A DNA stretch of 64,000 bases from an uncultured Gammaproteobacteria bacterium (GTDB lineage: Bacteria; Pseudomonadota; Gammaproteobacteria; Methylococcales; Methylomonadaceae), in NCBI GenBank assembly GCA_963696315.1, contig CAVOJU010000014.1, positions 56,605-120,604 on the forward strand, read 5' to 3'. Of this stretch, positions 1 through 64,000 are shown piece by piece. The notes beneath the pieces were generated by a model that was not told the origin of the DNA, did no database searches, and worked only from the letters and a program-made list of their open reading frames with translations. How positions within the stretch are numbered: position 1 is the first letter of the stretch; the number at the start of each line of letters is the position of its first letter. The translations under genes were made by a program, and so were the position numbers.

Positions 1-736
1 GCAGAAAGCTGTAGCTATGAAACCATTCGCCAGCTTTTAAAAAAACACCCTCAAACCCTGGCAAAAGCAGGAATGGTGTATTCCAGAGGTGAGCTCTGAT
101 TTTGTTGCCGCCATGGAAGATGTGCTGGATCTTTACGAAGAGCCCTATGATCCAAAACGGCCGCTGGTTTGTTTTGACGAAAGTCCCAAGCAACTCATCG
201 CTGAGGTTCGCGAACCGCTTCCAGCCGAACCAGGGTCGCCCGCGCGTTATGATACCGAATATGAACGTAAAGGTGTTTGCGATGTAATGATGATCTGTGA
301 ACCTAAGCGTGGTTTTCGCCAAGTAGACATCACTGATCGACGCACCAAAATTGAATTTGCCCACTCTATGAAGCACATTGCAGAGCTGTATCCCGATGCG
401 TCTGTTATCCGCGTGGTGCTTGACAATCTCAATACCCATAAACCCGCGTCCTTATATGAAGCCTTTCCCGCCGAACAGGCGCGGGAGTTGGTTCGAAGAT
501 TGGAGTTCCACTATACCCCAAAACATGGCAGTTGGTTGAATATGGCAGAAATCGAACTGGCGGTATTGTCGAACAGTTGCTTGTCGCAGCGCATGCCTGA
601 CAAAGACACGTTGCGTCGCGAGATTGAAGCCAATGTGCAAGAACGTAATGTACAGGCTAAGCCGGTCAATTGGCGATTCACTACTCAAGACGCACGACGT
701 AAACTGGCTCGGCTATATCCTGCTGTTTCATCATGA
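1..736 (+). CDS. IS630-family transposase, partial (5' end off-window). The orfA tail is in frame 1 up to the A7 run at 39-45; the orfB DDE domain is in the frame of ORF 89..736.
   Basis: ORF 89..736 translates a typical IS630/Tc1 C-terminal DDE region. Frame 1 of nt 1-45 reads ...AESCSYETIRQLLKK, and after the TAA stop at 38-40 the second frame reads ...NTLKPWQKQEWCIPEV. The two frames are joined at an A7 slippery run. Confidence 0.8.
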
Positions 737-770
737 CTGGCTACTAGTGCCTGACCGAAAAAGCCAAAAA
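1..770 (+). mobile_element. IS630-family element, 3' part, truncated by the window start.
   Basis: The transposase is followed by a terminal inverted-repeat-like sequence, tgactggctactagtgcctgaccga (about 735-758). This matches the inverted end at about 3127-3149 and the junction at 2641-2665. Confidence 0.6.
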
Positions 771-2650
771 TAACCAGCCTCCGCAACAAGAGCTGCCAAA
801 ATTCACGCGGAAGCTGGAAGGCTAACGGCTTTCTTATGGTGCTTATCGACTAAAAAGTTTGCAACCCATCCGGCAGGGGCAAGTTCTCGAGATTCCGGAC
901 ACAGCTTGCCGGTCTTGTCGCAATACCGCAGTTAAAAAACTTAGGCGGCGAGCTTTTGCTGGCGCTGTCCTAGCCGCTCCCGCTCCTGAGCCAGACGCTC
1001 GCGTTCGGCGTCGCGCTTGATCTGGCCGATCTTTTGGAGGTTGCGCGACAGCACGGCCAAGGCGACATAGCGCTTGAAGCCGCCGATGCCGTGGTCTGGG
1101 CACTTGTCCAGGCCGTGCACCTCCAGCGCGTTGATGCCGGACTCAACGGCCGAGTGCGCCTTCCGGGCGGCAACAAAGGCGCCATCGCGCTCACGCGCCT
1201 CATCGCTGGCAGACCACTTGCCTTTCTTGGGCAGGGTGACTTGGTCAAGCATCGCCTGAAGCTCGGTTTGGTTGGCGGGGCTGTGGAAGCCCTTGTCAAA
1301 GCTACAGGCCTTGAACGAGGGGAATAGCTGTTGCGTTTCCTTGACGATGCTTACCGCGATCTGGTCGTCTGTTTGTTTTTCCATGACCTGATGGTGCAAG
1401 ATGAAGCCCTCCTTGCTTTCCACCACCGCCACGCGCAGGCCTAACTCCACCGGCACCCCGGCCTTGCCCTTGACGATCCATTCGGTGTGCGGCTGGAACA
1501 GGGAGAAGACCTTCTCATCGTGCGGGATAACCTCGCCCTTGAGCACGCGGCGCTCGATGTGGTCGATTTGGCGCTGGGCGTGGGCGATTAATTGCCGGGG
1601 CTTGGCTAGTTGAATTGCGCAGACGGCGTACTGGCTGGCCAGTTGCGCGACGGTCTCTTCGACGCGCTTTAGGTGGGCGGCCGACAGGCTAATGAAGGTC
1701 TGGTGAGCCTTGGCGATCTGCTCGGCCTTGGCCTGCTGCTTGGCCGCGTCCTTGGAGGTGGAGTGTTTGAGCTTCTGGATGACGCGCAGGGCTTTTCTGA
1801 GTTTCTTCAGGCAGTTCTTAAACTGCCGCCAGCCCTTCAGATCGTAGGTCTCGCTGAACTGCGCGCAAAGCTGGAGCAGCACCCGCATGGCGTCGTACAG
1901 CAGGTTGACGTCGGTTGGAAAGTGCACGTCGGTCTCCACCACGAACGAGTCACAGCGGCCTGCGGCGGGCGCGGGGCTGTTTTTTTTACCGAGCAGGGCG
2001 TAGCCGGCCTCCACCACCGCCTGGTTGATGCGGGCCAGGATCGCCGGCGTGAACAAGGCGAGATTGTCCTTGAGCGTCTGTAGGGAGAAGATCTTTTCGT
2101 CCCATTCGGCAATGCCGAGGACGAGCCGCAGGGTGCGGTGCTGGTTGGCCAACTCGTGGATGCGGTCAAAGTCGGCGTTCAGGCACAGGCGCAAGCAGCC
2201 CAGCACCAGGATGGTCCATTGGTTCATGCCGGGGCAACCCAACTCGGCGGAGACCACTTTGGCCTGGCCGTCGACGACTTGCGTCGGCAGGATGTCCTTG
2301 ATGATCTCGAAGACCTTGTCCCGCAAGCCATCGGTGCAATAGATGTGCTGGAGGCCGAGCAGGATCAGGGGGATGTCGTCCCGCGAGCGCACGTCGATCT
2401 GAATGTCGGCGATGTCGACTTGGCCGATGGTCTGTTGGCTTGGGAAGGTGTCTCTCATGAGTTTTCCCTGAGTTTTGGGTGGTTTGGCAGGGCCCGCCCT
2501 GTTGGTTTTGACGGGACGTTTTCTATGGTTATTGTTTTTCAATGACTTGAAGGTTTTGGCCCGGCGCCGCTGGTTGGGTGCGGTCAGCATCTTCATTTTT
2601 AATATTATACTGCAAGCTGTTGTTATATAATAGCTATTTTACTTATCGGT
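758..2650 (+). mobile_element. Insertion sequence carrying the 551-aa transposase. It sits between two inverted IS630 ends; its boundaries are approximate.
   Basis: Both flanks end in the same IS630 terminal sequence, gtgcctgaccga, facing inward (757 on + and 2645-2656 as its reverse complement). GC composition shifts across the segment. Confidence 0.45.
941..2596 (+). CDS. DDE transposase, 551 aa, of an IS4-superfamily-like element. The exact family is uncertain.
   Basis: Long GC-rich ORF with a CDSFVVETDVHFPTD acidic block and a C-terminal HGLDKCPDHGIGGFKRYVALAVLSRNL-type motif typical of IS transposases. Its GC (about 60%) is higher than its surroundings. Confidence 0.65.
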
Positions 2651-3150
2651 CAGGCACTAACTACAACTCTCCGCATAGGACAATTCCACGACTTTGCCGG
2701 CTAACAGCCGTAATGTCCAGTGATCATGGCCTGCCGGTGCATCGCTGCAAGCCAGCGCAATCACATGGGCGGCTTGTTTCTCCGTTAGCTTAGGTGCTTT
2801 TCCAGGGCACGGGCGGTCTTTCAGCGCAGCCCTGGCCCTTATTCGACACACCTCTGACGGGTTTTGTAAACCATTGAAGGCGAAACATCCAGCGCCTCAA
2901 TGATGGCTTGATCTTGAAAACCGGCGGCGGCTTTTAGCAGAATACGCGCTCGCGTATGGCTTCGTGATGAGCCTTTTCCTTTGCGTATCAGCGTTTCCAA
3001 GTTCTGGATTTTGTCGTCCGTTAGAGTCACTTTATATTTGATAGCTGGCATGGACAAACCTCGGGAATCGTTAGTCTATGCTTGACAGTATAGTTTAAAA
3101 TTGCTTCCTATCAATCTGTTTTATAATGACTGTCTACTAGTTTGGAGACT
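2641..3150 (-). mobile_element. Nonautonomous, internal-deletion derivative of IS630 in the opposite orientation to copy 1.
   Basis: The 5' half of orfA is fused to the 3' terminal sequence. An inverted end-like sequence, tgactgtctactagt, lies at about 3127-3141. Confidence 0.5.
2657..3057 (-). CDS. IS630-family transposase N-terminal (HTH) part. It comprises two ORF fragments, 2839..3057 and 2657..2851, on an internally deleted IS630 copy.
   Basis: The fragments carry HTH motifs (IRKGKGSSRSHTRARILL; EKQAAHVIALACSDAPAGHDHWTLRLLAGKVVELSYAESCS). The sequence ends exactly at tgtagtTA and is joined directly to the IS630 3' end, gtgcctgaccga. Confidence 0.7.
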
Positions 3151-3216
3151 TTTAAAACACGTTCTAAGAATTAAAAGGCGCTTTGGGTATTGATAGAAAT
3201 AGGGTCGGACAAAGCT

Positions 3217-3903
3217 TTATTTTGCACTCGCTGAGTTGAACAGCGACATAAACAAATTTTTTGCCCCGCTTATTTTTCTATCCTTGGCATTTTTTAAAGC
3301 CAGTTTTGCTTCAGCTTTTAGCTGGTTGTCTGCATAAAGTTGATCTTCACGAATTGGCACTGATACCGCTTTTTCAAAGTATTTCTCGGCTTCTATCGGG
3401 TCATTATGCGTTAGCAGATAATCGCCATAGAAATAGTTGGTATCGATCCCATTTGGATTTATGTTTAAAGCTGTCTTTAGTAGTTCTTGAGCTTTTTGGT
3501 CATCACCAAATGAGATAGGCCATTTCGGCGCCATATAATAGAGCGTACCCAATGTCACGTAAGCTGATCCGCTCATGGTCGTCGGCTTGATTGTAATTGC
3601 TTTTTCTAATAAATCACGGGCCTCTTGAATACTGTTAAGGGCGGAAAATCCATCTTGGTGGTTAGCATATGTGGCCTTTACAACGGCTTCCCAGAAAAGA
3701 GGTTCGGCGTCGTTGGGAAATTTTTTAGTTAAGGTGACTGTCTTGTCAAGTAATTGCAGATAGGCTGGTCCCTGTTTTTGTTTGGGAGTTCCGTAGTATA
3801 TAAGCGCCCATTCAGATTCAATGCGGGCCAGAGAATCTTGAAGATTTTCTGCAACACATTGGCTTGATAGTAGTAATAATGCAACAAATGTCGTTTTTTT
3901 CAT
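3217..3903 (-). CDS. Secreted TPR-like repeat protein or lipoprotein (hypothetical).
   Basis: N-terminal signal peptide MKKTTFVALLLLSSQCVA, then helical repeat-like composition. Confidence 0.5.
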   Translation of the reverse strand: MKKTTFVALLLLSSQCVAENLQDSLARIESEWALIYYGTPKQKQGPAYLQLLDKTVTLTKKFPNDAEPLFWEAVVKATYANHQDGFSALNSIQEARDLLEKAITIKPTTMSGSAYVTLGTLYYMAPKWPISFGDDQKAQELLKTALNINPNGIDTNYFYGDYLLTHNDPIEAEKYFEKAVSVPIREDQLYADNQLKAEAKLALKNAKDRKISGAKNLFMSLFNSASAK

Positions 3904-3952
3904 ACGGGAACTATAGAATAAAACGACTTAAGAATCAATATTCAGATAAAAA

Positions 3953-4429
3953 TTAGCCATTATTCCATTCGGAATAAGGGTGAAGTGCTAGATTATTGTT
4001 GTAATAACGCAAATCATACGTCACTTCCTGACCTAGCCATTCCGGTTTTTCGAAGGGCTGTCCTATTTCTGATAATTCAATTTCGGCGACAATCAGACCA
4101 GCATTGTCGCCGTAAAATTCATCAATTTCCCATGTGTACCCTTCGCAGATGACAAAATGTCGGGTTTTTTCTATTAATGGTTTCACGCAAAGTTCATGCA
4201 ATATCTCGTCGGCATCCGATAACGGTATTTCATACTCATATTCACGTCTGTAAGAGCCGATAGTGGCGCTTTTAATGTTGAGCCAGGCCTGATTGTCGCT
4301 GATGCGAATTCTGATTGAGCAGGTCGGTTGTGAGCTTAAATAGCCTTGGCTATATTTGACAGAATGGCTGATTTGGTGACGCCAGTGGTTGTTTTTGAGT
4401 AAGAATTTGTGTTCAACTTCAATGGCCAT
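3953..4429 (-). CDS. CYTH-domain protein (adenylate cyclase class IV / triphosphatase family).
   Basis: MAIEVEHKFLL N-terminal motif characteristic of CYTH. The ORF track starts at an upstream TTG (4474); the ATG at 4429 is the more likely start. Confidence 0.7.
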   Translation of the reverse strand: MAIEVEHKFLLKNNHWRHQISHSVKYSQGYLSSQPTCSIRIRISDNQAWLNIKSATIGSYRREYEYEIPLSDADEILHELCVKPLIEKTRHFVICEGYTWEIDEFYGDNAGLIVAEIELSEIGQPFEKPEWLGQEVTYDLRYYNNNLALHPYSEWNNG

Positions 4430-4631
4430 AATTTGATGATGAGGAAAAGTGCGTTGTTGAGTGACAATGAACAACTTACATCGTCAGTTGATGCGTATTA
4501 ATGGTTTAGTCTGCTTTATTTAATTGGGCAGCAATGCTAAAGTAAGCCAGAATCATTTTACTAGGTTTTATTGGCTGTTGTTGGCAGTTGATACAAAACA
4601 TTTTTTGATCTACTTAATTTAGGAGAAACAA

Positions 4632-5213
4632 ATGGCTTTTGAACTTCCTGCATTACCTTATGCTAAAGACGCACTGGCGCCTCATATTTCAGCGGAAACT
4701 TTAGAGTACCACTACGGCAAGCATCACCAGACGTATGTTACTAATCTGAATAATCTGGTACCGGGTACTGAATTCGATGGGTTGTCTCTGGAGGAGATTA
4801 TCGTAAAGTCTTCGGGCGGTATTTTCAATAATGCAGCTCAGGTGTGGAATCATACATTTTATTGGAATAGTTTGAAGCCAAACGGTGGCGGCCAACCCAC
4901 TGGTGCATTAGCGGATGCTATTTATGCAACTTTCGGATCATTCGCTGCATTCAGAGAGGAGTTTACTAAATGTGCAGTGACCACTTTCGGTTCAGGTTGG
5001 GCGTGGCTGGTTAAAAATGCTGACGGCAGTTTGGCGTTGGTCAGTACAAGCAATGCCGGTTGCCCATTAACCACCGGGCAAACCCCACTGCTGACCTGTG
5101 ATGTTTGGGAACATGCCTATTACATCGATTATCGTAATGCGCGTCCAGCTTATCTGGAAGCATTTTGGTCCTTAGTCAATTGGGATTTTGCTGCAAAAAA
5201 CTTTTCAGCTTAA
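4632..5213 (+). CDS. sodB: Superoxide dismutase [Fe].
   Basis: Full-length Fe/Mn-SOD with the HHxxY...DVWEHAYY motif; [11 protein letters not shown] is typical of the Fe type. Confidence 0.95.
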
Positions 5214-5231
5214 TTTTTAAGTAATATGAGA

Positions 5232-5267
5232 AACCTTCTGCGTCTGTCGATGCAGAAGGTTTTTTTA
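5232..5267 (+). terminator. Rho-independent terminator downstream of sodB.
   Basis: ccttctgc-gtctgtcgat-gcagaagg hairpin followed by a T7 run. Confidence 0.7.
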
Positions 5268-5280
5268 TGGGAGCAATAAT

Positions 5281-5976
5281 ATGGCAACAGTTTTAATTAC
5301 CGGCGCTAATCGTGGCTTGGGTCTGGAGTTTACTCGTCAATATGCAGCAGATGGCTGGAATGTCATTGCCTGTTGTCGTCAACCATCGCTGGCGACCGAC
5401 TTGGATAGACTTGCTGGCCAATACAATACGATTCAAGTGGAAGCGCTAGATATCGCTGATTTTGCTCAGATTGATGCTTTGTCGAGAAAATTATCCTCTT
5501 GCTGCATCGATGTTATGATTAATAATGCAGGCATTTATGGCGATTCACAGGCCGGTGGTTTCGGTCAACTTGATTATCAAACCTGGACCAAGACACTGGT
5601 TATTAATACTCAGGCGCCCATAAAAATGGCAGAAGCGTTTCTCAATCAAATCAAATGCAGTGAGAAAAAACTGATTGTCAATATTAGCAGTTTAATGGGC
5701 AGCATTGCGGATAATGACAGTGGTGGCAGTATCCTGTATCGGTCTAGCAAGGCGGCGCTGAATGCGGCGATGAAGAGCCTGGCGATAGATCTTAAAAATC
5801 AGTCTATAGGGGTGCTTATCTTGCATCCCGGTTGGGTGAAAACTGACATGGGCGGCCCGAATGCCCTAATATATGCTGCAGAAAGCGTTAGTGGCATGCG
5901 TGTGGTGATAGATGGCTTTTCGTTGCAACAATCAGGTGGTTTTGTTAAGTATGACGGTACGTCGTTGCCGTGGTAA
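5281..5976 (+). CDS. SDR-family short-chain dehydrogenase (C-factor/CsgA-like).
   Basis: TGANRGLG Rossmann motif, an S...YxxxK catalytic region, 231 aa. Confidence 0.8.
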   Translation: MATVLITGANRGLGLEFTRQYAADGWNVIACCRQPSLATDLDRLAGQYNTIQVEALDIADFAQIDALSRKLSSCCIDVMINNAGIYGDSQAGGFGQLDYQTWTKTLVINTQAPIKMAEAFLNQIKCSEKKLIVNISSLMGSIADNDSGGSILYRSSKAALNAAMKSLAIDLKNQSIGVLILHPGWVKTDMGGPNALIYAAESVSGMRVVIDGFSLQQSGGFVKYDGTSLPW

Positions 5977-6483
5977 ATGTGTATGATTAAAAAAAGTGTG
6001 TTGTTATGGGCAATGTCCCAATGTGTTTACGCCGCCGAGATATCCATTCCCGAGCAGATTAAGGTGCCAGCTGGTAATCATCCTGTTTTAACGGCGCATG
6101 CGAAGGGCGATCAAATATATCAATGCTCTCTCAGCAAAGGTGTGTATGCATGGATAACCCAGGCCCCTGATGCGCGTTTATTCGATGCGCAGGGGCACAT
6201 CGTCGGAAATCACACTGCAGGCCCAGTGTGGGAGTATAAGGAAGGTAGCCGTGTGCTTGGGCGGGTGGTCAGCAAGATTGATATTGCGCCAGAGACGTCT
6301 ATTTCGTGGCTTCTTGTTGAGGTGGTGGCACATAAGGGCAACGGTTTCTTTTCGAACGTGAGCTTTATCAACCGGATTAATACGCGCGGTGGCCTGCCGC
6401 CTTTGTCCGGATGCAATGCCAATCACCTGGGCATGGAGAAGCGGGTTGCCTATACAGCGGATTATATTTTTTACGGCAAATAA
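5977..6483 (+). CDS. Secreted hypothetical protein.
   Basis: Signal-peptide-like N-terminus. The start overlaps the SDR stop, suggesting translational coupling. Confidence 0.5.
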   Translation: MCMIKKSVLLWAMSQCVYAAEISIPEQIKVPAGNHPVLTAHAKGDQIYQCSLSKGVYAWITQAPDARLFDAQGHIVGNHTAGPVWEYKEGSRVLGRVVSKIDIAPETSISWLLVEVVAHKGNGFFSNVSFINRINTRGGLPPLSGCNANHLGMEKRVAYTADYIFYGK

Positions 6484-7205
6484 CGTAATTTCAATTCCCT
6501 GAGTTTCATCAAAGCATAGACGTATGCCAAATGAGGACTGACGATGTTTTTCCGTTTGTAGGCGCGTAAGACATTCCCTAATATGGCTTCTGTCTCCATG
6601 GTGTGGCCGCTCTCATAATCCAATAGCATACTGGTTTTTATTGGGGGGCTTGATGTCGGCGCTCGCCTCGCATTCGATGCTGGCCCGGCTAAATAATGTG
6701 CAGAGATTGCCCGTTTTATGGCTGATGAAACCCGACAGATTGCCCAAGGCCAGACTGCCATAGGCCAGATGTGCTATTTCACCGACGTTGATCCGGTTGC
6801 AGCAAATAAATGCCAGGCCGCTGATGACTTCATTGTCTGGGAAAGCACTTACTATTTCCTGTTCGATTTCTACGCCATTTTGAATAAAGACAATTGTTGT
6901 TTCAGTTGTGACAGCGGGTGGGATCAGGGCAACCCGATCCAGTTCAAGGATGACTTTGGTGCACAGCACGACATAATCAGCCACGTCTTCGATTTCGGAT
7001 GCATGCCTTAGCACTTGGGCGGCCATAAAATTCCATCGGCCAAGATTATGACTGTTAATAAACAATGTCCTGTTGTTTTTACATGCTCGTAATCGGAGCG
7101 GCAAACCACCGATACTTCAGCGCCTGCTTTGGACAATAGCGCGCCGTAGAAACCGCCAATAGCGCCGGCACCAATAATGAGCACTTTAGGGGATATGCTG
7201 TTCAT
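6471..7205 (-). pseudogene. panE: 2-dehydropantoate 2-reductase (PanE/ApbA), split across three frames.
   Basis: ORFs 7008..7205 (the N-terminus, IGAGAIGGFYG), 6613..7104 and 6471..6761 (the ApbA C-terminal domain) together cover one PanE. At least two frameshifts are present; they could be real or sequencing errors. Confidence 0.55.
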
Positions 7206-7890
7206 CCAGTACTTGTTTCAAAAATGGCACGGTCAATTTGCGTTTGGCAGCTAAGGATGCCTTGTCCAGTTTATCCAGCAAAAGCCATAAAGAAGCCAGG
7301 TCCCTGGCGTGATGTGTTAATAAAAACCGGCCCGCTTGCGGCGAAAGCTCCAAGCCCATTAGGCCGGCTTTAAAGCGCAAAGCGGCGATCCCATCGTTAT
7401 CGGTCAAAGGCTGTATTTTTAGTGTGAGCCCCCAATTTAGACGGGTTTTAAGATCAGGCAATTGAATGCTCAGTTCATTGGGTGGACAGGCGGCGGATAG
7501 GATCAGCTTGTGACCGTGTTCATGAAGCTGATTATAAAAATGAAAAAAAGCAATCTCCCAATCCCCGTGGCCAGCAATATGCTCGATATTGTCAAAACAG
7601 ACAATGTCGATTTCATCCAGCCCGGTGAGAAGGGCGATATCAGGCAGCGCTGAAGGGTCAAAAGAAAAATAGAATGAAGCGCGGTCTTGAGCCTGCGCTT
7701 CATGGCAGCAGGCTTGCAGCAAATGGCTTTTGCCTTGGCCGGATTTTCCCCAGAGAAAAATTTGTCGCTCACCGGCTCCCGCGACGCATTGTTGTAAGTG
7801 ATCGACAATTTCTTGATTCGTGCCCGGAAAAAAATTGGCAAATGTTTGATTGGCCCCGAATTCAAATTCTAAAGGAAGTTGTACTGCCAT
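7186..7890 (-). CDS. hda: DnaA regulatory inactivator Hda.
   Basis: 234 aa with a WGKSGQGKSHLLQA Walker-like motif and similarity to Hda/DnaA domain III. Confidence 0.9.
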   Translation of the reverse strand: MAVQLPLEFEFGANQTFANFFPGTNQEIVDHLQQCVAGAGERQIFLWGKSGQGKSHLLQACCHEAQAQDRASFYFSFDPSALPDIALLTGLDEIDIVCFDNIEHIAGHGDWEIAFFHFYNQLHEHGHKLILSAACPPNELSIQLPDLKTRLNWGLTLKIQPLTDNDGIAALRFKAGLMGLELSPQAGRFLLTHHARDLASLWLLLDKLDKASLAAKRKLTVPFLKQVLDEQHIP

Positions 7891-7896
7891 GGTCCG

Positions 7897-8247
7897 CTAT
7901 GCTTGCTTGGAAAATCGGACATAGAGTGTGGCGCCGAAAAAAAGCAATAAACTCAGTATGATTTCCATGGAGGCGAACAGGCGATCAGTTGCGCTGGCAT
8001 AAGCTTCGGCAGAACCGTGTAGAAAATAGAACAGACTGATATAGGCGGCCCAGGCGCAACTCTTAGGCTTCCCGGCCAACAGGCCGCGCATCGGCAGCAG
8101 CAGCGGGGTAACCGTGACTAACAGCATCAGGGCTACAGGAAATCGGCCCGAAGGCGCCAGAACGGTATGCCAAAGCATCAACAAGACAAACAGTCCAAAA
8201 AAACCAGTCAGCGCAAGGTAGTAATAGTAAATTGGTTTAATGTTCAT
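7897..8247 (-). CDS. Small inner-membrane protein (DUF2069-like).
   Basis: Multi-TM hydrophobic 116-aa ORF in a conserved position next to hda. Confidence 0.5.
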   Translation of the reverse strand: MNIKPIYYYYLALTGFFGLFVLLMLWHTVLAPSGRFPVALMLLVTVTPLLLPMRGLLAGKPKSCAWAAYISLFYFLHGSAEAYASATDRLFASMEIILSLLLFFGATLYVRFSKQA

Positions 8248-8429
8248 GCGGTTTTTTTAAAAGAAGAGCGGTTATTGCCAGACGCGCACCCAGTGCACGG
8301 GACACCTCAGCACAGTCTCGGCGCTTTTGATAAGGTCAACGCTGTGAGCTCCTTCAGATGCCATTACGACGGTTGCGGCATTGCGCGAAAAGTTTAGAAA
8401 AAGGATATTTATCATGAATGCGGAACGCA

Positions 8430-8777
8430 TTAAATAATAGCCAGTACAGCTTCCGGCGGGCGGCCTATAGCCGCCTTATCGTTGACAACAACGATGGGGC
8501 GCTCAATCAGAATGGGATTATTCACCATGCCCTGGATGAGCGCTTGGCGATCCAGTGCTTCATTATTCATGCCCGTTTCTTTATAGGCGGATTCATTTTT
8601 GCGCATTAAAGCACGCGGCTCCAGCCCCAGCTTTTGTAAAATGGCATCCAGCTCTTCCGCACTCGGAGGTGTTTTAAGATAGTCGATAATCTCGGGCGTA
8701 ATGCCTTGATCATGCAGTAGTTGCAAAGTCTGACGGGATTTGCTGCAACGCGGATTGTGATAAATTTTTACGCTCAT
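8430..8777 (-). CDS. arsC: Arsenate reductase, ArsC (glutaredoxin-type, Spx/YffB superfamily).
   Basis: MSVKIYHNPRCSKSRQTL...NPILIERPIVV, 116 aa from the internal Met. Confidence 0.8.
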   Translation of the reverse strand: MSVKIYHNPRCSKSRQTLQLLHDQGITPEIIDYLKTPPSAEELDAILQKLGLEPRALMRKNESAYKETGMNNEALDRQALIQGMVNNPILIERPIVVVNDKAAIGRPPEAVLAII

Positions 8778-8868
8778 GGTCGGCATCGATAGTAAAAAGA
8801 AAGCGCTATCATAGCATTTTTGCCGCGGACTACGTTTCGATAGTCCCAAAATTAGGCACAATAAAAGA

Positions 8869-10038
8869 TTATTGGGTCTCTTCCGGTTCCTCGTCTTTAT
8901 GGATGGCCTGCAACGACAGGTTGCCCAGCGGATCGTTTTTTGAACGATCGGGTGCGCCGGCCGGCGAGACCGAGCCCAGCCCCGCGCTCAGATTGATTTT
9001 CAGTTTGAGGTTGTTAGGTGAGTCGGAGTTTTGCAGCGCTTCTTCCAGTGAAATAGTACCTTGCTTAAACAGCCTCAACAGATGACTGTCAAAGGTCTGC
9101 ATGCCGACATTTTCGGATTTTTCCATGGCTTCCTTGATGCTGTGAATGTCGCCTTTATGGATCAAGTCACGCACCAGTTGCGTACCCAGCAAAATTTCAA
9201 TGGCGGCAGTGCGCGTGCCATCCATAGTGGGCACTAGACGTTGCGAGACAAAGGCTTTTAAATTCAATGACAAATCCAGCAGTAATTGCGATCGGCGCTC
9301 TTCCGGGAAAAAATTGATGATTCTGTCCAAAGCCTGATTGGAATTGTTGGCATGCAGGGTAGACAAGCATAAGTGCCCGGTTTCGGCGAATGCCAGCGCG
9401 TGTTCCATGGTTTCGCGAGTCCGGATTTCGCCAATCAGAATGACATCGGGCGCCTGCCGCAGCGTATTTTTCAGGGCGTCTTCATAGCTTAGGGTATCGA
9501 CGCCGACTTCCCGCTGGTTGACCAGTGATTTTTTATGCGGGTGCAAGTATTCGATAGGATCTTCAATAGTGATGATATGGCCGGAGGCATTGCTGTTGCG
9601 ATAATCGATCAGGGCTGCCAACGAAGTCGATTTGCCGGAACCGGTGCCGCCAATAAAGAGAATCAGGCCGCGTTTCTCCATGATGGATTTTTTCAGGATC
9701 GTTGGTAAACCGAGTTTGTCGGCATTGGGGATATCCACTTTAATATTGCGAATGACCAGCGCAAAGGAATTACGCTGCTTGAAAATGTTAACCCTGAATC
9801 GGCCAATGCCGGGTTCAGAGATGGCCAGATTCATTTCGGGCACATGTTCAAACGCCTTTTGCTGGTCGGTATCCATCAGGCTGTAGGCGATTTCTTTCAG
9901 GCGCTCATTGGTCAGGACAATGTTTTCCAAGGGTTTTAATGTGCCCTCAAATTTGGCTGCCGGTGGTGCGCCGGTGGTCAAATAAAGGTCGGAGCCATCT
10001 TTGTGAACGAGTATTGTGAGGTAGTCTTTGAATTCCAT
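8869..10038 (-). CDS. pilU: Type IV pilus retraction ATPase PilU (PilT family).
   Basis: GGTGSGKST Walker A, PilT-family His box, and the PilU-like DLYLTTGAPP motif. Confidence 0.85.
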   Translation of the reverse strand: MEFKDYLTILVHKDGSDLYLTTGAPPAAKFEGTLKPLENIVLTNERLKEIAYSLMDTDQQKAFEHVPEMNLAISEPGIGRFRVNIFKQRNSFALVIRNIKVDIPNADKLGLPTILKKSIMEKRGLILFIGGTGSGKSTSLAALIDYRNSNASGHIITIEDPIEYLHPHKKSLVNQREVGVDTLSYEDALKNTLRQAPDVILIGEIRTRETMEHALAFAETGHLCLSTLHANNSNQALDRIINFFPEERRSQLLLDLSLNLKAFVSQRLVPTMDGTRTAAIEILLGTQLVRDLIHKGDIHSIKEAMEKSENVGMQTFDSHLLRLFKQGTISLEEALQNSDSPNNLKLKINLSAGLGSVSPAGAPDRSKNDPLGNLSLQAIHKDEEPEETQ

Positions 10039-10159
10039 AGTTAGGCTCTAGTGCTGAAAAATAGGGTGGCTTTTAGTTTAGTAGGCGATACCAGAAGTTG
10101 AAGCGGAGAGCGCGAATAAACGCGTATAATGGCAGTTTTTTTATGTATTTTCGGGTGTT

Positions 10160-11206
10160 ATGAGTAAACAAAGAAAAGCGGTGGCCTTGATTTCCGGAGG
10201 CCTGGATTCGATGCTGGCGGCCAAAGCAGTCATGGAGCAGGGCGTTCATGTTGAAGGCATCAATTTTTTTACCGGTTTTTGTGTGGAAGGTCATACTCAT
10301 GCCATTAGAGCGAAAGACAGAGCCAAGCCCAAACGTAATAATTCCTTATGGGTTGCGGAGCAGTTGGGTATCAAACTGCATATCATCGATGTGATTGAGG
10401 AGTATAAAAACGTTCTGATTAATCCCAAGCATGGCTACGGCGCCCACATGAACCCATGCCTGGACTGCAAAATTTTCATGGTGAATAAGGCCAAGCAGTG
10501 GCTAGCCGAAAACGGCTTTGACTTTATTATTACCGGTGAAGTGATTGGCCAAAGGCCGATGTCGCAGCGTAAGAAAACCATGCCGATTATCGCCCATCAA
10601 TCAGGTGCCGATGATTTGTTGCTGCGGCCCTTGTGCGCGAAGAAGCTGCCGGCAACATTGCCGGAACGTGAAGGCTGGGTCGACAGAGAGAAATTGCATG
10701 AATTTAGCGGCCGCTCTCGCAAGCCACAGATGGCGCTGGCAGCAGAATTTGGTTTTACTGACTACGTTCAGCCTGCCGGCGGCTGCTGTTTTCTAACCGA
10801 TGCCAGCTATTCGGCCAAGCTGGTCGATTTATGGCGCGCGCGCGATAACAATAAACAATATGACCTGGATGATGTCATGCTGTTAAAGGTCGGCCGCCAT
10901 ATCCGGCCCAGAGCGAATTTTAAAATGATAGTGGCCCGGGAAGAGGGCGAAGGCCGCTTTATGCAAGGCTACAAAAATGAATTTATCAGTATGTATTGCA
11001 CTAGTCATGTCGGGCCTTTAGTGTTAATCGACGGAGCGCCTTCCGCCAAGGATTTGTATTTGGCCGCCGGTATTACGGCACGTTATGGCCAGGGCAGGGA
11101 TGCTGAACAGGTTGACGTGGCCATCACCAGCAAAGACGGCTCCGAGCGCAGCATTCAGGTTAAACCGTTACTGGCGGCTGAGATTCCAGCCGAGTGGTTT
11201 GTATGA
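10160..11206 (+). CDS. PP-loop superfamily ATP pyrophosphatase, probably a thiolation/sulfur-transfer enzyme.
   Basis: SGGLDS PP-loop at the N-terminus and conserved Cys residues (CLDC, GGCC). It is translationally coupled to the downstream TusA-like gene. Confidence 0.6.
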   Translation: MSKQRKAVALISGGLDSMLAAKAVMEQGVHVEGINFFTGFCVEGHTHAIRAKDRAKPKRNNSLWVAEQLGIKLHIIDVIEEYKNVLINPKHGYGAHMNPCLDCKIFMVNKAKQWLAENGFDFIITGEVIGQRPMSQRKKTMPIIAHQSGADDLLLRPLCAKKLPATLPEREGWVDREKLHEFSGRSRKPQMALAAEFGFTDYVQPAGGCCFLTDASYSAKLVDLWRARDNNKQYDLDDVMLLKVGRHIRPRANFKMIVAREEGEGRFMQGYKNEFISMYCTSHVGPLVLIDGAPSAKDLYLAAGITARYGQGRDAEQVDVAITSKDGSERSIQVKPLLAAEIPAEWFV

Positions 11207-11430
11207 GCCGCGAAGTTTTAAATGCCCGGCGCTTGCTGTGTCCGTTGCCGGTTATTCGCACTCAGGACAAGGTCAAACAGTTGCAGGCCGGCGATCAACT
11301 GGAGGTGATTTGCACCGACCCCGGCGTCCTGCATGATATTCCGGCCTGGTGCCGCATCAATGGTCACAAGGTGCTGGAAACCCGGGCCAATGACGGCGAA
11401 TACAGTATTGTTCTGGAAGTGGGCGAGTGA
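11194..11430 (+). CDS. TusA-family sulfurtransferase.
   Basis: CPLPV (CPxP) active-site motif, about 75 aa. The gene overlaps the upstream stop and the downstream CDF start. Confidence 0.8.
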   Translation: MVCMSREVLNARRLLCPLPVIRTQDKVKQLQAGDQLEVICTDPGVLHDIPAWCRINGHKVLETRANDGEYSIVLEVGE

Positions 11431-12576
11431 TGGGTGAAGTCCTTGATGCGGTCAACGCGCATAAACTGAAAGCCAGAGCCACTTGGGCCGGCGCACTGGT
11501 TAATGTGCTGCAGACGCTGATCAAAATCGCTTTTGGCATTCTGGGGCAATCCGCGGCACTTGTTGCGGACGGGATTCATTCGTTGTCGGATTTACTCAGC
11601 GATCTGCTGGTCATTATCGCGGTAAGGCTGGGAAGCCGCGAGGCGGATCACGAGCATCCCTATGGGCATCGCCGTTTTGAAACCATCGCCACGGTGATTT
11701 TGGGCACCAGCCTGATCGGAATTGCCGGCGCTATTGTCTGGCGTGTATTGGAAAGGATGGCTACGCCAGAAACACTACCGGTGCCCGATGTGATGACGCT
11801 GGGTATTGCCGCGATTTCCATCCTGGTCAATGAATGGCTTTATCATTATACCAAGCGCATCGCCAAGAAAACCCGCTCCAAACTGCTGTTGGCCAATGCC
11901 TGGCATCAGCGTAGTGATGCCATTTCTTCCGTGGTGGTTTTGTTCGGCATCGGCGCGGTACTGCTGGGCTACCCTGTTGCCGATGCGATGGCCGCCGTGG
12001 TGGTGGCGTTGATGGTGGCTAAAATCGGTCTGAATTTGGTCATCGAAAGCATCAAGGAACTGGTCGATACCTCGTTACCAGCGGAGTTGGTGGCTGAAAT
12101 TGGAGAGGCTATCCATCAAATCGATGGCGTTGAAGGCATCCATTTATTGCGTACCCGGCAGATGGGCGAGGATGCGTATATCGATGCGCATATCGTCGTT
12201 GATCCGCGCATTACGGTTTCAGAAGGGCACAGCATAGGCGATGCTGGTCAGGGATGACTTGATCAGGCGTTTTGATGATGTCATGGATGTGCTGGTGCAT
12301 GTTGATCCCGAAGACGATCAGGTGTTGAGCGGTCAGTTTCTGCCATTGCTGAGGGGCGATGTACAGCGCTTGCTGGAGCATTATCTGGCGGATGTTAAAG
12401 CCTCCATCGAAGATTTCAGAATTCATTATCTGAATGGACAGATTGAAGTGGAAGTTATTTTGCCTTTCGCCATCAGTGCACAGGCCGAACAGCTGACGCA
12501 ACTCAAAAAGCAATGTGCGTTGATGGGCGCCGAAGTGAATCAAATCAACGAAGTTTTCCTATTCTTTAAAACCTAG
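11427..12576 (+). CDS. Cation diffusion facilitator (CDF) metal efflux transporter, with a frameshift near 12235-12257.
   Basis: The membrane domain (ORF 11427..12257, with the HSLSDL and HEHPYGH motifs) and the C-terminal cytoplasmic domain (ORF 12241..12576) lie in adjacent frames. Confidence 0.75.
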
Positions 12577-12588
12577 AAGGATTAAATC

Positions 12589-13809
12589 ATGGCTGTACTC
12601 CCAGCGGGGCATCATTTTCCTCACATGCAAGAGGTAGCGGGAATAACACTGGGCACCGCGTGCGCCGGCATCAAGCAAACCCAGCGTGATGATATTTTAG
12701 TCATTGAAATGGCCGAAACTGCCACTTGCGCGGCTGTGTTTACCCAGAATGCCTTTTGTGCCGCGCCTGTGCATGTGGCAAAAGCCCATTTATCAAAGTC
12801 GCCGCGCTGGCTGCTGATCAATTCCGGCAATGCCAATGCCGGCACCGGTGCGCAAGGGATGCAGGATGCCTTGGACTCTTGTGAGGATGTTGCTGGGGTG
12901 ACCGGCGGCTTGGCCAGTCAGGTGCTGCCTTTTTCTACCGGTGTCATAGGGCAGCCCTTGCCGGTTGCAAAAATTAAAGCCGCGTTGCCGGCGGCCGTGA
13001 AAAATCTATCGGCAGCCAATTGGGACAAAGCCGCCCGGGCGATAATGACTACGGATACTTTTGCCAAAGGCGTCTCCAAAGTCGTCACTCTGTCCGGTCA
13101 GCCCGTCACCATCAACGGTATCGCCAAAGGCGCCGGCATGATTCAGCCCAATATGGCGACCATGCTGGGCTTTATCGCTACCGATGCGAAACTAAAACAG
13201 CCGCTGTTGCAAACGTGTCTGGCGCAGGCGGTGGAACTGTCGTTTAACCGTATCACCGTCGATGGCGATACCTCGACCAATGATGCCTGTGTGTTAATGG
13301 CCAGCGGCTGCTCCCTGGCGCCGGAAATCATAGCCGGTAGTGAGCATTACCGGATTTTTGCCGATGCCGTTATGGAGGTTTGCAAGCAACTGGCGGAAGC
13401 CATTGTCCGGGACGGTGAAGGCGCCACCAAACTGATGCGCATTGTCGTTAATGCAGCCATGAGCGATGCAGAAGCCGTGCGTGTAGGCAAAACCATCGCG
13501 CATTCGCCGCTGGTCAAGACTGCATTTTTTGCCAGTGATCCTAACTGGGGCAGAATTCTGGCGGCAGTGGGACGTTCCGGCGTCGAGCATATGGATCTGG
13601 ATAAGGTGGCGATTTACCTGGATGATGTCTGCATCGTCAGAAACGGCGGTCGTGCCGATGACTATACCGAAGAAGCCGGTCAGCTAGTCATGAATCAGCC
13701 CGAGATTACCGTTACCGTCGATCTAGGACGGGGGGCGGCCCGCCAGGAAGTGTTAACCTGTGATTTTTCCTATGACTATGTGCGTATTAATGCGGAATAC
13801 AGGACTTAA
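12589..13809 (+). CDS. argJ: Bifunctional glutamate N-acetyltransferase / amino-acid acetyltransferase.
   Basis: 406 aa matching ArgJ over its full length, including the ATML autocleavage region. Confidence 0.9.
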   Translation: MAVLPAGHHFPHMQEVAGITLGTACAGIKQTQRDDILVIEMAETATCAAVFTQNAFCAAPVHVAKAHLSKSPRWLLINSGNANAGTGAQGMQDALDSCEDVAGVTGGLASQVLPFSTGVIGQPLPVAKIKAALPAAVKNLSAANWDKAARAIMTTDTFAKGVSKVVTLSGQPVTINGIAKGAGMIQPNMATMLGFIATDAKLKQPLLQTCLAQAVELSFNRITVDGDTSTNDACVLMASGCSLAPEIIAGSEHYRIFADAVMEVCKQLAEAIVRDGEGATKLMRIVVNAAMSDAEAVRVGKTIAHSPLVKTAFFASDPNWGRILAAVGRSGVEHMDLDKVAIYLDDVCIVRNGGRADDYTEEAGQLVMNQPEITVTVDLGRGAARQEVLTCDFSYDYVRINAEYRT

Positions 13810-13851
13810 CAGTCAAAATGGCAGGGCGGTATTGATTGGCCTTGGACAAAC

Positions 13852-14780
13852 ATGAAGCCCATTCAAGTCGCCGTTGGCGTGGTTAAAAACGCAAGCGGGG
13901 AGGTTTTAATTGCGCGGCGCGATCCGTCTTTGCATCAGGGTGGTTTGTGGGAGTTTCCGGGGGGCAAGATTGAGCGGGGTGAGAGGGCTGAACAAGCCCT
14001 GATTCGGGAACTCAAGGAAGAACTCAATCTGACGGTTGAATCGTCAATGCCGTTTATTACTATTAGCCATCACTATCCCGATCGGACGGTTGAGTTACAA
14101 GTGTTTCTGGTGCAACAGTTTTCCGGCCTTGTTAAAGGCTGTCAGGGCCAGCCGTTTCGCTGGGTCAATTCAGATGAGTTGGAGCGCTTTGCTTTTCCTG
14201 AAGCTAACCGGTCGATTATCACCGCAGCCAGATTGCCGCCTTATTATGCCATTTTGGATGATGCGGATGAGTCACAGCTGCGGGTCAATCTTGAAAAAAT
14301 ATTGAGCAGCGGCATTAAGCTGATTCAGGCCAGATTAAAAACGCTGTCAGCATATGCGGCGGAAAAATTTATCGAGCAGGCTTATCCTTTGTGCCGGCAG
14401 CAGGGCTGTTGGTTGTTAATCAATTCCGCTGTTGAACCAGCCTACAGGCTGGCTGTGGACGGCATTCACTTAACCGCCAGGCATTTGCTGGCGCTTGATA
14501 AACGGCCAGAAGGCCTGCTCTGGTTAGCGGCATCTTGCCATAACCTCGAGGAAATGCAGCATGCGCAAAAATTAGGTGTGGATTTTGTGGTGCTGGCGCC
14601 GGTATTGGCAACGGCAACGCACCCCGGCGTAGAGGCCTGGGCTGGCAAAAGTTTGCAGAGCTGGTTACGCATTGCAATGTACCTGTGTATGCCTTGGGTG
14701 GAATGTCGCTAAATAGTCTGGATAGGGCACGGCAGGCTGGCGCTCAGGGAATCGCCGCGATCAGGGCTTTTTTGGATTGA
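13852..14780 (+). CDS. Nudix (MutT-like) hydrolase fused to a thiamine-phosphate-synthase-like (ThiE-like) domain, with a frameshift near 14640.
   Basis: The N-terminus carries a Nudix box (GGKIERGERAEQALIRELKEELNL). The C-terminus is TMP-TENI/ThiE-like; an alternative frame after about 14640 restores the conserved end, ...VPVYALGGM...GAQGIAAIRAF. Confidence 0.75.
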
Positions 14781-14781
14781 G

Positions 14782-14988
14782 CTAGTGCAGGTAGGACTCG
14801 TTCTCGTTGTCAGGGTCTTCGGGTAAGGGTTCACCGGCTATTCTTCTTTCTTCCATGGCCCATTCGCCAAGGTCTATTAGTTTGCAGCGTTCACAGCAGA
14901 AAGGTTTGAACAGCTGTTCGGCTGTCCAGGGTACCGGACGGCCGCAAGTTGGACATTTTACTGTGAGTGGTTTGCCGGGCGCGCTCAT
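14782..14988 (-). CDS. yacG: DNA gyrase inhibitor YacG.
   Basis: CPTCGRPV...[14 protein letters not shown] zinc-ribbon signature, 68 aa. Confidence 0.9.
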
Positions 14989-15764
14989 CAGAGCAGGCAG
15001 CAGGTCAATAAAAAAGGAATATTATCAGGGCTTTGGCTGGGGCGTTTGTTATCAGAGGAGGGCATCATAAAGCGGATGGTGCTGCGATGCTTGCCGCCAC
15101 TGATTTCGGCAAAGCAGGGAATCGATTTGTCCACACTGACTTTAAGCAGCTGGAACGGTTGCCCTCTGTCAAAGGAAATTTGGAAAAATCCGGCCTCTGC
15201 GACTTCTTCCCTGGGAATGCTGCTGTTGCGGATAAAATCAAGAATCAGGTTGATGGCCGTGCGTATGTCTGCAAACGGACTACACCAGTGTTCCAGATCT
15301 TTTGATCGTACGGCCTCATCTTGTTCGAGCCAGTAATGGAATTCGGGTAAATCGAAGGAGCAGGTGCCGCCGGGTATGGAGCTTCGTTGAGCAATGCTCT
15401 GGAATAAATCACTCTCCAATACATTGATGCCGACTTTACCGTTAGCGGCATAGAGACTTTTAATGGTTTGGGTTAACTGCGCCAGCAATTGCTCCAGTTT
15501 TTCTTTGTCAACATTGTGGCTGTTGGCGATTTTATGTAGTAATTGACTATGCCGCTCCAGTTCTTTCAGTATCTCTGTTTTGATGTTGTTGCGGCTGAAA
15601 ATCATCATGATATCAAGCAGCACACCGATAGCAGCGCGGCTGTCGATAACGCTGGAGCCGGCCAGAAAATGATTAAATTGTAAAAATAGTTGTTCGAGCC
15701 GTATGAAAACCCGGATTCGTTCATTGAGTGGAAATTCATAGGTGATGGTATTGTTCACAGACAA
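14988..15764 (-). CDS. zapD: Cell division protein ZapD.
   Basis: 258 aa matching ZapD over its full length; conserved yacG-zapD-coaE order. Confidence 0.85.
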
Positions 15765-15765
15765 G

Positions 15766-16368
15766 TTAATCCTGACTAGCGCTAAGTGAAATATACAAAT
15801 TGTGCAGTTTTTTTACCTGCTCTGCAAGCCCGGATTCAGTTTTGGAGTTATCGATCAGATCGTCGGCCTTTGATTTTCTTAGTGTACGTGAGGCTTGGCT
15901 GGCGATTATTGATTCAATTCTTGCTGTGCTCAGATGATCCCTGTTTTTAACCCGTTCAATCTGCGTTTCGACCGGGCAGTCCACAACCAGTATCCGGTCA
16001 ACAAAGTGCAGCATATTGGTTTCAAATAACAAGGGGATACAAATGATGCAATAAGGTGCGCTGAGTTGTTCCAGTTCTGCTTGCAGGGTTTTATAAACCA
16101 GGGGATGAAGAATGGCTTCCAGTTTTTGCTTTTGCTCGGGATCGGAAAAAACAATCTCCCGGAGATGGCTTCTGTCCAGAGAGCCATCGGACTTGACTAT
16201 GCATGAGCCGAAGGCTTGCTGTATTTTGACAAGCGCGGGTTGGCCCTTGGCAACCAGTTGATGGGCGACTACGTCAGCATCAAGCACAGGGCTTCCTAAT
16301 TCGGCAAATAAGCGGGCTACCGAAGTTTTACCGGAGCCGATGCCGCCGGTCAGGCCAATCTTGAGCAT
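15766..16368 (-). CDS. coaE: Dephospho-CoA kinase.
   Basis: GLTGGIGSGKT P-loop, 200 aa. Confidence 0.9.
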   Translation of the reverse strand: MLKIGLTGGIGSGKTSVARLFAELGSPVLDADVVAHQLVAKGQPALVKIQQAFGSCIVKSDGSLDRSHLREIVFSDPEQKQKLEAILHPLVYKTLQAELEQLSAPYCIICIPLLFETNMLHFVDRILVVDCPVETQIERVKNRDHLSTARIESIIASQASRTLRKSKADDLIDNSKTESGLAEQVKKLHNLYISLSASQD

Positions 16369-16372
16369 GTCT

Positions 16373-17251
16373 TTACAGGCCGGCGGCGGCTAAATAGAGC
16401 TGATTGATGTCATGCCCCCATAATAGCGCTATCCATCCCGCGGCAGCCAGATAGGGGCCAAAAGGAATGGGGACGGTGTGATCACGTTTTACAAAAATGA
16501 TCATGGCTATGCCGATAATTGCTCCTACCAGGGATGACAGCAATATGATGAGCGGCAGATATTGCCAGCCCAGCCAGGCGCCGAATAAGGCCAGCAATTT
16601 AAAATCGCCAAAGCCCATACCCTCTTTTCCGGTGGCCAGTTTGAACAGCTGATACACCATCCAAAGGCTTAAATAACCGGCAATGGCGCCGATAATGCTG
16701 GAATGCGCATCGGTAAACACATTAAACAGGCTTAAAAACAGGCCGAACCAGAGCGCCGGCAGGGTGATTGAATCGGGCAGCAACTGATGGTCTATATCAA
16801 TAAAGCTTAATGCAATCAGCGACCAGGTGAGCAACAAAGCAAACAGGGTTTGCGCTGAGCCGCCAAAATGCCAGGCTACCAGAACTGAAGTTATGGCGGT
16901 AAAGGCTTCTATGATGGGATAGCGCAATGAAATAGGATGTCCGCAATGCGCGCAGCGGCCTTTTAAAAAAACATAGCTGAGGACGGGAATGTTTTGGTAA
17001 GGCTTGATGGGTGTTTTGCAATTCGGGCAGCGCGACAAGGGGAGTAGTAGATTGAAAGGCTCCTCATTCTGGGGTTGGCTATTATCAATTTGCAGGTAAT
17101 CGGTGCATTCCTGGCGCCAGTTGCGCTGCATCATGACCGGCAGACGGTAAATCACGACATTAAGAAAGCTGCCTACCAGCAGGCCGACAATGCCAGCCAG
17201 CCCGGCAAACAGGTACGGTGAATCGAAAAGAAGGGTTAATGATTGCTGCAT
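16373..17251 (-). CDS. pilD: Prepilin peptidase / N-methyltransferase PilD (A24 family).
   Basis: Cys-rich N-terminal region (CPNC...CAHC) followed by a polytopic peptidase A24 domain. Confidence 0.9.
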   Translation of the reverse strand: MQQSLTLLFDSPYLFAGLAGIVGLLVGSFLNVVIYRLPVMMQRNWRQECTDYLQIDNSQPQNEEPFNLLLPLSRCPNCKTPIKPYQNIPVLSYVFLKGRCAHCGHPISLRYPIIEAFTAITSVLVAWHFGGSAQTLFALLLTWSLIALSFIDIDHQLLPDSITLPALWFGLFLSLFNVFTDAHSSIIGAIAGYLSLWMVYQLFKLATGKEGMGFGDFKLLALFGAWLGWQYLPLIILLSSLVGAIIGIAMIIFVKRDHTVPIPFGPYLAAAGWIALLWGHDINQLYLAAAGL

Positions 17252-17328
17252 ATGTTATGGAATAAGAAACGCCCCGGGTTAGGGGGCGTCAGTTGAGGAA
17301 TGGTTCTGGTTTTTAAAGTGATAAAAAT

Positions 17329-18549
17329 TTAACCCACTGCGGCGCCCAATTTGAATATAGGCAGATACATCGCTATCACCAACCCGCCGACCAGTGTGCC
17401 CAATACCACCATAATCATCGGCTCCATCAAGCTGCTTAAGTTATCAATCAGGTTGTCGACTTCTTCTTCATAAAAATCGGCCACTTTTGAGAGCATGGCA
17501 TCGAGAGAGCCGGATTCTTCGCCAATCGCAACCATTTGCGTGACCATGTGTGGAAACAGATTGACCTGTTGCATGGAAAACTGCAAACGTTGACCTGTCG
17601 CGACATCTTCGCGCATTTTTAAAACTGCTTCCTGGTAAATAATATTGCCACAAGCGCCGGAGACCGATTCCAGGGCATCTATAAGCGGCACCCCGGCAGC
17701 CGACATCGTGGCTAGTGTTCTGGCAAAACGGGCGATGGCTGATTTGTGTAAAATCAGGCCGATAATGGGGATTTTTAGGAAGGTCTTGTCCAGGAAATGA
17801 CAAAATTTGTGCGAACGTTTCTTGAAATAGGTGAAGGTAAAAACAGCAATACCAATGCTGCCAAACAGGATCCACCACCATTCCTGCATCCATTCCGACA
17901 TGCCGATAACCATCTTGGTGAAGGCAGGCAAATCCGCGCCAAAACTATGAAATAGGTCTTCAAAAACAGGGACTACAAACAGCAACAGAATGGCGGTAAC
18001 AATAAAGGCAACTACGAGCACTGCAATGGGATAAGTGAGTGCCTTTTTAATTTTTTTCTTGATGGATTCGGTTTTTTCTTTGTAGGTGGCAATTTTATCC
18101 AGCAGCGTTTCCAATACCCCCGCCTGCTCGCCGGCCGCCACCAGATTGCAGAATAATTCGTCAAAATACAGGGGTCTTTTTCTAAGCGCTTCGGCCAAGG
18201 TGTCGCCGCTTTCAATATCCGCTTTGATGTCCAGCAGCATTTTTTGCATGCTCGGATTGTCGTGGCCTTTGCCAATGATATCGAATGATTGCACCAAGGC
18301 CACACCGGCTTCCAACATGGTCGCTAATTGCCGCGCAAAAATTGCGATATCGGCAGGGGTTATGGATTGGGCTTTTGCGGTAAAGAGCGGCTTGGATTTT
18401 TTCTGGATTCTGATAACGCGTATGCCTAAGCGTCGTAAATCCGAGCGTGCGATCGTCTCGCTTTTAGCAGATACCTCGCCCTTGGTTTTTTTGCCACTTT
18501 TGTCGGTGCCTTGCCAGATGAAATCCAGTTGTTCAATTTGATCAGCCAT
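17329..18549 (-). CDS. pilC: Type IV pilus assembly platform protein PilC (GspF family).
   Basis: Duplicated T2SS-F domains, 406 aa. Confidence 0.9.
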   Translation of the reverse strand: MADQIEQLDFIWQGTDKSGKKTKGEVSAKSETIARSDLRRLGIRVIRIQKKSKPLFTAKAQSITPADIAIFARQLATMLEAGVALVQSFDIIGKGHDNPSMQKMLLDIKADIESGDTLAEALRKRPLYFDELFCNLVAAGEQAGVLETLLDKIATYKEKTESIKKKIKKALTYPIAVLVVAFIVTAILLLFVVPVFEDLFHSFGADLPAFTKMVIGMSEWMQEWWWILFGSIGIAVFTFTYFKKRSHKFCHFLDKTFLKIPIIGLILHKSAIARFARTLATMSAAGVPLIDALESVSGACGNIIYQEAVLKMREDVATGQRLQFSMQQVNLFPHMVTQMVAIGEESGSLDAMLSKVADFYEEEVDNLIDNLSSLMEPMIMVVLGTLVGGLVIAMYLPIFKLGAAVG

Positions 18550-18553
18550 TGTT

Positions 18554-20266
18554 TTATTCCTTGGTTACGCGGTCGATTTCTTCCAGGCTGGTAATGCCCT
18601 GGCGAACTTTGTTTAAGCCTGATTCCCGTAAATCATTGATGCCTTCGGATTTGGCTTGCTCGGCGAGTTGCATGGCATTGCCGCCTTCGAGAATTAGTCC
18701 TCGCATGCGCTCACTCAAAGTCATGACCTGATAAATGCCGACCCTGCCTTTGTAGCCATTGGTGCAGTGCTCGCAGCCAGCAGGGCTAAAAATTTTCAGA
18801 TTTTTTAACTCATCGGCTTTAAAGCCGGCGGAAAGCAGCAGGTTATCGGGAAAAACGGCGGGGGTTTTGCAATGCTCGCATAAGCGCCGCGCCAGTCGCT
18901 GCGCCATGATGAGAAGCACGGCTGAGACGATATTAAAGGGTGCAATACCCATTTGCATCAGCCGGTTCAAGGTTTGCGGGGCATCGTTGGTATGCAGGGT
19001 TGATAAAACCAGGTGGCCTGTTTGCGCGGCCTTGACGGCAATCTCGGCGGTTTCCAGATCCCGGATTTCGCCGACCATGATAATGTCAGGGTCTTGGCGC
19101 AGGAAGGCGCGTAAAGCCGTCGCAAATGTTAAACCGGCTTTAATGTTCATGTTAACCTGATTGATGCCGTTCACGGTAATTTCAACCGGATCTTCGGCCG
19201 TGGAAATATTGCGCTCGATGCTATTGAGCAGATTTAAACCCGTGTAGAGCGTCACGGTTTTACCGCTGCCGGTAGGGCCGGTCACCAGAACCATGCCATA
19301 GGGTTTATTGATGGCCTGCAAGAAAAGTTTTTCCTGTTCTGGTTCAAAGCCCAGTTTTTCGATACCGATTTGCGCACTGGTAGGATCAAGAATACGCAAA
19401 ACCACTTTTTCACCGAACAATGTAGGACAAGTATTGACCCGAAAATCAATGGCGCGATGTTTGGACAAGGTCATTTTGATGCGTCCATCCTGAGGCACAC
19501 GGCGTTCGGCAATATCCATTTTTGCCATCACCTTGATTCTGGAAATAATTCGGTTGGCGATATTGGACGGCGGACTGGCGACTTCATAGAGCATGCCATC
19601 AGCCCTGAAGCGAATGCGGAAATTTTTTTCATAAGGCTCCAGGTGAATATCGGATACGCCTTTTTTGATCGAATCCAGCAGGATTTTATTGACGAAGCGG
19701 ACGATAGGGGCGTCATCAATATCGGCGTTGATGTCATCCTTGGCCGCATCATCGGCGCCGGGCGCGACGCTCAGATTTTCCAGATCAGCATCCAGCAAAT
19801 CCGCCATTGAGGTATCGGCGGCCTCCATCGCGGCTTCTATGGCTCTGACCAGTTTGCTTTCCTCAACCAGGATGGTTTCAGGATTGAGCCGGCTATGAAA
19901 TTTTATTTCATCTAGGGCCTGAAAATTGGTGGGATCCGAGATGCCGATAAACAGGGTTTTACCGCGCGTAAAAAGGGGTAAGACATGATGATTGCGTATT
20001 AGTTTTTCGTTGAGAACTTTGATAGGCAGGCTGCGCAAGTCGATGGCATCGAGATCAAAAAAAGGCATGCCAAATTCAATTGAAGCTTTTGAGGCAATAG
20101 TTTTGCTATCGACCAGCTTGTTGGTAACGAGATAGCTGATTAACGGCATCTTCTTTTTTTGCGCTTCCTGAATATGAAGCAGCGCTTCGCTTTCAGTCAA
20201 CAGGCCGTCCTGAACCAGGCAGTTGGCAAGAGCGTTAAATTGGATGTCAGTTAAAATGGCTGCCAT
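18554..20266 (-). CDS. pilB: Type IV-A pilus assembly ATPase PilB.
   Basis: GspE-N domain, Walker A VTGPTGSGKT, and a C-terminal tetracysteine motif. Confidence 0.9.
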   Translation of the reverse strand: MAAILTDIQFNALANCLVQDGLLTESEALLHIQEAQKKKMPLISYLVTNKLVDSKTIASKASIEFGMPFFDLDAIDLRSLPIKVLNEKLIRNHHVLPLFTRGKTLFIGISDPTNFQALDEIKFHSRLNPETILVEESKLVRAIEAAMEAADTSMADLLDADLENLSVAPGADDAAKDDINADIDDAPIVRFVNKILLDSIKKGVSDIHLEPYEKNFRIRFRADGMLYEVASPPSNIANRIISRIKVMAKMDIAERRVPQDGRIKMTLSKHRAIDFRVNTCPTLFGEKVVLRILDPTSAQIGIEKLGFEPEQEKLFLQAINKPYGMVLVTGPTGSGKTVTLYTGLNLLNSIERNISTAEDPVEITVNGINQVNMNIKAGLTFATALRAFLRQDPDIIMVGEIRDLETAEIAVKAAQTGHLVLSTLHTNDAPQTLNRLMQMGIAPFNIVSAVLLIMAQRLARRLCEHCKTPAVFPDNLLLSAGFKADELKNLKIFSPAGCEHCTNGYKGRVGIYQVMTLSERMRGLILEGGNAMQLAEQAKSEGINDLRESGLNKVRQGITSLEEIDRVTKE

Positions 20267-20408
20267 AAGAGGGTTAAATTAATGTCGAGGTCTATAGGCA
20301 AATATAGATGAATTGAATAGTTTGTCCAACAAATGCAAGTGAGGGGGCAGAAAGTCCAAGGCTAAAGATGCATGCAAACACCTGAAGCCCTGCGCTTTTC
20401 CGGTTTGT

Positions 20409-23322
20409 TTATAACGCCTGGATTTTTCGCTGCTGCTGTTCAAGATTATTCAACGACGAGCGTAAATCCGTCAGTTTTGCTTTTTCCTTGTCGATGACAT
20501 CTGCCGGTGCTTTATCAACAAAGCTCGGGTTGTTGAGCTTGCCTTCTATGCGCGGCAGTTCCTTGATGATTTTCTGGATTTCCTTGTCCAGACGGGCCAG
20601 TTCTGCTGCTTTGTCGATCAAACCAGCCATGGGAATCAGGATTTTCATCTCGCCGACCAAAGCAATGGCGGATTCGGGTGCCTGCTGTTCCCTGCTTAAC
20701 CAGGTGATGCTGTCCAGTCGGCCGAGTTTTTGCAAATAAGTCAGGTTGTTGCTGACCAGGGCCTGATCAGCAGGCGTGCCGTTTTGCAGCAAGACCGGCA
20801 AGGGTTTGCCAGGCGCGATATTCATTTCGCCACGGATACGGCGCACGCCCAGAATAAAATTCATTAGCCAGTCGATTTCACTGATGGCGGCGGTGTCAAT
20901 CAGTGCTTCATCCGCTACCGGATACGGTTGAAGCATGATGGTTTCGCCTCTATGCCGTTTAATGGCGCCACGCGCTGCCAGATTTCCTCTGTAATAAACG
21001 GCATTAAAGGATGGGTCAGCCGGAGCAGGGTTTCCAGAACGGTCAGCAGATTTTGCGGGTGCCGCGTTGTAGCGGTTATCCGCCGGGCTCGCTCCATGTG
21101 AGTTTGCGGTATACATACCATCCTTGGCGATCGCCGCACCCGTTCTCGACGGGTTTGCGGCATACACACCATCCTTGGCGATACCAGATTGCAGTGATAT
21201 TTTGGCCAGTTCCAGATACCAGTCGCAGTATTCATTCCAGGCAAATTCATAAATGGCCTGCGCTGCCAAGTCGAAGCGGTAGTTGTCGATAGCGTGCGTG
21301 GTCATTGCCGATTGACCTGATGTAGCCGCGAAATAATCCAGCGATCTGCCAAACTGTAGCTCAAATTCAACGCTGCCATAAATACCATTGTCTTGATTTT
21401 CGGTATTCATCAACACGTAAGCGCGCGGCATTCCAGAGTTTATTGCAGAAGTTGCGGTAGCCTTCGGTGCGGGCCAAATCAAAGCGAATGTCGCGGCCGG
21501 TTGATGCCAAGGAGGCAAACGTGAAACGCAAGGCATCAGTACCGAAAGATGAAATGCCGTCCGGAAATTGTTTGCGCGTGGCCTGCTCGATTTTCTTCGC
21601 CAAATGCGGTTGCATCATGCCGGAGATGCGTTTTTCAACCAGGGCTTCCAGATCAATGCCGTCGATCAAATCAATCGGATCGAGGACATTGCCTTTGGAT
21701 TTGGACATTTTCTGGCCTTCGGCATCACGCACCAGACCGTGAATGTATACTTCCCTGAACGGCACTTGGCCCTGAAATTTCAGCCCCATCATGATCATGC
21801 GGGCCACCCAGAAGAAGATGATGTCAAAGCCGGTGACCAGCACGCTGGTCGGGTAATGTTTGGCCAGTTCCGGGGTATTTTCCGGCCAGCCCAGCGTGGA
21901 GAAAGGCCAAAGCGCTGATGAAAACCAGGTGTCCAGCACATCTTCATCCTGCGTCAGAACATAGCCGTCCGCTAGCTTGTGTTGTTCACGGACTTCCTGT
22001 TCGGAGCGTCCGACATAAACATTGCCTTCGGCATCATACCAGGCCGGGATGCGGTGTCCCCACCAGATTTGCCGGGAGATACACCAGTCCTGGATGTTGC
22101 GCATCCAGTCAAAATAGGTATTTTTCCAGTTATCGGGCACAAATTTGATGGCGCCGGTTTCGACCGCTTCGATAGCGGGCTTGGCCAGCGGTTCAACTTT
22201 GACATACCACTGGTCGGTTAACAGCGGCTCAATCACCGTACCGGTGCGATCGCCCCTCGGCACCATCAATTTATGATCGACGATTTTTTCCAGTAAACCC
22301 TGGCTTTCCAGGTCGGCAACCATTTGTTTACGGGCTTCAAAGCGATCCAGACCAATATACTTTTCCGGTATCAGAGTGTATTCATCATCGTTGCTGCGAA
22401 TGGTCGCATCCACGGTGAAAATATTAATCAGGCCGCCGTGAGGCAAATCGCTGATGGCGGAGGTATCACGGTGGCGCATCCATACCGCGTAGTCATTGAA
22501 GTCATGCGCTGGTGTAATCTTGACACAGCCAGTGCCGAATTCGGGATCGACATAGTCATCGGCAATGATGGGAATACGGCGGCCGGTAAGCGGCAGTTCC
22601 ACAAATTCGCCGAGCAGATGCTTATAACGCTCGTCATTGGGATGGATGGCGACCGCGGCGTCACCGAGCAGGGTTTCCGGGCGCGTGGTGGCGACAATCA
22701 GATGGCCGGTACCGTTGCTCAAGGGATAACGCATATGCCACATGGAGCCGTTTTCTTCTTCAGACAGCACTTCCAGATCGGAGACGGCGGTATGCAGCAC
22801 CGGATCCCAGTTGACCAGGCGCTTGCCGCGATAAATCAGGCCTTCTTCATACAGCCGGATAAACACCTCCTGAACGGCCTCGGACATGCCCTCATCCATG
22901 GTGAAACGTTCCCGGTTCCAGTCCAGCGACGAGCCCATGCGCCGCAATTGACGGGTAATGGTGCCGCCGGACTGTTCCTTCCATTCCCAGATTTTTTCGA
23001 CGAATTTGTCCCGCCCATAATCATGGCGGGTTTTGCCTTCGGCATTACACAAGCGTTCCACGACCATTTGCGTGGCAATGCCGGCATGGTCGGTGCCCGC
23101 TTGCCACAGCGTGCTGTAGCCTTTCATGCGGTGGTAACGAATCAAGGCATCCATGATGGTGTCCTGGAAGGCATGGCCCATATGCAGGCTGCCAGTGACA
23201 TTGGGCGGCGGAATCATGATGCAGTAGGATTCACCATCCTGTTTGGGGGCAAAATAGCCTTTTGCTTCCCAGGTCTGATACCAGCGTTGTTCAATTAAAT
23301 GGGGGGCGTATGTTTTTTCCAT
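20409..23322 (-). CDS. valS: Valine--tRNA ligase. It spans at least three reading frames and contains an intragenic repeat insert.
   Basis: The N-terminal 651 aa (ORF 21367..23322) carries HMGH and KMSKS. The anticodon-binding domain and coiled coil are in ORF 20409..21536. A short stretch ([33 protein letters not shown]) reads only in the frame of ORF 20915..21250. Frame breaks lie near 21410, within 21082-21182, and near 20945. Confidence 0.85.
21082..21182 (-). repeat. Two tandem copies of a 51-nt unit inside valS, read through in the gene's frame as [17 protein letters not shown] / [17 protein letters not shown].
   Basis: atcgccaaggatggtRtgtatRccgcaa... units at 21132-21182 and 21082-21131 (gene orientation). 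The same unit occurs in holC. Confidence 0.8.
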
Positions 23323-23346
23323 GAATGTTGGCTATTTTTCTAAGGT

Positions 23347-23832
23347 TCAATGATTGATTTTATGCGTAGTAATCGCCATTCCTGACTGTTGATACTGACG
23401 ATAGCGCTGTCTGCCTGCGGCTTTGCTTGCTTCGCTGTTATCGAGAATTTCAAGGATTCGTGCGGCTTGTGCAGATGCTTGCGGGCAGGCTGAAGATAAG
23501 TTGACTACGGTTTGCTGCCAGTTGGCGGGCGGGGGTAGTGAGCCAATCAGAATAATTTTATCACCGGCCGCGCTCGCTCCCTGCGAGCTTGCGGCATACA
23601 CACCATCCTTGGCGATACCCGGCAACTCACCGGTAAAAATCTGGTGCGGAATAAAACTGCCTGCCCGGAAAGTCCAGAGCAGGTCGTCTATTTTTTGGCT
23701 TTGTTCTGCATTGTCGGTGAGCACGTAGCAATAGTGGCCGCTACGATAGGCTTTTTCTATCAGTTTGCAGGCGAACAGATAGCGATCCTGTAAGGATTCG
23801 GAGGACAGGATGTAAAAGCTGACGTCGGGCAT
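23347..23832 (-). CDS. holC: DNA polymerase III subunit chi.
   Basis: 161 aa with the HolC N-terminal fold (MPDVSFYIL...LWTFR). It contains an in-frame insert, [19 protein letters not shown]. Confidence 0.8.
   Translation of the reverse strand: MPDVSFYILSSESLQDRYLFACKLIEKAYRSGHYCYVLTDNAEQSQKIDDLLWTFRAGSFIPHQIFTGELPGIAKDGVYAASSQGASAAGDKIILIGSLPPPANWQQTVVNLSSACPQASAQAARILEILDNSEASKAAGRQRYRQYQQSGMAITTHKINH
23566..23616 (-). repeat. Single copy of the 51-nt intragenic repeat unit inside holC, flanked by ACC/ACC (+ strand) direct trinucleotides.
   Basis: ggccgcgctcgctccctgcgagcttgcggcatacacaccatccttggcgat matches the valS units. Confidence 0.8.
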
Positions 23833-23839
23833 TTGGGCT

Positions 23840-25327
23840 TTAGCCCTGTGCCCGGTTGATCAGGTACTGGCTTAACAAGGGCACAGGGCGGCCGGTTGCG
23901 CCTTTGCTTGGTCCGGTGCGCCAGGCTGTGCCGGCAATATCCAGATGCGCCCAGCGCAGGTTTTCAGCGAAACGCGCCAGAAAACAGGCGGCGGTGATGG
24001 TGCCGGCGTCTTTGCCGCCCACATTGGCCATGTCGGCAAAATTGGATTTCAGTTGCTCCTGATATTCTTCCCACAGCGGCAAACGCCAGAGGCTGTCACT
24101 GGCGGTTTCGGATGCCGCCAGCAGGTCATTACACAAGACATCATCATTGCCGAGCAAGCCGCTGGGTACCCGGCCCAAGGCGACCAGGCAGGCGCCGGTC
24201 AGCGTGGCCAGATCAATCACCACATCGGGATTAAATCTTTCAGCATAAGTGAGCGTGTCGCAAAGGAGCAAACGGCCTTCGGCGTCGGTATTGAGCACTT
24301 CGATGGTTTTGCCGGACATGCTGGTTAAAATATCGCCGGGTTTATTGGCATCGCCATCGGGCATGTTTTCCGAGGACGGAATCAGACCGATAATATTCAG
24401 CGGCAACTGCATTTGTGCGGCGGCCTGTAAGGTGCCCAGGACGGCGGCGCCGCCGCACATGTCGTATTTCATTTCGTCCATGCCGGGGGCCTGTTTTAAG
24501 GAAATGCCGCCGGCATCAAAGGTCAGGCCTTTACCGATCAAGACGATGGGTTTGCGGTTTTTGTCACCGCCTTGATAGTTCAGGCTAATCAGTTTGGCGG
24601 GTTGGCGACTGCCGCGCGACACCGACAGAAAAGCGCCCATGCCCAGTACGGCCAGGTCCGATTCTTCGAGTATGCTGACTGCCAGGCTGGCGAATTGTTT
24701 ATCCAGTTCCAGGGCTTGTTCGGCCAGATAAGAAGGTGTGCAGATGTTGCCAGGTAAATCGGCAAGATGCTTGGTCAGGTCTACGCCCCGGGCAATGGCC
24801 AGGCCTTGTTCAAGGCCTGTTTGCGCGCTGGCGTGTTCAGAATCTGGTGTGACTATATGAACCTGTTCGACTTTGCATTCTGTTTCTTTATCGGATTTCA
24901 ATTGGGTAAATTGATAAGCTGCATCGTTAAACACTTCGACGATTTGTCTGGATTTCCATTCCCAGCCACCATTGGTGACGTCACACTCGGCCAGGCAGCA
25001 GGCGACTGACTTGACGGGGGTCTTTTTTAAGCTGTTAATGGCCGCAGACAGGGCTTTTCGGTAGTCTTTGGCGGACAATGGTTCTTGTTTGCCCAGGCCA
25101 ACCAGCAAAATACGTTCAATGGTGCTGTCGGGGATGGCGTTGATTAATACGGTTTCGCCATTTTTTCCGCTCAGGTCGCCACGGCTGAGCATTTTGTTGA
25201 TCAGGCCCGAAGTGCTTTGGTTGAGCCTCGCCGCAGACGGTGTAAACTGCTGATCCTGGTAAACACCGATGATCAGACAATCACATTGCAGTTTTTCTAA
25301 GGGCGAGGTTTCTATAGAATAGTCCAT
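23840..25327 (-). CDS. pepA: Leucyl aminopeptidase (M17).
   Basis: 495 aa with the NTDAEGRL signature. Confidence 0.9.
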   Translation of the reverse strand: MDYSIETSPLEKLQCDCLIIGVYQDQQFTPSAARLNQSTSGLINKMLSRGDLSGKNGETVLINAIPDSTIERILLVGLGKQEPLSAKDYRKALSAAINSLKKTPVKSVACCLAECDVTNGGWEWKSRQIVEVFNDAAYQFTQLKSDKETECKVEQVHIVTPDSEHASAQTGLEQGLAIARGVDLTKHLADLPGNICTPSYLAEQALELDKQFASLAVSILEESDLAVLGMGAFLSVSRGSRQPAKLISLNYQGGDKNRKPIVLIGKGLTFDAGGISLKQAPGMDEMKYDMCGGAAVLGTLQAAAQMQLPLNIIGLIPSSENMPDGDANKPGDILTSMSGKTIEVLNTDAEGRLLLCDTLTYAERFNPDVVIDLATLTGACLVALGRVPSGLLGNDDVLCNDLLAASETASDSLWRLPLWEEYQEQLKSNFADMANVGGKDAGTITAACFLARFAENLRWAHLDIAGTAWRTGPSKGATGRPVPLLSQYLINRAQG

Positions 25328-25518
25328 AACTTATCTTTAAATTTGCGAAATGAGGTTGATGCCCTGAGCAGGCCTAAGGGGGCCGGCTCAGCATGAGCAG
25401 TTCACTATGAATTATACAACACAACTATTAAATTTTGATGCGGGAGAAAGGCTTGGAAGCAGATTGGCCTAAAGGCTATAAAATAGGGCGCAGGCCATGG
25501 GTGTCGGTGCTGGACAAA

Positions 25519-26589
25519 ATGATAGCGCTGGATTTGCTCACTACGCTGCTGTCGGTTTTATCGGTGATTGTCGTTATTATTGTCAGCCGGCAATTTATCA
25601 GGATTCTTGATAAGGCAATTGAAGGGCAGGTGTCCAACGAGACTTTATTCAGTATTCTGGGTTTGAAAACGGTGGTTGCCGGCATTGCTTTTTTGCCTGC
25701 TGCCTTGTTCATGGCGGTATTAATGGTCATTGGCAGGATGTACCGGGATCAGGAAATGTCCGCTGTGTTTTCAGCCGGTGGCGGAGCAGGAACTATTTAT
25801 AGGGCGGTATTCCTGCTGGTCTTTCCGCTTAGTGTGCTGAGCCTTGGTTTGGCAATGTACGCGGCGCCGTGGGCGGAAGCCAGGACGGGGCAGTTAACCC
25901 AAAAGGATGAGCAGTCTGCCGATATTAGAGGTATTGCCGCGGGAAAGTTTACTGAATATAGTCAGGGCGATCTGGTTTTTTATGTAGAAAAGATCACTGC
26001 CGATAAAAAATTGCAGCAAGTCTTCGTGCAGCACAGGCAAGGTGAAAGACTGGCGATTACGAATGCCGAAGAAGGGCGGCTGGAAGATTTGCCCGACGGA
26101 CGTTACATGATTCTGGAACGGGGTGAGCGCGTGGAGGGATCACCTGGAGGGCTTAAGTATAATATTGAAAACTTCAGTGAATATGCGGTGAGAATAGATG
26201 AAAAAACCTCGGCCGCCAATGTCGACCGGGAAGCTCTCGATACGCATTTGTTGTGGAATTCCAAGGAGCCGAGGGATGTCGCCGAGTTGCAACGGCGTTT
26301 TTCCATCCCCTTGGGTGTGATATTTCTGACCTTTCTGGCGGTGCCTTTGGCGCAGTCCTCCCCCCGTGCCGGCGTCTATGGCAACATGCTGGTCGCCTTT
26401 TTAATTTATTTTAGTTACGGCAATCTTCTGCGTATCAGTCAGAGTTGGGTTATGAAGGAAACGATTCCTGCCTGGGTGGGTAGTTTCTGGCTGTATCTGG
26501 TCCTGTTGATAATTGGCGGGATTCTGTTGGCAAAATTCTATGGGTGGCAGTGGCTTATCATGAAAATCAGGGATAAGGTGGCGAGATGA
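25519..26589 (+). CDS. lptF: LPS export ABC permease LptF.
   Basis: YjgP/YjgQ-family permease. The start is chosen at MIALDLL; the ORF track extends to 25435. Confidence 0.8.
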   Translation: MIALDLLTTLLSVLSVIVVIIVSRQFIRILDKAIEGQVSNETLFSILGLKTVVAGIAFLPAALFMAVLMVIGRMYRDQEMSAVFSAGGGAGTIYRAVFLLVFPLSVLSLGLAMYAAPWAEARTGQLTQKDEQSADIRGIAAGKFTEYSQGDLVFYVEKITADKKLQQVFVQHRQGERLAITNAEEGRLEDLPDGRYMILERGERVEGSPGGLKYNIENFSEYAVRIDEKTSAANVDREALDTHLLWNSKEPRDVAELQRRFSIPLGVIFLTFLAVPLAQSSPRAGVYGNMLVAFLIYFSYGNLLRISQSWVMKETIPAWVGSFWLYLVLLIIGGILLAKFYGWQWLIMKIRDKVAR

Positions 26590-27654
26590 ACGTATTAACG
26601 TCTTATGTGGTAAGGGAAATTCTAAAAGGCTCGCTGGTTGCGATGCTGTTGCTGCTGACCCTATTTAATTTGTTTACCTTCAGTGACGAGTTAAAGGCTT
26701 TAGGCAAAGGCAATTACGGATTAAGAGAGATTTTTTATTATTTGGCCTTGACCTCGCCGCGGGTCTTTTATGAATTAATGCCTTCCTCAGCCTTATTAGG
26801 CAGTCTTTTTATTCTTGGGGCTATGGGCAACAATCGCGAATTGATTGCCATGCGAGCAGCCGGTTTGTCGATCCTTGGCATAATAAAAGCGGTGATGTTG
26901 GCGGGGGTTCTGTTAGTGATAATCTCCGTTGTGGTCGGTGAATTTGTTGCTCCCTACACTGAGCGCGCGGCGCAACTGCTTAAGACTACTGCCAAAAATG
27001 AGCAAGTGGTCATGGAAACCCGATATGGGCTTTGGTTGCGTGAAGGTAAAAAATTCATCAATGTCCGGAAATTAGAAGATGACGGCAGTCTGGCAAATAT
27101 TTACATTTATGAGCGGGATGATCAATCTCGATTACGGCAGGCCTTGTATGCGGCAAAGGCTACTTTCTTGGGCCAGCAGCAATGGAAGCTCGAGCAAATC
27201 CAGCAATCAGCAATTTCAAATGAACAAATGGCCGCCAATAGTCAAGCCGAGCAGACTCTGGACATCCTCGATTGCGCCGGATTTGTTAAAGATTGTCGTG
27301 GTTAATCCAGATAATTTATCGCTGTATGACTTGCTCATGTATATCGATTTTTTAAAGGGAAATCATCAAAAATCGCAGCGTTTCGAGATGGCGTTCTGGG
27401 GCCGGGTTGTTAATCCTTTGGTTACCTTCGTGATGCTGCTGGTATCGGCGCCCTTTGTTATCGGCGTCAAACGTGGCGTCAGTGTGGGTGCGCGGATGAT
27501 GCTCGGCGTTGTTATTGGCATGGGCTTTAACATTCTTGACAAAATTGTCGGTCACATGGGGCTTATCTATGAGCTCAATCCGCCACTCATGGCGGCTTTT
27601 CCCAGTTTGACGGTATGTGCCTTGGCGCTATTTGCAATAAAGCGCGTGCGTTAA
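26586..27654 (+). CDS. lptG: LPS export ABC permease LptG, with a frameshift near 27265.
   Basis: ORFs 26586..27305 and 27079..27654 together make one YjgP/YjgQ permease; the C-terminal part (...APDLLKIVVVNPDNLS...) is in an adjacent frame. Confidence 0.8.
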
Positions 27655-27673
27655 CTGTTTTTTAAAGGCGTTG

Positions 27674-28955
27674 TCAGGAAAGCGCCTTCAGAGTCTGCTG
27701 AATCTGGGTTTTGGCTTCATACAATAAATTCAGCGAGAGTTCGGGAGACAGGGAAAAATCCTTTAATTTACTAGCCGCCGGTATAGACGTCACAGCCGGC
27801 AATTCAGACATCTCGGCTTTGCCGATTTTGCTGTGCAAACGGGAAAGCACGACTATATCGGTTAAGTTAAGGTTTTCGCTGCTATTTTGATACCAGTTTT
27901 CCGAGTCTTGCGGGATGTTGATAAATTCCTCCGAAAATCCCCAGTCGCGCAAAATTTTATAGCCAATCGGGCCTTTGACAATGGGGAGTGCCTGGAGAAT
28001 GTCGGATTCCGTATAGTAATCCTTGGGTAAGTTGGCGGCAAAATTCAAAAAAGGCACGGCGCCAATGTCGCAAACAAGTCCTGCGAGTAAAGCCTGTTCA
28101 GGATCCACCTGTTTGCTGACAGCAGCCAGGACATAACAAAGCGTTGAAATATAAAGGCTTTGTTTCCAAATAGCATCAAGGTGTTTTTTTATCAGCGGCG
28201 ACTGGCTTTTGAAAATATGATGCAGGCTTAAACTGACGACCAGATTGCGGGCTGCGTTCAGACCTATACGATTGACGGCGGTGAAGCAGCTTTTAGCCGG
28301 GGTGGTGCTGATGTAAAGCGGGCAGTTGGCTACTTCAATCAGTTTGGCGGAAATGACCGGATCCAGCTGGATAATTTTTACCGCTTCGGCGATGCCGATA
28401 TCGTTCAGTATGGCTTTGCGCAGTTTGATGGCGATGTCAGGTAATGTCGGTATTTCCAGTTCCTCATGCAGATAATGCTGGGAAAAGGTTTGCAACAAGC
28501 GATTGTCTGCGAGTTCAACGGGAATGTTCAGTTCCGAAAGATGTGATGTGTCGGTTTTTGGAGACGACATGATTTTTTGCGAGACGCGCAAGATACGCAC
28601 ATCTGTTTTTGCGATGGCGGTGGTTGTGTGTTTGCTGCCGCTACAGAGAGGAAATTTTGCTTTTGCAGTGCCTGCTTCTATTTCATAACTTTTCTTGCTG
28701 TCATCGGACAAGGACGATGCTGCCTTCCAGTAGATAAAGTGCTGAGTCAGTCTCTTGGCCGATAGTAAACAGTACGCTTTTTTCCGGAAAAACTTCCGAG
28801 AGCTGGTTGTTGGCAAAGGCGTCGAGTTTTTCGCTGCTAAAATTTCTGATCGGGATCAGTGTCTTCAATGTGTCCATTGAAACTGGTTCAATAGCAAGGC
28901 TGCGTGTGGACGAACCACTTTTCTTGTCTTTTAAAAAAGAGTTCAGAAAAGACAT
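27674..28955 (-). CDS. Cyclic-nucleotide-binding domain protein fused to an HDOD signalling domain, with a frameshift within 28701-28816.
   Basis: ORF 28701..28955 encodes the cNMP-binding N-terminus; its conserved C-terminal strand (...AGTAKAKFPLCSGSKHTTTAIAKTDVRILRVSQ) continues in the frame of ORF 27674..28816, which holds the HDOD domain. Confidence 0.65.
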
Positions 28956-29104
28956 CTTTTATTCCTAAATAACGGTAAGGGTCAGAGCACTAAAACCTTG
29001 ATTTCGCAAAGCCCATAAAATTTACTATATGCTAAACTCAAATAGTGTGTTTTTTAGTATAGCAAATTGCAAGTAGAGAATTTGATTAGTTATTCGCAGC
29101 TAGG

Positions 29105-30829
29105 GTGAGGGGGCGGCAATTGGAAAAGTTAAGATTTAGAAGCGTGCCAAGCGTTGCGCATTATGAAGTTCCTTTTGCATTAAATGAGCGGGCGCTTGCA
29201 GACTGGTTGCATGGTCTGGCAGTCAAACAAAATTACCATGCCGGCAAAGAGCTGTTCTGCGTGTTGCAGGCTTTGATCCGAATGCACATAAGCCCGCAGC
29301 AGCATTTGAAGTTCCTCACCGAGATTAGCGCTTTTCTGGACGAATTGGCCGGCCAGCTAGAGAAAAATTATCTGGATGCAAGTTTCCCGCTTGAGCTTGA
29401 AGCACAAGCGCAGGTTGATATCGTCACTTTTGCCTATGCAACCTTGGCGAAAAATTATGCCTTGGCCGGAGAGGAACTGATCGCTCGCTCTGGTCGTCCT
29501 TCTGATATAGCCTTGGCCTTGATTTTGGCTTTAGAAGCCGCGGGCAAGGCCTTATTACATATATCGCAAGTATATATGCAGCCTTATGAGGGGTTTTGGC
29601 TGTTTTGTCATCAAATTTATTTGTTGGCAGAAGAAAATGGTCTATTGAATGTAGAAATAAATAGCGGGAAAGGCCAGGGTAAAACCATCGATGCCGCCTA
29701 TAAGCAAGTTTTGCTGTTTGATCTGGCTGACAGCAGCCAATTCAGACCTCGCGAAATGAAGGCTATTTATCATTTTTTAAACAAATTCTCTGTACAGGCA
29801 AAAATATTTCTTGAGCATGCTCAGGAGCGCGTCACGGCGCTATGCTTATTTAATCTCAACCAGGATCAGCCGCCTAAAGCCCTAAGAACTCAGCATGAGG
29901 GCAAGGATGCGGCTGATCGCTATGTGTCTGTGCTGGCAGCAAAAAACATCTATCAGTTTTTACAGCATAGCGCATCAGGGCACGGCGCGACCAAAGCCAT
30001 AAGCCGGGAGTTGTTGACGCGGCTAGTAAAATCTTTGGCCATGGCTCAAAAAAGGCGACATAACCGTGTTGTTGAGCAAGGTGCCGGTGTGGGCCTGCTT
30101 GGATTTAACAATGTGATCAGTTTTTTGTATAAAAGGGATTTTGCCGAACGTAATAATTTGCTGCCGGTGCAGCAGCGAGATACGCGAATTGCCGGTCATT
30201 GGCAGGTGCCGAATCTGGATTTGGTTCCCGAGGGCAGCGAGTGGATGCACCAGATGGAGACGCATTATCGTAAAAAAACTGCGGAAAATTCGCCCATCAA
30301 CAAAATTCTGAAATTAAGCCGTGAGCTTCCAAGCGATGCAGGCGTGTGGAAAACCCCCGGAATTGGCAAAAACAAATTGGTCGATGACATTCCTACAGGC
30401 GAATTTGAAATCCTCAACAGCAGCGCCCATGGTTTTCGGATTTCATGGAAGTCGGATGAGTTAAAAGTGAAGATTGGTGATATTTTTGCCATGCCATCGG
30501 TTCGTGGAGACAGATTGGAAATCGGTCTGATTCGAAGGATAGCTGGACACACTCAGGATGCTGTGCAGCTGGCCATTGAAGTAATAGGATTCGAATCCGA
30601 ACTGATTGGTCTTGTCCGGCAGGGTCAAATAGAGAAGGAGTGCTGGGCCATTTTATTGCCGGGCATTCGCGCCTTGAAGCAAGCGGATAGTGTTGTCTTG
30701 AATGCCGGAAATTATTCAGAGGGCGACTTTATTACCATACGACGCGGCCAGCAAGAAATTGAGTGCCGTCTGCACAAATTAATCAACAGCACCTCTGCCG
30801 TTACTCACATGGAACTGCTGTATCCCTAA
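29105..30829 (+). CDS. Hypothetical 574-aa protein. The C-terminal approximately 120 aa show a weak PilZ-like (NxSxxG) signature.
   Basis: Long intact ORF starting at GTG. It has a C-terminal EILNSSAHGFRISW motif but no clear RxxxR; there is no other recognisable family motif. Confidence 0.5.
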   Translation: MRGRQLEKLRFRSVPSVAHYEVPFALNERALADWLHGLAVKQNYHAGKELFCVLQALIRMHISPQQHLKFLTEISAFLDELAGQLEKNYLDASFPLELEAQAQVDIVTFAYATLAKNYALAGEELIARSGRPSDIALALILALEAAGKALLHISQVYMQPYEGFWLFCHQIYLLAEENGLLNVEINSGKGQGKTIDAAYKQVLLFDLADSSQFRPREMKAIYHFLNKFSVQAKIFLEHAQERVTALCLFNLNQDQPPKALRTQHEGKDAADRYVSVLAAKNIYQFLQHSASGHGATKAISRELLTRLVKSLAMAQKRRHNRVVEQGAGVGLLGFNNVISFLYKRDFAERNNLLPVQQRDTRIAGHWQVPNLDLVPEGSEWMHQMETHYRKKTAENSPINKILKLSRELPSDAGVWKTPGIGKNKLVDDIPTGEFEILNSSAHGFRISWKSDELKVKIGDIFAMPSVRGDRLEIGLIRRIAGHTQDAVQLAIEVIGFESELIGLVRQGQIEKECWAILLPGIRALKQADSVVLNAGNYSEGDFITIRRGQQEIECRLHKLINSTSAVTHMELLYP

Positions 30830-30841
30830 AAACGGTCGTTT

Positions 30842-31498
30842 TTAGTTAATAAGCTTGCCCAGCATGGATGCCAGCGTGCTCAATACATCAACCTCAAGGT
30901 CGAAGCTGGCATAATCGGCGGCGTTATCATTTGAAAGTGGCGCGCGCGGTGGTTTTCTTTTTTGGCGTTCGGAAAGCGCTTGTTGTTGATCTAATAACTG
31001 TCCGCCCGCTTTTTTCCATTCCATTAAATGCGTTAGTTCGCCGCTATCCAGCCAGATGCCGTGTTTATTGCAGCGATCGATAATCACGCCACTGCGATGA
31101 CCAAACACCCGCCGGTTCATAAATGTGCGGCATACCGGGCATTTGATGTATTTCACGGTATTATTTGCTGCATAGCGGTCTGTATTGATGTTGTCCAGCT
31201 GCTGCAGATTGATGTCAAAGACATGGGAAACCGAGTTTTCAAGCAAAGTTTCTATTTCACCCGGATCAAAAAACAAACCGAAACAGTCAGGGCAGCGTTC
31301 GATCAGAAAGTCAGTGCCGAGATCAAGATTAATTGTTTGCAAGGGTTTGTCGCAGTGGGGGCACAGGCGATCAGAGGATTCCTCGATAACGTCATAGGTG
31401 TGCCTGCTGTGCAGATCGACATCATTGCGCGTGCCGCAATAACTGCATTGGTTTACATTGGCAGGCAGCGGAGCGGAGCAGCTAATACATTTGGCCAT
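30842..31498 (-). CDS. TFIIB-type zinc-ribbon protein (YdjG-like).
   Basis: Three to four CxxC pairs (CISCSA...CSYCG; CPHCD...CPDC; CPVC...CNKHG). Its stop is one base from the upstream SPFH gene. Confidence 0.65.
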   Translation of the reverse strand: MAKCISCSAPLPANVNQCSYCGTRNDVDLHSRHTYDVIEESSDRLCPHCDKPLQTINLDLGTDFLIERCPDCFGLFFDPGEIETLLENSVSHVFDINLQQLDNINTDRYAANNTVKYIKCPVCRTFMNRRVFGHRSGVIIDRCNKHGIWLDSGELTHLMEWKKAGGQLLDQQQALSERQKRKPPRAPLSNDNAADYASFDLEVDVLSTLASMLGKLIN

Positions 31499-31499
31499 G

Positions 31500-32501
31500 T
31501 TAAAGTTTGTCGAGAATGTCTTTTTTCTTGGCAGCGAATTCTTCTGTCGTGATCAAGCCGGCAGCGTGCATGTTTTTTAACTGCGCCAATTTATCCATAG
31601 GGGCGCTTGTCCCAATCCCGGCCGGTTCGGTCATGGCCTGAGCCAGGCTTTGGCCAAATCCTATCCCGGCACCCAGACCCATGCCCATGCCGGCGCCGCC
31701 GCTTTCATTTCGCGCCGCTTCACGCATCGCTTCGAGCTGCTGCACCTTGGCATAATCCAGACCTACTGCCTGAGCGGCCTGGGCTTCGGCCGTTAGATCG
31801 GCAATGCGGTTGATGCGATTCAAGGTAATGTCATCGTAGTCGGTGCCCTCAATACGAAAATCGGTGATGGCAAAACCGAGCTTGCGAAAAGCGATGGCTA
31901 ATTTGACTTGCATGCCCCGCGCAATTTCTTCGCGGTTGGCATCAATATCGATGTAGCTATATTTGCTGCTCGCAAGAAAATCAGCCAGCGGCTGGGTGAT
32001 GCGGGCTGACATGATGTTGCGAAAATCGCTGATAAAAAAGTCGTTATGGCTGCCGACAACATTAACAAAAAAATCCCGGGGTTCCGAAATCTGGTAGCTG
32101 TAATTGCCAAAGGCTTTTAAACCGACCGGAAACTTGTATTTGGGATCTTCATATTTGATGAGCGAAGGGGTGCCCCATTTCTGGTCGAGCACTTTGCTTT
32201 TTTTAAAGAAATAAATGCCGACTTTATGTTCACTCTCAAAGAACTGCATGAATTTTTGGATGGTTGTCCAGAATGGCACGTTATCGGTTTTAAGATTGAT
32301 CAGACAGGGTTTCTGAATGACCGCCTGAATCGTGCCTTCGTAGACAAAAATGCAGCCCTGACCTGGACCTACAATCAGCGTGGAGGCATTCTTTATTTCA
32401 TCGCCATTGTCCGTCCATTGCTGAAACAGGGCATCCGGGTGAGGGTTTTGCCATTCAATGACCGAGCGCAGTTGGCGTTTGATACCGTCAAGAATTGCCA
32501 T
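31500..32501 (-). CDS. SPFH/band-7 domain protein with a C-terminal SHOCT motif (YdjI / virion-core-protein-like).
   Basis: SPFH-like core, a Gly/Ala/Met-rich linker, and a C-terminal SHOCT-like tail (LAQLKNMHAAGLITTEEFAAKKKDILDKL). Confidence 0.65.
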   Translation of the reverse strand: MAILDGIKRQLRSVIEWQNPHPDALFQQWTDNGDEIKNASTLIVGPGQGCIFVYEGTIQAVIQKPCLINLKTDNVPFWTTIQKFMQFFESEHKVGIYFFKKSKVLDQKWGTPSLIKYEDPKYKFPVGLKAFGNYSYQISEPRDFFVNVVGSHNDFFISDFRNIMSARITQPLADFLASSKYSYIDIDANREEIARGMQVKLAIAFRKLGFAITDFRIEGTDYDDITLNRINRIADLTAEAQAAQAVGLDYAKVQQLEAMREAARNESGGAGMGMGLGAGIGFGQSLAQAMTEPAGIGTSAPMDKLAQLKNMHAAGLITTEEFAAKKKDILDKL

Positions 32502-32706
32502 GATAAATTCCTGGGGAGGTCGTAGTGGATGTTGTATAAAAGTTCATGCCGATATCCTGTGTGTCTTGGTAACGGAATTTCAATTAATCCAAAGGGTTTA
32601 AAGCACCTAAACGAATGCCCGATAAGTTCAGGCAATTGCCTGATGCGAAGAGCATTGACGGAAGCGCCGCCTCAATAAAACAGTGATAGTTGGCCGGGGC
32701 TTTACG

Positions 32707-32737
32707 AAATTATGTTTTGACTTGAACAAACTGCTAT
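32707..32737 (+). promoter_or_regulatory. Candidate sigma70 promoter, TTGACT-N18-TCATAAT, upstream of the gamma-carbonic-anhydrase-family gene.
   Basis: Hexamer match read directly from the sequence. Confidence 0.3.
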
Positions 32738-32860
32738 GGGTCATAATGGTCACCGGATTGACAGCTGCCAGACGGTATAAAAAAGACGATAGCCAGGCAT
32801 GGCGGTAACCTTGTTAAGAGTCAAAGTACAGAAAATTATAGCCAGAAATCAGGAGTTATT

Positions 32861-33394
32861 ATGGCAGTCAGAAAATTTAACGGTAAACAGCCAGTCATCG
32901 GCAAGTCAGTTTTTATTGATGATAGTGCTGTGGTTATTGGCGATGTCACCCTGGGCGATGATGTATCAGTCTGGCCGGCAACGGTGATCAGAGGCGATGT
33001 TGAAAGTATCTGCATCGGTGCCGGCACGAATGTTCAGGATGGTTCGGTGCTGCATGTGTCACATGCCGGCAAGTTTTCTCCGGTGGGCCATCCTTTAACC
33101 ATAGGCAAAGGCGTCACCATTGGCCACAAGGCTGTGGTTCATGCCTGCACGATAGGCGATTATTGCCTGATCGGCATCGGAGCCATCATTATGGATGATG
33201 TCGTGCTCGAAGATTACGTCATGCTGGGTGCGGGGGCGCTGGTACCGCCGGGGAAAAGGCTGGAGGGCGGTTATCTTTATGTGGGCTCGCCAGCACGGCA
33301 GACGAGGCCTTTAACCGACACTGAAAAGGAGTTTCTGGAATATTCTAGCCAGCAGTATATTCAGTTGAAAAACGAGTATTTGAAGCAGGATTAA
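32861..33394 (+). CDS. Gamma-class carbonic anhydrase family protein (hexapeptide repeat, YrdA/PaaY-like).
   Basis: Left-handed beta-helix hexapeptide repeats, 177 aa. Confidence 0.85.
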   Translation: MAVRKFNGKQPVIGKSVFIDDSAVVIGDVTLGDDVSVWPATVIRGDVESICIGAGTNVQDGSVLHVSHAGKFSPVGHPLTIGKGVTIGHKAVVHACTIGDYCLIGIGAIIMDDVVLEDYVMLGAGALVPPGKRLEGGYLYVGSPARQTRPLTDTEKEFLEYSSQQYIQLKNEYLKQD

Positions 33395-33405
33395 AGGTGG
33401 AGGCT

Positions 33406-34236
33406 TCAAGAACTGCGTTCGGCATTCAGCAGGTCGATGACGGGGCGGGTTTGAGGGCGAACGCCGCGCCAGATAAAAAATGCTTCAGCCGCCTGCTCGA
33501 CCAGCATGCCCAGTCCGTCCAGACTTTGTGCGGCGTGATGTTCACGGCCCCAAAGCACAAAGGCAGTGGCTTTATTGCCGTAAGCGAGGTCATAGCACAC
33601 GCCGTTGTTAGCCAGCAAATTCTCGGGCAGGGGCGGCAGTTGGTCACTCAGGCTGGCTGAAGTGGCGTTTAAAATTAGATCAAATGACTGCTTTGCTAAA
33701 TCGTTAAAACTGCAAGCGCTCACAGGGCCATGAGCCTGAAAGCTTTGGGCCAGACTGATGGCCTTGTCTGCCGTGCGATTGGCGATGGCCAGTGAGCGCG
33801 GCGATTGTTCAAGAATCGGGCCGATAATGCCCCGGCTGGCGCCGCCCGCGCCCAGAATTAAAATGTTGCTTCCGGTTAAGTTGAGCGCATGGTTAAGGGT
33901 TAAATCGGTAATCAGGCCTATGCCATCGGTATTATCGCCGAGTATGGAGCCATCGGCCTGCAATGCTAGTGTATTGACCGCCTGGCTCAACCGAGCCCGC
34001 GCCGTTTTGATATCGGCAAATGCAAAGGCCAGTGTCTTGAGCGGCACGGTGCAGTTTAAACCCTTGCCGCCTTGCGCAAAAAAGGCACTAGCCGCAGCCT
34101 GGAAATGTTCGGCTGGCACTTCCTGTGCAGTATAACTAAGTGTTTGCCCGGTTTGTTCGGCAAAAAGCTGATGGATTCTCGGTGATTTGCTGTGTTTGAT
34201 GGGCTGCCCAAAAACAGCATAGCGGTCGGTAGTCAT
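33406..34236 (-). CDS. aroE: Shikimate dehydrogenase.
   Basis: MTTDRYAVFGQPIKHSKSP...NTDGIG signature; start set at the internal Met. Confidence 0.9.
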   Translation of the reverse strand: MTTDRYAVFGQPIKHSKSPRIHQLFAEQTGQTLSYTAQEVPAEHFQAAASAFFAQGGKGLNCTVPLKTLAFAFADIKTARARLSQAVNTLALQADGSILGDNTDGIGLITDLTLNHALNLTGSNILILGAGGASRGIIGPILEQSPRSLAIANRTADKAISLAQSFQAHGPVSACSFNDLAKQSFDLILNATSASLSDQLPPLPENLLANNGVCYDLAYGNKATAFVLWGREHHAAQSLDGLGMLVEQAAEAFFIWRGVRPQTRPVIDLLNAERSS

Positions 34237-34775
34237 GAGGCCTGCGCTCTTTTTTCCAGCAAAATTTCCCATAGAATGGTTGCCGCGACGATGACAAGGG
34301 CAATCACTAATTCTATCCAGAGAAAATGTTCGGTGTAGGCTGCAATGACAGCGGACACGCCCATGAACAGTCCCACCAGGCTAAAACGCCAGCCTACGCG
34401 CAGGCCGTCAAGAATCGTTGAAAGTGACAGGATTAACAAAATTACCAGACCGGCATTTTCAGGCGCCAAACGCCCGGACTTTTGGATTAAAAATGCCCCG
34501 CCGACCACCAGCAAGGAGGTGGCCCAATGCAGGGATTGCTCGCGCAAAATTTTCTTGAAATCAGATGTCCTATGTTTGGATTGCAGCCAGGCAATCAAAA
34601 TGGCAAACAGCGCAAATACCAACACCATGATAATCCAGTAGCCATAGCCATCAGCCGGTGAATAATCGGTAATGCCAATGCCCACCAGCGACAGAATCAG
34701 CAACAGAATCAAAATGGCTTCTTCAATGTGAAATTTTCTTTTGGCAGTAATAATGGTGTCTTCAGGCATGGACAT
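34233..34775 (-). CDS. Hypothetical polytopic membrane protein.
   Basis: Hydrophobic 180-aa ORF that overlaps the aroE start by 4 nt. Confidence 0.5.
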   Translation of the reverse strand: MSMPEDTIITAKRKFHIEEAILILLLILSLVGIGITDYSPADGYGYWIIMVLVFALFAILIAWLQSKHRTSDFKKILREQSLHWATSLLVVGGAFLIQKSGRLAPENAGLVILLILSLSTILDGLRVGWRFSLVGLFMGVSAVIAAYTEHFLWIELVIALVIVAATILWEILLEKRAQAS

Positions 34776-34806
34776 AAGACAGGCCTCCTGTGAAGTTTAG
34801 GGATTA

Positions 34807-35817
<1,011 letters not shown>

Positions 35818-35988
35818 CTAATCCATGTCCATGGGTTTGGGAATTATCAGAATTTCAGGTTTATATCATCCACGTTCGCGTAGTATATTGGCGAGCAACT
35901 GGTTTTGAGATTTATTGTATCAGGGAATTTTTATCCCCGATATTTGAAATGTGGAAAGCATTCGCGAGTTCAAATTTTAGAGGTTTTT

Positions 35989-36633
35989 ATGAAGGTTAAA
36001 GTTTTTACAGCTTGGGTTTTATTTGCGGTACTACTTGGCTTGCTGCCGGTAGCCAAGGTGATGGCCGCTGATTTGTTGCCACCGCAACAGGCGATTGAAA
36101 AAGCATCATCAAAATTGCAGCAAAGATTGCAGGATAAATCCTTTACTAAGGATTTCGCGCAAATCGCGCGGTTTGTGAATGACGCTATTTATCCTCACAC
36201 CGATTTCGACAGGATTTCGGCACTGGTGCTGGGACAAATCTGGAAAACCGCCAGCCCCGATGAGCGCCAACGCTTTAAACAAGAATTCCAGACCCTGCTG
36301 GTCAGAACCTATTCCAGAGCCTTTGTGGAGTTTCGTGACTGGTCAATACGCTACTTGCCATTGGAAATGGAAGACGGCGCCACTAAAGCAATCGTTAAAA
36401 CCGAAGTGCTCCAGCCCGGCATGCAGCCAATTGCCGTCAATTACCGTATGTTGCTCAGCCAAGGTGAGTGGAAAGCTTACGACATCATGATTGAGGGCGT
36501 CAGCCTGGTCACCAATTACCGCACCACTTTCAGCAACGAAGTAAAAACCAAAGGTTCGTTAAATGCAGTAATTGACGGGTTGGCCAAGCGTAATGCCGAA
36601 GCGCTGGCCGGTAACGCATCCGCAAGGTCTTAG
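35989..36633 (+). CDS. MlaC/Ttg2D-family periplasmic phospholipid-binding protein.
   Basis: Signal peptide followed by a toluene-tolerance Ttg2D-like sequence. Confidence 0.7.
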   Translation: MKVKVFTAWVLFAVLLGLLPVAKVMAADLLPPQQAIEKASSKLQQRLQDKSFTKDFAQIARFVNDAIYPHTDFDRISALVLGQIWKTASPDERQRFKQEFQTLLVRTYSRAFVEFRDWSIRYLPLEMEDGATKAIVKTEVLQPGMQPIAVNYRMLLSQGEWKAYDIMIEGVSLVTNYRTTFSNEVKTKGSLNAVIDGLAKRNAEALAGNASARS

Positions 36634-36851
36634 TAGTGTAAGCAGCCGCTCTGGCACCCCGCTGACAGGGCGGCTTATTAGCCACGAATCAGCAATGTCG
36701 CTATTTTGCTGCGTGGCGCAGCAGACCATTCATCTTGCAGCAGATGCTGTATCCAGTGTCCCCAAGTCAATGAATTCCCCGAAATATCCCTTATATGTCA
36801 GCTCTGAGGGTGAATTGGCGCGTTTAACTTTGCCGCCATTATTACCCTGAA

Positions 36852-37835
36852 ATGACAGAGTATCAGCCGTTAATCAAGGCGCTGCATGAGGCCAAAGCCG
36901 AGGCCTGGGCGGAACTACTGCCGCAGCAGCTTGCCCGTGCTTTTGATGCTGACAAGCATGGCCATTTAGAGGAATGGCAACAGCTGATAGAGCAGTTGCC
37001 GGTTTTGCCGCCATCACAACGTAATCTGAATGCCAATACCGTACAGATTGGCTGCTCTGATGACTTGACGGACGAAACAAAAAAACAGTTGGAACATCAC
37101 CTAAAGGCATTACATCCCTGGCGCAAGGGCCCCTATGATCTGTTCGGCATCAAAATCGATAGCGAATGGCGTTCGGACTGGAAATGGGAGCGCCTGAAAA
37201 ACCATATTGCCCCTCTGCAGCATCGTTTGGTGCTGGATGTCGGTTGCGGTAACGGCTACCACTGCTGGCGAATGTTAGGCGCAGGCGCCAAATTGGTGGT
37301 CGGCATTGATCCGACCCTGCTCAGCGTCATGCAATTTACAGCCGTAAAAAACCTACATGGCGAAGCGCCGGTATATGTCTTGCCCTTAGGCATAGAAGAT
37401 GTGCCTTATGGCTTGAAAGCCTTTGATACGGTGTTTTCCATGGGCGTGCTTTATCACCGCCGTTCGCCGATTGATCATTTGCTGGAATTAAGAGATTGCC
37501 TGCAGCCCGGCGGCGAGCTGGTATTGGAAACACTGGTCATCGAGGGAGGCCTAGGCGAAGTGCTTTTGCCGGAGGACCGTTACGCCAAAATGCGCAATGT
37601 CTGGTTTCTGCCCAGTTGCGGTACCTTGATCAGCTGGTTGAAACGCTGCGGTTTTATTAACATTCGTTTGGCCGATGTGACTACCACCACGATTGAAGAG
37701 CAACGCAGCACCGCATGGATGCGGTTTCATTCACTCAAAGACTTTCTGGATGCCGAAGATCCAATGCTCACCTGCGAGGGTCTGCCCGCCCCCAAGCGGG
37801 CCATCATCATTGCCAATTCGGCATCGAACGGCTGA
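36852..37835 (+). CDS. cmoB: tRNA U34 carboxymethyltransferase CmoB.
   Basis: HPWRKGPYDLFGIKIDSEWRSDWKW and VLDVGCGNGYHCWRM motifs. Confidence 0.9.
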   Translation: MTEYQPLIKALHEAKAEAWAELLPQQLARAFDADKHGHLEEWQQLIEQLPVLPPSQRNLNANTVQIGCSDDLTDETKKQLEHHLKALHPWRKGPYDLFGIKIDSEWRSDWKWERLKNHIAPLQHRLVLDVGCGNGYHCWRMLGAGAKLVVGIDPTLLSVMQFTAVKNLHGEAPVYVLPLGIEDVPYGLKAFDTVFSMGVLYHRRSPIDHLLELRDCLQPGGELVLETLVIEGGLGEVLLPEDRYAKMRNVWFLPSCGTLISWLKRCGFINIRLADVTTTTIEEQRSTAWMRFHSLKDFLDAEDPMLTCEGLPAPKRAIIIANSASNG

Positions 37836-38146
37836 GCTAGCCGGTAACCGCTCCCCATATCCTTTCATGAGCTTGTTGTCGTGCTCAGCGAGTTGCTTTG
37901 CCTGCAAGAAGCTTGATTTTGCTGTCATTTCGACCATCGGGTGAAATCGCTTAAAGCGCTGGAATATGGCTAAGCCTTAAGATACTTCGCTTTGCTCGGA
38001 ATGTCAACCCTTAAGTCACTATTCAGGCTTGCCATTCAAACAAGCCTCTTAATGTGAAAAGCCTTGTTCTCAAAGCGCTTTCCGGCATAGACTTCTAGCC
38101 CTGTTATTGGCATAACACGCATATCTAGCTATTCGAGGAGTGCTTT

Positions 38147-41100
38147 ATGAATTACATCCAGATTGTCTTTACCCTTGCCGTCTCTGTGCTGATCGCGGCA
38201 CCCTCGTCAGCCGCAAATCCTACCAGGGCAGAGCTCACTCTCCAGTCCCAGCAGAGGCTTACCAAAATGCGCGAGGCGCTGGGTCTCGACGAGAATCACT
38301 CTTTCCAAATGCGAACGCCTGCAGCAGGATGCACTGGGGCAAACGCACATACGTTTCCAACAGTTCTACCACGGCATTCGCATCTGGGGCGGTGAAGTAA
38401 TCACCCACACGCAAGCGGATGGACGTGAACTTCCCGCCACCACTTCGGCGCTTAAACAGAATATTCAGGTCGATATAAAGCCGAAACTCTCCACTGCCGA
38501 TGCGCTGGCCTTGGTCAGGAAGGATCTCGCCTCGCGCTTTGACTTCACCGCCAAGCCCACGGTCGAACTCGTGATCTATCCCGAAACGGTGAGCCGGGTG
38601 TTACCCCGCCGAGCCCTTGTTCCCGAAAATAAGTTGAATGCCGAAGACTTTGTCACCGAGGTAAAAGGCTACCAGCTGGCCTACTACATCCATACGGAGC
38701 TGGAGCATCCGGGTGACACGCGCCACACGGACTATCTGGTGAATGCTCATACCGGCGCGATCATCGAGAAGTGGGATAGTCTTATGACCGCGGCAGCAAT
38801 CGGCACCGGAAAGAGCCAGTACAGCGGCACCGTAAATCTTAACACCAACAGCGTGGCAAACGGCTTCGAGTTGCGGGATTTGACCAGGCCTGTCAGCGGC
38901 GGCAACGTCATTTACAATCTCGATCACGCCACTTCAGGAACCGGTACCCTCTATACGGACCTCGACAATACCTGGGGTGACGGCATCAATTTCAAGGAGG
39001 ACCCTGAACCCACAACGTCAGCCAACGGGCAGACCGCTGCGGTGGATGCGGCTTTCGGGTTACAGGCCACCTGGGATATGTACAAGAATGTGTTCGGGCG
39101 TAATGGTATCAATGGACTCGGCACCCCCACCTACGCGCGCGTGCACTACGATTTTGCCTACGATAATGCCTTCTATTCAGACCAATGCATGTGCATCACC
39201 TACGGTGACGGAACCAAACTTCAGACCTTCACCTCCCTGGATATCGCCGCCCACGAATTCGCCCATGGCGTATGCATGACGACGGCAGGTCTCATTTACA
39301 ATAAGGAATCCGGCGGTCTGAACGAAGCCAATTCCGACATCATGGGCGCCATGGCGGAATTTTATATGCGGGGAGCCAACGGCCAGGGCAGCGTTATCCC
39401 TGATACGGGTGGAACCTGGACGCAAGGCGAGCAGATCACCACCCCCGCCTTTCCTCTCAAAATGCGTTTCTTGTACAAGCCCAGCAAGGACGGCAAGAGT
39501 GCCGATGCCTGGAGTCCCACCCTTAAAAACCTGAACGTTCATTACAGTTCCGGCCCCATGAATCGCGCCTTCTATTTCCTGAGTCAGGGCGCTACCAAGA
39601 CCGGAGAAACCTCTACTTCCTACTTGCCGCAGGGCATGACGGGCATCGGCAACGATAAGGCCGCCAGGATCTGGTTTCGTGCCCTGACTACTTACATGAC
39701 GCCCTCTACTGACTACGCGGGGGCCAGAATCGCTTGCATCCAGGCGGTAAGAGATTTATTCCCGGTTTCAGGATCCGAGGAAATCGCTGTGTGGAACGCC
39801 TTCGCCGGCATCAATGTTGGTAGCCCCTGGACGGGTCCCGATGCGCCTCCCAGCGTCACCGTTAGCGAAAGCGGGCAGAAGGGAACACTTACCTTCAGTG
39901 CTACCGCCAGTGATGACAAGGGGGTGGTCAAGGTTGAGTTTCTCCTCGATGGCGCTCTGGTGGGCTCAAGCACCTCGGTTCCTTACAGCATGACCTATGA
40001 TTCCCTGATGCAGGATGACGGCAGTCATACCCTGGTGGCCAGGGCCACCGATACTTCTGGCCAGTACACCAATGCCACGATGACTTTTACCATCGCTAAC
40101 GGACAACTCATCCGGAACGGCAGTTTTGAGAAAGGCTATGGCGTGGGCTGGTCAAATACGACGGGTATGCAAATCGGCGCCATCCTCGGCCAGACGGCTT
40201 ATGACGGCACCAAGATGGCCAAGTTCTGCGGCACCGGATCGAAAATGAGCGTAGGCCTTTATCAGTCGGTTGCCATTCCTGCCAATGTATCTTCGGCAAC
40301 CTTGAGTTATGCCTTGCACGTCGAAACCAAGGATACCTCTACCAGCGTTGCCAGCGACACTTTTGCCGTACAAGTCCGCAATAGTGCAGGAGCTATTCTC
40401 AAGACGCTGGCAACCTACAGCAACCTGAACGCAGCAACGGGCTACAAGGTTTACAGTTTCGATCTGGCTGCATTCAGGGGGCAGACGATCCAGCTGTATT
40501 TCCTGGGGGCCGAGGATGCGGCACTATCCACGGGTTTTATACTGGATAAGGTGAACCTCATGGTGAGCGATGGGGGTGGCGACCATGCGCCCACCATCAG
40601 TGCCAGCGTAAGCGGCAGCAGCGGCATTATCACTTTCTCGGCCACGGCTTCGGATGATGCCGGTGTGACCAAGGTTGAGTTCTACGTGGACGGTGTTCTC
40701 AAGGGTGCCGACGAGACCGCTCCCTATACCATGACCCTGGACAGCAAGACGCTAAGCAATGAAGCCCACATTCTGGTGGCCAAAGCCTACGATGCGGCGG
40801 GTAATGTCGGTACATCAACGCCAGTCAGCTTTTCGGTCAGCAATACGAGTGTCGATCAAGAACTTCCGGTCATTTCCGTCAGCGTGAACGGCAGCAGCGG
40901 CACCATTACCTTCAATGCCACGGCCACCGATAATAGTGGCGTCACCCGAGTGGAGTTTTACGTGGACAATATCCTGAAGGGTACGGATACTGTTTCGCCC
41001 TACAGCATGACCCTGGATTCCCTGAGCCTAAGCGATGGCAACCATGTCTTGATGGGCAAAGCGTATGATGCCGCAGGCAATATCGGTACGTCTTCAAGTG

Positions 41101-41492
41101 TCAGCTTCACGGTCAATAATGCCGGGCCCACTCCCACTACCTACAACGAGGTGGAGAACAACGGCACAACCCAGACGGCCAACGTGATCGCCGACACTAT
41201 TACGAAGATTGTGGGCTATATCGGCACGTCTACCGATCAGGACTATTTCAAGATCAACGTTGCTGCCGGTCGCACCGTAACGGTTACTATGACGGGTCCA
41301 GCGAAAGACTACGACCTCTATCTGCTGAGCAGCTCTGGGAACACCTTAAAAACCAGCGCCAACGTCGGGTCCACCGAATCGGTGACTTACAAAAATACCG
41401 GTACAGCGGCGGCTAATTACTATATCAAAGTGGTTGCTTTCGGAGGGGCCTATACCACAACTATGCCCTACAACCTTGCCCTCAGCCGATAG
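38147..41492 (+). CDS. Secreted M4 (thermolysin-family) metalloprotease preproenzyme with three C-terminal Ig-like repeats and a PPC domain. A frameshift lies near 38300-38315.
   Basis: Signal peptide (ORF 38147..38395). The FTP/PepSY propeptide (...ERLQQDALGQTHIRFQQFYHGIRIWGGEVITH) reads in the frame of the 38511 ORF. HEFAHGV and EANSD zinc-binding motifs are present. There are three repeats of about 95 aa (GTLTFSATASDDKGVVKVEF...) and a terminal pre-peptidase C-terminal (PPC) domain. Confidence 0.85.
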
Positions 41493-41623
41493 TCCATCAA
41501 CAACCCCAGCAATATCCAGATCAACTCCAGTTATTTCCGTCTCTCTGGCCCTGCGCATAGACGGAATGAAGATATCGGTCAAGGTTGAAGTCCGCAGTGA
41601 GTCGAAGATACCGCTGTCATCAG

Positions 41624-41660
41624 CATAGGGGGCAAAAGATAAGGCTGTTTGCCCCCTATG
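41624..41660. terminator. Strong GC hairpin (catagggggc...gccccctatg) downstream of the protease gene.
   Basis: A perfect 10-bp stem read directly; no clear T-tract follows. Confidence 0.4.
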
Positions 41661-41759
41661 CTTGTGCGGAAAAGCCTGCCGCTGGCATAATTCTGTCATA
41701 TTCAATCACTAACCAAATTCTGATGAATCCATCTACCCATTCATTTTCTGAGAGTTGAT

Positions 41760-42744
41760 ATGACATTATCATTTAAACAAGCATCGCTGGCTTTGGCGCT
41801 AGGTGTCATGTCATTCGCGCCGCTGAGCAGTCAAGCAGCCACCAAATTGACGGTTGACCCGAGTCTTCCTGCCTATCAAACCGCCGCCGGGATTTCAGGT
41901 AGCCTGTCCACCATCGGTTCCGATACCCTGGTCAACCTGATGACCTTGTGGGCCGAGACTTTCAACAGTTTTTATCCGAATGTGAATATTCAGATTCAAG
42001 CGGCAGGTTCTTCGACTGCGCCGCCCGCGTTGACCGTAGGCACGGCAAATCTGGGCTCCATGAGCCGGGAAATGAAAGACGACGAAATCGAGGATTTCGA
42101 AGACAAAATACGGCTATAAACCGACCGCTTTTCCGGTTGCCATTGATGCGCTGGCGGTGATGGTGAACAAAGATAACCCGATTAAGGGCTTGTCGATGGA
42201 GCAGATCGATGCGATTTATTCAGAAACACTGAAATGCGGCGCCAGCAAGGAAATTAAAACCTGGGGTGATGCCGGCGTGGCCGCCTGGGGCGCGAAAAGC
42301 ATTCAATTGTATGGCCGTAACTCGGTATCGGGTACCTATGGTTATTTCAAAGAACATGCGCTCTGTAAAGGCGACTTCAAGAGCAGCGTCAACGAACAGC
42401 CCGGCTCTGCTTCGGTCGTGCAAGCGGTGACGACTTCGGTCAACGGTATCGGTTATTCCGGTCTCAGGTTATTCGACTTCCGGCGTCAGGGTGGTGCCAT
42501 TGGCCAAAAAAGGCAGCGCCGATTATGTCGAACCGACTGCCGAAAATGCACTGAAGGGCGCTTATCCCTTGACCCGCTATTTGTTCGTCTATGTGAACAA
42601 AAACCTAATCAGCCATTACCGCCGCTCGAAAGGGAATTCCTGAAAATGGTATTATCAAAGGAAGGCCAGGAAATCGTAATCAAGGGCGGCTATATTCCAC
42701 TGCCTGCAAAAGTGGTCGAAAAATATTTGAACGAACTCAATTAA
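41760..42744 (+). CDS. PstS-family phosphate-binding protein, with three frameshifts near 42106, 42465 and 42603.
   Basis: Signal peptide followed by GSDTL...; ORFs 41760..42119 and 42157..42744, plus an alternative-frame segment ([42 protein letters not shown]), reconstitute one PBP. Confidence 0.7.
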
Positions 42745-42810
42745 TTGGCGACCGCGCCAGCGTTGAGGATCAAATTGCCTTAACAGCCAATCCGCCTCCA
42801 CCAAAATATG

Positions 42811-42866
42811 ATAGAGCTATAGGGCGCAATAGCGCAGCGTATTGGGCCTTATCGGGTTTTGCTCAT
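42811..42866. repeat. REP-like palindromic repeat, copy 1 (agctataggg...caatagcgcagcgtattg...ccttatcgggtt).
   Basis: Matches the repeats at 43271-43390 and 45588-45650. Confidence 0.6.
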
Positions 42867-42884
42867 AAGTGTTTAGCATGAAGC

Positions 42885-43265
42885 TTGTGTTCACTTCTTA
42901 TGCCGAGGTCCTACCTTTTAAAGGTTATGCATAAGTTATCTAACATCGCTACTAAAAATACAAAAAATCAAGACAAAATTATGAAGAAATCACATGATTT
43001 AGGCATTATTATCGTTCTTCTCGAGCGTTTTCAAAAACAAAGACTTCCCAGGATCTTAAAAATTAAAGAAAAAGTAGACAATGGTCAATGCCTTGAAGAA
43101 TTAGACATTGAATTCTTGAAGGTATTATTTGCTGATGCTAAAAGTAATTTGCCTCTGCTTCATCGGCATACGGAATATGATTATCTAGCGGGGAAGATAA
43201 CCTTCCTGTACCATGAGATTACTGAAAAAGCCTTACAAAACCAAAATGCTAACGGAAGACGTTAA
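42885..43265 (+). CDS. Hypothetical small protein in an AT-rich (about 33% GC) block flanked by REP-like repeats.
   Basis: ORF only, with no recognisable motif; composition is strongly atypical. Confidence 0.35.
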   Translation: MCSLLMPRSYLLKVMHKLSNIATKNTKNQDKIMKKSHDLGIIIVLLERFQKQRLPRILKIKEKVDNGQCLEELDIEFLKVLFADAKSNLPLLHRHTEYDYLAGKITFLYHEITEKALQNQNANGRR

Positions 43266-43270
43266 TCATC

Positions 43271-43390
43271 AGAGCTATAGGGCCATGGGGCACAATAGTG
43301 CAGCGTATTGCGCCGAATGATTGGCGGCAAACATGCGGTGCAATATGGCTAACGCCTTTGCACCCTAAGAATAGCGCCTCATCGGGTTGC
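43271..43390. repeat. REP-like repeat cluster, copies 2a and 2b.
   Basis: agagctatagggcc...caatagtgcagcgtattg, then ggtgcaatatggctaacgcctttgcacc...agcgcctcatcgggttgc. Confidence 0.6.
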
Positions 43391-43396
43391 AAATCC

Positions 43397-45370
43397 TTAG
43401 CCGAGCAGCAGCCTTTCTGCACGATCTAAATCGCCGGGCGCCCCGAACAGAACGACTACATCGTCTTCTGCTATAACGATATCGAGCGGTTCGGGCTCTC
43501 GACGGCCTTGTCTGACCAGCGACGATACGGTCACGCCTTCCAATGCCAGTTCCGTCAGTTTTTTCCCCACAGCGCAACTTCCCGAAGAAATAGATACGGA
43601 TCTCAAGCCATCGGCCACAAGCAGATCGGCATTATCCGAAAAGATCTCTTCGCCACGATAAAGTTCGCGCAGCAGCCGATAACGGCCTGCTCGTTGATGC
43701 TGCATGCGGCGCACGACGCGGGTAAAAGGGACATTCAGCAGCAATAAGGCATGAGCAGCTATCATCAGGCCGGCTTCCAGTACTTCCGGCACGACTTCCG
43801 TTGCACCGGCCTGCCGTAATTCTTCAACGTGCGTTTCATCGCGCGTGCGAACCATAACCGGCAGATCCGGGCGCAAAGCGCGAACGTGGTGAAGTATCTT
43901 CTTTGCCGACACAACATCGTCATAGCTGATAACGATCAGCTTGGCGGCATCGAGGCCAACCGCTTCGAGAATATCCTGTTCAGACGAATCGGCGTAATAA
44001 ACCGGCTCGCCGGCAATATGCGCGGCTTTGACCCTTGACGAATCCAGATCGAGAGCGACATAGGGAATCATTTCTTCTTCCAGAAAATGCGCGACGCTCT
44101 GACCTATACGTCCGTACCCGCAAATAATCGTGTGATCGCGAAGATGCTTCGTTGTTTCCGCATCGACCGGATAGGTCTCCGGGTCTGCCTCTAGCTTCGG
44201 CTGCCACACGAACAATCGGGCCAGGGCATGGTTATAGCGAATCAGAAAGGGGGCAACGATCATCGAAAACAACACAGAGGTAAATACAATCTGCGCGTGT
44301 TGGTTTGTTAAGATATGCGCGTCGAGCGCAATGGCCAGCAAGGCGAAACCGAATTCGCCGCCTACCGCCAACAGAAGTCCGGTACGCCAGGCCGTAAGGC
44401 CGTCGAGCCCTGACAAACGCACGATCAAGGCGACCAGTAGCGTTTTTGATACCAGCATCGCGGCTACACCCACCAAAGCCCATTGCCAATTCTGTGGTAT
44501 CGCGGAAGGGTCGAACAGCATCCCGATACTGACGAAAAACAAACCGATCAGCACATCGCGAAACGGTCTGATCGTAGACTCGATCTGATGCCGAAACTCG
44601 GTTTCACCCAGCATCATGCCGACCAGAAAAGCGCCGAACGCCATCGAAAGCCCAAGATTGCTGGTCGTCCAGGCTGCCAACAATGAAACAAAAAGCACGG
44701 TCAGCGTAAACAGTTCGGCGGAACGTTTTGCGGCAACGGCATGAAACAAAGGACGCAACAGCCAGCGTCCTAGAAAAAACACCAGCAGAAAATCCAGAAC
44801 AGCCGTGGCCAATGCCCAATCCAGCTCCTCGAACAAGACGCTTGCATCGTCATCGATGACATTGAGCACCGGGATAATGACCACGAAAGGCACCGCCGTC
44901 ACATCCTGAAACACCGACATCGCCACACCCAGGCGTCCATGGCGGGTGTGCTCTTCGCCTTGCTCGGCGAGCTGTTTGCTGATAATCGTGGTCGAGGATT
45001 GCGCGAACACTGCCCCGATGACAAAAGCGGTAGCCGGAGGCAAGCCCAGCCACCAGCTTGCCCCGCCGATCACGGCCGTCGTCAGCAAAACCTGTCCGGT
45101 TCCCAATCCCAATACTTGGCCTCGTAAGGCATGGATCTGCGGCAAGGAAAAATTCAAGCCTATCGTGAACAGCAGAAAAACGATGCCGAATTCGGCGGCT
45201 TCTCGAATTTGTTGAACTTCAATTACGGGGCCGGGCGTATGCGCCCCGAACAGCACCCCAACCAAAAGATAACCAATACTGGACGGAATATGCAGCTTTT
45301 GAAAAAGAACGACCACGGCCACGGAAGAACCCAGCAACAAGAGTAGCTGTATAAAAGGCTGATCTATCAT
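43397..45370 (-). CDS. CPA2-family cation:proton antiporter with C-terminal RCK (TrkA-N/TrkA-C) domains, YbaL/KefC-like.
   Basis: 657 aa with a Na+/H+ exchanger membrane domain followed by IICGYGRIGQSVA, an NAD-binding RCK domain. Confidence 0.85.
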   Translation of the reverse strand: MIDQPFIQLLLLLGSSVAVVVLFQKLHIPSSIGYLLVGVLFGAHTPGPVIEVQQIREAAEFGIVFLLFTIGLNFSLPQIHALRGQVLGLGTGQVLLTTAVIGGASWWLGLPPATAFVIGAVFAQSSTTIISKQLAEQGEEHTRHGRLGVAMSVFQDVTAVPFVVIIPVLNVIDDDASVLFEELDWALATAVLDFLLVFFLGRWLLRPLFHAVAAKRSAELFTLTVLFVSLLAAWTTSNLGLSMAFGAFLVGMMLGETEFRHQIESTIRPFRDVLIGLFFVSIGMLFDPSAIPQNWQWALVGVAAMLVSKTLLVALIVRLSGLDGLTAWRTGLLLAVGGEFGFALLAIALDAHILTNQHAQIVFTSVLFSMIVAPFLIRYNHALARLFVWQPKLEADPETYPVDAETTKHLRDHTIICGYGRIGQSVAHFLEEEMIPYVALDLDSSRVKAAHIAGEPVYYADSSEQDILEAVGLDAAKLIVISYDDVVSAKKILHHVRALRPDLPVMVRTRDETHVEELRQAGATEVVPEVLEAGLMIAAHALLLLNVPFTRVVRRMQHQRAGRYRLLRELYRGEEIFSDNADLLVADGLRSVSISSGSCAVGKKLTELALEGVTVSSLVRQGRREPEPLDIVIAEDDVVVLFGAPGDLDRAERLLLG

Positions 45371-45587
45371 TTTTTTGATTTTTTTTAAATATGGAAATTA
45401 ATTAACCCGTAAGGCGGGTTCGCTTTAGCAATCCGCCGTCATCGAAGCCCGCTCAATGTGATTACTCTCTGATTTTCCTGACTGGCTTTTTCTGACGAAT
45501 TGGGTGGTCTTTTGGCATGGCGGTTTGCTTATCCGAAACCGTCCTACGCCATAATAATATTCGTACTTGTGTCGCTTGGGTTAACAG

Positions 45588-45650
45588 CACTATAGGATGC
45601 AATACGGCTAACGCCTATTGCACCCTATAAAATTGCGCCTTATCGGGTTG
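45588..45650. repeat. REP-like repeat, copy 3.
   Basis: cactataggatgcaatacggctaacgcctattgcaccctataaaattgcgccttatcgggttgc. Confidence 0.6.
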
Positions 45651-45683
45651 CTTTTAGGGAGCCCTGGATTTTGCGGCGGGCAA

Positions 45684-46091
45684 TCAAAGTAATCCTCTCT
45701 GCCTTAATCGGCGGTTGACTTGCCGATGATACCATTTGGCCAGTAACGGCCGAATCAGCGGCAGGCCGATCAACCAGGCGACGGGTTTTAGTAAGGGGAC
45801 TTTTTGCATTAACAGAATGTAGGCATCCAGTTCCGAAACGATGCGGCCATTTTCGTCGCGGATATGCAATTCTGTTAAAGCCTTGTGCGGATCGATACCC
45901 AGTTCACGCAACTGACTTTCCTGACCGGTAATATCAAACCAGCAAACCTGCTCGCCAGCCTGGCCCGAAAGTTTTTCATAATGCTGTCTGTCGCGAATAC
46001 ATTTCGGACAGGCGCCGTCGTAAAACACAGTAATTTTGGCTTTATCTTGATTCTGGTTTTCTTGTTCAGGTTGGTCTGAGGTTGGATACAT
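45684..46091 (-). CDS. DCC1-like thiol-disulfide oxidoreductase (DUF393).
   Basis: FYDGACPKC motif; start set at the internal Met, 8 nt downstream of the upstream gene's stop. Confidence 0.7.
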   Translation of the reverse strand: MYPTSDQPEQENQNQDKAKITVFYDGACPKCIRDRQHYEKLSGQAGEQVCWFDITGQESQLRELGIDPHKALTELHIRDENGRIVSELDAYILLMQKVPLLKPVAWLIGLPLIRPLLAKWYHRQVNRRLRQRGLL

Positions 46092-46098
46092 AAGGTTA

Positions 46099-46842
46099 TC
46101 AAGCTTGACTGTGGATAAGACGTTCAAACTTTGCCAGCCAGTCTGCAAAATGTGCGACATAGTTGTAGCCGCAGACCGTTTTGAGGGATCGGCTCCTTAC
46201 GATTTCATGTATCCGCTGCGCGCGTTTTTCGGTTTCCTGTTCCGGCCCGTAGGGATTAAAGCGCATGTCAGCACCTTCCAAAAACACATAGTCACAGATA
46301 AACAGGACGTCCCGGTAGATATAAAAAGTAAACCCCGGCGTATGCCCGCCGCTATGGTAAGCCTCTATGCCGAAGGCGGCAAAGTCATCGGAAAATCGCC
46401 GGTCAATCCCGAATAATGCGGACAAACGGTGTTCGGCATCCAGATCATGCAGCCACACCTCGGTATTCCAGATGCGGCGATATTGATTGGAAGCGCCCAT
46501 GAAATGATGGTGCGTAAATAAAATGGCCTTAACCGGCGCCAGGTCACGATTGAACGCCGATGGCGAATCAATCCAGACTGCGCCTTCTTCGGTTTCAATG
46601 CGATAAGCCGCATGCTCGTAACCCAGTTTGGGCACGGACAGCAATTGACTGACATAAGCATTGATCGCATAAGCGGTAACGCGATAGTGTTTTTCAGCCT
46701 CATCCCAGCGCATGAACCGATCGTGTCTCGCCCCGCAAAACGGACAAACATCGGGCATTTCGCCAATCATGTTGTAACCGCATTGCAGACAGACCCATTG
46801 CTGCGCGTTGTTAAGGATATTATCGAAGGAGGGCATAGTCAT
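46099..46842 (-). CDS. MBL-fold metallo-hydrolase with an N-terminal rubredoxin-like zinc ribbon.
   Basis: CLQCGY...CPFCGA zinc ribbon, then an HHHFMGASN metallo-beta-lactamase motif. Confidence 0.7.
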   Translation of the reverse strand: MTMPSFDNILNNAQQWVCLQCGYNMIGEMPDVCPFCGARHDRFMRWDEAEKHYRVTAYAINAYVSQLLSVPKLGYEHAAYRIETEEGAVWIDSPSAFNRDLAPVKAILFTHHHFMGASNQYRRIWNTEVWLHDLDAEHRLSALFGIDRRFSDDFAAFGIEAYHSGGHTPGFTFYIYRDVLFICDYVFLEGADMRFNPYGPEQETEKRAQRIHEIVRSRSLKTVCGYNYVAHFADWLAKFERLIHSQA

Positions 46843-46881
46843 GATGATGTGCCCCGTTTTCGTTAAGTTCCCATGATGCCA

Positions 46882-47316
46882 TCAGGTTCGCCAGGGATGG
46901 GAAGGTAAATCCGCAAGGCCGATGACATCAACGCCGGCCTTGGCTACTTGATGATCGTTTTCCACCGAGCTGCCGCTAACGCCGATGGCGCCTATCAGAA
47001 TGCCGTCCTCATCGACGATCGGGATGCCGCCGGGAAAAGTAATCAGGCCGTCGTTGGAATGCTCGATTCCGAAAAGCGGGCCGCCGGGTTGTGATAGCTG
47101 GCCGATTTGCCCCGTATTCATACCGAAAAAACAGGCGGTCTTGGCTTTTTTGATTGCGATATCAACACTGCCGACCCAGGCGCCGTTCATTCTGACAAAC
47201 GCCTTTAAATCCGCGCCCGAATCAACAACGGCGATACACATTTGGGTGCCAATTTTAGTGGACTCGGCAATCGCTGCGGCTATCGCCTTTTCTGCTTGTT
47301 CATAGGTTACATGCAT
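46882..47316 (-). CDS. GlcG/HbpS-like heme-binding protein (DUF336).
   Basis: 144 aa with the conserved IGAIGVSG motif. Confidence 0.7.
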
Positions 47317-47355
47317 GGTCTTGCTCCCAGGTTTCTGTAGTGAGGAAAAAACGTT

Positions 47356-48759
47356 TTATTTTGGAAAGATCATCTGTTCCGGCCGGACGATTGTATCGAA
47401 CACATCTGCCGTTACTAATCCGCTGGCGACAGCCTCTTCGCGCAGCGTACTCTGGTTCTTTAAAGCCAGTTTGGCAATAGAAGCGGCCTTGTCGTAACCG
47501 ATGTGCGGAACCAGTGCGGTGACCAGCATCAGCGACTTTTCCATAAGCTCGGCAATACGGTCAGTATTCGGCTCCATGCCCAGCACGCAATGATCGGTAA
47601 AACTGATGACCGCATCACCGATGAGACGGATGGATTGCAGCACGTTGTAAATGATGACCGGCTTGAAGGCGTTGAGTTCCAGATGCCCCTGCGCGCCGGC
47701 AAAGGTAATGGTGGCGTGATTTCCCATGACCTGGGTGCAGACCATGGTCATGGCCTCGCATTGGGTCGGATTGACTTTGCCGGGCATGATGGAAGAGCCG
47801 GGTTCATTTTCAGGCAGGCTCAGTTCGCCGAGCCCTGAGCGCGGGCCAGAGCTTAACAGGCGAATATCATTGGCTATTTTAGTGAGGCTGACGGCGAGGG
47901 TATTCAAAACTCCGGAGATTTCGACCATGGCATCGTGCGCCGCCATCGCTTCGAACTTGTTGGCGGCCGAGGTGAAAGGTAGTTGGGTAAAGTTCGCCAC
48001 TTCGTCAGCAAATTTTTCAGCAAAACCCGGTTTGGCGTTCAGTCCGGTACCAACTGCCGTGCCGCCCTGGGCGAGCGGATACAGGCGTTTGAGGCTGTCG
48101 TTAATCCGGTCGATACCCAGTTTTACCTGCGCGGCGTAACCTGAAAACTCCTGTCCCAGCGTCAGCGGCGTCGCATCCTGCAAATGGGTTCGGCCGATCT
48201 TGATAATGCCTTGCCAGGCCCGGGATTTATCGGACAGGGCCTGGTGCAAGTGTTGCAGTGCCGGAATCAGTAATTGATGCAGTTGCTCGACCGTGGCGAT
48301 ATGCATCGCGGTTGGAAACACATCGTTTGTTGACTGGCTGCGGTTGCAATGGTCGTTGGGATGCACCGGAGATTTAGACCCCAGCGTGCCGCCGAGCCGC
48401 TCGCTGGCCAGATTGGCAAGCACCTCGTTGGCGTTCATGTTCGATTGCGTACCAGAGCCGGTCTGCCAGACCATCAGCGGAAAATGATCGTCCAGCTTGC
48501 CGTCGATCACAGCCAGTGCCGCCTCGGCAATGGCATGACCGATGCTGGCATCGATGGTATTTTGCGCAATATTGGTAATCGCCGCGCAGCGCTTGACAAT
48601 GCCCAGCGCCCGGATCAAAGGCCTGGGCAGGCGTTCATTGCCAATTTTGAAATGCTCCAGCGAGCGCTGGGTTTGCGCCCCCCAGTATTTGTCGGCCGGC
48701 ACGGCTATGGAACCCAAAGAATCAGTTTCGATACGGGTTTCGAGGGGCTCTTTATTCAT
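47356..48759 (-). CDS. fumC: Class II fumarate hydratase.
   Basis: [11 protein letters not shown] signature, 467 aa. Confidence 0.95.
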
Positions 48760-48811
48760 GAGGATCAGTCACTGATACAGCGGGAGAAAAGCCGGCAGCG
48801 CAAAGCCTGGA

Positions 48812-49255
48812 TTATTCCCCCGGCTTTTTCAGCATCTTGCGTACATCGCCCAAATGCATGGCCTCCTGAGCGATCAGGCGGCGGGCATATTCTTCAAGTA
48901 AAACATCCCGCCCATTCACAAGTTCCAGCAATTCATTATAAGCAGATAAGGCCTTGGTTTCATGATCCAGGGACTCCCGCAGAATGTCGCCAATATCGTG
49001 ACGATGCGTTTCCAGCAGCGCACCGATACCCAGGGACGGGTGCCCGCCCAAATAGGTAATCAGTTCCCCCGCTTCATTGGCATGATCCAGGGACTCGGTC
49101 GCCTGGCTGCGCATCCAGGAAACAATGGGGATGCGGTTGTAGCCAAAAACCATTAATGCATAATGCGTATAACGGACAACGCCGGCCAACTCCGTTTCCA
49201 GAATTTTATTGAGTACGGTAACTACGGCATCATTATCGATTTCTGTGGTAGCCAT
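48812..49255 (-). CDS. bfr: Bacterioferritin.
   Basis: 147-aa ferritin-like four-helix protein with E/H ligand spacing typical of Bfr. Confidence 0.75.
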   Translation of the reverse strand: MATTEIDNDAVVTVLNKILETELAGVVRYTHYALMVFGYNRIPIVSWMRSQATESLDHANEAGELITYLGGHPSLGIGALLETHRHDIGDILRESLDHETKALSAYNELLELVNGRDVLLEEYARRLIAQEAMHLGDVRKMLKKPGE

Positions 49256-49563
49256 GTGAGTCTCCTAAAACAAGCATGAAAAAATTGACTATAACGGTTT
49301 TTTATCTGCTTGGACAGAAAACACAGGACAAGCGCTGAAATTTTGTTGGTTCCTGGTGTTTAAACCCGAAACCTTGCGGCTATTTTTAGATTCCGATGCC
49401 TGCACCCGAGGAACATTGAGGGCGATAGGGTTTGCCCGGCGTGTTGATTTGCGCATTTAGCAGTTCAGGATTATTGTGCAGTAAAGTTTCCATGACCAAC
49501 ACTAAACATGAATTTACAATGGATTCGAAAAAGTAGTTTTTAAATATCTACGGAGAATAGCCA

Positions 49564-50250
49564 ATGAAAGAGCTGCAAGGCATGTTGAAGGATATTGAAA
49601 TGGAAGTTACGTTAACCCGGCATCTTACCGGCAAGGATGCATTGGATTCACGCGTCATGGCGGCCATGAGAAAAGTGCCTCGGCATGCCTTTCTGCCGGT
49701 GGATTTACGCCACTATGCCTATGAAAACGGGCCGGCCTCCATTGGTTCGGGACAGACTATCTCGCAGCCCTTTATTGTTGCGCTGATGAGCGATTTGTTA
49801 AACACCAAACCCACGGATACTATTCTGGAAATCGGCACCGGCTCAGGGTATCAGTCGGCTATTCTCTCGACATTGGTCAAACAGGTGTATTCGGTAGAAA
49901 TCATTGAAAATCTGGCCAATTCGGCACGCGACCGGCTTGAAAAACTGGGCTACCACAATGTGGCGGTGCGCATGGGTGACGGCTATTTCGGCTGGCCGGA
50001 ACACGCCCCCTTTGACGGCGTTATTGTTACGGCTGCCGCGCCGCATGTCCCTCAACCCTTGATCGATCAGCTACGCGAGGGCGGGCGGCTGGTTATCCCC
50101 GTGGGTTTGCCTTACCACTACCAGGAACTGATGGTGATCGAAAAAAAGGCAAATGGCGAAATCGGGATCGAGAATGTTCTGGGGGTGAGTTTTGTCCCGC
50201 TGACGGGCGAAACTGGCCGCAAAGATCACTCGCAATCGCCCTCTGCATGA
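49564..50250 (+). CDS. pcm: Protein-L-isoaspartate O-methyltransferase.
   Basis: LEIGTGSGYQSAIL SAM motif, 228 aa. Confidence 0.9.
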   Translation: MKELQGMLKDIEMEVTLTRHLTGKDALDSRVMAAMRKVPRHAFLPVDLRHYAYENGPASIGSGQTISQPFIVALMSDLLNTKPTDTILEIGTGSGYQSAILSTLVKQVYSVEIIENLANSARDRLEKLGYHNVAVRMGDGYFGWPEHAPFDGVIVTAAAPHVPQPLIDQLREGGRLVIPVGLPYHYQELMVIEKKANGEIGIENVLGVSFVPLTGETGRKDHSQSPSA

Positions 50251-50395
50251 TACCCATACGCCTGACAGAGGATCATGTGCAGGTGCACATACAACCTGGC
50301 TTGTCCGTGCAAGTCAATAACAAGACAAGAAGGTGTTAACTCGCTGAGTTTTACACCGCGTTTAAAATCTGTATCTTAATCCACCGAGCGGTTGA

Positions 50396-51664
<1,269 letters not shown>

Positions 51665-51717
51665 TGACTCGCAAGTCGCCTCACTTTCTTTAGGTAATAA
51701 GCTATTAAGGATTTTGC

Positions 51718-51887
51718 GAGAAATAACTTACTGTTAAATTTTTCCGTTCGTCCTGAGCATAATCGAAGAATGAATGGAAAAATTCCAGCCCGAAACGTCA
51801 TGCCGATCATGCTTCGACGAGCTCAGCACGAACGGCTTGACGAACACAATAGCGATTTCGGGAAGTTATTGATGACCAAATCCTAAT
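51718..51887 (+). repeat. Structured repeat of about 170 nt, copy A (candidate MITE or small RNA).
   Basis: About 90% identical to 55431-55599. It contains a 15-bp inverted repeat, ccgttcgtcctgagc...gctcagcacgaacgg, with an extended stem. Confidence 0.7.
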
Positions 51888-52797
51888 CGGAATAACGCCT
51901 GGTTTTTGTCTGAAATTGTTTAATCAGGGTGCCGGTGATACGGTCAAAAAACTCGTGCATGAGCAGCCCGCAGAGGATCAGCGCGGTGCCGGCGGCCACT
52001 TTCATCGTCAGCGGTTCCTGGTTAACACTATGGCCGAGCAGCAGGGAGAGCACAGGCGTCAGCAGTGTAATCAGCGCTACGCGGGTGGCTTCCAGATGCG
52101 TGAGCACATAGTAATACAGCGCAAAGCCGATGGTGGTGGCGATGGCGCCCAGATAAACAATGGCGGCCAGGCTGGTGACCGGTAAGGAGGCCGGCCAGTG
52201 TCCGTCGAGACTTGCCCAGGTGATTAAATATGCAGGTACCGCCAATAACAAACCTCCGGCTACCTGGGACAAGGCCGGCAGTTTTGCATTAATGCGTTTA
52301 ATCCAGACGGCGCTGGCCGATTGCAGAAAGGCCGCAATCAACACACCGATGATGCCCAACGCCGCGTCCGGGCCAAATTGCAAGGCCGAACCGAACATGA
52401 TCGCCAAGCCGCCAAGGCCGAACAGGTATGACAGGCATTTGCCCAGGGTCAGGCTGCGTTCATCCAGCCAGATAGCCGCTAACAGTGCCGTGATCAGCGG
52501 CGATAAGCCGAAGACGACTGAAATCCAGCCGGAAGGAATAAACTGCGCGGCCCAGTACACCACCAGCATGGAAGCGTAGATTTGCAGGGCGACGGCCAAA
52601 TAGGTCAGCCGCGCCTTGCGATGCCAGGCCAAGCCCTGCCTTAACAGTGGCAGGGTAATGGCCAGGCAGACCGCGCCAATACACATGCGGCCAGTAACCG
52701 CAAACAAAAAGCCGGGGCCTTCGCCGCTCCATTTGATCGCCAGCGGCGTGGTGGCCCAAAGTAAAATGACGCTGATATAGGCGATAGCTACGCGCAT
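51883..52797 (-). CDS. EamA/DMT-family transporter.
   Basis: Ten-TM duplicated EamA domains, 304 aa. Confidence 0.75.
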   Translation of the reverse strand: MRVAIAYISVILLWATTPLAIKWSGEGPGFLFAVTGRMCIGAVCLAITLPLLRQGLAWHRKARLTYLAVALQIYASMLVVYWAAQFIPSGWISVVFGLSPLITALLAAIWLDERSLTLGKCLSYLFGLGGLAIMFGSALQFGPDAALGIIGVLIAAFLQSASAVWIKRINAKLPALSQVAGGLLLAVPAYLITWASLDGHWPASLPVTSLAAIVYLGAIATTIGFALYYYVLTHLEATRVALITLLTPVLSLLLGHSVNQEPLTMKVAAGTALILCGLLMHEFFDRITGTLIKQFQTKTRRYSD

Positions 52798-53487
52798 CTA
52801 GGCCGTTTTTTTGCGCGCCACGAGAACGCCATCCCGGGTGGGATTGATGAAAGCATCAAAATCAGGGTCGGCAAAAATCATCTGATTATGTTCCAGTATG
52901 GCTTCGGTCCAGCCTGGTACGATGTCGACATAATTTTCCGCAGCGACGCGGCCATGCCAGAGCACGTTGTCGGCAATATAAAGTCCGCCGGGGCGGATGC
53001 GCGGTTTGGCCAGTTTCCACACTTCGGGATAATCGCCCTTGTCGACATCGTTGTAGCAGATGTCGAACAGGCCTTCGGTTTGGGCAAATACGTCCTGCGC
53101 AAAGCCGGTATGGAATTGAACTCTGTCCCATAAACCAACGGAGGCGAGATAGTGTTGGGCTTTGTCGCGGTTGACGGCATCGCCATCCGTGCAAATGATT
53201 TCGCCGGCAGGGCCGGTCGCGCGCGCAAACCAGTACGCGGAATAACCATAGCCGCTGCCGAATTCAAATATGCGGCGGGCATTAATGGACTTCGCCAGCG
53301 TTTCCAGAAATACGCCAACCAGGCGGTCAACGATGGGAAAATTATTTTTTCTGCGCATAAGCTTCCATCTCGGTTAGAACCGGATGATCGCTTTGCGTCA
53401 CCAGACTGCGCATATAGGTTTCGATGGCCGGATTAACCGGAACGATAACGGTAGGATTGACGATGGTGGGTGATTGCATGTCGGCCA
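52798..53487 (-). CDS. Class I SAM-dependent O-methyltransferase (family 3), with a frameshift at the T6/A6 run near 53345-53350.
   Basis: ORF 52798..53358 plus an upstream alternative frame (MADMQSPTIVNPTVIVPVNPAIETYMRSLVTQSDHPVLTEMEAYAQKK) together give a full-length O-methyltransferase. Confidence 0.7.
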
Positions 53488-53643
53488 TGATCGGTTCCTC
53501 GCGGTAAAATGGACTGCTGAAGTTAGCGTTACAATGGATTTTATCTTACTCTGTTTTCAGGCGCTAGGGTATCGGCTGATGGTGTTGCCGCCGAGGATTT
53601 TCCCGAGGGTCGAAATGACAGATTTTAAACCGGATGATGAGCC

Positions 53644-54499
53644 GTGAATAATAAAGACATTGCTGACAAGTTACGCGAAATTGCCGATTTGCTGCAAGAA
53701 CAAGGCGCCAATCCATTTCGCGCCAATGCTTACCGGCGCGCGGCCAAAACAATCGATGGCCTGAAACAGCCCGCTGGCCGAGCTCATCGAGAATGAGGGG
53801 TTTTCCGGGTTGACGGATTTGCCCGGCATCGGCGTGGGCATTGCGCGCTCGATTGTCGAGTATGTGCGCACGGGGCGCATGAGCCGGCTGCAGAGTTTAC
53901 AGGGCGGGCATGACCCGATTGAATTGTTCGAGCAGATTCCAGGCATTGGCCCCACACTGGCGCATCGGCTCATAGAGCTGTTGCACATCGATACCCTGGA
54001 AGCTCTGGAATTGGCCGCGCATAACGGCCGTCTGGCGCAGGTGCCGGGCTTTAGTCAAAAAAAGATTGAACTGGTGCAGCTCTGGCTGGCACATGTCCTG
54101 GGCTATCGGCGTTCTGCAAAAAGCGCAGAAATGCCTATTGCAGAACCCCCGGTCAGTTTATTGCTGCAAATCGATTTTCTGTATCGCAAAAAAGCCAAGG
54201 CCGAGGAATTGCCCAAAATTGCGCCCAAACGTTTTAATCCGGCGGGCGAGGCCTGGCTGCCGATCCTGCATGTAACCCGCAAGGGCTGGCATTTTACGGC
54301 CCTGTATTCCAATACCGCGCGCGCCCATCAGCTGGATCGGGTCATGGATTGGGTGGTGATATTTTTTTACGATGATCAGCACCATGAAGGCCAGCATACC
54401 GTGGTTACCGAGACTAAAGGCACTCTTGAGGGCAAACGCGTGGTGCGCGGGCGTGAGCAGGAATGCCGTGAACTGTTACTGGCTCGCCAGCCGGGATAA
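53644..54499 (+). CDS. PolX-like helix-hairpin-helix DNA-binding protein (lyase 8-kDa plus HhH fingers, no PHP domain), with a frameshift at the CCC run near 53770.
   Basis: The N-terminus, VNNKDIADKLREIADLLQEQGANPFRANAYRRAAKTIDGL, continues in the frame of ORF 53810..54499 (LTDLPGIGVGIARSIVEYV...). Confidence 0.6.
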
Positions 54500-55345
54500 C
54501 ATCAAAAACAGGCCGTTAGTCATTTTTGCAAACGGCACATAATTGAGCTTGTCCGGCGTATCCTGAGCCGTATGGTAATAGGGGTAGCGATAGAAAGCGG
54601 TATCGGTAATCATGAAAGCCTTATAACCGTGCCGCCAAAACGCCAGATGATCACTCCAGGACACGCCCGGTACAATCGCCAGCGTGGCTATGGATTCAAT
54701 CGGAAAATCAGTCACCGCGGCAAAGGTCTTGGCGCAATGGCGCATGACACCCCGGGAACGCAAGTTGGACACAAAGCTGATAAAATTGCCGGTATCGGGA
54801 TAAAAATACTTCAGCACAGGCGGATAGGCTTGACTGCCGTGTTGATTCCGGTAACAGCCGATAGTCTCCAGCGAGATCATGAAACGGATGTTGTCTCGCC
54901 GCTGCCTGGCGGCCTGGGCATAGATCATGCTGCCCATGCTGCGCCAGTAGAAAAAAGGCGGCTCTTCATTCACAAAAGCGACAAAACGCAGAGGGCTTGC
55001 AGGCGGCGCTGCCTTGAACAGACGAGACAGTTCCAGCAGCGCCGCCACGCCGCTGCCATTATCATTCGCGCCCGGACTGCCCAAAACCGAATCATAATGC
55101 GCGCCGATCAGGATGACATCGTTGCCAGAGCGGCTGCCGGTGCAGGTGATTTCAAGATTGGCGCATTCAACGCCCTGTACGGTATAAGTCTGTTTGCGGA
55201 CGGCATAGCCTTGCTGCTGCCATTCATCGGTAATATAAGCCTCCGCCGCATGGAGCGCTTCCGGATGAAAAATATTGTGCTCACCGATAGTACCGGCAAG
55301 TTCATAGACATGGGTTCGCAAGCGCTGTGTGGAAATTTCGTTCAT
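54476..55345 (-). CDS. M28-family metallopeptidase.
   Basis: HYDSV...NDNGSG...EE zinc-ligand pattern. The start is set at MNEISTQRL, so the gene does not run into the repeat. Confidence 0.75.
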   Translation of the reverse strand: MNEISTQRLRTHVYELAGTIGEHNIFHPEALHAAEAYITDEWQQQGYAVRKQTYTVQGVECANLEITCTGSRSGNDVILIGAHYDSVLGSPGANDNGSGVAALLELSRLFKAAPPASPLRFVAFVNEEPPFFYWRSMGSMIYAQAARQRRDNIRFMISLETIGCYRNQHGSQAYPPVLKYFYPDTGNFISFVSNLRSRGVMRHCAKTFAAVTDFPIESIATLAIVPGVSWSDHLAFWRHGYKAFMITDTAFYRYPYYHTAQDTPDKLNYVPFAKMTNGLFLMLSRLASQ

Positions 55346-55430
55346 GACATTACGACAGCAAAATGAACAATCCGTTGCAAAGTCAGCGGTGGCAAAAGCA
55401 ATGGCCATAGCGTGGATTAAGGATATGGCG

Positions 55431-55599
55431 GGAAATAACGTACCGTTAAATTTTTCCGTCTCGTCCTGAGCACAACCGAAGGATGCATGGAAAAATTCCA
55501 ACCCTAAGCGTCAAGCCGATCATGCTTCGACAAGCTCAGCACGAACGGCTTGACGAACACAATGGCGATTTCGGGAAGTTATTGATGACCAAATCCTAA
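55431..55599 (+). repeat. Structured repeat of about 170 nt, copy B.
   Basis: Direct copy of 51718-51887. Confidence 0.7.
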
Positions 55600-55667
55600 G
55601 TCGATCGAGGAGGCGGCAATGCTTACATGACCTTGTAATTTGTAACTGTTCAGAATGTTGGAACCGT

Positions 55668-55729
55668 CTGTAGGAGCGACGCCCACGTCGCGATTTGAAG
55701 CACGGTGGGCGGGGCGTCGCTCCCACAAT
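55668..55729. repeat. Inverted pair of REP-like palindromes (tgtaggagcgacgcccacgtcgcg / reverse complement).
   Basis: The same unit recurs at 58129-58155. Confidence 0.7.
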
Positions 55730-56011
55730 GAAACTTGTCAATCCAGAACGGCTCCAAACGCCCCATGCTTGATAGGCTGAATTAGTTACCAAACTTTTTA
55801 TTCATTACCGTTTGCTTCCTGGCCGTTGCCAATGATGCCAACGACAACTTCAAAGGCGTTGCCGCTTTGTTCGGTATCGGCTGGGTCAGCGGGGCAAGGC
55901 CACACCCGGCGTCAATTGCAACAATTGCGTTATCCTGGCTGTCTGTTCCGTTGTAAGCTATGTCACTGCCGTTGATACCCAACTTTAAAAACAAAAGATA
56001 CGAGGCCTCTC

Positions 56012-57055
56012 ATGACTACCACTATCGAAATCAGCGAATCGGTCCGCCATTACTATGGTCAGGTTCTGCAATCCAGCAACGACCTGAAAACCAGCGCCTG
56101 TTGCAGCATCGACGCCATGCCCGGCTATTTAAAAGCCTTGCTGGCCGGACTGCATCCTGAAGTGCTGGAGCGTTTTTACGGTTGCGGTTCGCCATTGCCG
56201 CCGGCTCTGGAAGGCAAGACCGTGCTTGATCTGGGCTGCGGCACCGGCCGCGACTGCTATCTGCTGTCGAAACTGGTCGGCCCGAGCGGGCGGGTGATCG
56301 GTGTGGATATGACGCCGGAACAACTCGAAATCGCCGTGCGCCATCGCGACTGGCACGCCGAGCGCTTTGGCTATGCCAATGTCGATTTTCTGCACGGCCA
56401 TATCGAAAACTTGGCCACGGTGGGCATTGCTGACAACAGCATCGACGTGGTGGTCTCCAATTGCGTGATCAACCTGTCGCCGGAAAAGCCCCGCGTGCTG
56501 GCGGAAATCTTCCGGGTGCTGAAGCCGGGCGGCGAACTGTATTTTTCCGATGTGTTTGCCGACCGCCGCATTCCGACCGAACTGCGCCAGGACCCGGTGC
56601 TGCTGGGCGAATGCCTGGGCGGCGCCTTGTATTGGGAAGACTTCCGGCGCATCTTGCAGGATCTGGGCTGCCCGGACGTACGCGCCGTCAAGCAAAATGC
56701 GATCAGCCTCGACGACCCCGAAGTGTTTGCCAAAATCGGCATGGTCAAGTTCCATTCGGTGACCGTGCGCGCCTTCAAAATGCCGCTGGAAGACCGCTGC
56801 GAAGACTTCGGCCAAGTGGCCATGTACTTGGGCAGCATCGATCAACACCCGCACAGCTTCGACCTGGACGACCATCATCATTTCGAAACCGGCCGGCCGC
56901 TGCGGGTCTGCGGCAATACCGCCGACATGCTGGCCGGCAGCCGCTATGGCGATCACTTTCAGGTCTTGGGCGATAAATCCCGCCACTTCGGTTTGTTCGA
57001 CTGCGCGCCGGGACCAGGCAGCGAAGCCGCCAGGGCGGACGGCGCATGCTGCTGA
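56012..57055 (+). CDS. arsM: Arsenite S-adenosylmethionine methyltransferase.
   Basis: 347 aa with the VLDLGCGTGRDCY SAM motif and conserved Cys residues (CC at the N-terminus, C near 150-200). GC is about 64%. Confidence 0.85.
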   Translation: MTTTIEISESVRHYYGQVLQSSNDLKTSACCSIDAMPGYLKALLAGLHPEVLERFYGCGSPLPPALEGKTVLDLGCGTGRDCYLLSKLVGPSGRVIGVDMTPEQLEIAVRHRDWHAERFGYANVDFLHGHIENLATVGIADNSIDVVVSNCVINLSPEKPRVLAEIFRVLKPGGELYFSDVFADRRIPTELRQDPVLLGECLGGALYWEDFRRILQDLGCPDVRAVKQNAISLDDPEVFAKIGMVKFHSVTVRAFKMPLEDRCEDFGQVAMYLGSIDQHPHSFDLDDHHHFETGRPLRVCGNTADMLAGSRYGDHFQVLGDKSRHFGLFDCAPGPGSEAARADGACC

Positions 57056-57131
57056 GGAGCAGGACAAAAGCTCCCGAGCAGTTAACTGATGCAGAATTGC
57101 TCGGCTAAAAAGTCATAATGCGAGGAAATAA

Positions 57132-57362
57132 ATGATGAACAAGGTTATTTTGGAGTCCACTCTGATCTGTCCAGTGTGCGGCTATGGTAAAACCGAGACC
57201 ATGCCCAGCGATGCCTGTCAGTGGTTCTACGAATGCCAGGGCTGTCATGCCCTGTTAAAACCCAAGCCCGGGGATTGCTGCGTGTTTTGCTCCTATGGCA
57301 GTGTCGCCTGTCCGCCGGTTCAGTTGCACGGCAAACAATCGGGGTGTTGCGGGTCAGAATAA
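57132..57362 (+). CDS. Small cysteine-rich (13 Cys) zinc-ribbon-like protein.
   Basis: CPVCG...CQGC...GDCCVFCSYG...CC; it is co-directional with and immediately downstream of arsM. Confidence 0.5.
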   Translation: MMNKVILESTLICPVCGYGKTETMPSDACQWFYECQGCHALLKPKPGDCCVFCSYGSVACPPVQLHGKQSGCCGSE

Positions 57363-57523
57363 CGGTTCAGATGAGCTAAGCACGAATAACTTCTGTCAAT
57401 CCCCACTACAGACGATTCCAGGCTCGGGCTGCTGACAAATTTAGAAGCTTTTTTTTGTAAATCTGGTAAATTTTCCCCTCCGTTTTCCTCTAGCACAACC
57501 ATCGTTACTCCAGGGAAGTCATC

Positions 57524-58058
57524 ATGCGAGCATTAAATAAACAATTTAAACACAATCTGGCTTTGTTGCTTTTTAGCAGCGTGTTTTCCGCCATGCCAGC
57601 AATGGCAGCGACAGACCTCGAAGCTCAAGAGGGTTTCGTCAGAGCGATTGCAAAGAGCCACCAGAAAGAAACAGATCACTCCGCACATGAAAACCCTCCC
57701 GATAAAAGTCTGGAGTTTCATGGTGTTTTTTACGGTTTTCTCCCTTGCAACGATTGCACGGGGATTAAAACGACGCTGTCTTTAAAACAAAAAAACAATT
57801 ATCTGTTGGTGACTCAATACGCAAAAGAGTCTTCTAGGGAGTTTTATGAAAAAGGAAAATATCAGCTGGAATGATGAAAATCACACCGTTGTTTTAACTC
57901 CAAGCAAGGGAGGGACAAACACACGGCGCTATCATATTGAGAATGAAGGAACCCTCATTCAGCTTAATGATGATGGCACACGAATGACCGATGAGGCGGA
58001 GCGCTATGTTTTGCAAAGAAGCGATACAGTAAAGTCGCGAGAGATCCATATTCACTAA
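57524..58058 (+). CDS. NlpE/CutF N-terminal-domain-like periplasmic protein, with a frameshift at the A5 run near 57850-57854.
   Basis: Signal peptide and FYGFLPCNDCTGIKTTLSL (the NlpE N-domain CxxC). ORFs 57524..57874 and 57846..58058 are in adjacent frames. Confidence 0.6.
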
Positions 58059-58128
58059 AAATATAACGTAACTATTCGGCCAGGCGAACATGTGGCGGTT
58101 GGAGCCGCTCTGGATTGGCAGGATTCAC

Positions 58129-58155
58129 TGTGGGAGCGACGCCCACGTCGCGCCG
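58129..58155. repeat. REP-like palindrome (tgtgggagcgacgcccacgtcgcgcc).
   Basis: Same unit as 55668-55729. Confidence 0.7.
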
Positions 58156-58324
58156 GTGGCCACGGCATAAGCCGTTTCAGGCCAATAAAATTTACGAATC
58201 GGCGTCTTTAACGTTAGACTAAAGTTCAATAGTGCCAATTCTTAGGAGCTGGTACTACTGATTCAGCTGTCCCTAACGTAAAAAATCTCTCTCCGAACCC
58301 AGCAAAAAATAAAGGAAATTTACC

Positions 58325-59908
58325 ATGATTCCACTCCACCGCCTTTACCGCCCGGCGGCGCGTGCGCTTTTCGCGCTGGCCATCTGCATTCCGGCACTAT
58401 CCGCGCAGGCCGAAGACAAAAAACCCAACATCGTGATTATTTGGGGCGACGACATCGGCCAGTCCAATGTCAGCGCGTATACCAAAGGGATGATGGGCTA
58501 CAAAACCCCCAACATCGACCGCGTCGCCAATGAAGGTGTGATTTTTACCGACTATTACGCCGAGCAAAGTTGTACCGCCGGACGCTCAGCGTTCATCACC
58601 GGCCAGAGCGTGTTTCGCACCGGCCTGAGTAAAGTGGGTCTGCCCGGTGCCGATTTGGGCCTCAAAAAAGAAGATGTGACCATCGCCGAATTGCTTAAAG
58701 GCCAAGGCTATGCCACCGGCCAATTCGGTAAGAATCACTTGGGCGATAAAGACGAGTTTCTGCCTACCGCGCATGGTTTTGACGAGTTTTACGGCAATCT
58801 TTACCATCTGAACGCCGAAGAAGAACCTGAGTTGCCGGATTATCCGAAAGAAGCCGATTTTCCGGACTTTCGTAAGAAATTCGGTCCACGCGGCGTGTTG
58901 CACAGTTTCGCCAATCCTGACGGTACTCAAAAAATCGAAGACACCGGCCCGCTGACCAAAAAGCGTATGGAAACTATCGATGACGATACCGCCGCCCGCG
59001 CTGCTGAATTTATCGAGAAGCAGGCCAAGGCTAATAAGCCGATGTTCGTGTGGGTGAATTTCACGCACATGCACTTTCGCACCCATACCAAACCTGAAAG
59101 CCTAGGTCAGGCGGGGCGTTGGCAAAGCCCGTACCATGATGCCATGATCGACCATGACAAAAACGTCGGTACGGTGCTGGATAAAATCGACCAGCTCGGT
59201 ATCACCGACAACACCATCGTCATGTACAGCACCGACAATGGTCCGCACATGAACTCTTGGCCTGATGCGGGGATGACACCGTTCCGTGGCGAGAAGAACA
59301 CTAACTGGGAAGGCGCTTACCGCGTTCCTGCAATGGTACGTTGGCCGGGTCATATCAAACCTAACACAGTATCCAATGACATCGTTTCACATCTGGATTG
59401 GGCGCCTACCTTGTTAGCTGCTGCCGGTGTGCCTGATGTTAAGGAAAAACTGCTGAAAGGCTACGTCGCTAATGGCAAAAAATACAAAGTGCATTTGGAT
59501 GGTTACAATCAACTTCCCTACCTGACAGGGCAAGAGCCTAAAAGCCCTCGTGAAGAGTTCTTCTATTTCTCCGATGATGGTGATCTGACAGGCTTGCGTT
59601 ACGACAACTGGAAAGTAGTATTTGCTCAACAACGTGCACAGGGTACTATGTTAGTATGGGGCGAACCGTTTGAGAAAACTCGTATTCCTTGGCTCTACAA
59701 TTTGCGTACTGACCCTTACGAAAGAGCAAGTATTACTTCTAACTCTTATTGGGATTGGTACCTGGATCATATCTTCCTGCTAACGCCAGCGCAGAAGTAT
59801 GTCGGTCAGTACCTTGCGACCTTCAAAGAATTCCCGCCACGTCAAAAGGCAGCGAGTTTCAGCATCGACCAAGTGTTGGAGCTGTTGCAAACACCACCAA
59901 ACAAGTAA
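58325..59908 (+). CDS. Secreted sulfatase-family (alkaline-phosphatase superfamily) hydrolase with a variant C-T-A-G-R active-site motif.
   Basis: Signal peptide, then a sulfatase N-terminal domain with SCTAGRSAFITGQ in place of the canonical C-x-P-x-R. Confidence 0.8.
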   Translation: MIPLHRLYRPAARALFALAICIPALSAQAEDKKPNIVIIWGDDIGQSNVSAYTKGMMGYKTPNIDRVANEGVIFTDYYAEQSCTAGRSAFITGQSVFRTGLSKVGLPGADLGLKKEDVTIAELLKGQGYATGQFGKNHLGDKDEFLPTAHGFDEFYGNLYHLNAEEEPELPDYPKEADFPDFRKKFGPRGVLHSFANPDGTQKIEDTGPLTKKRMETIDDDTAARAAEFIEKQAKANKPMFVWVNFTHMHFRTHTKPESLGQAGRWQSPYHDAMIDHDKNVGTVLDKIDQLGITDNTIVMYSTDNGPHMNSWPDAGMTPFRGEKNTNWEGAYRVPAMVRWPGHIKPNTVSNDIVSHLDWAPTLLAAAGVPDVKEKLLKGYVANGKKYKVHLDGYNQLPYLTGQEPKSPREEFFYFSDDGDLTGLRYDNWKVVFAQQRAQGTMLVWGEPFEKTRIPWLYNLRTDPYERASITSNSYWDWYLDHIFLLTPAQKYVGQYLATFKEFPPRQKAASFSIDQVLELLQTPPNK

Positions 59909-59927
59909 GCACTCTTTAATTCGCTAG

Positions 59928-59968
59928 CCACGCCCGCCGTTAACCTGTGTGCGTGGTTTTCTTGTTTT
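59928..59968 (+). terminator. Candidate rho-independent terminator after the sulfatase gene.
   Basis: ccacgc...gcgtgg stem followed by ttttcttgtttt. Confidence 0.4.
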
Positions 59969-60001
59969 AAGTTTTCTCATTCCCGTGCGCTACGTCGCTG
60001 T

Positions 60002-60029
60002 TGTAGATGCGGATAAATCCGCACCTACA
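60002..60029. promoter_or_regulatory. Dyad element of 12 bp with a 2-bp spacer (gtagatgcggat-aa-atccgcacctac), 80 nt upstream of the lipoprotein gene.
   Basis: Near-perfect inverted repeat read directly from the sequence. Confidence 0.35.
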
Positions 60030-60108
60030 AAATACAATTTTTGCTTGATTAATGACAGTCACATAGCGCGTGGGAGCTAGGTAATCACTTAAAAGATAAG
60101 GACAAATA

Positions 60109-60879
60109 ATGAACAAAAACCTAACACCTTCAAAGTGTCGAACTAAACCATGGGCTGATTTCACGCTGTTGGGTCTGTGTCTGTTGTTATTGACTGCCTG
60201 TACAACCACCCAGAATGTAAAGACGGCGAACGTGGAACAAGAGTCAGTGACTGCCATCGACATTTTACTGGAACCCGATGCAACAATGCTCCAACACGCC
60301 GAGGTTTCCAATGCTCGTTTGCTCAAAGTCTACCCTAAGGGCTTTACTCTGGATGCGTCACACAAGCCACATATCACCCTCATACAGCGATACGTCCACA
60401 CTGATGATCTCGACAAAGTCTACGCTGCCGCCGGCAATGTCCTGACCAGCAAAAAAATAACCGACTGGAAGTTGAAGGCATTCAAATACTACTACCTCCC
60501 GGATAAGGACATTGGCGTTGCTGGCATTGTTATCAAACCGACAGCCGATTTGCTCAAGTTGCAACAAGACTTGATTGAAGCAGTTGCGCCTTACACAGTG
60601 AGTACAGGTACTACAGCCGCATTTGCGACCACGCCTGAGAATCCCGTCGTCCAACCACCCGCCATGCTTGATTACGTCGCGGCATTCGTTCCGAAATACA
60701 CCGGCACGCATTTTAATCCACATGTTACGGTCGGGGTTGCTAATCAGGACTACTTGAAGGGGATGTTAGCTGAACCCTTTGCTGAATTCACGTTCTCGCC
60801 GGCAGGCGCGTCCGTTTACCAACTCGGCAGCTACGGGACTGCCATGAAGAAACTTAATGCGTGGAATTTGATGCATTGA
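60109..60879 (+). CDS. Lipoprotein of the 2H phosphoesterase superfamily (LigT-like).
   Basis: Lipobox LLTAC, plus two H-x-T-x motifs (HITLIQ and HVTVGV). Confidence 0.55.
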   Translation: MNKNLTPSKCRTKPWADFTLLGLCLLLLTACTTTQNVKTANVEQESVTAIDILLEPDATMLQHAEVSNARLLKVYPKGFTLDASHKPHITLIQRYVHTDDLDKVYAAAGNVLTSKKITDWKLKAFKYYYLPDKDIGVAGIVIKPTADLLKLQQDLIEAVAPYTVSTGTTAAFATTPENPVVQPPAMLDYVAAFVPKYTGTHFNPHVTVGVANQDYLKGMLAEPFAEFTFSPAGASVYQLGSYGTAMKKLNAWNLMH

Positions 60880-60945
60880 GATTTGTAGGGTGTATAACGC
60901 TTTTTTGCCCACCTTAATCCACACCTATCGAACCAAGATTAAATA

Positions 60946-62133
60946 ATGAATACCACACCCGAATTCAAAATCCCCGACGATTTTTCCCTCGTTCAAGGCG
61001 GTCCTCTTTTTCAGTTATTCGTCCGTAGTCGTTTGGCAACCATCGGCTTAGACTTACTCAAACGTCGAATCATTTTTTTCACGCTGCTCACTTGGCTACC
61101 GTTGCTAATACTTTCAGCTATTTCTGGGCAATTACTGGAAGGTAGTGTCAAGGTTCCATTCCTGTACGATCTGGAGGCGAATATCCGTTTTCTAGTGGCG
61201 TTGCCGTTACTGCTAATAGCGGAGTTGGTCATTCATCAGCGCATGAAACCTGTCGTCCAGCAATTTATTGACCGAGGCATTATAACGGCAGAAACCAGAG
61301 CAGGTTTCGATGACTGTATCGCTTCAGCACTACGCTTGCGTAACTCACTCTGGGTAGAGATAGCACTGGTTTTTTGGGTGCTAAGCTACCATTTTATATG
61401 GTCTGAGCTGTCAACACTGGACGCTACTATCTGGTATGCCAACGGTGTAGCATCGGAACATCAACTGAATCTAGCAGGGTACTGGCTCGTTTATGTCAGT
61501 TTACCTGTGTTTCAATTCATCATGTTTCGCTGGCTATTCAGAATTATCGTGTGGTTGCGGTTTCTCTGGCAGGTGTCACGTTTGAAACTTTATCTTGTGC
61601 CAACACATCCTGACAAAGCGGGTGGTCTGGGTTTTCTCGCTGGAAGTGCCGCCGCGTTTATTCCGCTGATTTTTGCACTCGGTGCTTTGCTGTCTGCAAT
61701 GATTGCCGAACGCATTTTCTATCAAGATGCAAAACTATTAGAATTCAAGCCAGAAATTGTTGCCTCTGTAGTGTTTATGTTGTTGCTTATTCTTGGCCCG
61801 TTATGTGTGTTCTCAGGACATCTTGCACGAACTAAGCGTGAAGGCTCACTGCGATACGGTAATTTGGCAAGCCGCTATGTCACCGAATTCGAACAAAAAT
61901 GGCTACGAGGCGGTAATGCATCCGATGAAGCGTTTATCGGTAGCGGCGATATTCAGTCCTTAGCCGATTTGAATAATAGTTTGGAAACGATACGCACGAT
62001 GCGGATATTTCCGTTCGGCAAAGAAACTGTGCTACAAATCGTCATTGCCACCCTGCTACCCGTGCTGCCTCTGGGATTAACAATGATTTCACTGGAAGAG
62101 TTAATCAAGAAGCTAATTGGCGTTTTGTTATAG
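60946..62133 (+). CDS. Hypothetical polytopic membrane protein (395 aa).
   Basis: Multiple TM segments; no recognisable motif. Confidence 0.5.
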   Translation: MNTTPEFKIPDDFSLVQGGPLFQLFVRSRLATIGLDLLKRRIIFFTLLTWLPLLILSAISGQLLEGSVKVPFLYDLEANIRFLVALPLLLIAELVIHQRMKPVVQQFIDRGIITAETRAGFDDCIASALRLRNSLWVEIALVFWVLSYHFIWSELSTLDATIWYANGVASEHQLNLAGYWLVYVSLPVFQFIMFRWLFRIIVWLRFLWQVSRLKLYLVPTHPDKAGGLGFLAGSAAAFIPLIFALGALLSAMIAERIFYQDAKLLEFKPEIVASVVFMLLLILGPLCVFSGHLARTKREGSLRYGNLASRYVTEFEQKWLRGGNASDEAFIGSGDIQSLADLNNSLETIRTMRIFPFGKETVLQIVIATLLPVLPLGLTMISLEELIKKLIGVLL

Positions 62134-62151
62134 GTCTTTTATCTTATTTGG

Positions 62152-62610
62152 ATGGGTAAAAAACCTAGTCCATCCTATGTTACAACCCAAAAATCTTGCA
62201 AGGAAAATATCGTGCCATTCACAATGAAAAATTTCGTTTTCTGGTCTGGCGTTTATAACGCTGGTCTCGCTGTCTTCTTGTTGTTTCCGCCGCTTTATCG
62301 GGGCGTAGGTATGAACATCTGCGATCATGTTTGGGGCTGGCTAATCGCTGGATTTCTGGCTTTTACCAGTGCGGTATTGATTCTAGCTTCTCGCGATCTA
62401 CGCCACCGCGCTGCGTTTGTCTATTGGGAATCGCTGTTACGCTACATTGCTGCGCTGGTACTTATTCCAGCGGGACTTTTCGGCGATGTGGGCTTGATTA
62501 CCGTGCCTTTGGGTTTGGGTGATTTAGCGATTGGGCTGGTGTATATGTTCGGACTGCCTAAAGAATTGGGCGTATCGCATCGCGCTTTGCTTTGTGACAC
62601 TAACCCATGA
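62152..62610 (+). CDS. Hypothetical small membrane protein.
   Basis: Four predicted TM helices, 152 aa. Confidence 0.45.
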   Translation: MGKKPSPSYVTTQKSCKENIVPFTMKNFVFWSGVYNAGLAVFLLFPPLYRGVGMNICDHVWGWLIAGFLAFTSAVLILASRDLRHRAAFVYWESLLRYIAALVLIPAGLFGDVGLITVPLGLGDLAIGLVYMFGLPKELGVSHRALLCDTNP

Positions 62611-63244
62611 AAACGGTACTCATTCTTGGGCAACGGGGCAAGTCGGGCAAGCATTGCTTCAACTCGCTTTGCAACACCCTGAAATCTCGCGTGTAGTCGC
62701 ACCCACGCGCCGCCCACTGCCAGCGCACGCTAAGCTCGATAATCCGCTAGTCAATTTTGAATCTTTGCCGGAGGATGCGGCTTGGTGGAGGGCAGATTTA
62801 ACGCTCTGCGCTCTGGGAACCACGCTACGCCAGGCGAAATCCAGGGCCGGCTTCTACCGCGTCGATCACGATTATGTCCTGACCGCAGCCGGGTTGGCCC
62901 TGCGTGAAGGAACGCCAGCCTTTGGTCTGGTCTCTTCGCTGGGCGCGGATGCTTCGTCACGCCTGTTTTATCTTAAGGTTAAAGGCGAGACCGAACAAGC
63001 CTTAGCCACTCTGGGTTTTGTATCATTGGTAATAGTGAGACCATCACTGTTGATCGGAGGTCCTCGATCCAGCGGCAGATTCCTGGAGGCCTTTGGGCTG
63101 TTTTTGGGTAAGCATCTGGCTTCGCTGCTGCCCCGGCGCTATCGAGCGGTGACTACTCTTCAAGTCGCGCGGGCTCTACTCGAAGCTGGTCTTCGTGCGC
63201 CTGCGGGAGTACAGGTCATTGAGTCGGAACAATTGCAGCTCTGA
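62607..63244 (+). CDS. NAD(P)-binding atypical SDR (HTATIP2/NmrA-like), with a frameshift at the GGG run near 62628.
   Basis: An ATG at 62607 gives MKTVLILG; the Rossmann GxxGxxG continues in the frame of ORF 62531..63244 (ATGQVGQALL). Confidence 0.6.
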
Positions 63245-63322
63245 TATTTACGCGGGATGGATTTTGCAAGCGTTTAAGTACCAATGAACTCAAGATTGTT
63301 AGATCAACCAATAGAGAACACT

Positions 63323-64000
63323 ATGAATCAATTATCCCCCCATCAATCATTAAGCTACCGCCATATTTTATGGTTGATATTTGTATGCTTTGCAACAGTT
63401 GCAAATGCCAAGTCCAGTGATCCGTTGCCGTCTTGGAATAACGGCACGGCTAAATCAGCCATTATGCAATTTGTCAAAAGCGTGACTAAAAAAGGCGGTG
63501 CGGATTTTGTGCCAGCCGCTGAACGTATCGCCACTTTCGATAATGACGGCACACTATGGAGCGAGCAACCCATTCCCCAACTGATTTTTGCCTTAGACCG
63601 CGTGAAAGCGGAAGCACCCAAGCATCCCGAATGGAAAGACACTGAGCCTTTTAAAGCAGTGCTTGCTGATGATCTAAAGGGTGTAATGGCAAGCGGTGAA
63701 CGCGGTTTGGTGGAGCTGATCATGGCCTCTCACGCCGGCATGACCACCGAGGAATTCGAAAAAATTGTTAACGATTGGCTGATCACAGCGAAGCATCCGA
63801 AATATAACCGGCCTTACACCGAGCTGGTTTATCAGCCAATGCTGGAACTGCTTAACTTCTTACGGGCTAATGGCTTCAAGACTTATATTGTTTCGGGTGG
63901 CGGCATTGAATTCATGCGCACCTGGATGGAAAAAGTTTATGGCATCCCACCCGAGCAAATCATCGGCAGTAGCATCAAAACCAAATTTGAGCTTCGCGAC
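63323..64000 (+). CDS. Secreted HAD-superfamily hydrolase, partial (3' end off-window).
   Basis: Signal peptide, a FDNDGTLW motif I and an SGG motif. It is not in the ORF track because it runs off the window. Confidence 0.6.
   Translation, partial: MNQLSPHQSLSYRHILWLIFVCFATVANAKSSDPLPSWNNGTAKSAIMQFVKSVTKKGGADFVPAAERIATFDNDGTLWSEQPIPQLIFALDRVKAEAPKHPEWKDTEPFKAVLADDLKGVMASGERGLVELIMASHAGMTTEEFEKIVNDWLITAKHPKYNRPYTELVYQPMLELLNFLRANGFKTYIVSGGGIEFMRTWMEKVYGIPPEQIIGSSIKTKFELRD

Follow-up and report, generated by a model that had tools for sequence, protein, structure and literature searches.

Short GC-rich hairpin inserts in essential coding sequences are known from the 'byp' elements, the mobile GC clusters of yeast mitochondria and phage T4 gene 60. 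In-frame selfish DNA in essential genes has been discussed mainly for Rickettsia, where it is tied to the reductive genomes of intracellular organisms, and where the repeats in question are the Rickettsia palindromic elements or RPEs (Ogata et al., 2000, as summarised in PMC10969869 and PMC3184786). Other small repeats, namely BRE, ERIC, RUP and BOX, have units of at least 100 nt, and their intragenic copies are a minority, amounting to about 9 genes in the case of BRE (PMC3184786).

The window analysed here is a 64-kb stretch of DNA that carries three copies of a 51-nt unit, all of them within the neighbouring genes valS and holC. As described below, the lifestyle of the RPEs recurs with this unit in abundant, culturable, free-living methanotrophs, with a smaller unit and a copy number that varies at single sites.

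The 51-nt unit in valS and holC

A preliminary description of the locus had placed two tandem units in valS and one in holC, and both the core matches and nhmmer bear this out. The 28-nt core ATCGCCAAGGATGGTRTGTATRCCGCAA matches the minus strand three times (21104-21131, 21155-21182 and 23589-23616), against a chance expectation of 0 matches in 100 shuffles, and nhmmer returns exactly three matches in the 64-kb window, which are the three known units (Table 1). A repeat finder run on the window recovers the same 51-nt family. The valS and holC positions stand, apart from a start formerly given as 21082 that was one base short (21081), and each copy measures 51 nt, or 3 x 17, in agreement with the proposal that unit length is a multiple of 3. 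Set against its orthologue in L058, the closest relative, the 3′ tandem copy shows 8 differences over 51 positions, and the holC unit folds as DNA with -16.1 kcal/mol (z -3.7).

Table 1. Features of the valS-holC region, with positions in the window
Feature	Position	Strand	Evidence and remarks
valS, host of the tandem pair, with six frameshifting indels	20409..23322	-	ORFs and comparison with orthologues
valS indel cluster relative to L058	20948..21418	-	+A 21418; +GCGT 21370-21373; +AT 21311-21312; -1 each at 21074, 21050 and 20948
valS unit 1 (5′ tandem copy)	21132..21182	-	head ATCGCCAAGGATGGTGTGTATGCCGC; stem ACCCGT/ACGGGT; nhmmer 55.7 bits, E 1.6e-15
valS unit 1 hairpin	21133..21161	-	covariation and fold
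valS unit 2 (3′ tandem copy, more decayed)	21081..21131	-	stem ACTCAC/GCGAGC, pairing incomplete; nhmmer 41.2 bits
holC (DNA polymerase III chi), intact, 161 aa, hosts one unit	23347..23832	-	ORF and Pfam
holC unit	23566..23616	-	head and hairpin GCCGC-AA-GCTCGC-AGGGA-GCGAGC-GCGGC; nhmmer 53.1 bits
holC-unit hairpin	23567..23595	-	unit positions 22-50; stacked 5-bp and 6-bp stems, 2-nt bulge, loop AGGGA
Predicted tryptic peptide spanning the insert, HolC/ValS			DGVYAASSQGASAAGDK

Read-through of the unit had been proposed for both genes. For holC the ORF, the Pfam match and the structural alignment agree with it: a single ORF runs through the unit and gains 17 residues, the Pfam chi-subunit match covers residues 1-154, and the unit sits between HQIFTGELP and KIILIGSL in a stretch that is unaligned to E. 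coli chi (1em8). In E. coli itself, holC is not strictly essential. An AlphaFold2 model of HolC built on a 16-sequence alignment had a mean pLDDT of 48, too poor for use, and the location of inserts in loops is based on PDB sequence alignments instead.

For valS the proposal holds in the closest relative and fails in the window. There, six frame changes with a net shift of +1 surround both units and split the gene into a 651-aa ORF (21367-23322) and a 375-aa ORF (20409-21536). CDWYLELAK and the two units share one frame, LQRGTRK lies in a second and a further block in a third, and because the blocks occupy three different frames, the units are not read through between them. In L058, which is 95.5% identical in nucleotide sequence, ValS (P0001) is intact and, at the corresponding site, reads in frame through the two units. 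Since this relative reads both units and lptG is likewise split in the window, the six indels are probably consensus or assembly errors rather than biology. A true valS pseudogene was judged unlikely: the indels fall within 470 nt, the remaining 2.4 kb of the gene is clean, with 98% amino-acid identity to an intact orthologue, and the split of lptG points the same way. The unit pair coincides with this patch of consensus errors.

Distribution and architecture of the family

A pattern scan yielded 57 loci, all from Methylobacter, Methylovulum, Methylococcaceae or unnamed Gammaproteobacteria MAGs, which reduce to about 43 distinct sites in more than 30 independent assemblies; nhmmer over the 57 loci gives 107 matches. 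The loci were picked with the head pattern and many come from MAGs, while the isolates with family members include M. tundripaludum SV96 and M. svalbardensis, to which a protein of M. psychrophilus can be added. Neither the region nor the window as a whole had a match in Rfam, the plasmid and phage collections held no match to the unit, and a literature search for the unit, its peptides or a similar Methylobacter repeat found none. The 51-nt family is apparently undescribed so far. When three consensus peptides in tandem served as a protein query, nothing but 16 short hypothetical ORFs matched, which is uninformative on host range; the unit also gives rise to spurious small ORFs in annotation.

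Each unit consists of a near-invariant 26-nt head, ATCGCCAAGGATGGTGTGTATGCCGC, followed by a hairpin whose two stem segments measure 5 bp and 6 bp and whose consensus loop is CGGGA. The stem varies in sequence among copies through compensatory changes that keep the pairing. In a 94-copy alignment (A1), 92.6% of cells are paired, compared with 25-51% in slid controls, and among 84 distinct copies 10 of the 11 stem pairs show compensatory change, with 0 of 500 shuffles matching the observed values. Stem mismatches comprise G.T (29) and A.C (32) in similar numbers, so neither strand is favoured, which indicates a palindrome at the level of DNA. The seemingly perfect conservation of the head between species is overstated, as the head pattern selected the loci, and a comparison of head conservation with flanking synonymous sites was rejected as circular on the same ground. 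The one pair that is independent of the pattern, the window and L058, has units that are 92% and 84% identical between flanks that are 95.5% identical, so the units evolve faster.

The consensus unit has no stop codon in any of its six frames. With a length of 17 codons, its insertion therefore adds 17 residues to a gene and does not destroy it. As evidence of adaptation, this openness is only suggestive and no proof, given that 7-10% of composition-matched shuffles are equally open.

Residence in genes and reading frame

About 34 of the 43 sites fall within Pfam-confirmed genes or at their ends, and some 7-9 are intergenic. The hosts include ValS (with three sites), LeuS, HolC, AroA, AceE, NadD and RapA. 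The insert is spanned by a Pfam domain in HolC, EPSP synthase, NadD, the T2SS ATPase, heptosyltransferase, PepSY_TM, DabA and Maf, and is found between or beside domains in RapA, AceE, LeuS and YhdP; further hosts were confirmed as well. All inserts have a length divisible by 3 and seldom contain stop codons, and host ORFs are open through inserts of 51, 102 or 153 nt.

The use of reading frames is far from even, with counts of 24:6:2:1:1:0 (chi-square p ~9e-15) and, within the sense orientation, 24:1:0. A single sense frame, IAKDGVYAA..., accounts for the 24 sites and a single antisense reading of 17 residues for the 6. Judged by this bias, the inserts are most likely translated, and a strand-specific insertion mechanism, instead of selection, could contribute part of the sense/antisense component. 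The alignments with 4xkz, 1gax and 1em8 are interrupted precisely where the inserts lie, ValS and LeuS are occupied in the same N-terminal loop, and the copies that persist mainly encode small, Ala/Gly-rich, Cys-free peptides located in loops, linkers or termini.

Presence, absence and insertion flanks

Alignment of orthologues confirms that insertion points and presence or absence vary among close relatives. ValS proteins measure 935/936, 952/953 or 969 aa, and their units lie at three different sites, with 0-2 copies at a valS site in close relatives and with sites 2 and 3 alternately empty; ValS of the outgroups Methylomonas, Methylomarinum and Methylicorpusculum has no unit. HolC ranges over 144, 160/161, 177-180, 195 and 214 aa (0-4 units). 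Its site is filled across the divergence of many Methylobacter lineages, yet an orthologue with 92.6% nucleotide identity (L059) is empty and has a 144-aa product, and in Methylobacter sp. G7 only 'IAKDGMYAA' is left of the unit.

Between a filled site and its empty counterpart the difference is exactly 51 nt, and the flank is not duplicated (L030 filled vs L031 empty; L048 filled vs L011 empty), the placement of the holC junction being ambiguous only through microhomology. An ACC/GGT trinucleotide had been described as flanking both insertions and as a possible target duplication. It is two-sided only in the window holC and one-sided in valS, and at the same holC site in other genomes the flanks read GAT...ATT, GGT...ATT or GGT...AGT; these differing flanks, together with the two filled/empty pairs that lack a duplication, led us to reject a duplicated target. 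The flanks are nevertheless non-random, with T at -1 in 41 of 43 sites, A or T at -2 in 41 of 43 and G at +4 in 36 of 43. Units form in-phase tandem arrays of 1-4, in which the 5′ copy is the better preserved at 12 of 14 array sites (p = 0.013).

The neighbours examined include no transposase or other gene for mobilisation, and the intergenic copies adjoin housekeeping genes. No insertion event came to light between near-identical genomes. Mobility is therefore a matter of deduction, as no transposase was found, and the term mobile refers here to presence and absence among species 75-95% identical, as no recent insertion was caught.

Origin and maintenance of the copies

In our judgement the copies probably represent a non-autonomous 51-nt palindromic family confined to Methylobacter, Methylovulum and close Methylococcaceae, which is maintained as tolerated, translated selfish DNA. 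A unit that inserts in a gene would add 17 residues, and benign in-frame copies would then persist in loops, linkers and termini. Spread may involve a single-stranded DNA hairpin intermediate together with a trans-acting enzyme of the HUH/Y1-transposase type, or else template switching. A copy already in place may mimic the preferred target with its left junction, T|ATCG, and new copies would for this reason land in phase at its 5′ side and give rise to 51-nt tandem arrays. A stronger version holds that the element is actively mobile and coding-adapted, that its 17 codons, six-frame openness and benign peptides are adaptations for colonising essential genes, and that it moves in the form of a single-stranded hairpin, duplicates no target sequence and targets its own left junction, whereby arrays grow at the 5′ side. 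This version we advance tentatively, as a possibility with somewhat less than even chances.

The copies might instead be kept for a function that benefits the host, either through a REP-like structure in DNA or RNA that binds a protein, stabilises the mRNA or acts as a pause site, or through a peptide selected as a flexible linker. The great likeness of the heads among copies, the maintenance of the hairpin by compensatory change, the occupancy of the holC site through many Methylobacter lineage splits and the filling of a shared N-terminal loop in both ValS and LeuS would all suit such a function. Yet head conservation is partly an effect of ascertainment, stems without strand bias run contrary to a function in RNA, and every examined site has close relatives that do without the insert, as in the 144-aa HolC at 92.6% nucleotide identity and at ValS sites 2 and 3. 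Copy number drifts from 0 to 4, and old copies decay, as seen in the lost stem of the window's 3′ valS copy and the HolC remnant of Methylobacter sp. G7. We therefore regard a benefit to the host as unlikely.

Far less probable is that the inserts go untranslated, through ribosome hopping or through RNA or protein processing as in phage T4 gene 60 or the mitochondrial 'byp' elements, where matching take-off and landing codons enclose a short GC-rich hairpin insert. The window holC unit does lie between identical GGT codons, and an insert of ~50 nt with a stable hairpin is what such a process calls to mind; but the GGT...GGT arrangement is peculiar to the window holC, matching codons being absent from the same site elsewhere (GAT/ATT, GGT/ATT, GGT/AGT) and from most other sites. 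The putative take-off codon is not followed by a stop, and a length of 3n, rare stops and an extreme frame bias would all be needless in an insert that is skipped. A reading of the peptides as low-complexity loops of ancestral origin or as protein motifs that arose by convergence, rather than as inserted DNA, is already contradicted and more improbable still, even though the inserts occupy loops whose length varies among distant orthologues: the same 51-nt DNA recurs in genes with no relation to each other, in either orientation, and also between genes, outgroup genera lack it, filled and empty sites of close relatives differ by exactly 51 nt, and the palindrome covaries at the nucleotide level. 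Misassembly or chimeric metagenome artefacts are the least credible source. The window does contain errors of the assembly type (the six valS indels and the split lptG), and many loci are from MAGs, but the family recurs in more than 30 independent assemblies including the isolate genomes of SV96 and M. svalbardensis, besides the M. psychrophilus protein; orthologous sites agree between assemblies, and the host ORFs remain open through the inserts.

Implications

Tolerated selfish DNA of this kind offers a tractable system for finding the mobilising activity of gene-resident palindromes, and its sites map out naturally which loops of ValS, LeuS, chi, AroA, AceE and further proteins tolerate insertions. 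Unit copies can be used as strain-level markers in Methylobacter populations. For annotation and assembly the family calls for caution, in view of the spurious small ORFs and the overlap with valS consensus errors. Were active, coding-adapted mobility to prove true, the family would amount to a linker-insertion scan that nature has run on essential proteins, and it would be the first RPE-like system whose host is tractable and culturable.

Comparison with known systems

The 3′ half of the unit had been likened to REPs at 55668 and ~58129 in the window. The match, GGAGCGAGC, is real and extends over 7-9 nt only; it depends on the stem variant shared by the holC copy and the downstream valS copy, and the family consensus at these positions is the variable stem, which makes it a coincidence of a single stem variant and not homology. 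Homology to GTAG REPs is ruled out by the variable stem, by the lack of any further nhmmer match in the window and by the gene between the two REPs, a methyltransferase and not a REP transposase. These REPs carry GTAG or GTGG, whereas the 51-nt consensus contains none of GTAG, CTAC, CGTC and GACG. In more general terms the unit resembles REP, BIME and REPIN sequences in being short and GC-rich, an imperfect palindrome whose stem varies by compensatory changes and which has many copies in a narrow clade, and it shares with REPs and REPINs the absence of target duplication, which suggests a single-stranded hairpin mechanism. It differs from them in that it is not extragenic, lacks a GTAG/CGTC tag, forms mostly direct arrays rather than inverted pairs and possesses a 26-nt non-palindromic head; no RAYT (Y1 transposase) was present among the genes checked next to copies.

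Of the traits of MITEs, terminal inverted repeats are limited to a 4-nt CGCC...GGCG match at the consensus ends, and a target-site duplication is absent in filled/empty pairs. As regards the palindrome-associated elements derived from IS200/IS605, which have a subterminal hairpin and insert 3′ of a short conserved target, the unit shows no duplication, its hairpin lies at the 3′ end, and T at -1 with G at +4 would suit a target preference; no TnpA was identified. The 'byp' elements, mitochondrial GC clusters and T4 gene 60 insert either escape translation through ribosome skipping or break the frame, whereas the present unit is in codon phase, stop-free and under frame selection at the peptide level. 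BRE and the intragenic ERIC, RUP and BOX copies are likewise small repeats that are occasionally fused in frame, internally or at gene ends (PMC3184786), but genic residence is the minority there and the rule here.

The closest likeness proposed at the outset, to a REP/MITE-like palindromic element that resides in frame in genes as RPEs do, is upheld by the ~43 sites, ~34 of them genic, by the 3n length and by the varying copy number. Like the RPEs, the unit is a dispersed, non-autonomous palindromic repeat that lies in frame in unrelated housekeeping genes, is free of stops, adds a conserved peptide at fold-compatible positions and has no known associated transposase. Length and host set it apart from RPE-1 to RPE-10 proper as these are described. 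RPEs are ~105-150 nt long palindromes of obligate intracellular alphaproteobacteria, with about half or fewer of their copies reported as genic (PMC10969869; PMC3184786); the Methylobacter unit is a 51-nt combination of a conserved head and a single hairpin, is genic at ~34 of 43 sites, and, unlike the RPEs, builds in-phase tandem arrays of 1-4 in the genomes of free-living gammaproteobacterial methanotrophs.

Family, consensus and hairpin

Scanning one genome per species with the pattern GCCAAGGATGGTNTGTATNCCGC returned 57 loci, all of them in Methylobacter, Methylovulum, or unnamed Methylococcaceae or Gammaproteobacteria MAGs, with M. tundripaludum SV96 and M. svalbardensis as isolates. Within these loci, nhmmer found 107 matches, many of them lined up two or three in tandem at a 51-nt period, and the 94 copies that align without gaps yield the consensus ATCGCCAAGGATGGTGTGTATGCCGCAAGCCTGCCGGGAGCnGGCGCGGCG. 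Positions 22-26 of the unit pair with 46-50, and 29-34 with 40-45: 92.6% of hairpin cells are paired (25-51% with slid partners), both partners vary in 10 of the 11 pairs, and the observed values were reached by none of 500 shuffles. The mispairs G.T (29) and A.C (32) are equally common and thus favour neither strand, the pattern expected if the palindrome works as DNA and not as RNA. Folded as DNA, the unit attains about -16 kcal/mol (z about -3). No match to the unit region or the window was found in Rfam, nor any to the unit in plasmid and phage collections.

The 28-mer core of the unit occurs three times in the window (Table) and in none of 100 dinucleotide-preserving shuffles; a repeat search recovered the identical three-copy family (D2), and the nhmmer profile matched only these known copies. 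Elsewhere, a run of annotated hypothetical proteins of 50-80 aa (P0244-P0256) consists almost wholly of tandem units; arrays in intergenic DNA have probably been miscalled as genes here.

Table. Repeat units, host genes and other features of the window
Feature	Position	Strand	Remark
28-mer core	21104-21131, 21155-21182, 23589-23616	minus	ATCGCCAAGGATGGTRTGTATRCCGCAA
Unit, valS	21132-21182	minus	51 nt, exact tandem with 21081-21131
Unit, valS	21081-21131	minus	51 nt, exact tandem with 21132-21182
Unit, holC	23566-23616	minus	51 nt
holC	23347-23832	minus	single 161-aa ORF
valS ORF 1	21367-23322	minus	
valS ORF 2	20409-21536	minus	
valS indel	21418		+A versus closest relative (L058)
valS indel	21370-21373		+GCGT versus L058
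valS indel	21311-21312		+AT versus L058
valS indels	21074, 21050, 20948		-1 each versus L058
lptG ORFs	26586-27305, 27079-27654		overlapping
Repeat of ~185 nt	51704-51886, 55416-55599		two copies (families D1, D4), ~90% identical
REP palindromes	55668-55692, 58128-58152		CTGT(A/G)GGAGCGACGCCCACGTCGCG, GTAG/GTGG-tagged, 96% identical
Class I methyltransferase gene	56012-57055		

Insertion into genes

Clustering by flanks resolves about 43 distinct sites: about 34 within a CDS or at its end, 2 ambiguous and about 7 intergenic (for example iscS-iscR, beside rplI, and ruvX-algH). The CDS share is close to genome coding density, so genes are not avoided by the unit. The ORFs that span units are real genes by Pfam, the domain often crossing the insert, which otherwise lies between or beside domains. 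In the window, the preliminary description of a unit residing in-frame in holC is upheld: a single ORF translates it as 17 residues, and residues 1-154 match DNA_pol3_chi across it.

The resident peptides could have been ancestral loops, yet alignment of ValS and HolC with orthologues reveals that some have the insert and others lack it. HolC is 144 aa long where the unit is absent and falls into further length classes of 160/161, 177-180, 195 and 214 aa with one, two, three and four units, respectively; the steps are whole 17-residue blocks in the alignment, and the empty holC of locus L059, 92.6% identical in nucleotides to that of the window, differs from it by exactly 51 nt. ValS without the unit measures 935-936 aa in Methylomonas, Methylomarinum and Methylicorpusculum, and Methylobacter ValS carries 17 or 34 additional residues. 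Across genomes, ValS units occupy three different sites, namely after WYQTWEEQGYF (site 1), after a 14-residue block (site 2, that of the window) and after a 12-residue block ending in (I/V) (site 3); sites 2 and 3 are each found empty where the other is filled. Two further filled and empty pairs, at the N-termini of a GNAT (L030 and L031) and a CopD-like protein (L048 and L011), exhibit a clean 51-nt insertion with no target duplication. Alignments to known structures break exactly at the inserts, which are thus located in inter-helix or inter-strand loops: 4xkz, a ValRS anticodon-binding domain (query 5-90 and 132-229); 1gax, T. thermophilus ValRS (575-662 abutting 662-749); and 1em8, E. coli chi (3-72 and 111-156).

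The LeuS unit lies in the loop homologous to ValS site 1, just before the HIGH-motif strand; that two class I synthetases have been entered at one and the same loop suggests either that this place tolerates inserts or that it is preferentially targeted. Up to four units occur in one ValS, and ValS/LeuS units were located at 2140-2241 and 4471-4521 of L027, 3277-3378 and 1120-1221 of L044, and 6863-6913 of L052.

Resident copies decay. Between the window and L058, an unbiased pair, units differ at 4/51 and 8/51 positions versus 4.5% in the flanks, and hence diverge faster. The 151-aa HolC of Methylobacter sp. G7 (P0174) retains only IAKDGMYAA at the site, a partial in-frame deletion that shows one route of copy erosion. 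A comparison of head conservation with synonymous flanks was discarded as circular.

Reading frame of resident units

No stop codon interrupts the consensus in any of its six frames, which is also true of 7-10% of composition-matched shuffles, so that openness on its own is only suggestive. More telling is the use made of the sense (s) and antisense (a) frames by gene-resident sites, which is non-random (chi-square p ~9e-15). Frame s0 (IAKDGVYAA...) accounts for 24 sites, with hosts that include HolC, an EPSP synthase/prephenate dehydrogenase fusion, NadD-like, T2SS ATPase, Slt, DUF58, DUF447, ABC permease, LeuS, ValS, MMPL, YhdP and CopD-like proteins. Six sites use a1 (heptosyltransferase, PepSY_TM, DabA with three copies, AceE, DUF29, the GshB C-terminus), two a0 (RapA and one YhdP site), one a2 (a CopD-like site), one s1 (Maf, a 75-nt variant) and none s2. 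The sense orientation alone splits 24:1:0. Peptides of the favoured frames are small, Ala/Gly-rich and Cys-free, and those of the avoided frames Cys/Arg/Trp-rich. Judged from these genomes, the bias would be a signature of selection on the translated product, and it speaks against the unit being skipped by the ribosome or excised.

Locus L043 harbors aberrant copies (2637-2711, 5622-5696 and 7728-7804). Two 75-nt variants, one in s1 within Maf and the other in a0 within YhdP, share an extra 24 nt (CTTCGxCTACGCTCAGGAGAGCCC) in the hairpin region, and in YhdP two inverted copies also meet head to head, their hairpins overlapping; all derive from the unit by nesting or rearrangement.

The broken valS of the window

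That units also reside in-frame in valS holds for the intact orthologue P0001 of L058 but not for the window, where the gene is divided between two ORFs and its conserved blocks switch frame six times in three-frame translation. P0001, the best ValS match, carries two in-frame units at the window's site and has 98% identity across the N-terminal 651 residues. L058 is 95.5% identical in nucleotides to window 14000-23327, with only six coding indels, all in valS between 20948 and 21418 (Table), of net shift +1. A second essential gene, lptG, is likewise split, its pieces matching LptF_LptG profile positions 2-224 and 225-353; its frameshift must lie near 27080-27300, and the split suggests an indel-prone assembly. 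We infer that valS is probably broken by consensus or assembly errors rather than being a real pseudogene, and strain heterogeneity in repeat copy number may have triggered them.

The six indels are confined to 470 nt around the tandem units, the rest of valS and its 9 kb neighbourhood being free of coding indels, and substitutions are denser there (29 mismatches with L058 in 21250-21499, about 10 per 250 nt elsewhere). The first three indels (~21311-21418) flank a second hypervariable spot, the loop between LMNTE and GQDNG (window ~21390-21410), where ValS of L027 has 16 extra residues (DDCMDAGGRAMQGAIAGE) and P0025 has 22 (STTLSAGTSNPLSAGTEISSLS); both are unrelated to the head of the 51-nt unit and may represent another kind of short insert. 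The holC-valS adjacency (window 23323-23346) recurs in L027, L044, L008 and L024 and is disrupted in the nearest relatives: valS of L058 follows a YafQ-toxin-like gene and small ORFs (9718-10088), and homology of L022 to the window ends at the holC end (from ~1576). The rearrangement breakpoint is at the valS start.

Flanks and possible mobilization

The proposal that an ACC/GGT flank marks a target duplication did not survive comparison, as GGT/ACC occurs only in this lineage's holC; other genomes have GAT...ATT, GGT...ATT or GGT...AGT. Among the 43 sites, position -1 is T in 41, -2 is A or T in 41, +1 is A in 23 and +4 is G in 36. The right flank is often ATYG, an echo of the unit start ATCG, so a resident copy offers at its left junction (T followed by ATCG) what looks like a preferred target, which would account for the in-phase tandem arrays. 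Consistent with new copies targeting that junction, 12 of 14 array sites have a 5′ copy in better condition than its 3′ neighbour (p = 0.013). In holC, most lineages share the 3′ copy (...SSQGASAA), and extras lie 5′ of it. Slippage contributes as well, as is shown by arrays such as that of L006, in which the copies are identical.

No transposase was found near the copies among the neighbouring genes checked. Together with the hairpin, the conserved head and the lack of duplication, this fits an element that might be moved in trans as a single-stranded hairpin by machinery of the IS200/IS605 or RAYT type.

Relation to known repeats

The unit had been suggested to resemble the REPs at 55668 and 58128, but the GGAGCGAGC match reflects a stem variant of particular copies. 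Homology was rejected because the family stem is variable and those REPs are GTAG-type with another architecture (GCGACG-CCCA-CGTCGC); they are a different family from the 51-nt unit. They are intergenic and flank a gene block in which the class I methyltransferase gene, and no RAYT, is found. The second copy of the ~185-nt repeat adjoins the REP at 55668; this repeat has an inverted repeat in its interior (CCGTTCGTCCTGAGC...GCTCAGCACGAACGG) and may be another MITE-like element.

Full-text literature searches found no report of the unit sequence, its peptides or such a Methylobacter repeat. The unit departs from REPs, which are extragenic and GTAG-tagged, and from MITEs, which duplicate their target. 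Among known systems it comes nearest to the Rickettsia palindromic element (RPE), and after that to Bordetella BRE and to ERIC/RUP/BOX copies inside genes (PMC10969869, PMC3184786, PMC5896051). It behaves like an RPE at one-third the size, differing in its head-plus-hairpin architecture, its tandem arrays and its hosts, free-living gammaproteobacterial methanotrophs rather than Rickettsia; it is RPE-like but not an RPE.

What the first reader, a model, noticed from the sequence alone, without database searches (positions are those of the whole stretch)
51718..55599. Two direct copies of a structured repeat of about 170 nt (candidate MITE or small RNA), bracketing a 3.5-kb gene block
The sequences at 51718-51887 and 55431-55599 are about 90% identical and co-oriented. 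Each contains a 15-bp inverted repeat, ccgttcgtcctgagc / gctcagcacgaacgg, that extends to a stem of about 27 bp (…ataatcgaagaatg / catgcttcgacga…) around a loop holding a second palindrome, ggaaaaattcc. Both copies are intergenic: one after ahcY, one before an M28 peptidase. Between them lie an EamA transporter, an O-methyltransferase, a PolX-like HhH protein and an M28 peptidase. The differences between copies include compensatory-looking changes in the stem (c/t, a/g), which could indicate selection for the RNA or DNA structure.
Basis: seen in the sequence. Interest (0 to 1): 0.6.

Follow-up and report, generated by a model that had tools for sequence, protein, structure and literature searches.

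The report
Two ISAzo13-type MITE copies
The two 175-bp repeats are old, gene-less miniature copies (MITEs) of an ISAzo13-family insertion sequence in a Methylobacter-like genome, which is ordinary mobile-DNA debris, although their interior carries a widespread hairpin motif that I could not find described.

Summary
The repeat is real. Copy A (51709-51883) and copy B (55421-55596) are co-oriented and 90.9% identical.

Each copy has 26-bp terminal inverted repeats and is flanked by a 3-bp direct duplication (TAA/TAA). The ends match the ends of ISAzo13-family insertion sequences (24-26 of 30 nt). One of these is a complete 1,331-bp IS in a Methylomonas plasmid, with a PF07592 transposase and a TTA/TTA duplication. 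A third, 188-bp relative sits in an unrelated metagenome context with TTA/TTA.

The elements are therefore non-autonomous MITEs of the ISAzo13 family. No matching transposase lies in the window.

Copy B is old. A relative with about 93% nucleotide identity keeps only a 97-nt core at the same site. The left repeats of A and B have decayed.

The small-RNA idea is not supported. There is no Rfam match at gathering score, no promoter or terminator signal, and no compensatory pair (0 of 55). All seven differences in the shared 38-codon ORF change the amino acid.

The 3.5-kb block is ordinary chromosomal DNA, not cargo.

The MITE interior is an inverted pair of a hairpin module, CCGTTCG-N3-TGAGCTTGTCGAA-N3'. 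This module is multicopy and intergenic in alpha-, beta- and gammaproteobacterial replicons, has covarying stems, and is absent from Rfam.

Copy number in the source genome remains unknown.

The parts
51706..51708 (.). Left target-site duplication of copy A (TAA)
   Evidence: Sequence read. It is identical to the 3 nt after the element (51884-51886).
51709..51883 (+). MITE copy A (175 bp), lying between the convergent genes ahcY and EamA
   Evidence: Its last base plus the TSD form the EamA stop codon TAG. The reconstructed empty site would end the ORF with TAA and leave the same protein.
51709..51734 (+). Left terminal inverted repeat of A (decayed)
   Evidence: 18/26 match to the reverse complement of the right repeat.
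51742..51779 (+). Hairpin module 1 of A. It is degenerate, with a 14-nt loop TGAGCATAATCGAA.
   Evidence: Model R1: 20.8 bits, E = 0.01.
51801..51837 (-). Hairpin module 2 of A (CCGTTCG-TGC-TGAGCTCGTCGAA-GCA-T)
   Evidence: Model R1: 46.2 bits, E = 3e-8.
51858..51883 (+). Right terminal inverted repeat of A (TCGGGAAGTTATTGATGACCAAATCC)
   Evidence: 24-26 of 30 nt identical to the right ends of ISAzo13-family IS in L168, L169 and L170.
51884..51886 (.). Right target-site duplication of copy A (TAA)
55418..55420 (.). Left target-site duplication of copy B (TAA)
55421..55596 (+). MITE copy B (176 bp), 76 nt upstream of the M28 peptidase start codon (CDS 54476-55345, minus strand), in a divergent intergenic region
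   Evidence: The orthologous site in L119 keeps a 97-nt core that is 94.8% identical.
55421..55446 (+). Left terminal inverted repeat of B (decayed)
   Evidence: 17/26 match to the right repeat.
55454..55492 (+). Hairpin module 1 of B (degenerate)
   Evidence: Model R1: 11.9 bits, E = 0.86. It is homologous by position to module 1 of A.
55514..55550 (-). Hairpin module 2 of B (canonical loop TGAGCTTGTCGAA)
   Evidence: Model R1: 51.6 bits, E = 2e-9.
55571..55596 (+). Right terminal inverted repeat of B
   Evidence: Identical to that of A.
55597..55599 (.). Right target-site duplication of copy B (TAA)

Best explanation
Each repeat is a miniature inverted-repeat transposable element (MITE) derived from an ISAzo13-family insertion sequence. 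It is a 175-bp, non-coding element.

**How it works.** Its 26-bp terminal inverted repeats are the binding and cleavage sites of an ISAzo13-type DDE transposase (Pfam PF07592) supplied in trans from elsewhere in the genome. It inserts at T-A/T-A and duplicates those 3 bp.

**What is shown.**
- The terminal repeats.
- The 3-bp duplications.
- Their match to complete and partial ISAzo13 IS.
- Occurrence in at least three unrelated contexts.
- Absence of coding or RNA-gene signals.

**What is inferred.**
- Mobilisation in trans.
- The two window copies are now probably immobile, because their left repeats have decayed to 17-18/26.
- The interior is a captured or retained inverted pair of a widespread REP-like hairpin module.
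- Any effect on neighbours is incidental. Copy A sits at the EamA stop codon between convergent genes. Copy B sits 76 nt upstream of the M28 peptidase.
For: **Ends match ISAzo13-family IS**
- blastn of the related copy L158 against plasmids hits the 3' ends of genes annotated 'ISAzo13 family transposase'.
- The right ends align as GGATnTGG(n6)AATAACTTCCCGAAAT. Identity to MITE A is 26/30 (L168), 24/30 (L169) and 25/30 (L170).
- L170:1699-3029 is a complete 1,331-bp IS. Its repeats match 21/26, its flanks are TTA/TTA, and its 314-aa ORF hits PF07592 DDE_Tnp_ISAZ013 at E = 2.7e-107.

**Target-site duplications**
- The flanks are direct: A TAA/TAA, B TAA/TAA, L158 TTA/TTA.
- All five IS right ends examined are followed by TAA or TTA.
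- Published statement: ISAzo13 and Zator 'generate 3 bp TSDs' (PMC10045372).

**Dispersal and age**
- A third copy, about 85% identical over 150 nt (blastn), lies in a different context (L158/L159).
- Copy B was already present before the split from L119, which shares 93-95% nt identity. L119 keeps a doubly truncated remnant with microhomology at both deletion junctions.

**Non-coding**
- All 7 differences in the shared 38-codon ORF are non-synonymous.
Against: - No ISAzo13 transposase is encoded in the 64-kb window or in about 86 kb from Methylobacter relatives.
- Copy number in the source genome is unknown. Only two copies are seen here.
- An exact 20-mer scan of the metagenome collection found no further copy.
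- Translated searches found only two related ORF clusters.
- No empty (pre-insertion) site was recovered. Relatives are not syntenic at site A and keep a remnant at site B.
- The TSD argument rests on one informative base per element, and A and B may not be independent.
- Similarity to the IS is confined to about 30 nt at each end.
Confidence: 0.85

Rival explanations
1. The elements are REPIN/BIME-type units. They would be an inverted doublet of REP-like hairpins spread by a RAYT-type (HUH/Y1) enzyme acting on single-stranded DNA, and the outer inverted repeats would be incidental.
For: - The interior is exactly an inverted pair of a hairpin module.
- Elsewhere that module occurs as singles, head-to-head doublets and clusters in intergenic DNA.
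- It reaches up to 25 places per replicon.
- Its stems covary.
- Heterodimers with different stems are typical of REP dimers (PMC3733652).
Against: - In the window and in 86 kb of relatives the module occurs only inside these elements.
- The similarity between A, B and L158 extends through the outer shell to the ISAzo13-type ends and stops at the 3-bp duplication.
- The module lacks the GTAG or CGTC tag of described REP superfamilies.
- No RAYT gene was seen.
Confidence: 0.05
2. The repeat is a structured small RNA gene or a cis-acting RNA element (for example an mRNA 3' stabiliser or 5' regulator), kept by selection on its fold.
For: - The predicted fold is strong: z = -4.6 on the plus strand and -3.5 on the minus strand.
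- Hairpin 2 is the part retained in L119.
- A weak resemblance exists to Rfam AaHKsRNA41, an Aggregatibacter sRNA candidate (19 bits).
Against: - There is no Rfam match at gathering score.
- AaHKsRNA41 scores 19-30 bits against a threshold of 97.
- There is no promoter-like or terminator-like site.
- 0 of 55 pairs are compensated.
- The DNA-parameter fold is equally significant, as expected for any inverted-repeat element.
- The two hairpins have their G-T wobble on opposite strands.
- The two copies lie in different transcriptional contexts, one between convergent genes and one between divergent genes.
Confidence: 0.05
3. The two copies are the ends of a composite mobile unit, or the product of a local segmental duplication that carries or brackets the 3.5-kb block.
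For: - The two copies are direct repeats 3.7 kb apart.
- Synteny with L119 ends close to copy A, at window ~51940.
Against: - Flanking DNA outside the 3-bp duplications is unrelated.
- The block has the same order and the same right-hand neighbours in L119.
- HhH-OMT-EamA is conserved in 77%-identity relatives that lack the element.
- A and B differ by 9%, more than the 5-7% divergence between the window and L119. The copies are therefore not a recent local duplication.
- A MITE has no transposase with which to move a composite unit.
Confidence: 0.03

Closest known systems
ISAzo13-family insertion sequences, for example the 1,331-bp copy in Methylomonas sp. AM2-LC plasmid CP157006.1 (L170:1699-3029), and partial copies in Methylomagnum ishizawai pRS11DPr2, Polaromonas and Thiothrix plasmids
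   Same: - Terminal inverted repeats GGATnTGG...AATAACTTCCCGA.
- T-W-A flanks with a 3-bp duplication.
- Occurrence in the same bacterial order (Methylococcales).
   Different: - The window elements are 175 bp and have no transposase gene.
- Their interior shows no similarity to the IS beyond about 30 nt at each end.
Bacterial MITEs in general (Correia/NEMIS of Neisseria, ERIC/IRU, RUP, Nezha, MITEAba12). This comparison is from my own knowledge.
   Same: They are short, non-coding, bounded by inverted repeats, flanked by a duplication typical of the parent IS, strongly self-folding, intergenic, and often placed next to gene ends.
   Different: - The parent family is ISAzo13. I found no described MITE of that family: 13 papers mention ISAzo13 and none in this sense.
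- The copy number seen here is low.
REP / BIME / REPIN elements mobilised by RAYT
   Same: - The interior is a head-to-head doublet of hairpins whose two stems differ.
- Elsewhere the module occurs as singles, doublets and clusters in intergenic DNA.
   Different: - There is no GTAG or CGTC tag.
- The loop is a 13-nt near-invariant sequence rather than a short loop.
- Only a 4-bp stem covaries.
- The module spans three proteobacterial classes rather than one lineage.
- It is not multicopy in this window.
Rfam RF02901 AaHKsRNA41 (Aggregatibacter sRNA 41)
   Same: Its 5' half has the same doublet core (GCUGAGCUUGcCGAAGCA ... UUCGgCAAGCUCAGC).
   Different: - Scores are 19-30 bits against a gathering score of 97.
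- The outer stem and the 3' half differ.
- This is a resemblance, not membership.
Eukaryotic Zator transposons
   Same: They are reported as relatives of ISAzo13 and also make 3-bp duplications (PMC5718144, PMC10045372).
   Different: They are eukaryotic autonomous elements. No sequence comparison was made here.

Membership tests
MITE (non-autonomous derivative of a DDE insertion sequence) | Short, with no coding capacity | tested here: met
   The elements are 175/176 bp. The only shared ORF is 38 codons, and all 7 differences in it are non-synonymous.
MITE (non-autonomous derivative of a DDE insertion sequence) | Terminal inverted repeats | tested here: met
   Over 26 bp the match is 18/26 (A), 17/26 (B) and 22/26 (L158). 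The pattern is found 3 times against 0.02 expected by chance.
MITE (non-autonomous derivative of a DDE insertion sequence) | Ends match those of an autonomous IS family | tested here: met
   24-26 of 30 nt are identical to ISAzo13-family IS right ends. The transposase is confirmed as PF07592.
MITE (non-autonomous derivative of a DDE insertion sequence) | Target-site duplication of the parent's length and type | tested here: met
   TAA/TAA, TAA/TAA and TTA/TTA for the three MITEs, and TTA/TTA for the complete IS. A 3-bp TSD for ISAzo13 is stated in PMC10045372.
MITE (non-autonomous derivative of a DDE insertion sequence) | Several copies at unrelated sites in a genome | tested here: inconclusive
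   There are two copies in 64 kb with unrelated flanks, and a third in another metagenome context.
MITE (non-autonomous derivative of a DDE insertion sequence) | Empty sites in related genomes | tested here: inconclusive
   Relatives L119 and L160-L162 lack the element after EamA but are not syntenic there. At site B, L119 holds a truncated remnant.
MITE (non-autonomous derivative of a DDE insertion sequence) | Cognate transposase in the same genome | not testable with these tools
   None lies in the window or in the fetched relatives' loci (tblastn). The rest of the genome is not available.
REP/REPIN (RAYT-associated) | GTAG or CGTC terminal tag next to the palindrome | tested here: not met
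   The module begins with CCGTTCG. This motif does not occur in the text of the survey of the two REP superfamilies (PMC3733652).
REP/REPIN (RAYT-associated) | High copy number in the host genome | tested here: not met
   Model R1 finds the module only inside the two MITEs in 64 kb. In 86 kb of relatives it finds only the L119 remnant and L158.
REP/REPIN (RAYT-associated) | Inverted doublet able to fold as one hairpin | tested here: met
   The interior is an inverted pair.
REP/REPIN (RAYT-associated) | A RAYT gene in the genome | not tested
   No RAYT query was run, and only 64 kb of the genome is available.
Structured small RNA (Rfam family or new) | Match to a curated family at its gathering score | tested here: not met
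   0 matches at gathering score in the window and in 14 loci carrying the module.
Structured small RNA (Rfam family or new) | Compensatory changes that keep the fold | tested here: not met
   0 of 55 pairs among A, B and L158. With three sequences the power is low. The 4-bp stem of the module does covary across 66 arms from many genomes.
Structured small RNA (Rfam family or new) | Own promoter and terminator | tested here: not met
   None was found within either element. These are consensus scans only.
Autonomous ISAzo13 insertion sequence | Encodes a PF07592 DDE transposase | tested here: not met
   There is no transposase ORF in 175 bp and no tblastn hit in the window.

The most novel reading that the evidence does not exclude
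The hairpin pair inside the MITE may belong to an undescribed family of REP-like hairpins shared across bacterial classes.

**Form.** The module is CCGTTCG-N3-TGAGCTTGTCGAA-N3'(C/T). The 13-nt loop is nearly invariant, the 4-bp stem covaries, and a recurrent G-T wobble lies on one strand.

**Distribution.** It occurs as singles, inverted doublets and clusters in intergenic DNA of Sphingobium, Comamonas and Methylococcales replicons, and in GTA/prophage-like contigs.

**What that would imply.**
- A single-stranded nucleic-acid recognition element for a still unidentified, widely distributed protein or RNA partner.
- The MITE would be a chimera in which one mobile system (ISAzo13 ends) carries the repeat unit of another.
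Probability: 0.3. Interest if true: 0.6.

Novelty: new member of a known kind. Interest (0 to 1): 0.3.

Why it matters
For the finding itself, little changes. It is a pair of decayed MITEs.

**Practical value.**
- Annotation: the spurious ORFs 55483-55599, 51770-51886 and the TTG-extended M28 ORF should not be called.
- Copy A explains a synteny break near the EamA stop codon.
- Copy B explains an expanded promoter region upstream of the M28 peptidase gene.

**Modest wider value.**
- It links a MITE to the little-studied ISAzo13 family, which a 2022 survey found in only 3 gammaproteobacterial genomes (PMC9208149).
- It defines that family's end sequence and its T-W-A target in Methylococcales.

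**The by-product may matter more.** The hairpin module has a conserved loop and covarying stems, is present in many replicons, and is missing from Rfam. It could merit its own study and, at the least, a repeat or anti-family model to stop false gene calls.

Tried and rejected
1. **Genome-collection scan.** I used ACGAACGGCTTGACGAAC. None carried the element.
2. **Metagenome scan.** GCGATTTCGGGAAGTTATTG gave one chance hit, inside a coding region.
3. **Viral scans.**
   - Two patterns found no further copy of the MITE.
   - GYGATTTCGGGAAGTTATT gave one hit, L163. It proved to be a genuine ISAzo13 right end.
4. **Source-contig look-up.** An exact look-up with AhcY found nothing on record.
5. **Protein search with translated element frames.**
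   - One frame found P0121 and P0122, which led to L158/L159.
   - P0122 is too short to look up.
   - The other frame found nothing.
6. **Coding hypothesis for the 38-aa ORF.** Rejected, because all differences are non-synonymous.
Rejected.
8. **Integron attC, Tn3-type ends, tRNA or rRNA resemblance, ribozyme cores.** I considered these from memory only. The motifs do not fit, and I did not pursue them.
9. **A shared enzyme near the hairpin module.** Clustering ORFs of the 33 viral loci showed only a common GTA/prophage-like structural gene cluster and no transposase.
10. **Literature searches.** Searches for the module as DNA, RNA or translated strings found nothing relevant.


Full report
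**1. The observation**

The two stretches are real direct repeats.
- The repeat finder reports 51736-51886 and 55449-55599 at 90%.
- A pairwise alignment shows that similarity starts and stops sharply.
- After the ends were defined (below), copy A is 51709-51883 and copy B is 55421-55596. They are 160/176 = 90.9% identical, with 15 substitutions and one 1-nt indel.
- Differences are concentrated in the left half. The right 26 nt are identical.
- No further copy or fragment is in the window, by blastn, end pattern or covariance model.
- The organism is a Methylobacter relative. EamA homologues are named Methylobacter, and the best is 93% identical.

**2. Anatomy**

Each copy has the following parts.
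- 26-bp terminal inverted repeats (left GGATTTTGCGAGAAATAACTTACTGT, right TCGGGAAGTTATTGATGACCAAATCC). They match 18/26 in A and 17/26 in B.
- An identical trinucleotide on each side: TAA...TAA for both A and B.
- An interior made of two local hairpins in inverted orientation.

Single-sequence RNA and DNA folds and the alignment fold all give the same picture: an outer stem from the terminal repeats plus two hairpins.

**3. A third copy and the age of copy B**

- A spurious ORF in the element (frame ...VKPIMLRQAQHERLD...) retrieved two small ORF clusters from the protein collection.
- One cluster led to L158/L159, two JGI metagenome contigs that are 99.6% identical to each other.
- These carry a 188-bp element with about 85% identity, the same architecture and better repeats (22/26). 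It is flanked by TTA...TTA and lies among unrelated genes.
- In L119 (ENA contig; 93-95% nt identity to the window across the block) the site of copy B holds only a 97-nt core that is 94.8% identical to B.
- Both junctions in L119 fall at short microhomologies (GGCAAAA/GGAAAAA and ATTG/ATTG), so L119 has lost both ends by deletion.
- Copy B therefore predates the split of the two lineages and is decaying in one of them.
- No relative carries copy A, but none is syntenic there. I found no empty site.

**4. Identity of the ends**

- blastn of the L158 element against plasmids hit the extreme 3' ends of genes annotated 'ISAzo13 family transposase'. The hits were in Methylomagnum ishizawai (L168) and in Polaromonas and Methylomonas plasmids.
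- Aligned outward-in, the IS right ends and the MITE ends read GGATnTGG(n6)AATAACTTCCCGAAAT. Identity to MITE A is 24-26 of 30.
- L170:1699-3029 is a complete 1,331-bp IS with repeats matching 21/26 and flanks TTA/TTA. Its 314-aa ORF matches PF07592 DDE_Tnp_ISAZ013 at E = 2.7e-107.
- All five IS right ends examined, including a Thiothrix copy and the viral-collection hit L163, are followed by TAA or TTA.
- In all four elements with both ends available, the central base of the flanking triplet agrees as a direct repeat and disagrees as an inverted one. This is what a 3-bp duplication of a T-W-A target predicts.
- Literature agrees that ISAzo13, like its eukaryotic relative Zator, makes 3-bp duplications (PMC10045372; PMC5718144).
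- L158 also keeps 12 nt of IS-like subterminal sequence (CCCGATATGGAT against CCCATAATTTGGAT) that A and B lack.
- No ISAzo13 transposase is encoded in the window or in the relatives' loci.
- The elements are therefore non-autonomous ISAzo13-family MITEs, and the decay of the left repeat suggests that A and B are no longer mobile. That last step is an inference.

**5. Tests of the RNA and coding readings**

- Rfam gives no match at gathering score.
- The only recurrent weak match is AaHKsRNA41 (RF02901), at 19 bits here and 22-30 bits on canonical units elsewhere, against a threshold of 97.
- No promoter-like or terminator-like site lies in either element.
- RNAalifold on A, B and L158 finds 0 of 55 pairs compensated.
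- The shared 38-codon ORF differs at seven nucleotides, all non-synonymous.
- Each hairpin has its G-T wobble on its own strand. On the plus strand hairpin 1 has G-U pairs but hairpin 2 has A-C mismatches, which argues against one selected transcript.

**6. The 3.5-kb block**

- In L119 the order EamA-OMT-HhH-M28-methyltransferase-NlpE-sulfatase is the same as in the window.
- Relatives with 77% EamA identity keep HhH-OMT-EamA without any element.
- The block is resident chromosome, not cargo.
- Homology with L119 ends at about 51940, within the last codons of EamA. L119 has IS fragments beyond that point.
- Copy A thus lies at a rearrangement-prone junction. Its last base plus the duplicated TA form the EamA stop codon (TAG). 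The reconstructed empty site would read TAA and give the same protein.

**7. The interior hairpin module**

- A 24-nt pattern from hairpin 2 (CTTCGACRAGCTCRGSACGAACGG) occurs in 33 viral-collection contigs. I estimate far fewer than one by chance.
- The 13-nt loop core of the module (TGAGCYTGTCGAA) occurs in none of the 118 random genome loci fetched earlier.
- Sixty-six arms align without gaps as CCGTTCG-N3-TGAGCTTGTCGAA-N3'-(C/T).
- The four pairs next to the 13-nt loop are formed in 62-64 of 66 arms.
  - Two of them show many double changes (UA 47/CG 12/GC 3; CG 36/GC 26).
  - A third shows GC 42/GU 21.
  - No shuffle and no slid register comes near.
- Arms occur in three forms: complete single hairpins (always with G-T at the seventh stem pair), head-to-head doublets whose two stems differ, and clusters.
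- With model R1 the module is confirmed in a Methylobacter plasmid, a Methylotuvimicrobium plasmid and a Comamonas megaplasmid, always in unannotated intergenic DNA.
- blastn finds 17-25 places in Comamonas megaplasmids and up to 15 in Sphingobium replicons. It finds none in 50,697 isolate phage genomes.
- Thirteen of the 33 'viral' contigs share one syntenic structural-gene cluster with the doublet at the same spot.
- The organisation resembles REP/BIME/REPIN elements, but the module lacks their GTAG or CGTC tag and has a long, conserved loop (PMC3733652).
- I found it neither in Rfam nor by searching the literature for its DNA, RNA or translated strings.
- I found no associated enzyme. What the module does is unknown.
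- My working view, held with low confidence, is that it is a REP-like single-strand hairpin that the MITE acquired or retained.

**8. Verdict**

- The MITE interpretation is supported and refined to the ISAzo13 family.
- The small-RNA, compensatory-change and mobile-block ideas are not supported.
- This is a new member of a known kind and of low to moderate interest.
- The main gap is copy number and the partner transposase in the source genome.

Noticed in passing
window 51742-51779, 51801-51837, 55454-55492, 55514-55550; also L171:1500-1536, L172:992-1098, L173:20001-20238 and 39005-39041, L124-L156: A hairpin module, CCGTTCG-N3-TGAGCTTGTCGAA-N3', has a near-invariant 13-nt loop and a covarying 4-bp stem. 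It is multicopy and intergenic in Sphingobium, Comamonas and Methylococcales replicons and in 33 viral-collection contigs. It is not in Rfam and I did not find it in the literature.
   Followed up: partly
window 55670-55683 (+), 55713-55726 (-), 58130-58143 (+); arms 55712-55782 / 58074-58144: A second, classical REP-like palindrome family, GT(A/G)GGAGCGACGCCCACGTCGCG. A 71-nt inverted pair (82% complementary) brackets the 347-aa methyltransferase and the NlpE gene. These sequences are absent from the shorter orthologous intergenic region of L119.
   Followed up: partly
window 53644-54496 (+): The HhH (PolX-like) gene appears frameshifted near 53771. Residues 1-43 are in one frame and 43-284 in the next, whereas L119 has an intact 284-aa gene. 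This is either a pseudogene or a sequencing error.
   Followed up: partly
window 51883-51886: The EamA stop codon (TAG on the minus strand) is built from the last base of MITE A plus two bases of its target duplication. The reconstructed pre-insertion sequence ends with TAA and gives the same protein.
   Followed up: yes
window ~51940 versus L119:10858 onward: Synteny with the closest relative ends inside the last ~19 codons of EamA. L119 has IS fragments (Transposase_29 and others) there instead of ahcY, so MITE A lies at a rearrangement junction.
   Followed up: partly
Rfam RF02901 (AaHKsRNA41) versus L128:4516-4593, L136:3266-3350, L140:3684-3861: The 5' half of this Rfam sRNA family looks like a doublet of a related palindromic repeat, scoring 22-30 bits on many unrelated loci. 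The family may have been built on a repeat element.
   Followed up: no
L130, L132, L135, L140, L143, L144, L146, L147, L149, L154, L156 and others: About 13 of the 33 'viral' contigs share one syntenic gene cluster, which looks GTA- or prophage-like. The hairpin doublet sits at the same intergenic position in them, just upstream of a gene beginning ...LRFAGYAAIF.
   Followed up: partly
window 21082-21187 and 23567-23621; 40604-40711 and 40880-40987; 9409-9462 and 19049-19102: the repeat finder reported other direct repeats (55 nt x3, 108 nt x2, 54 nt x2, at 70-85% identity). They may be repeated coding motifs.
   Followed up: no
window 55483-55599, 51770-51886, 55346-55501: Some ORFs in or across the MITEs are likely to be miscalled by gene finders: the 38-aa ORF and the TTG-extended 341-aa version of the M28 peptidase. 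The real M28 start is at 55345, giving 289 aa.
   Followed up: yes
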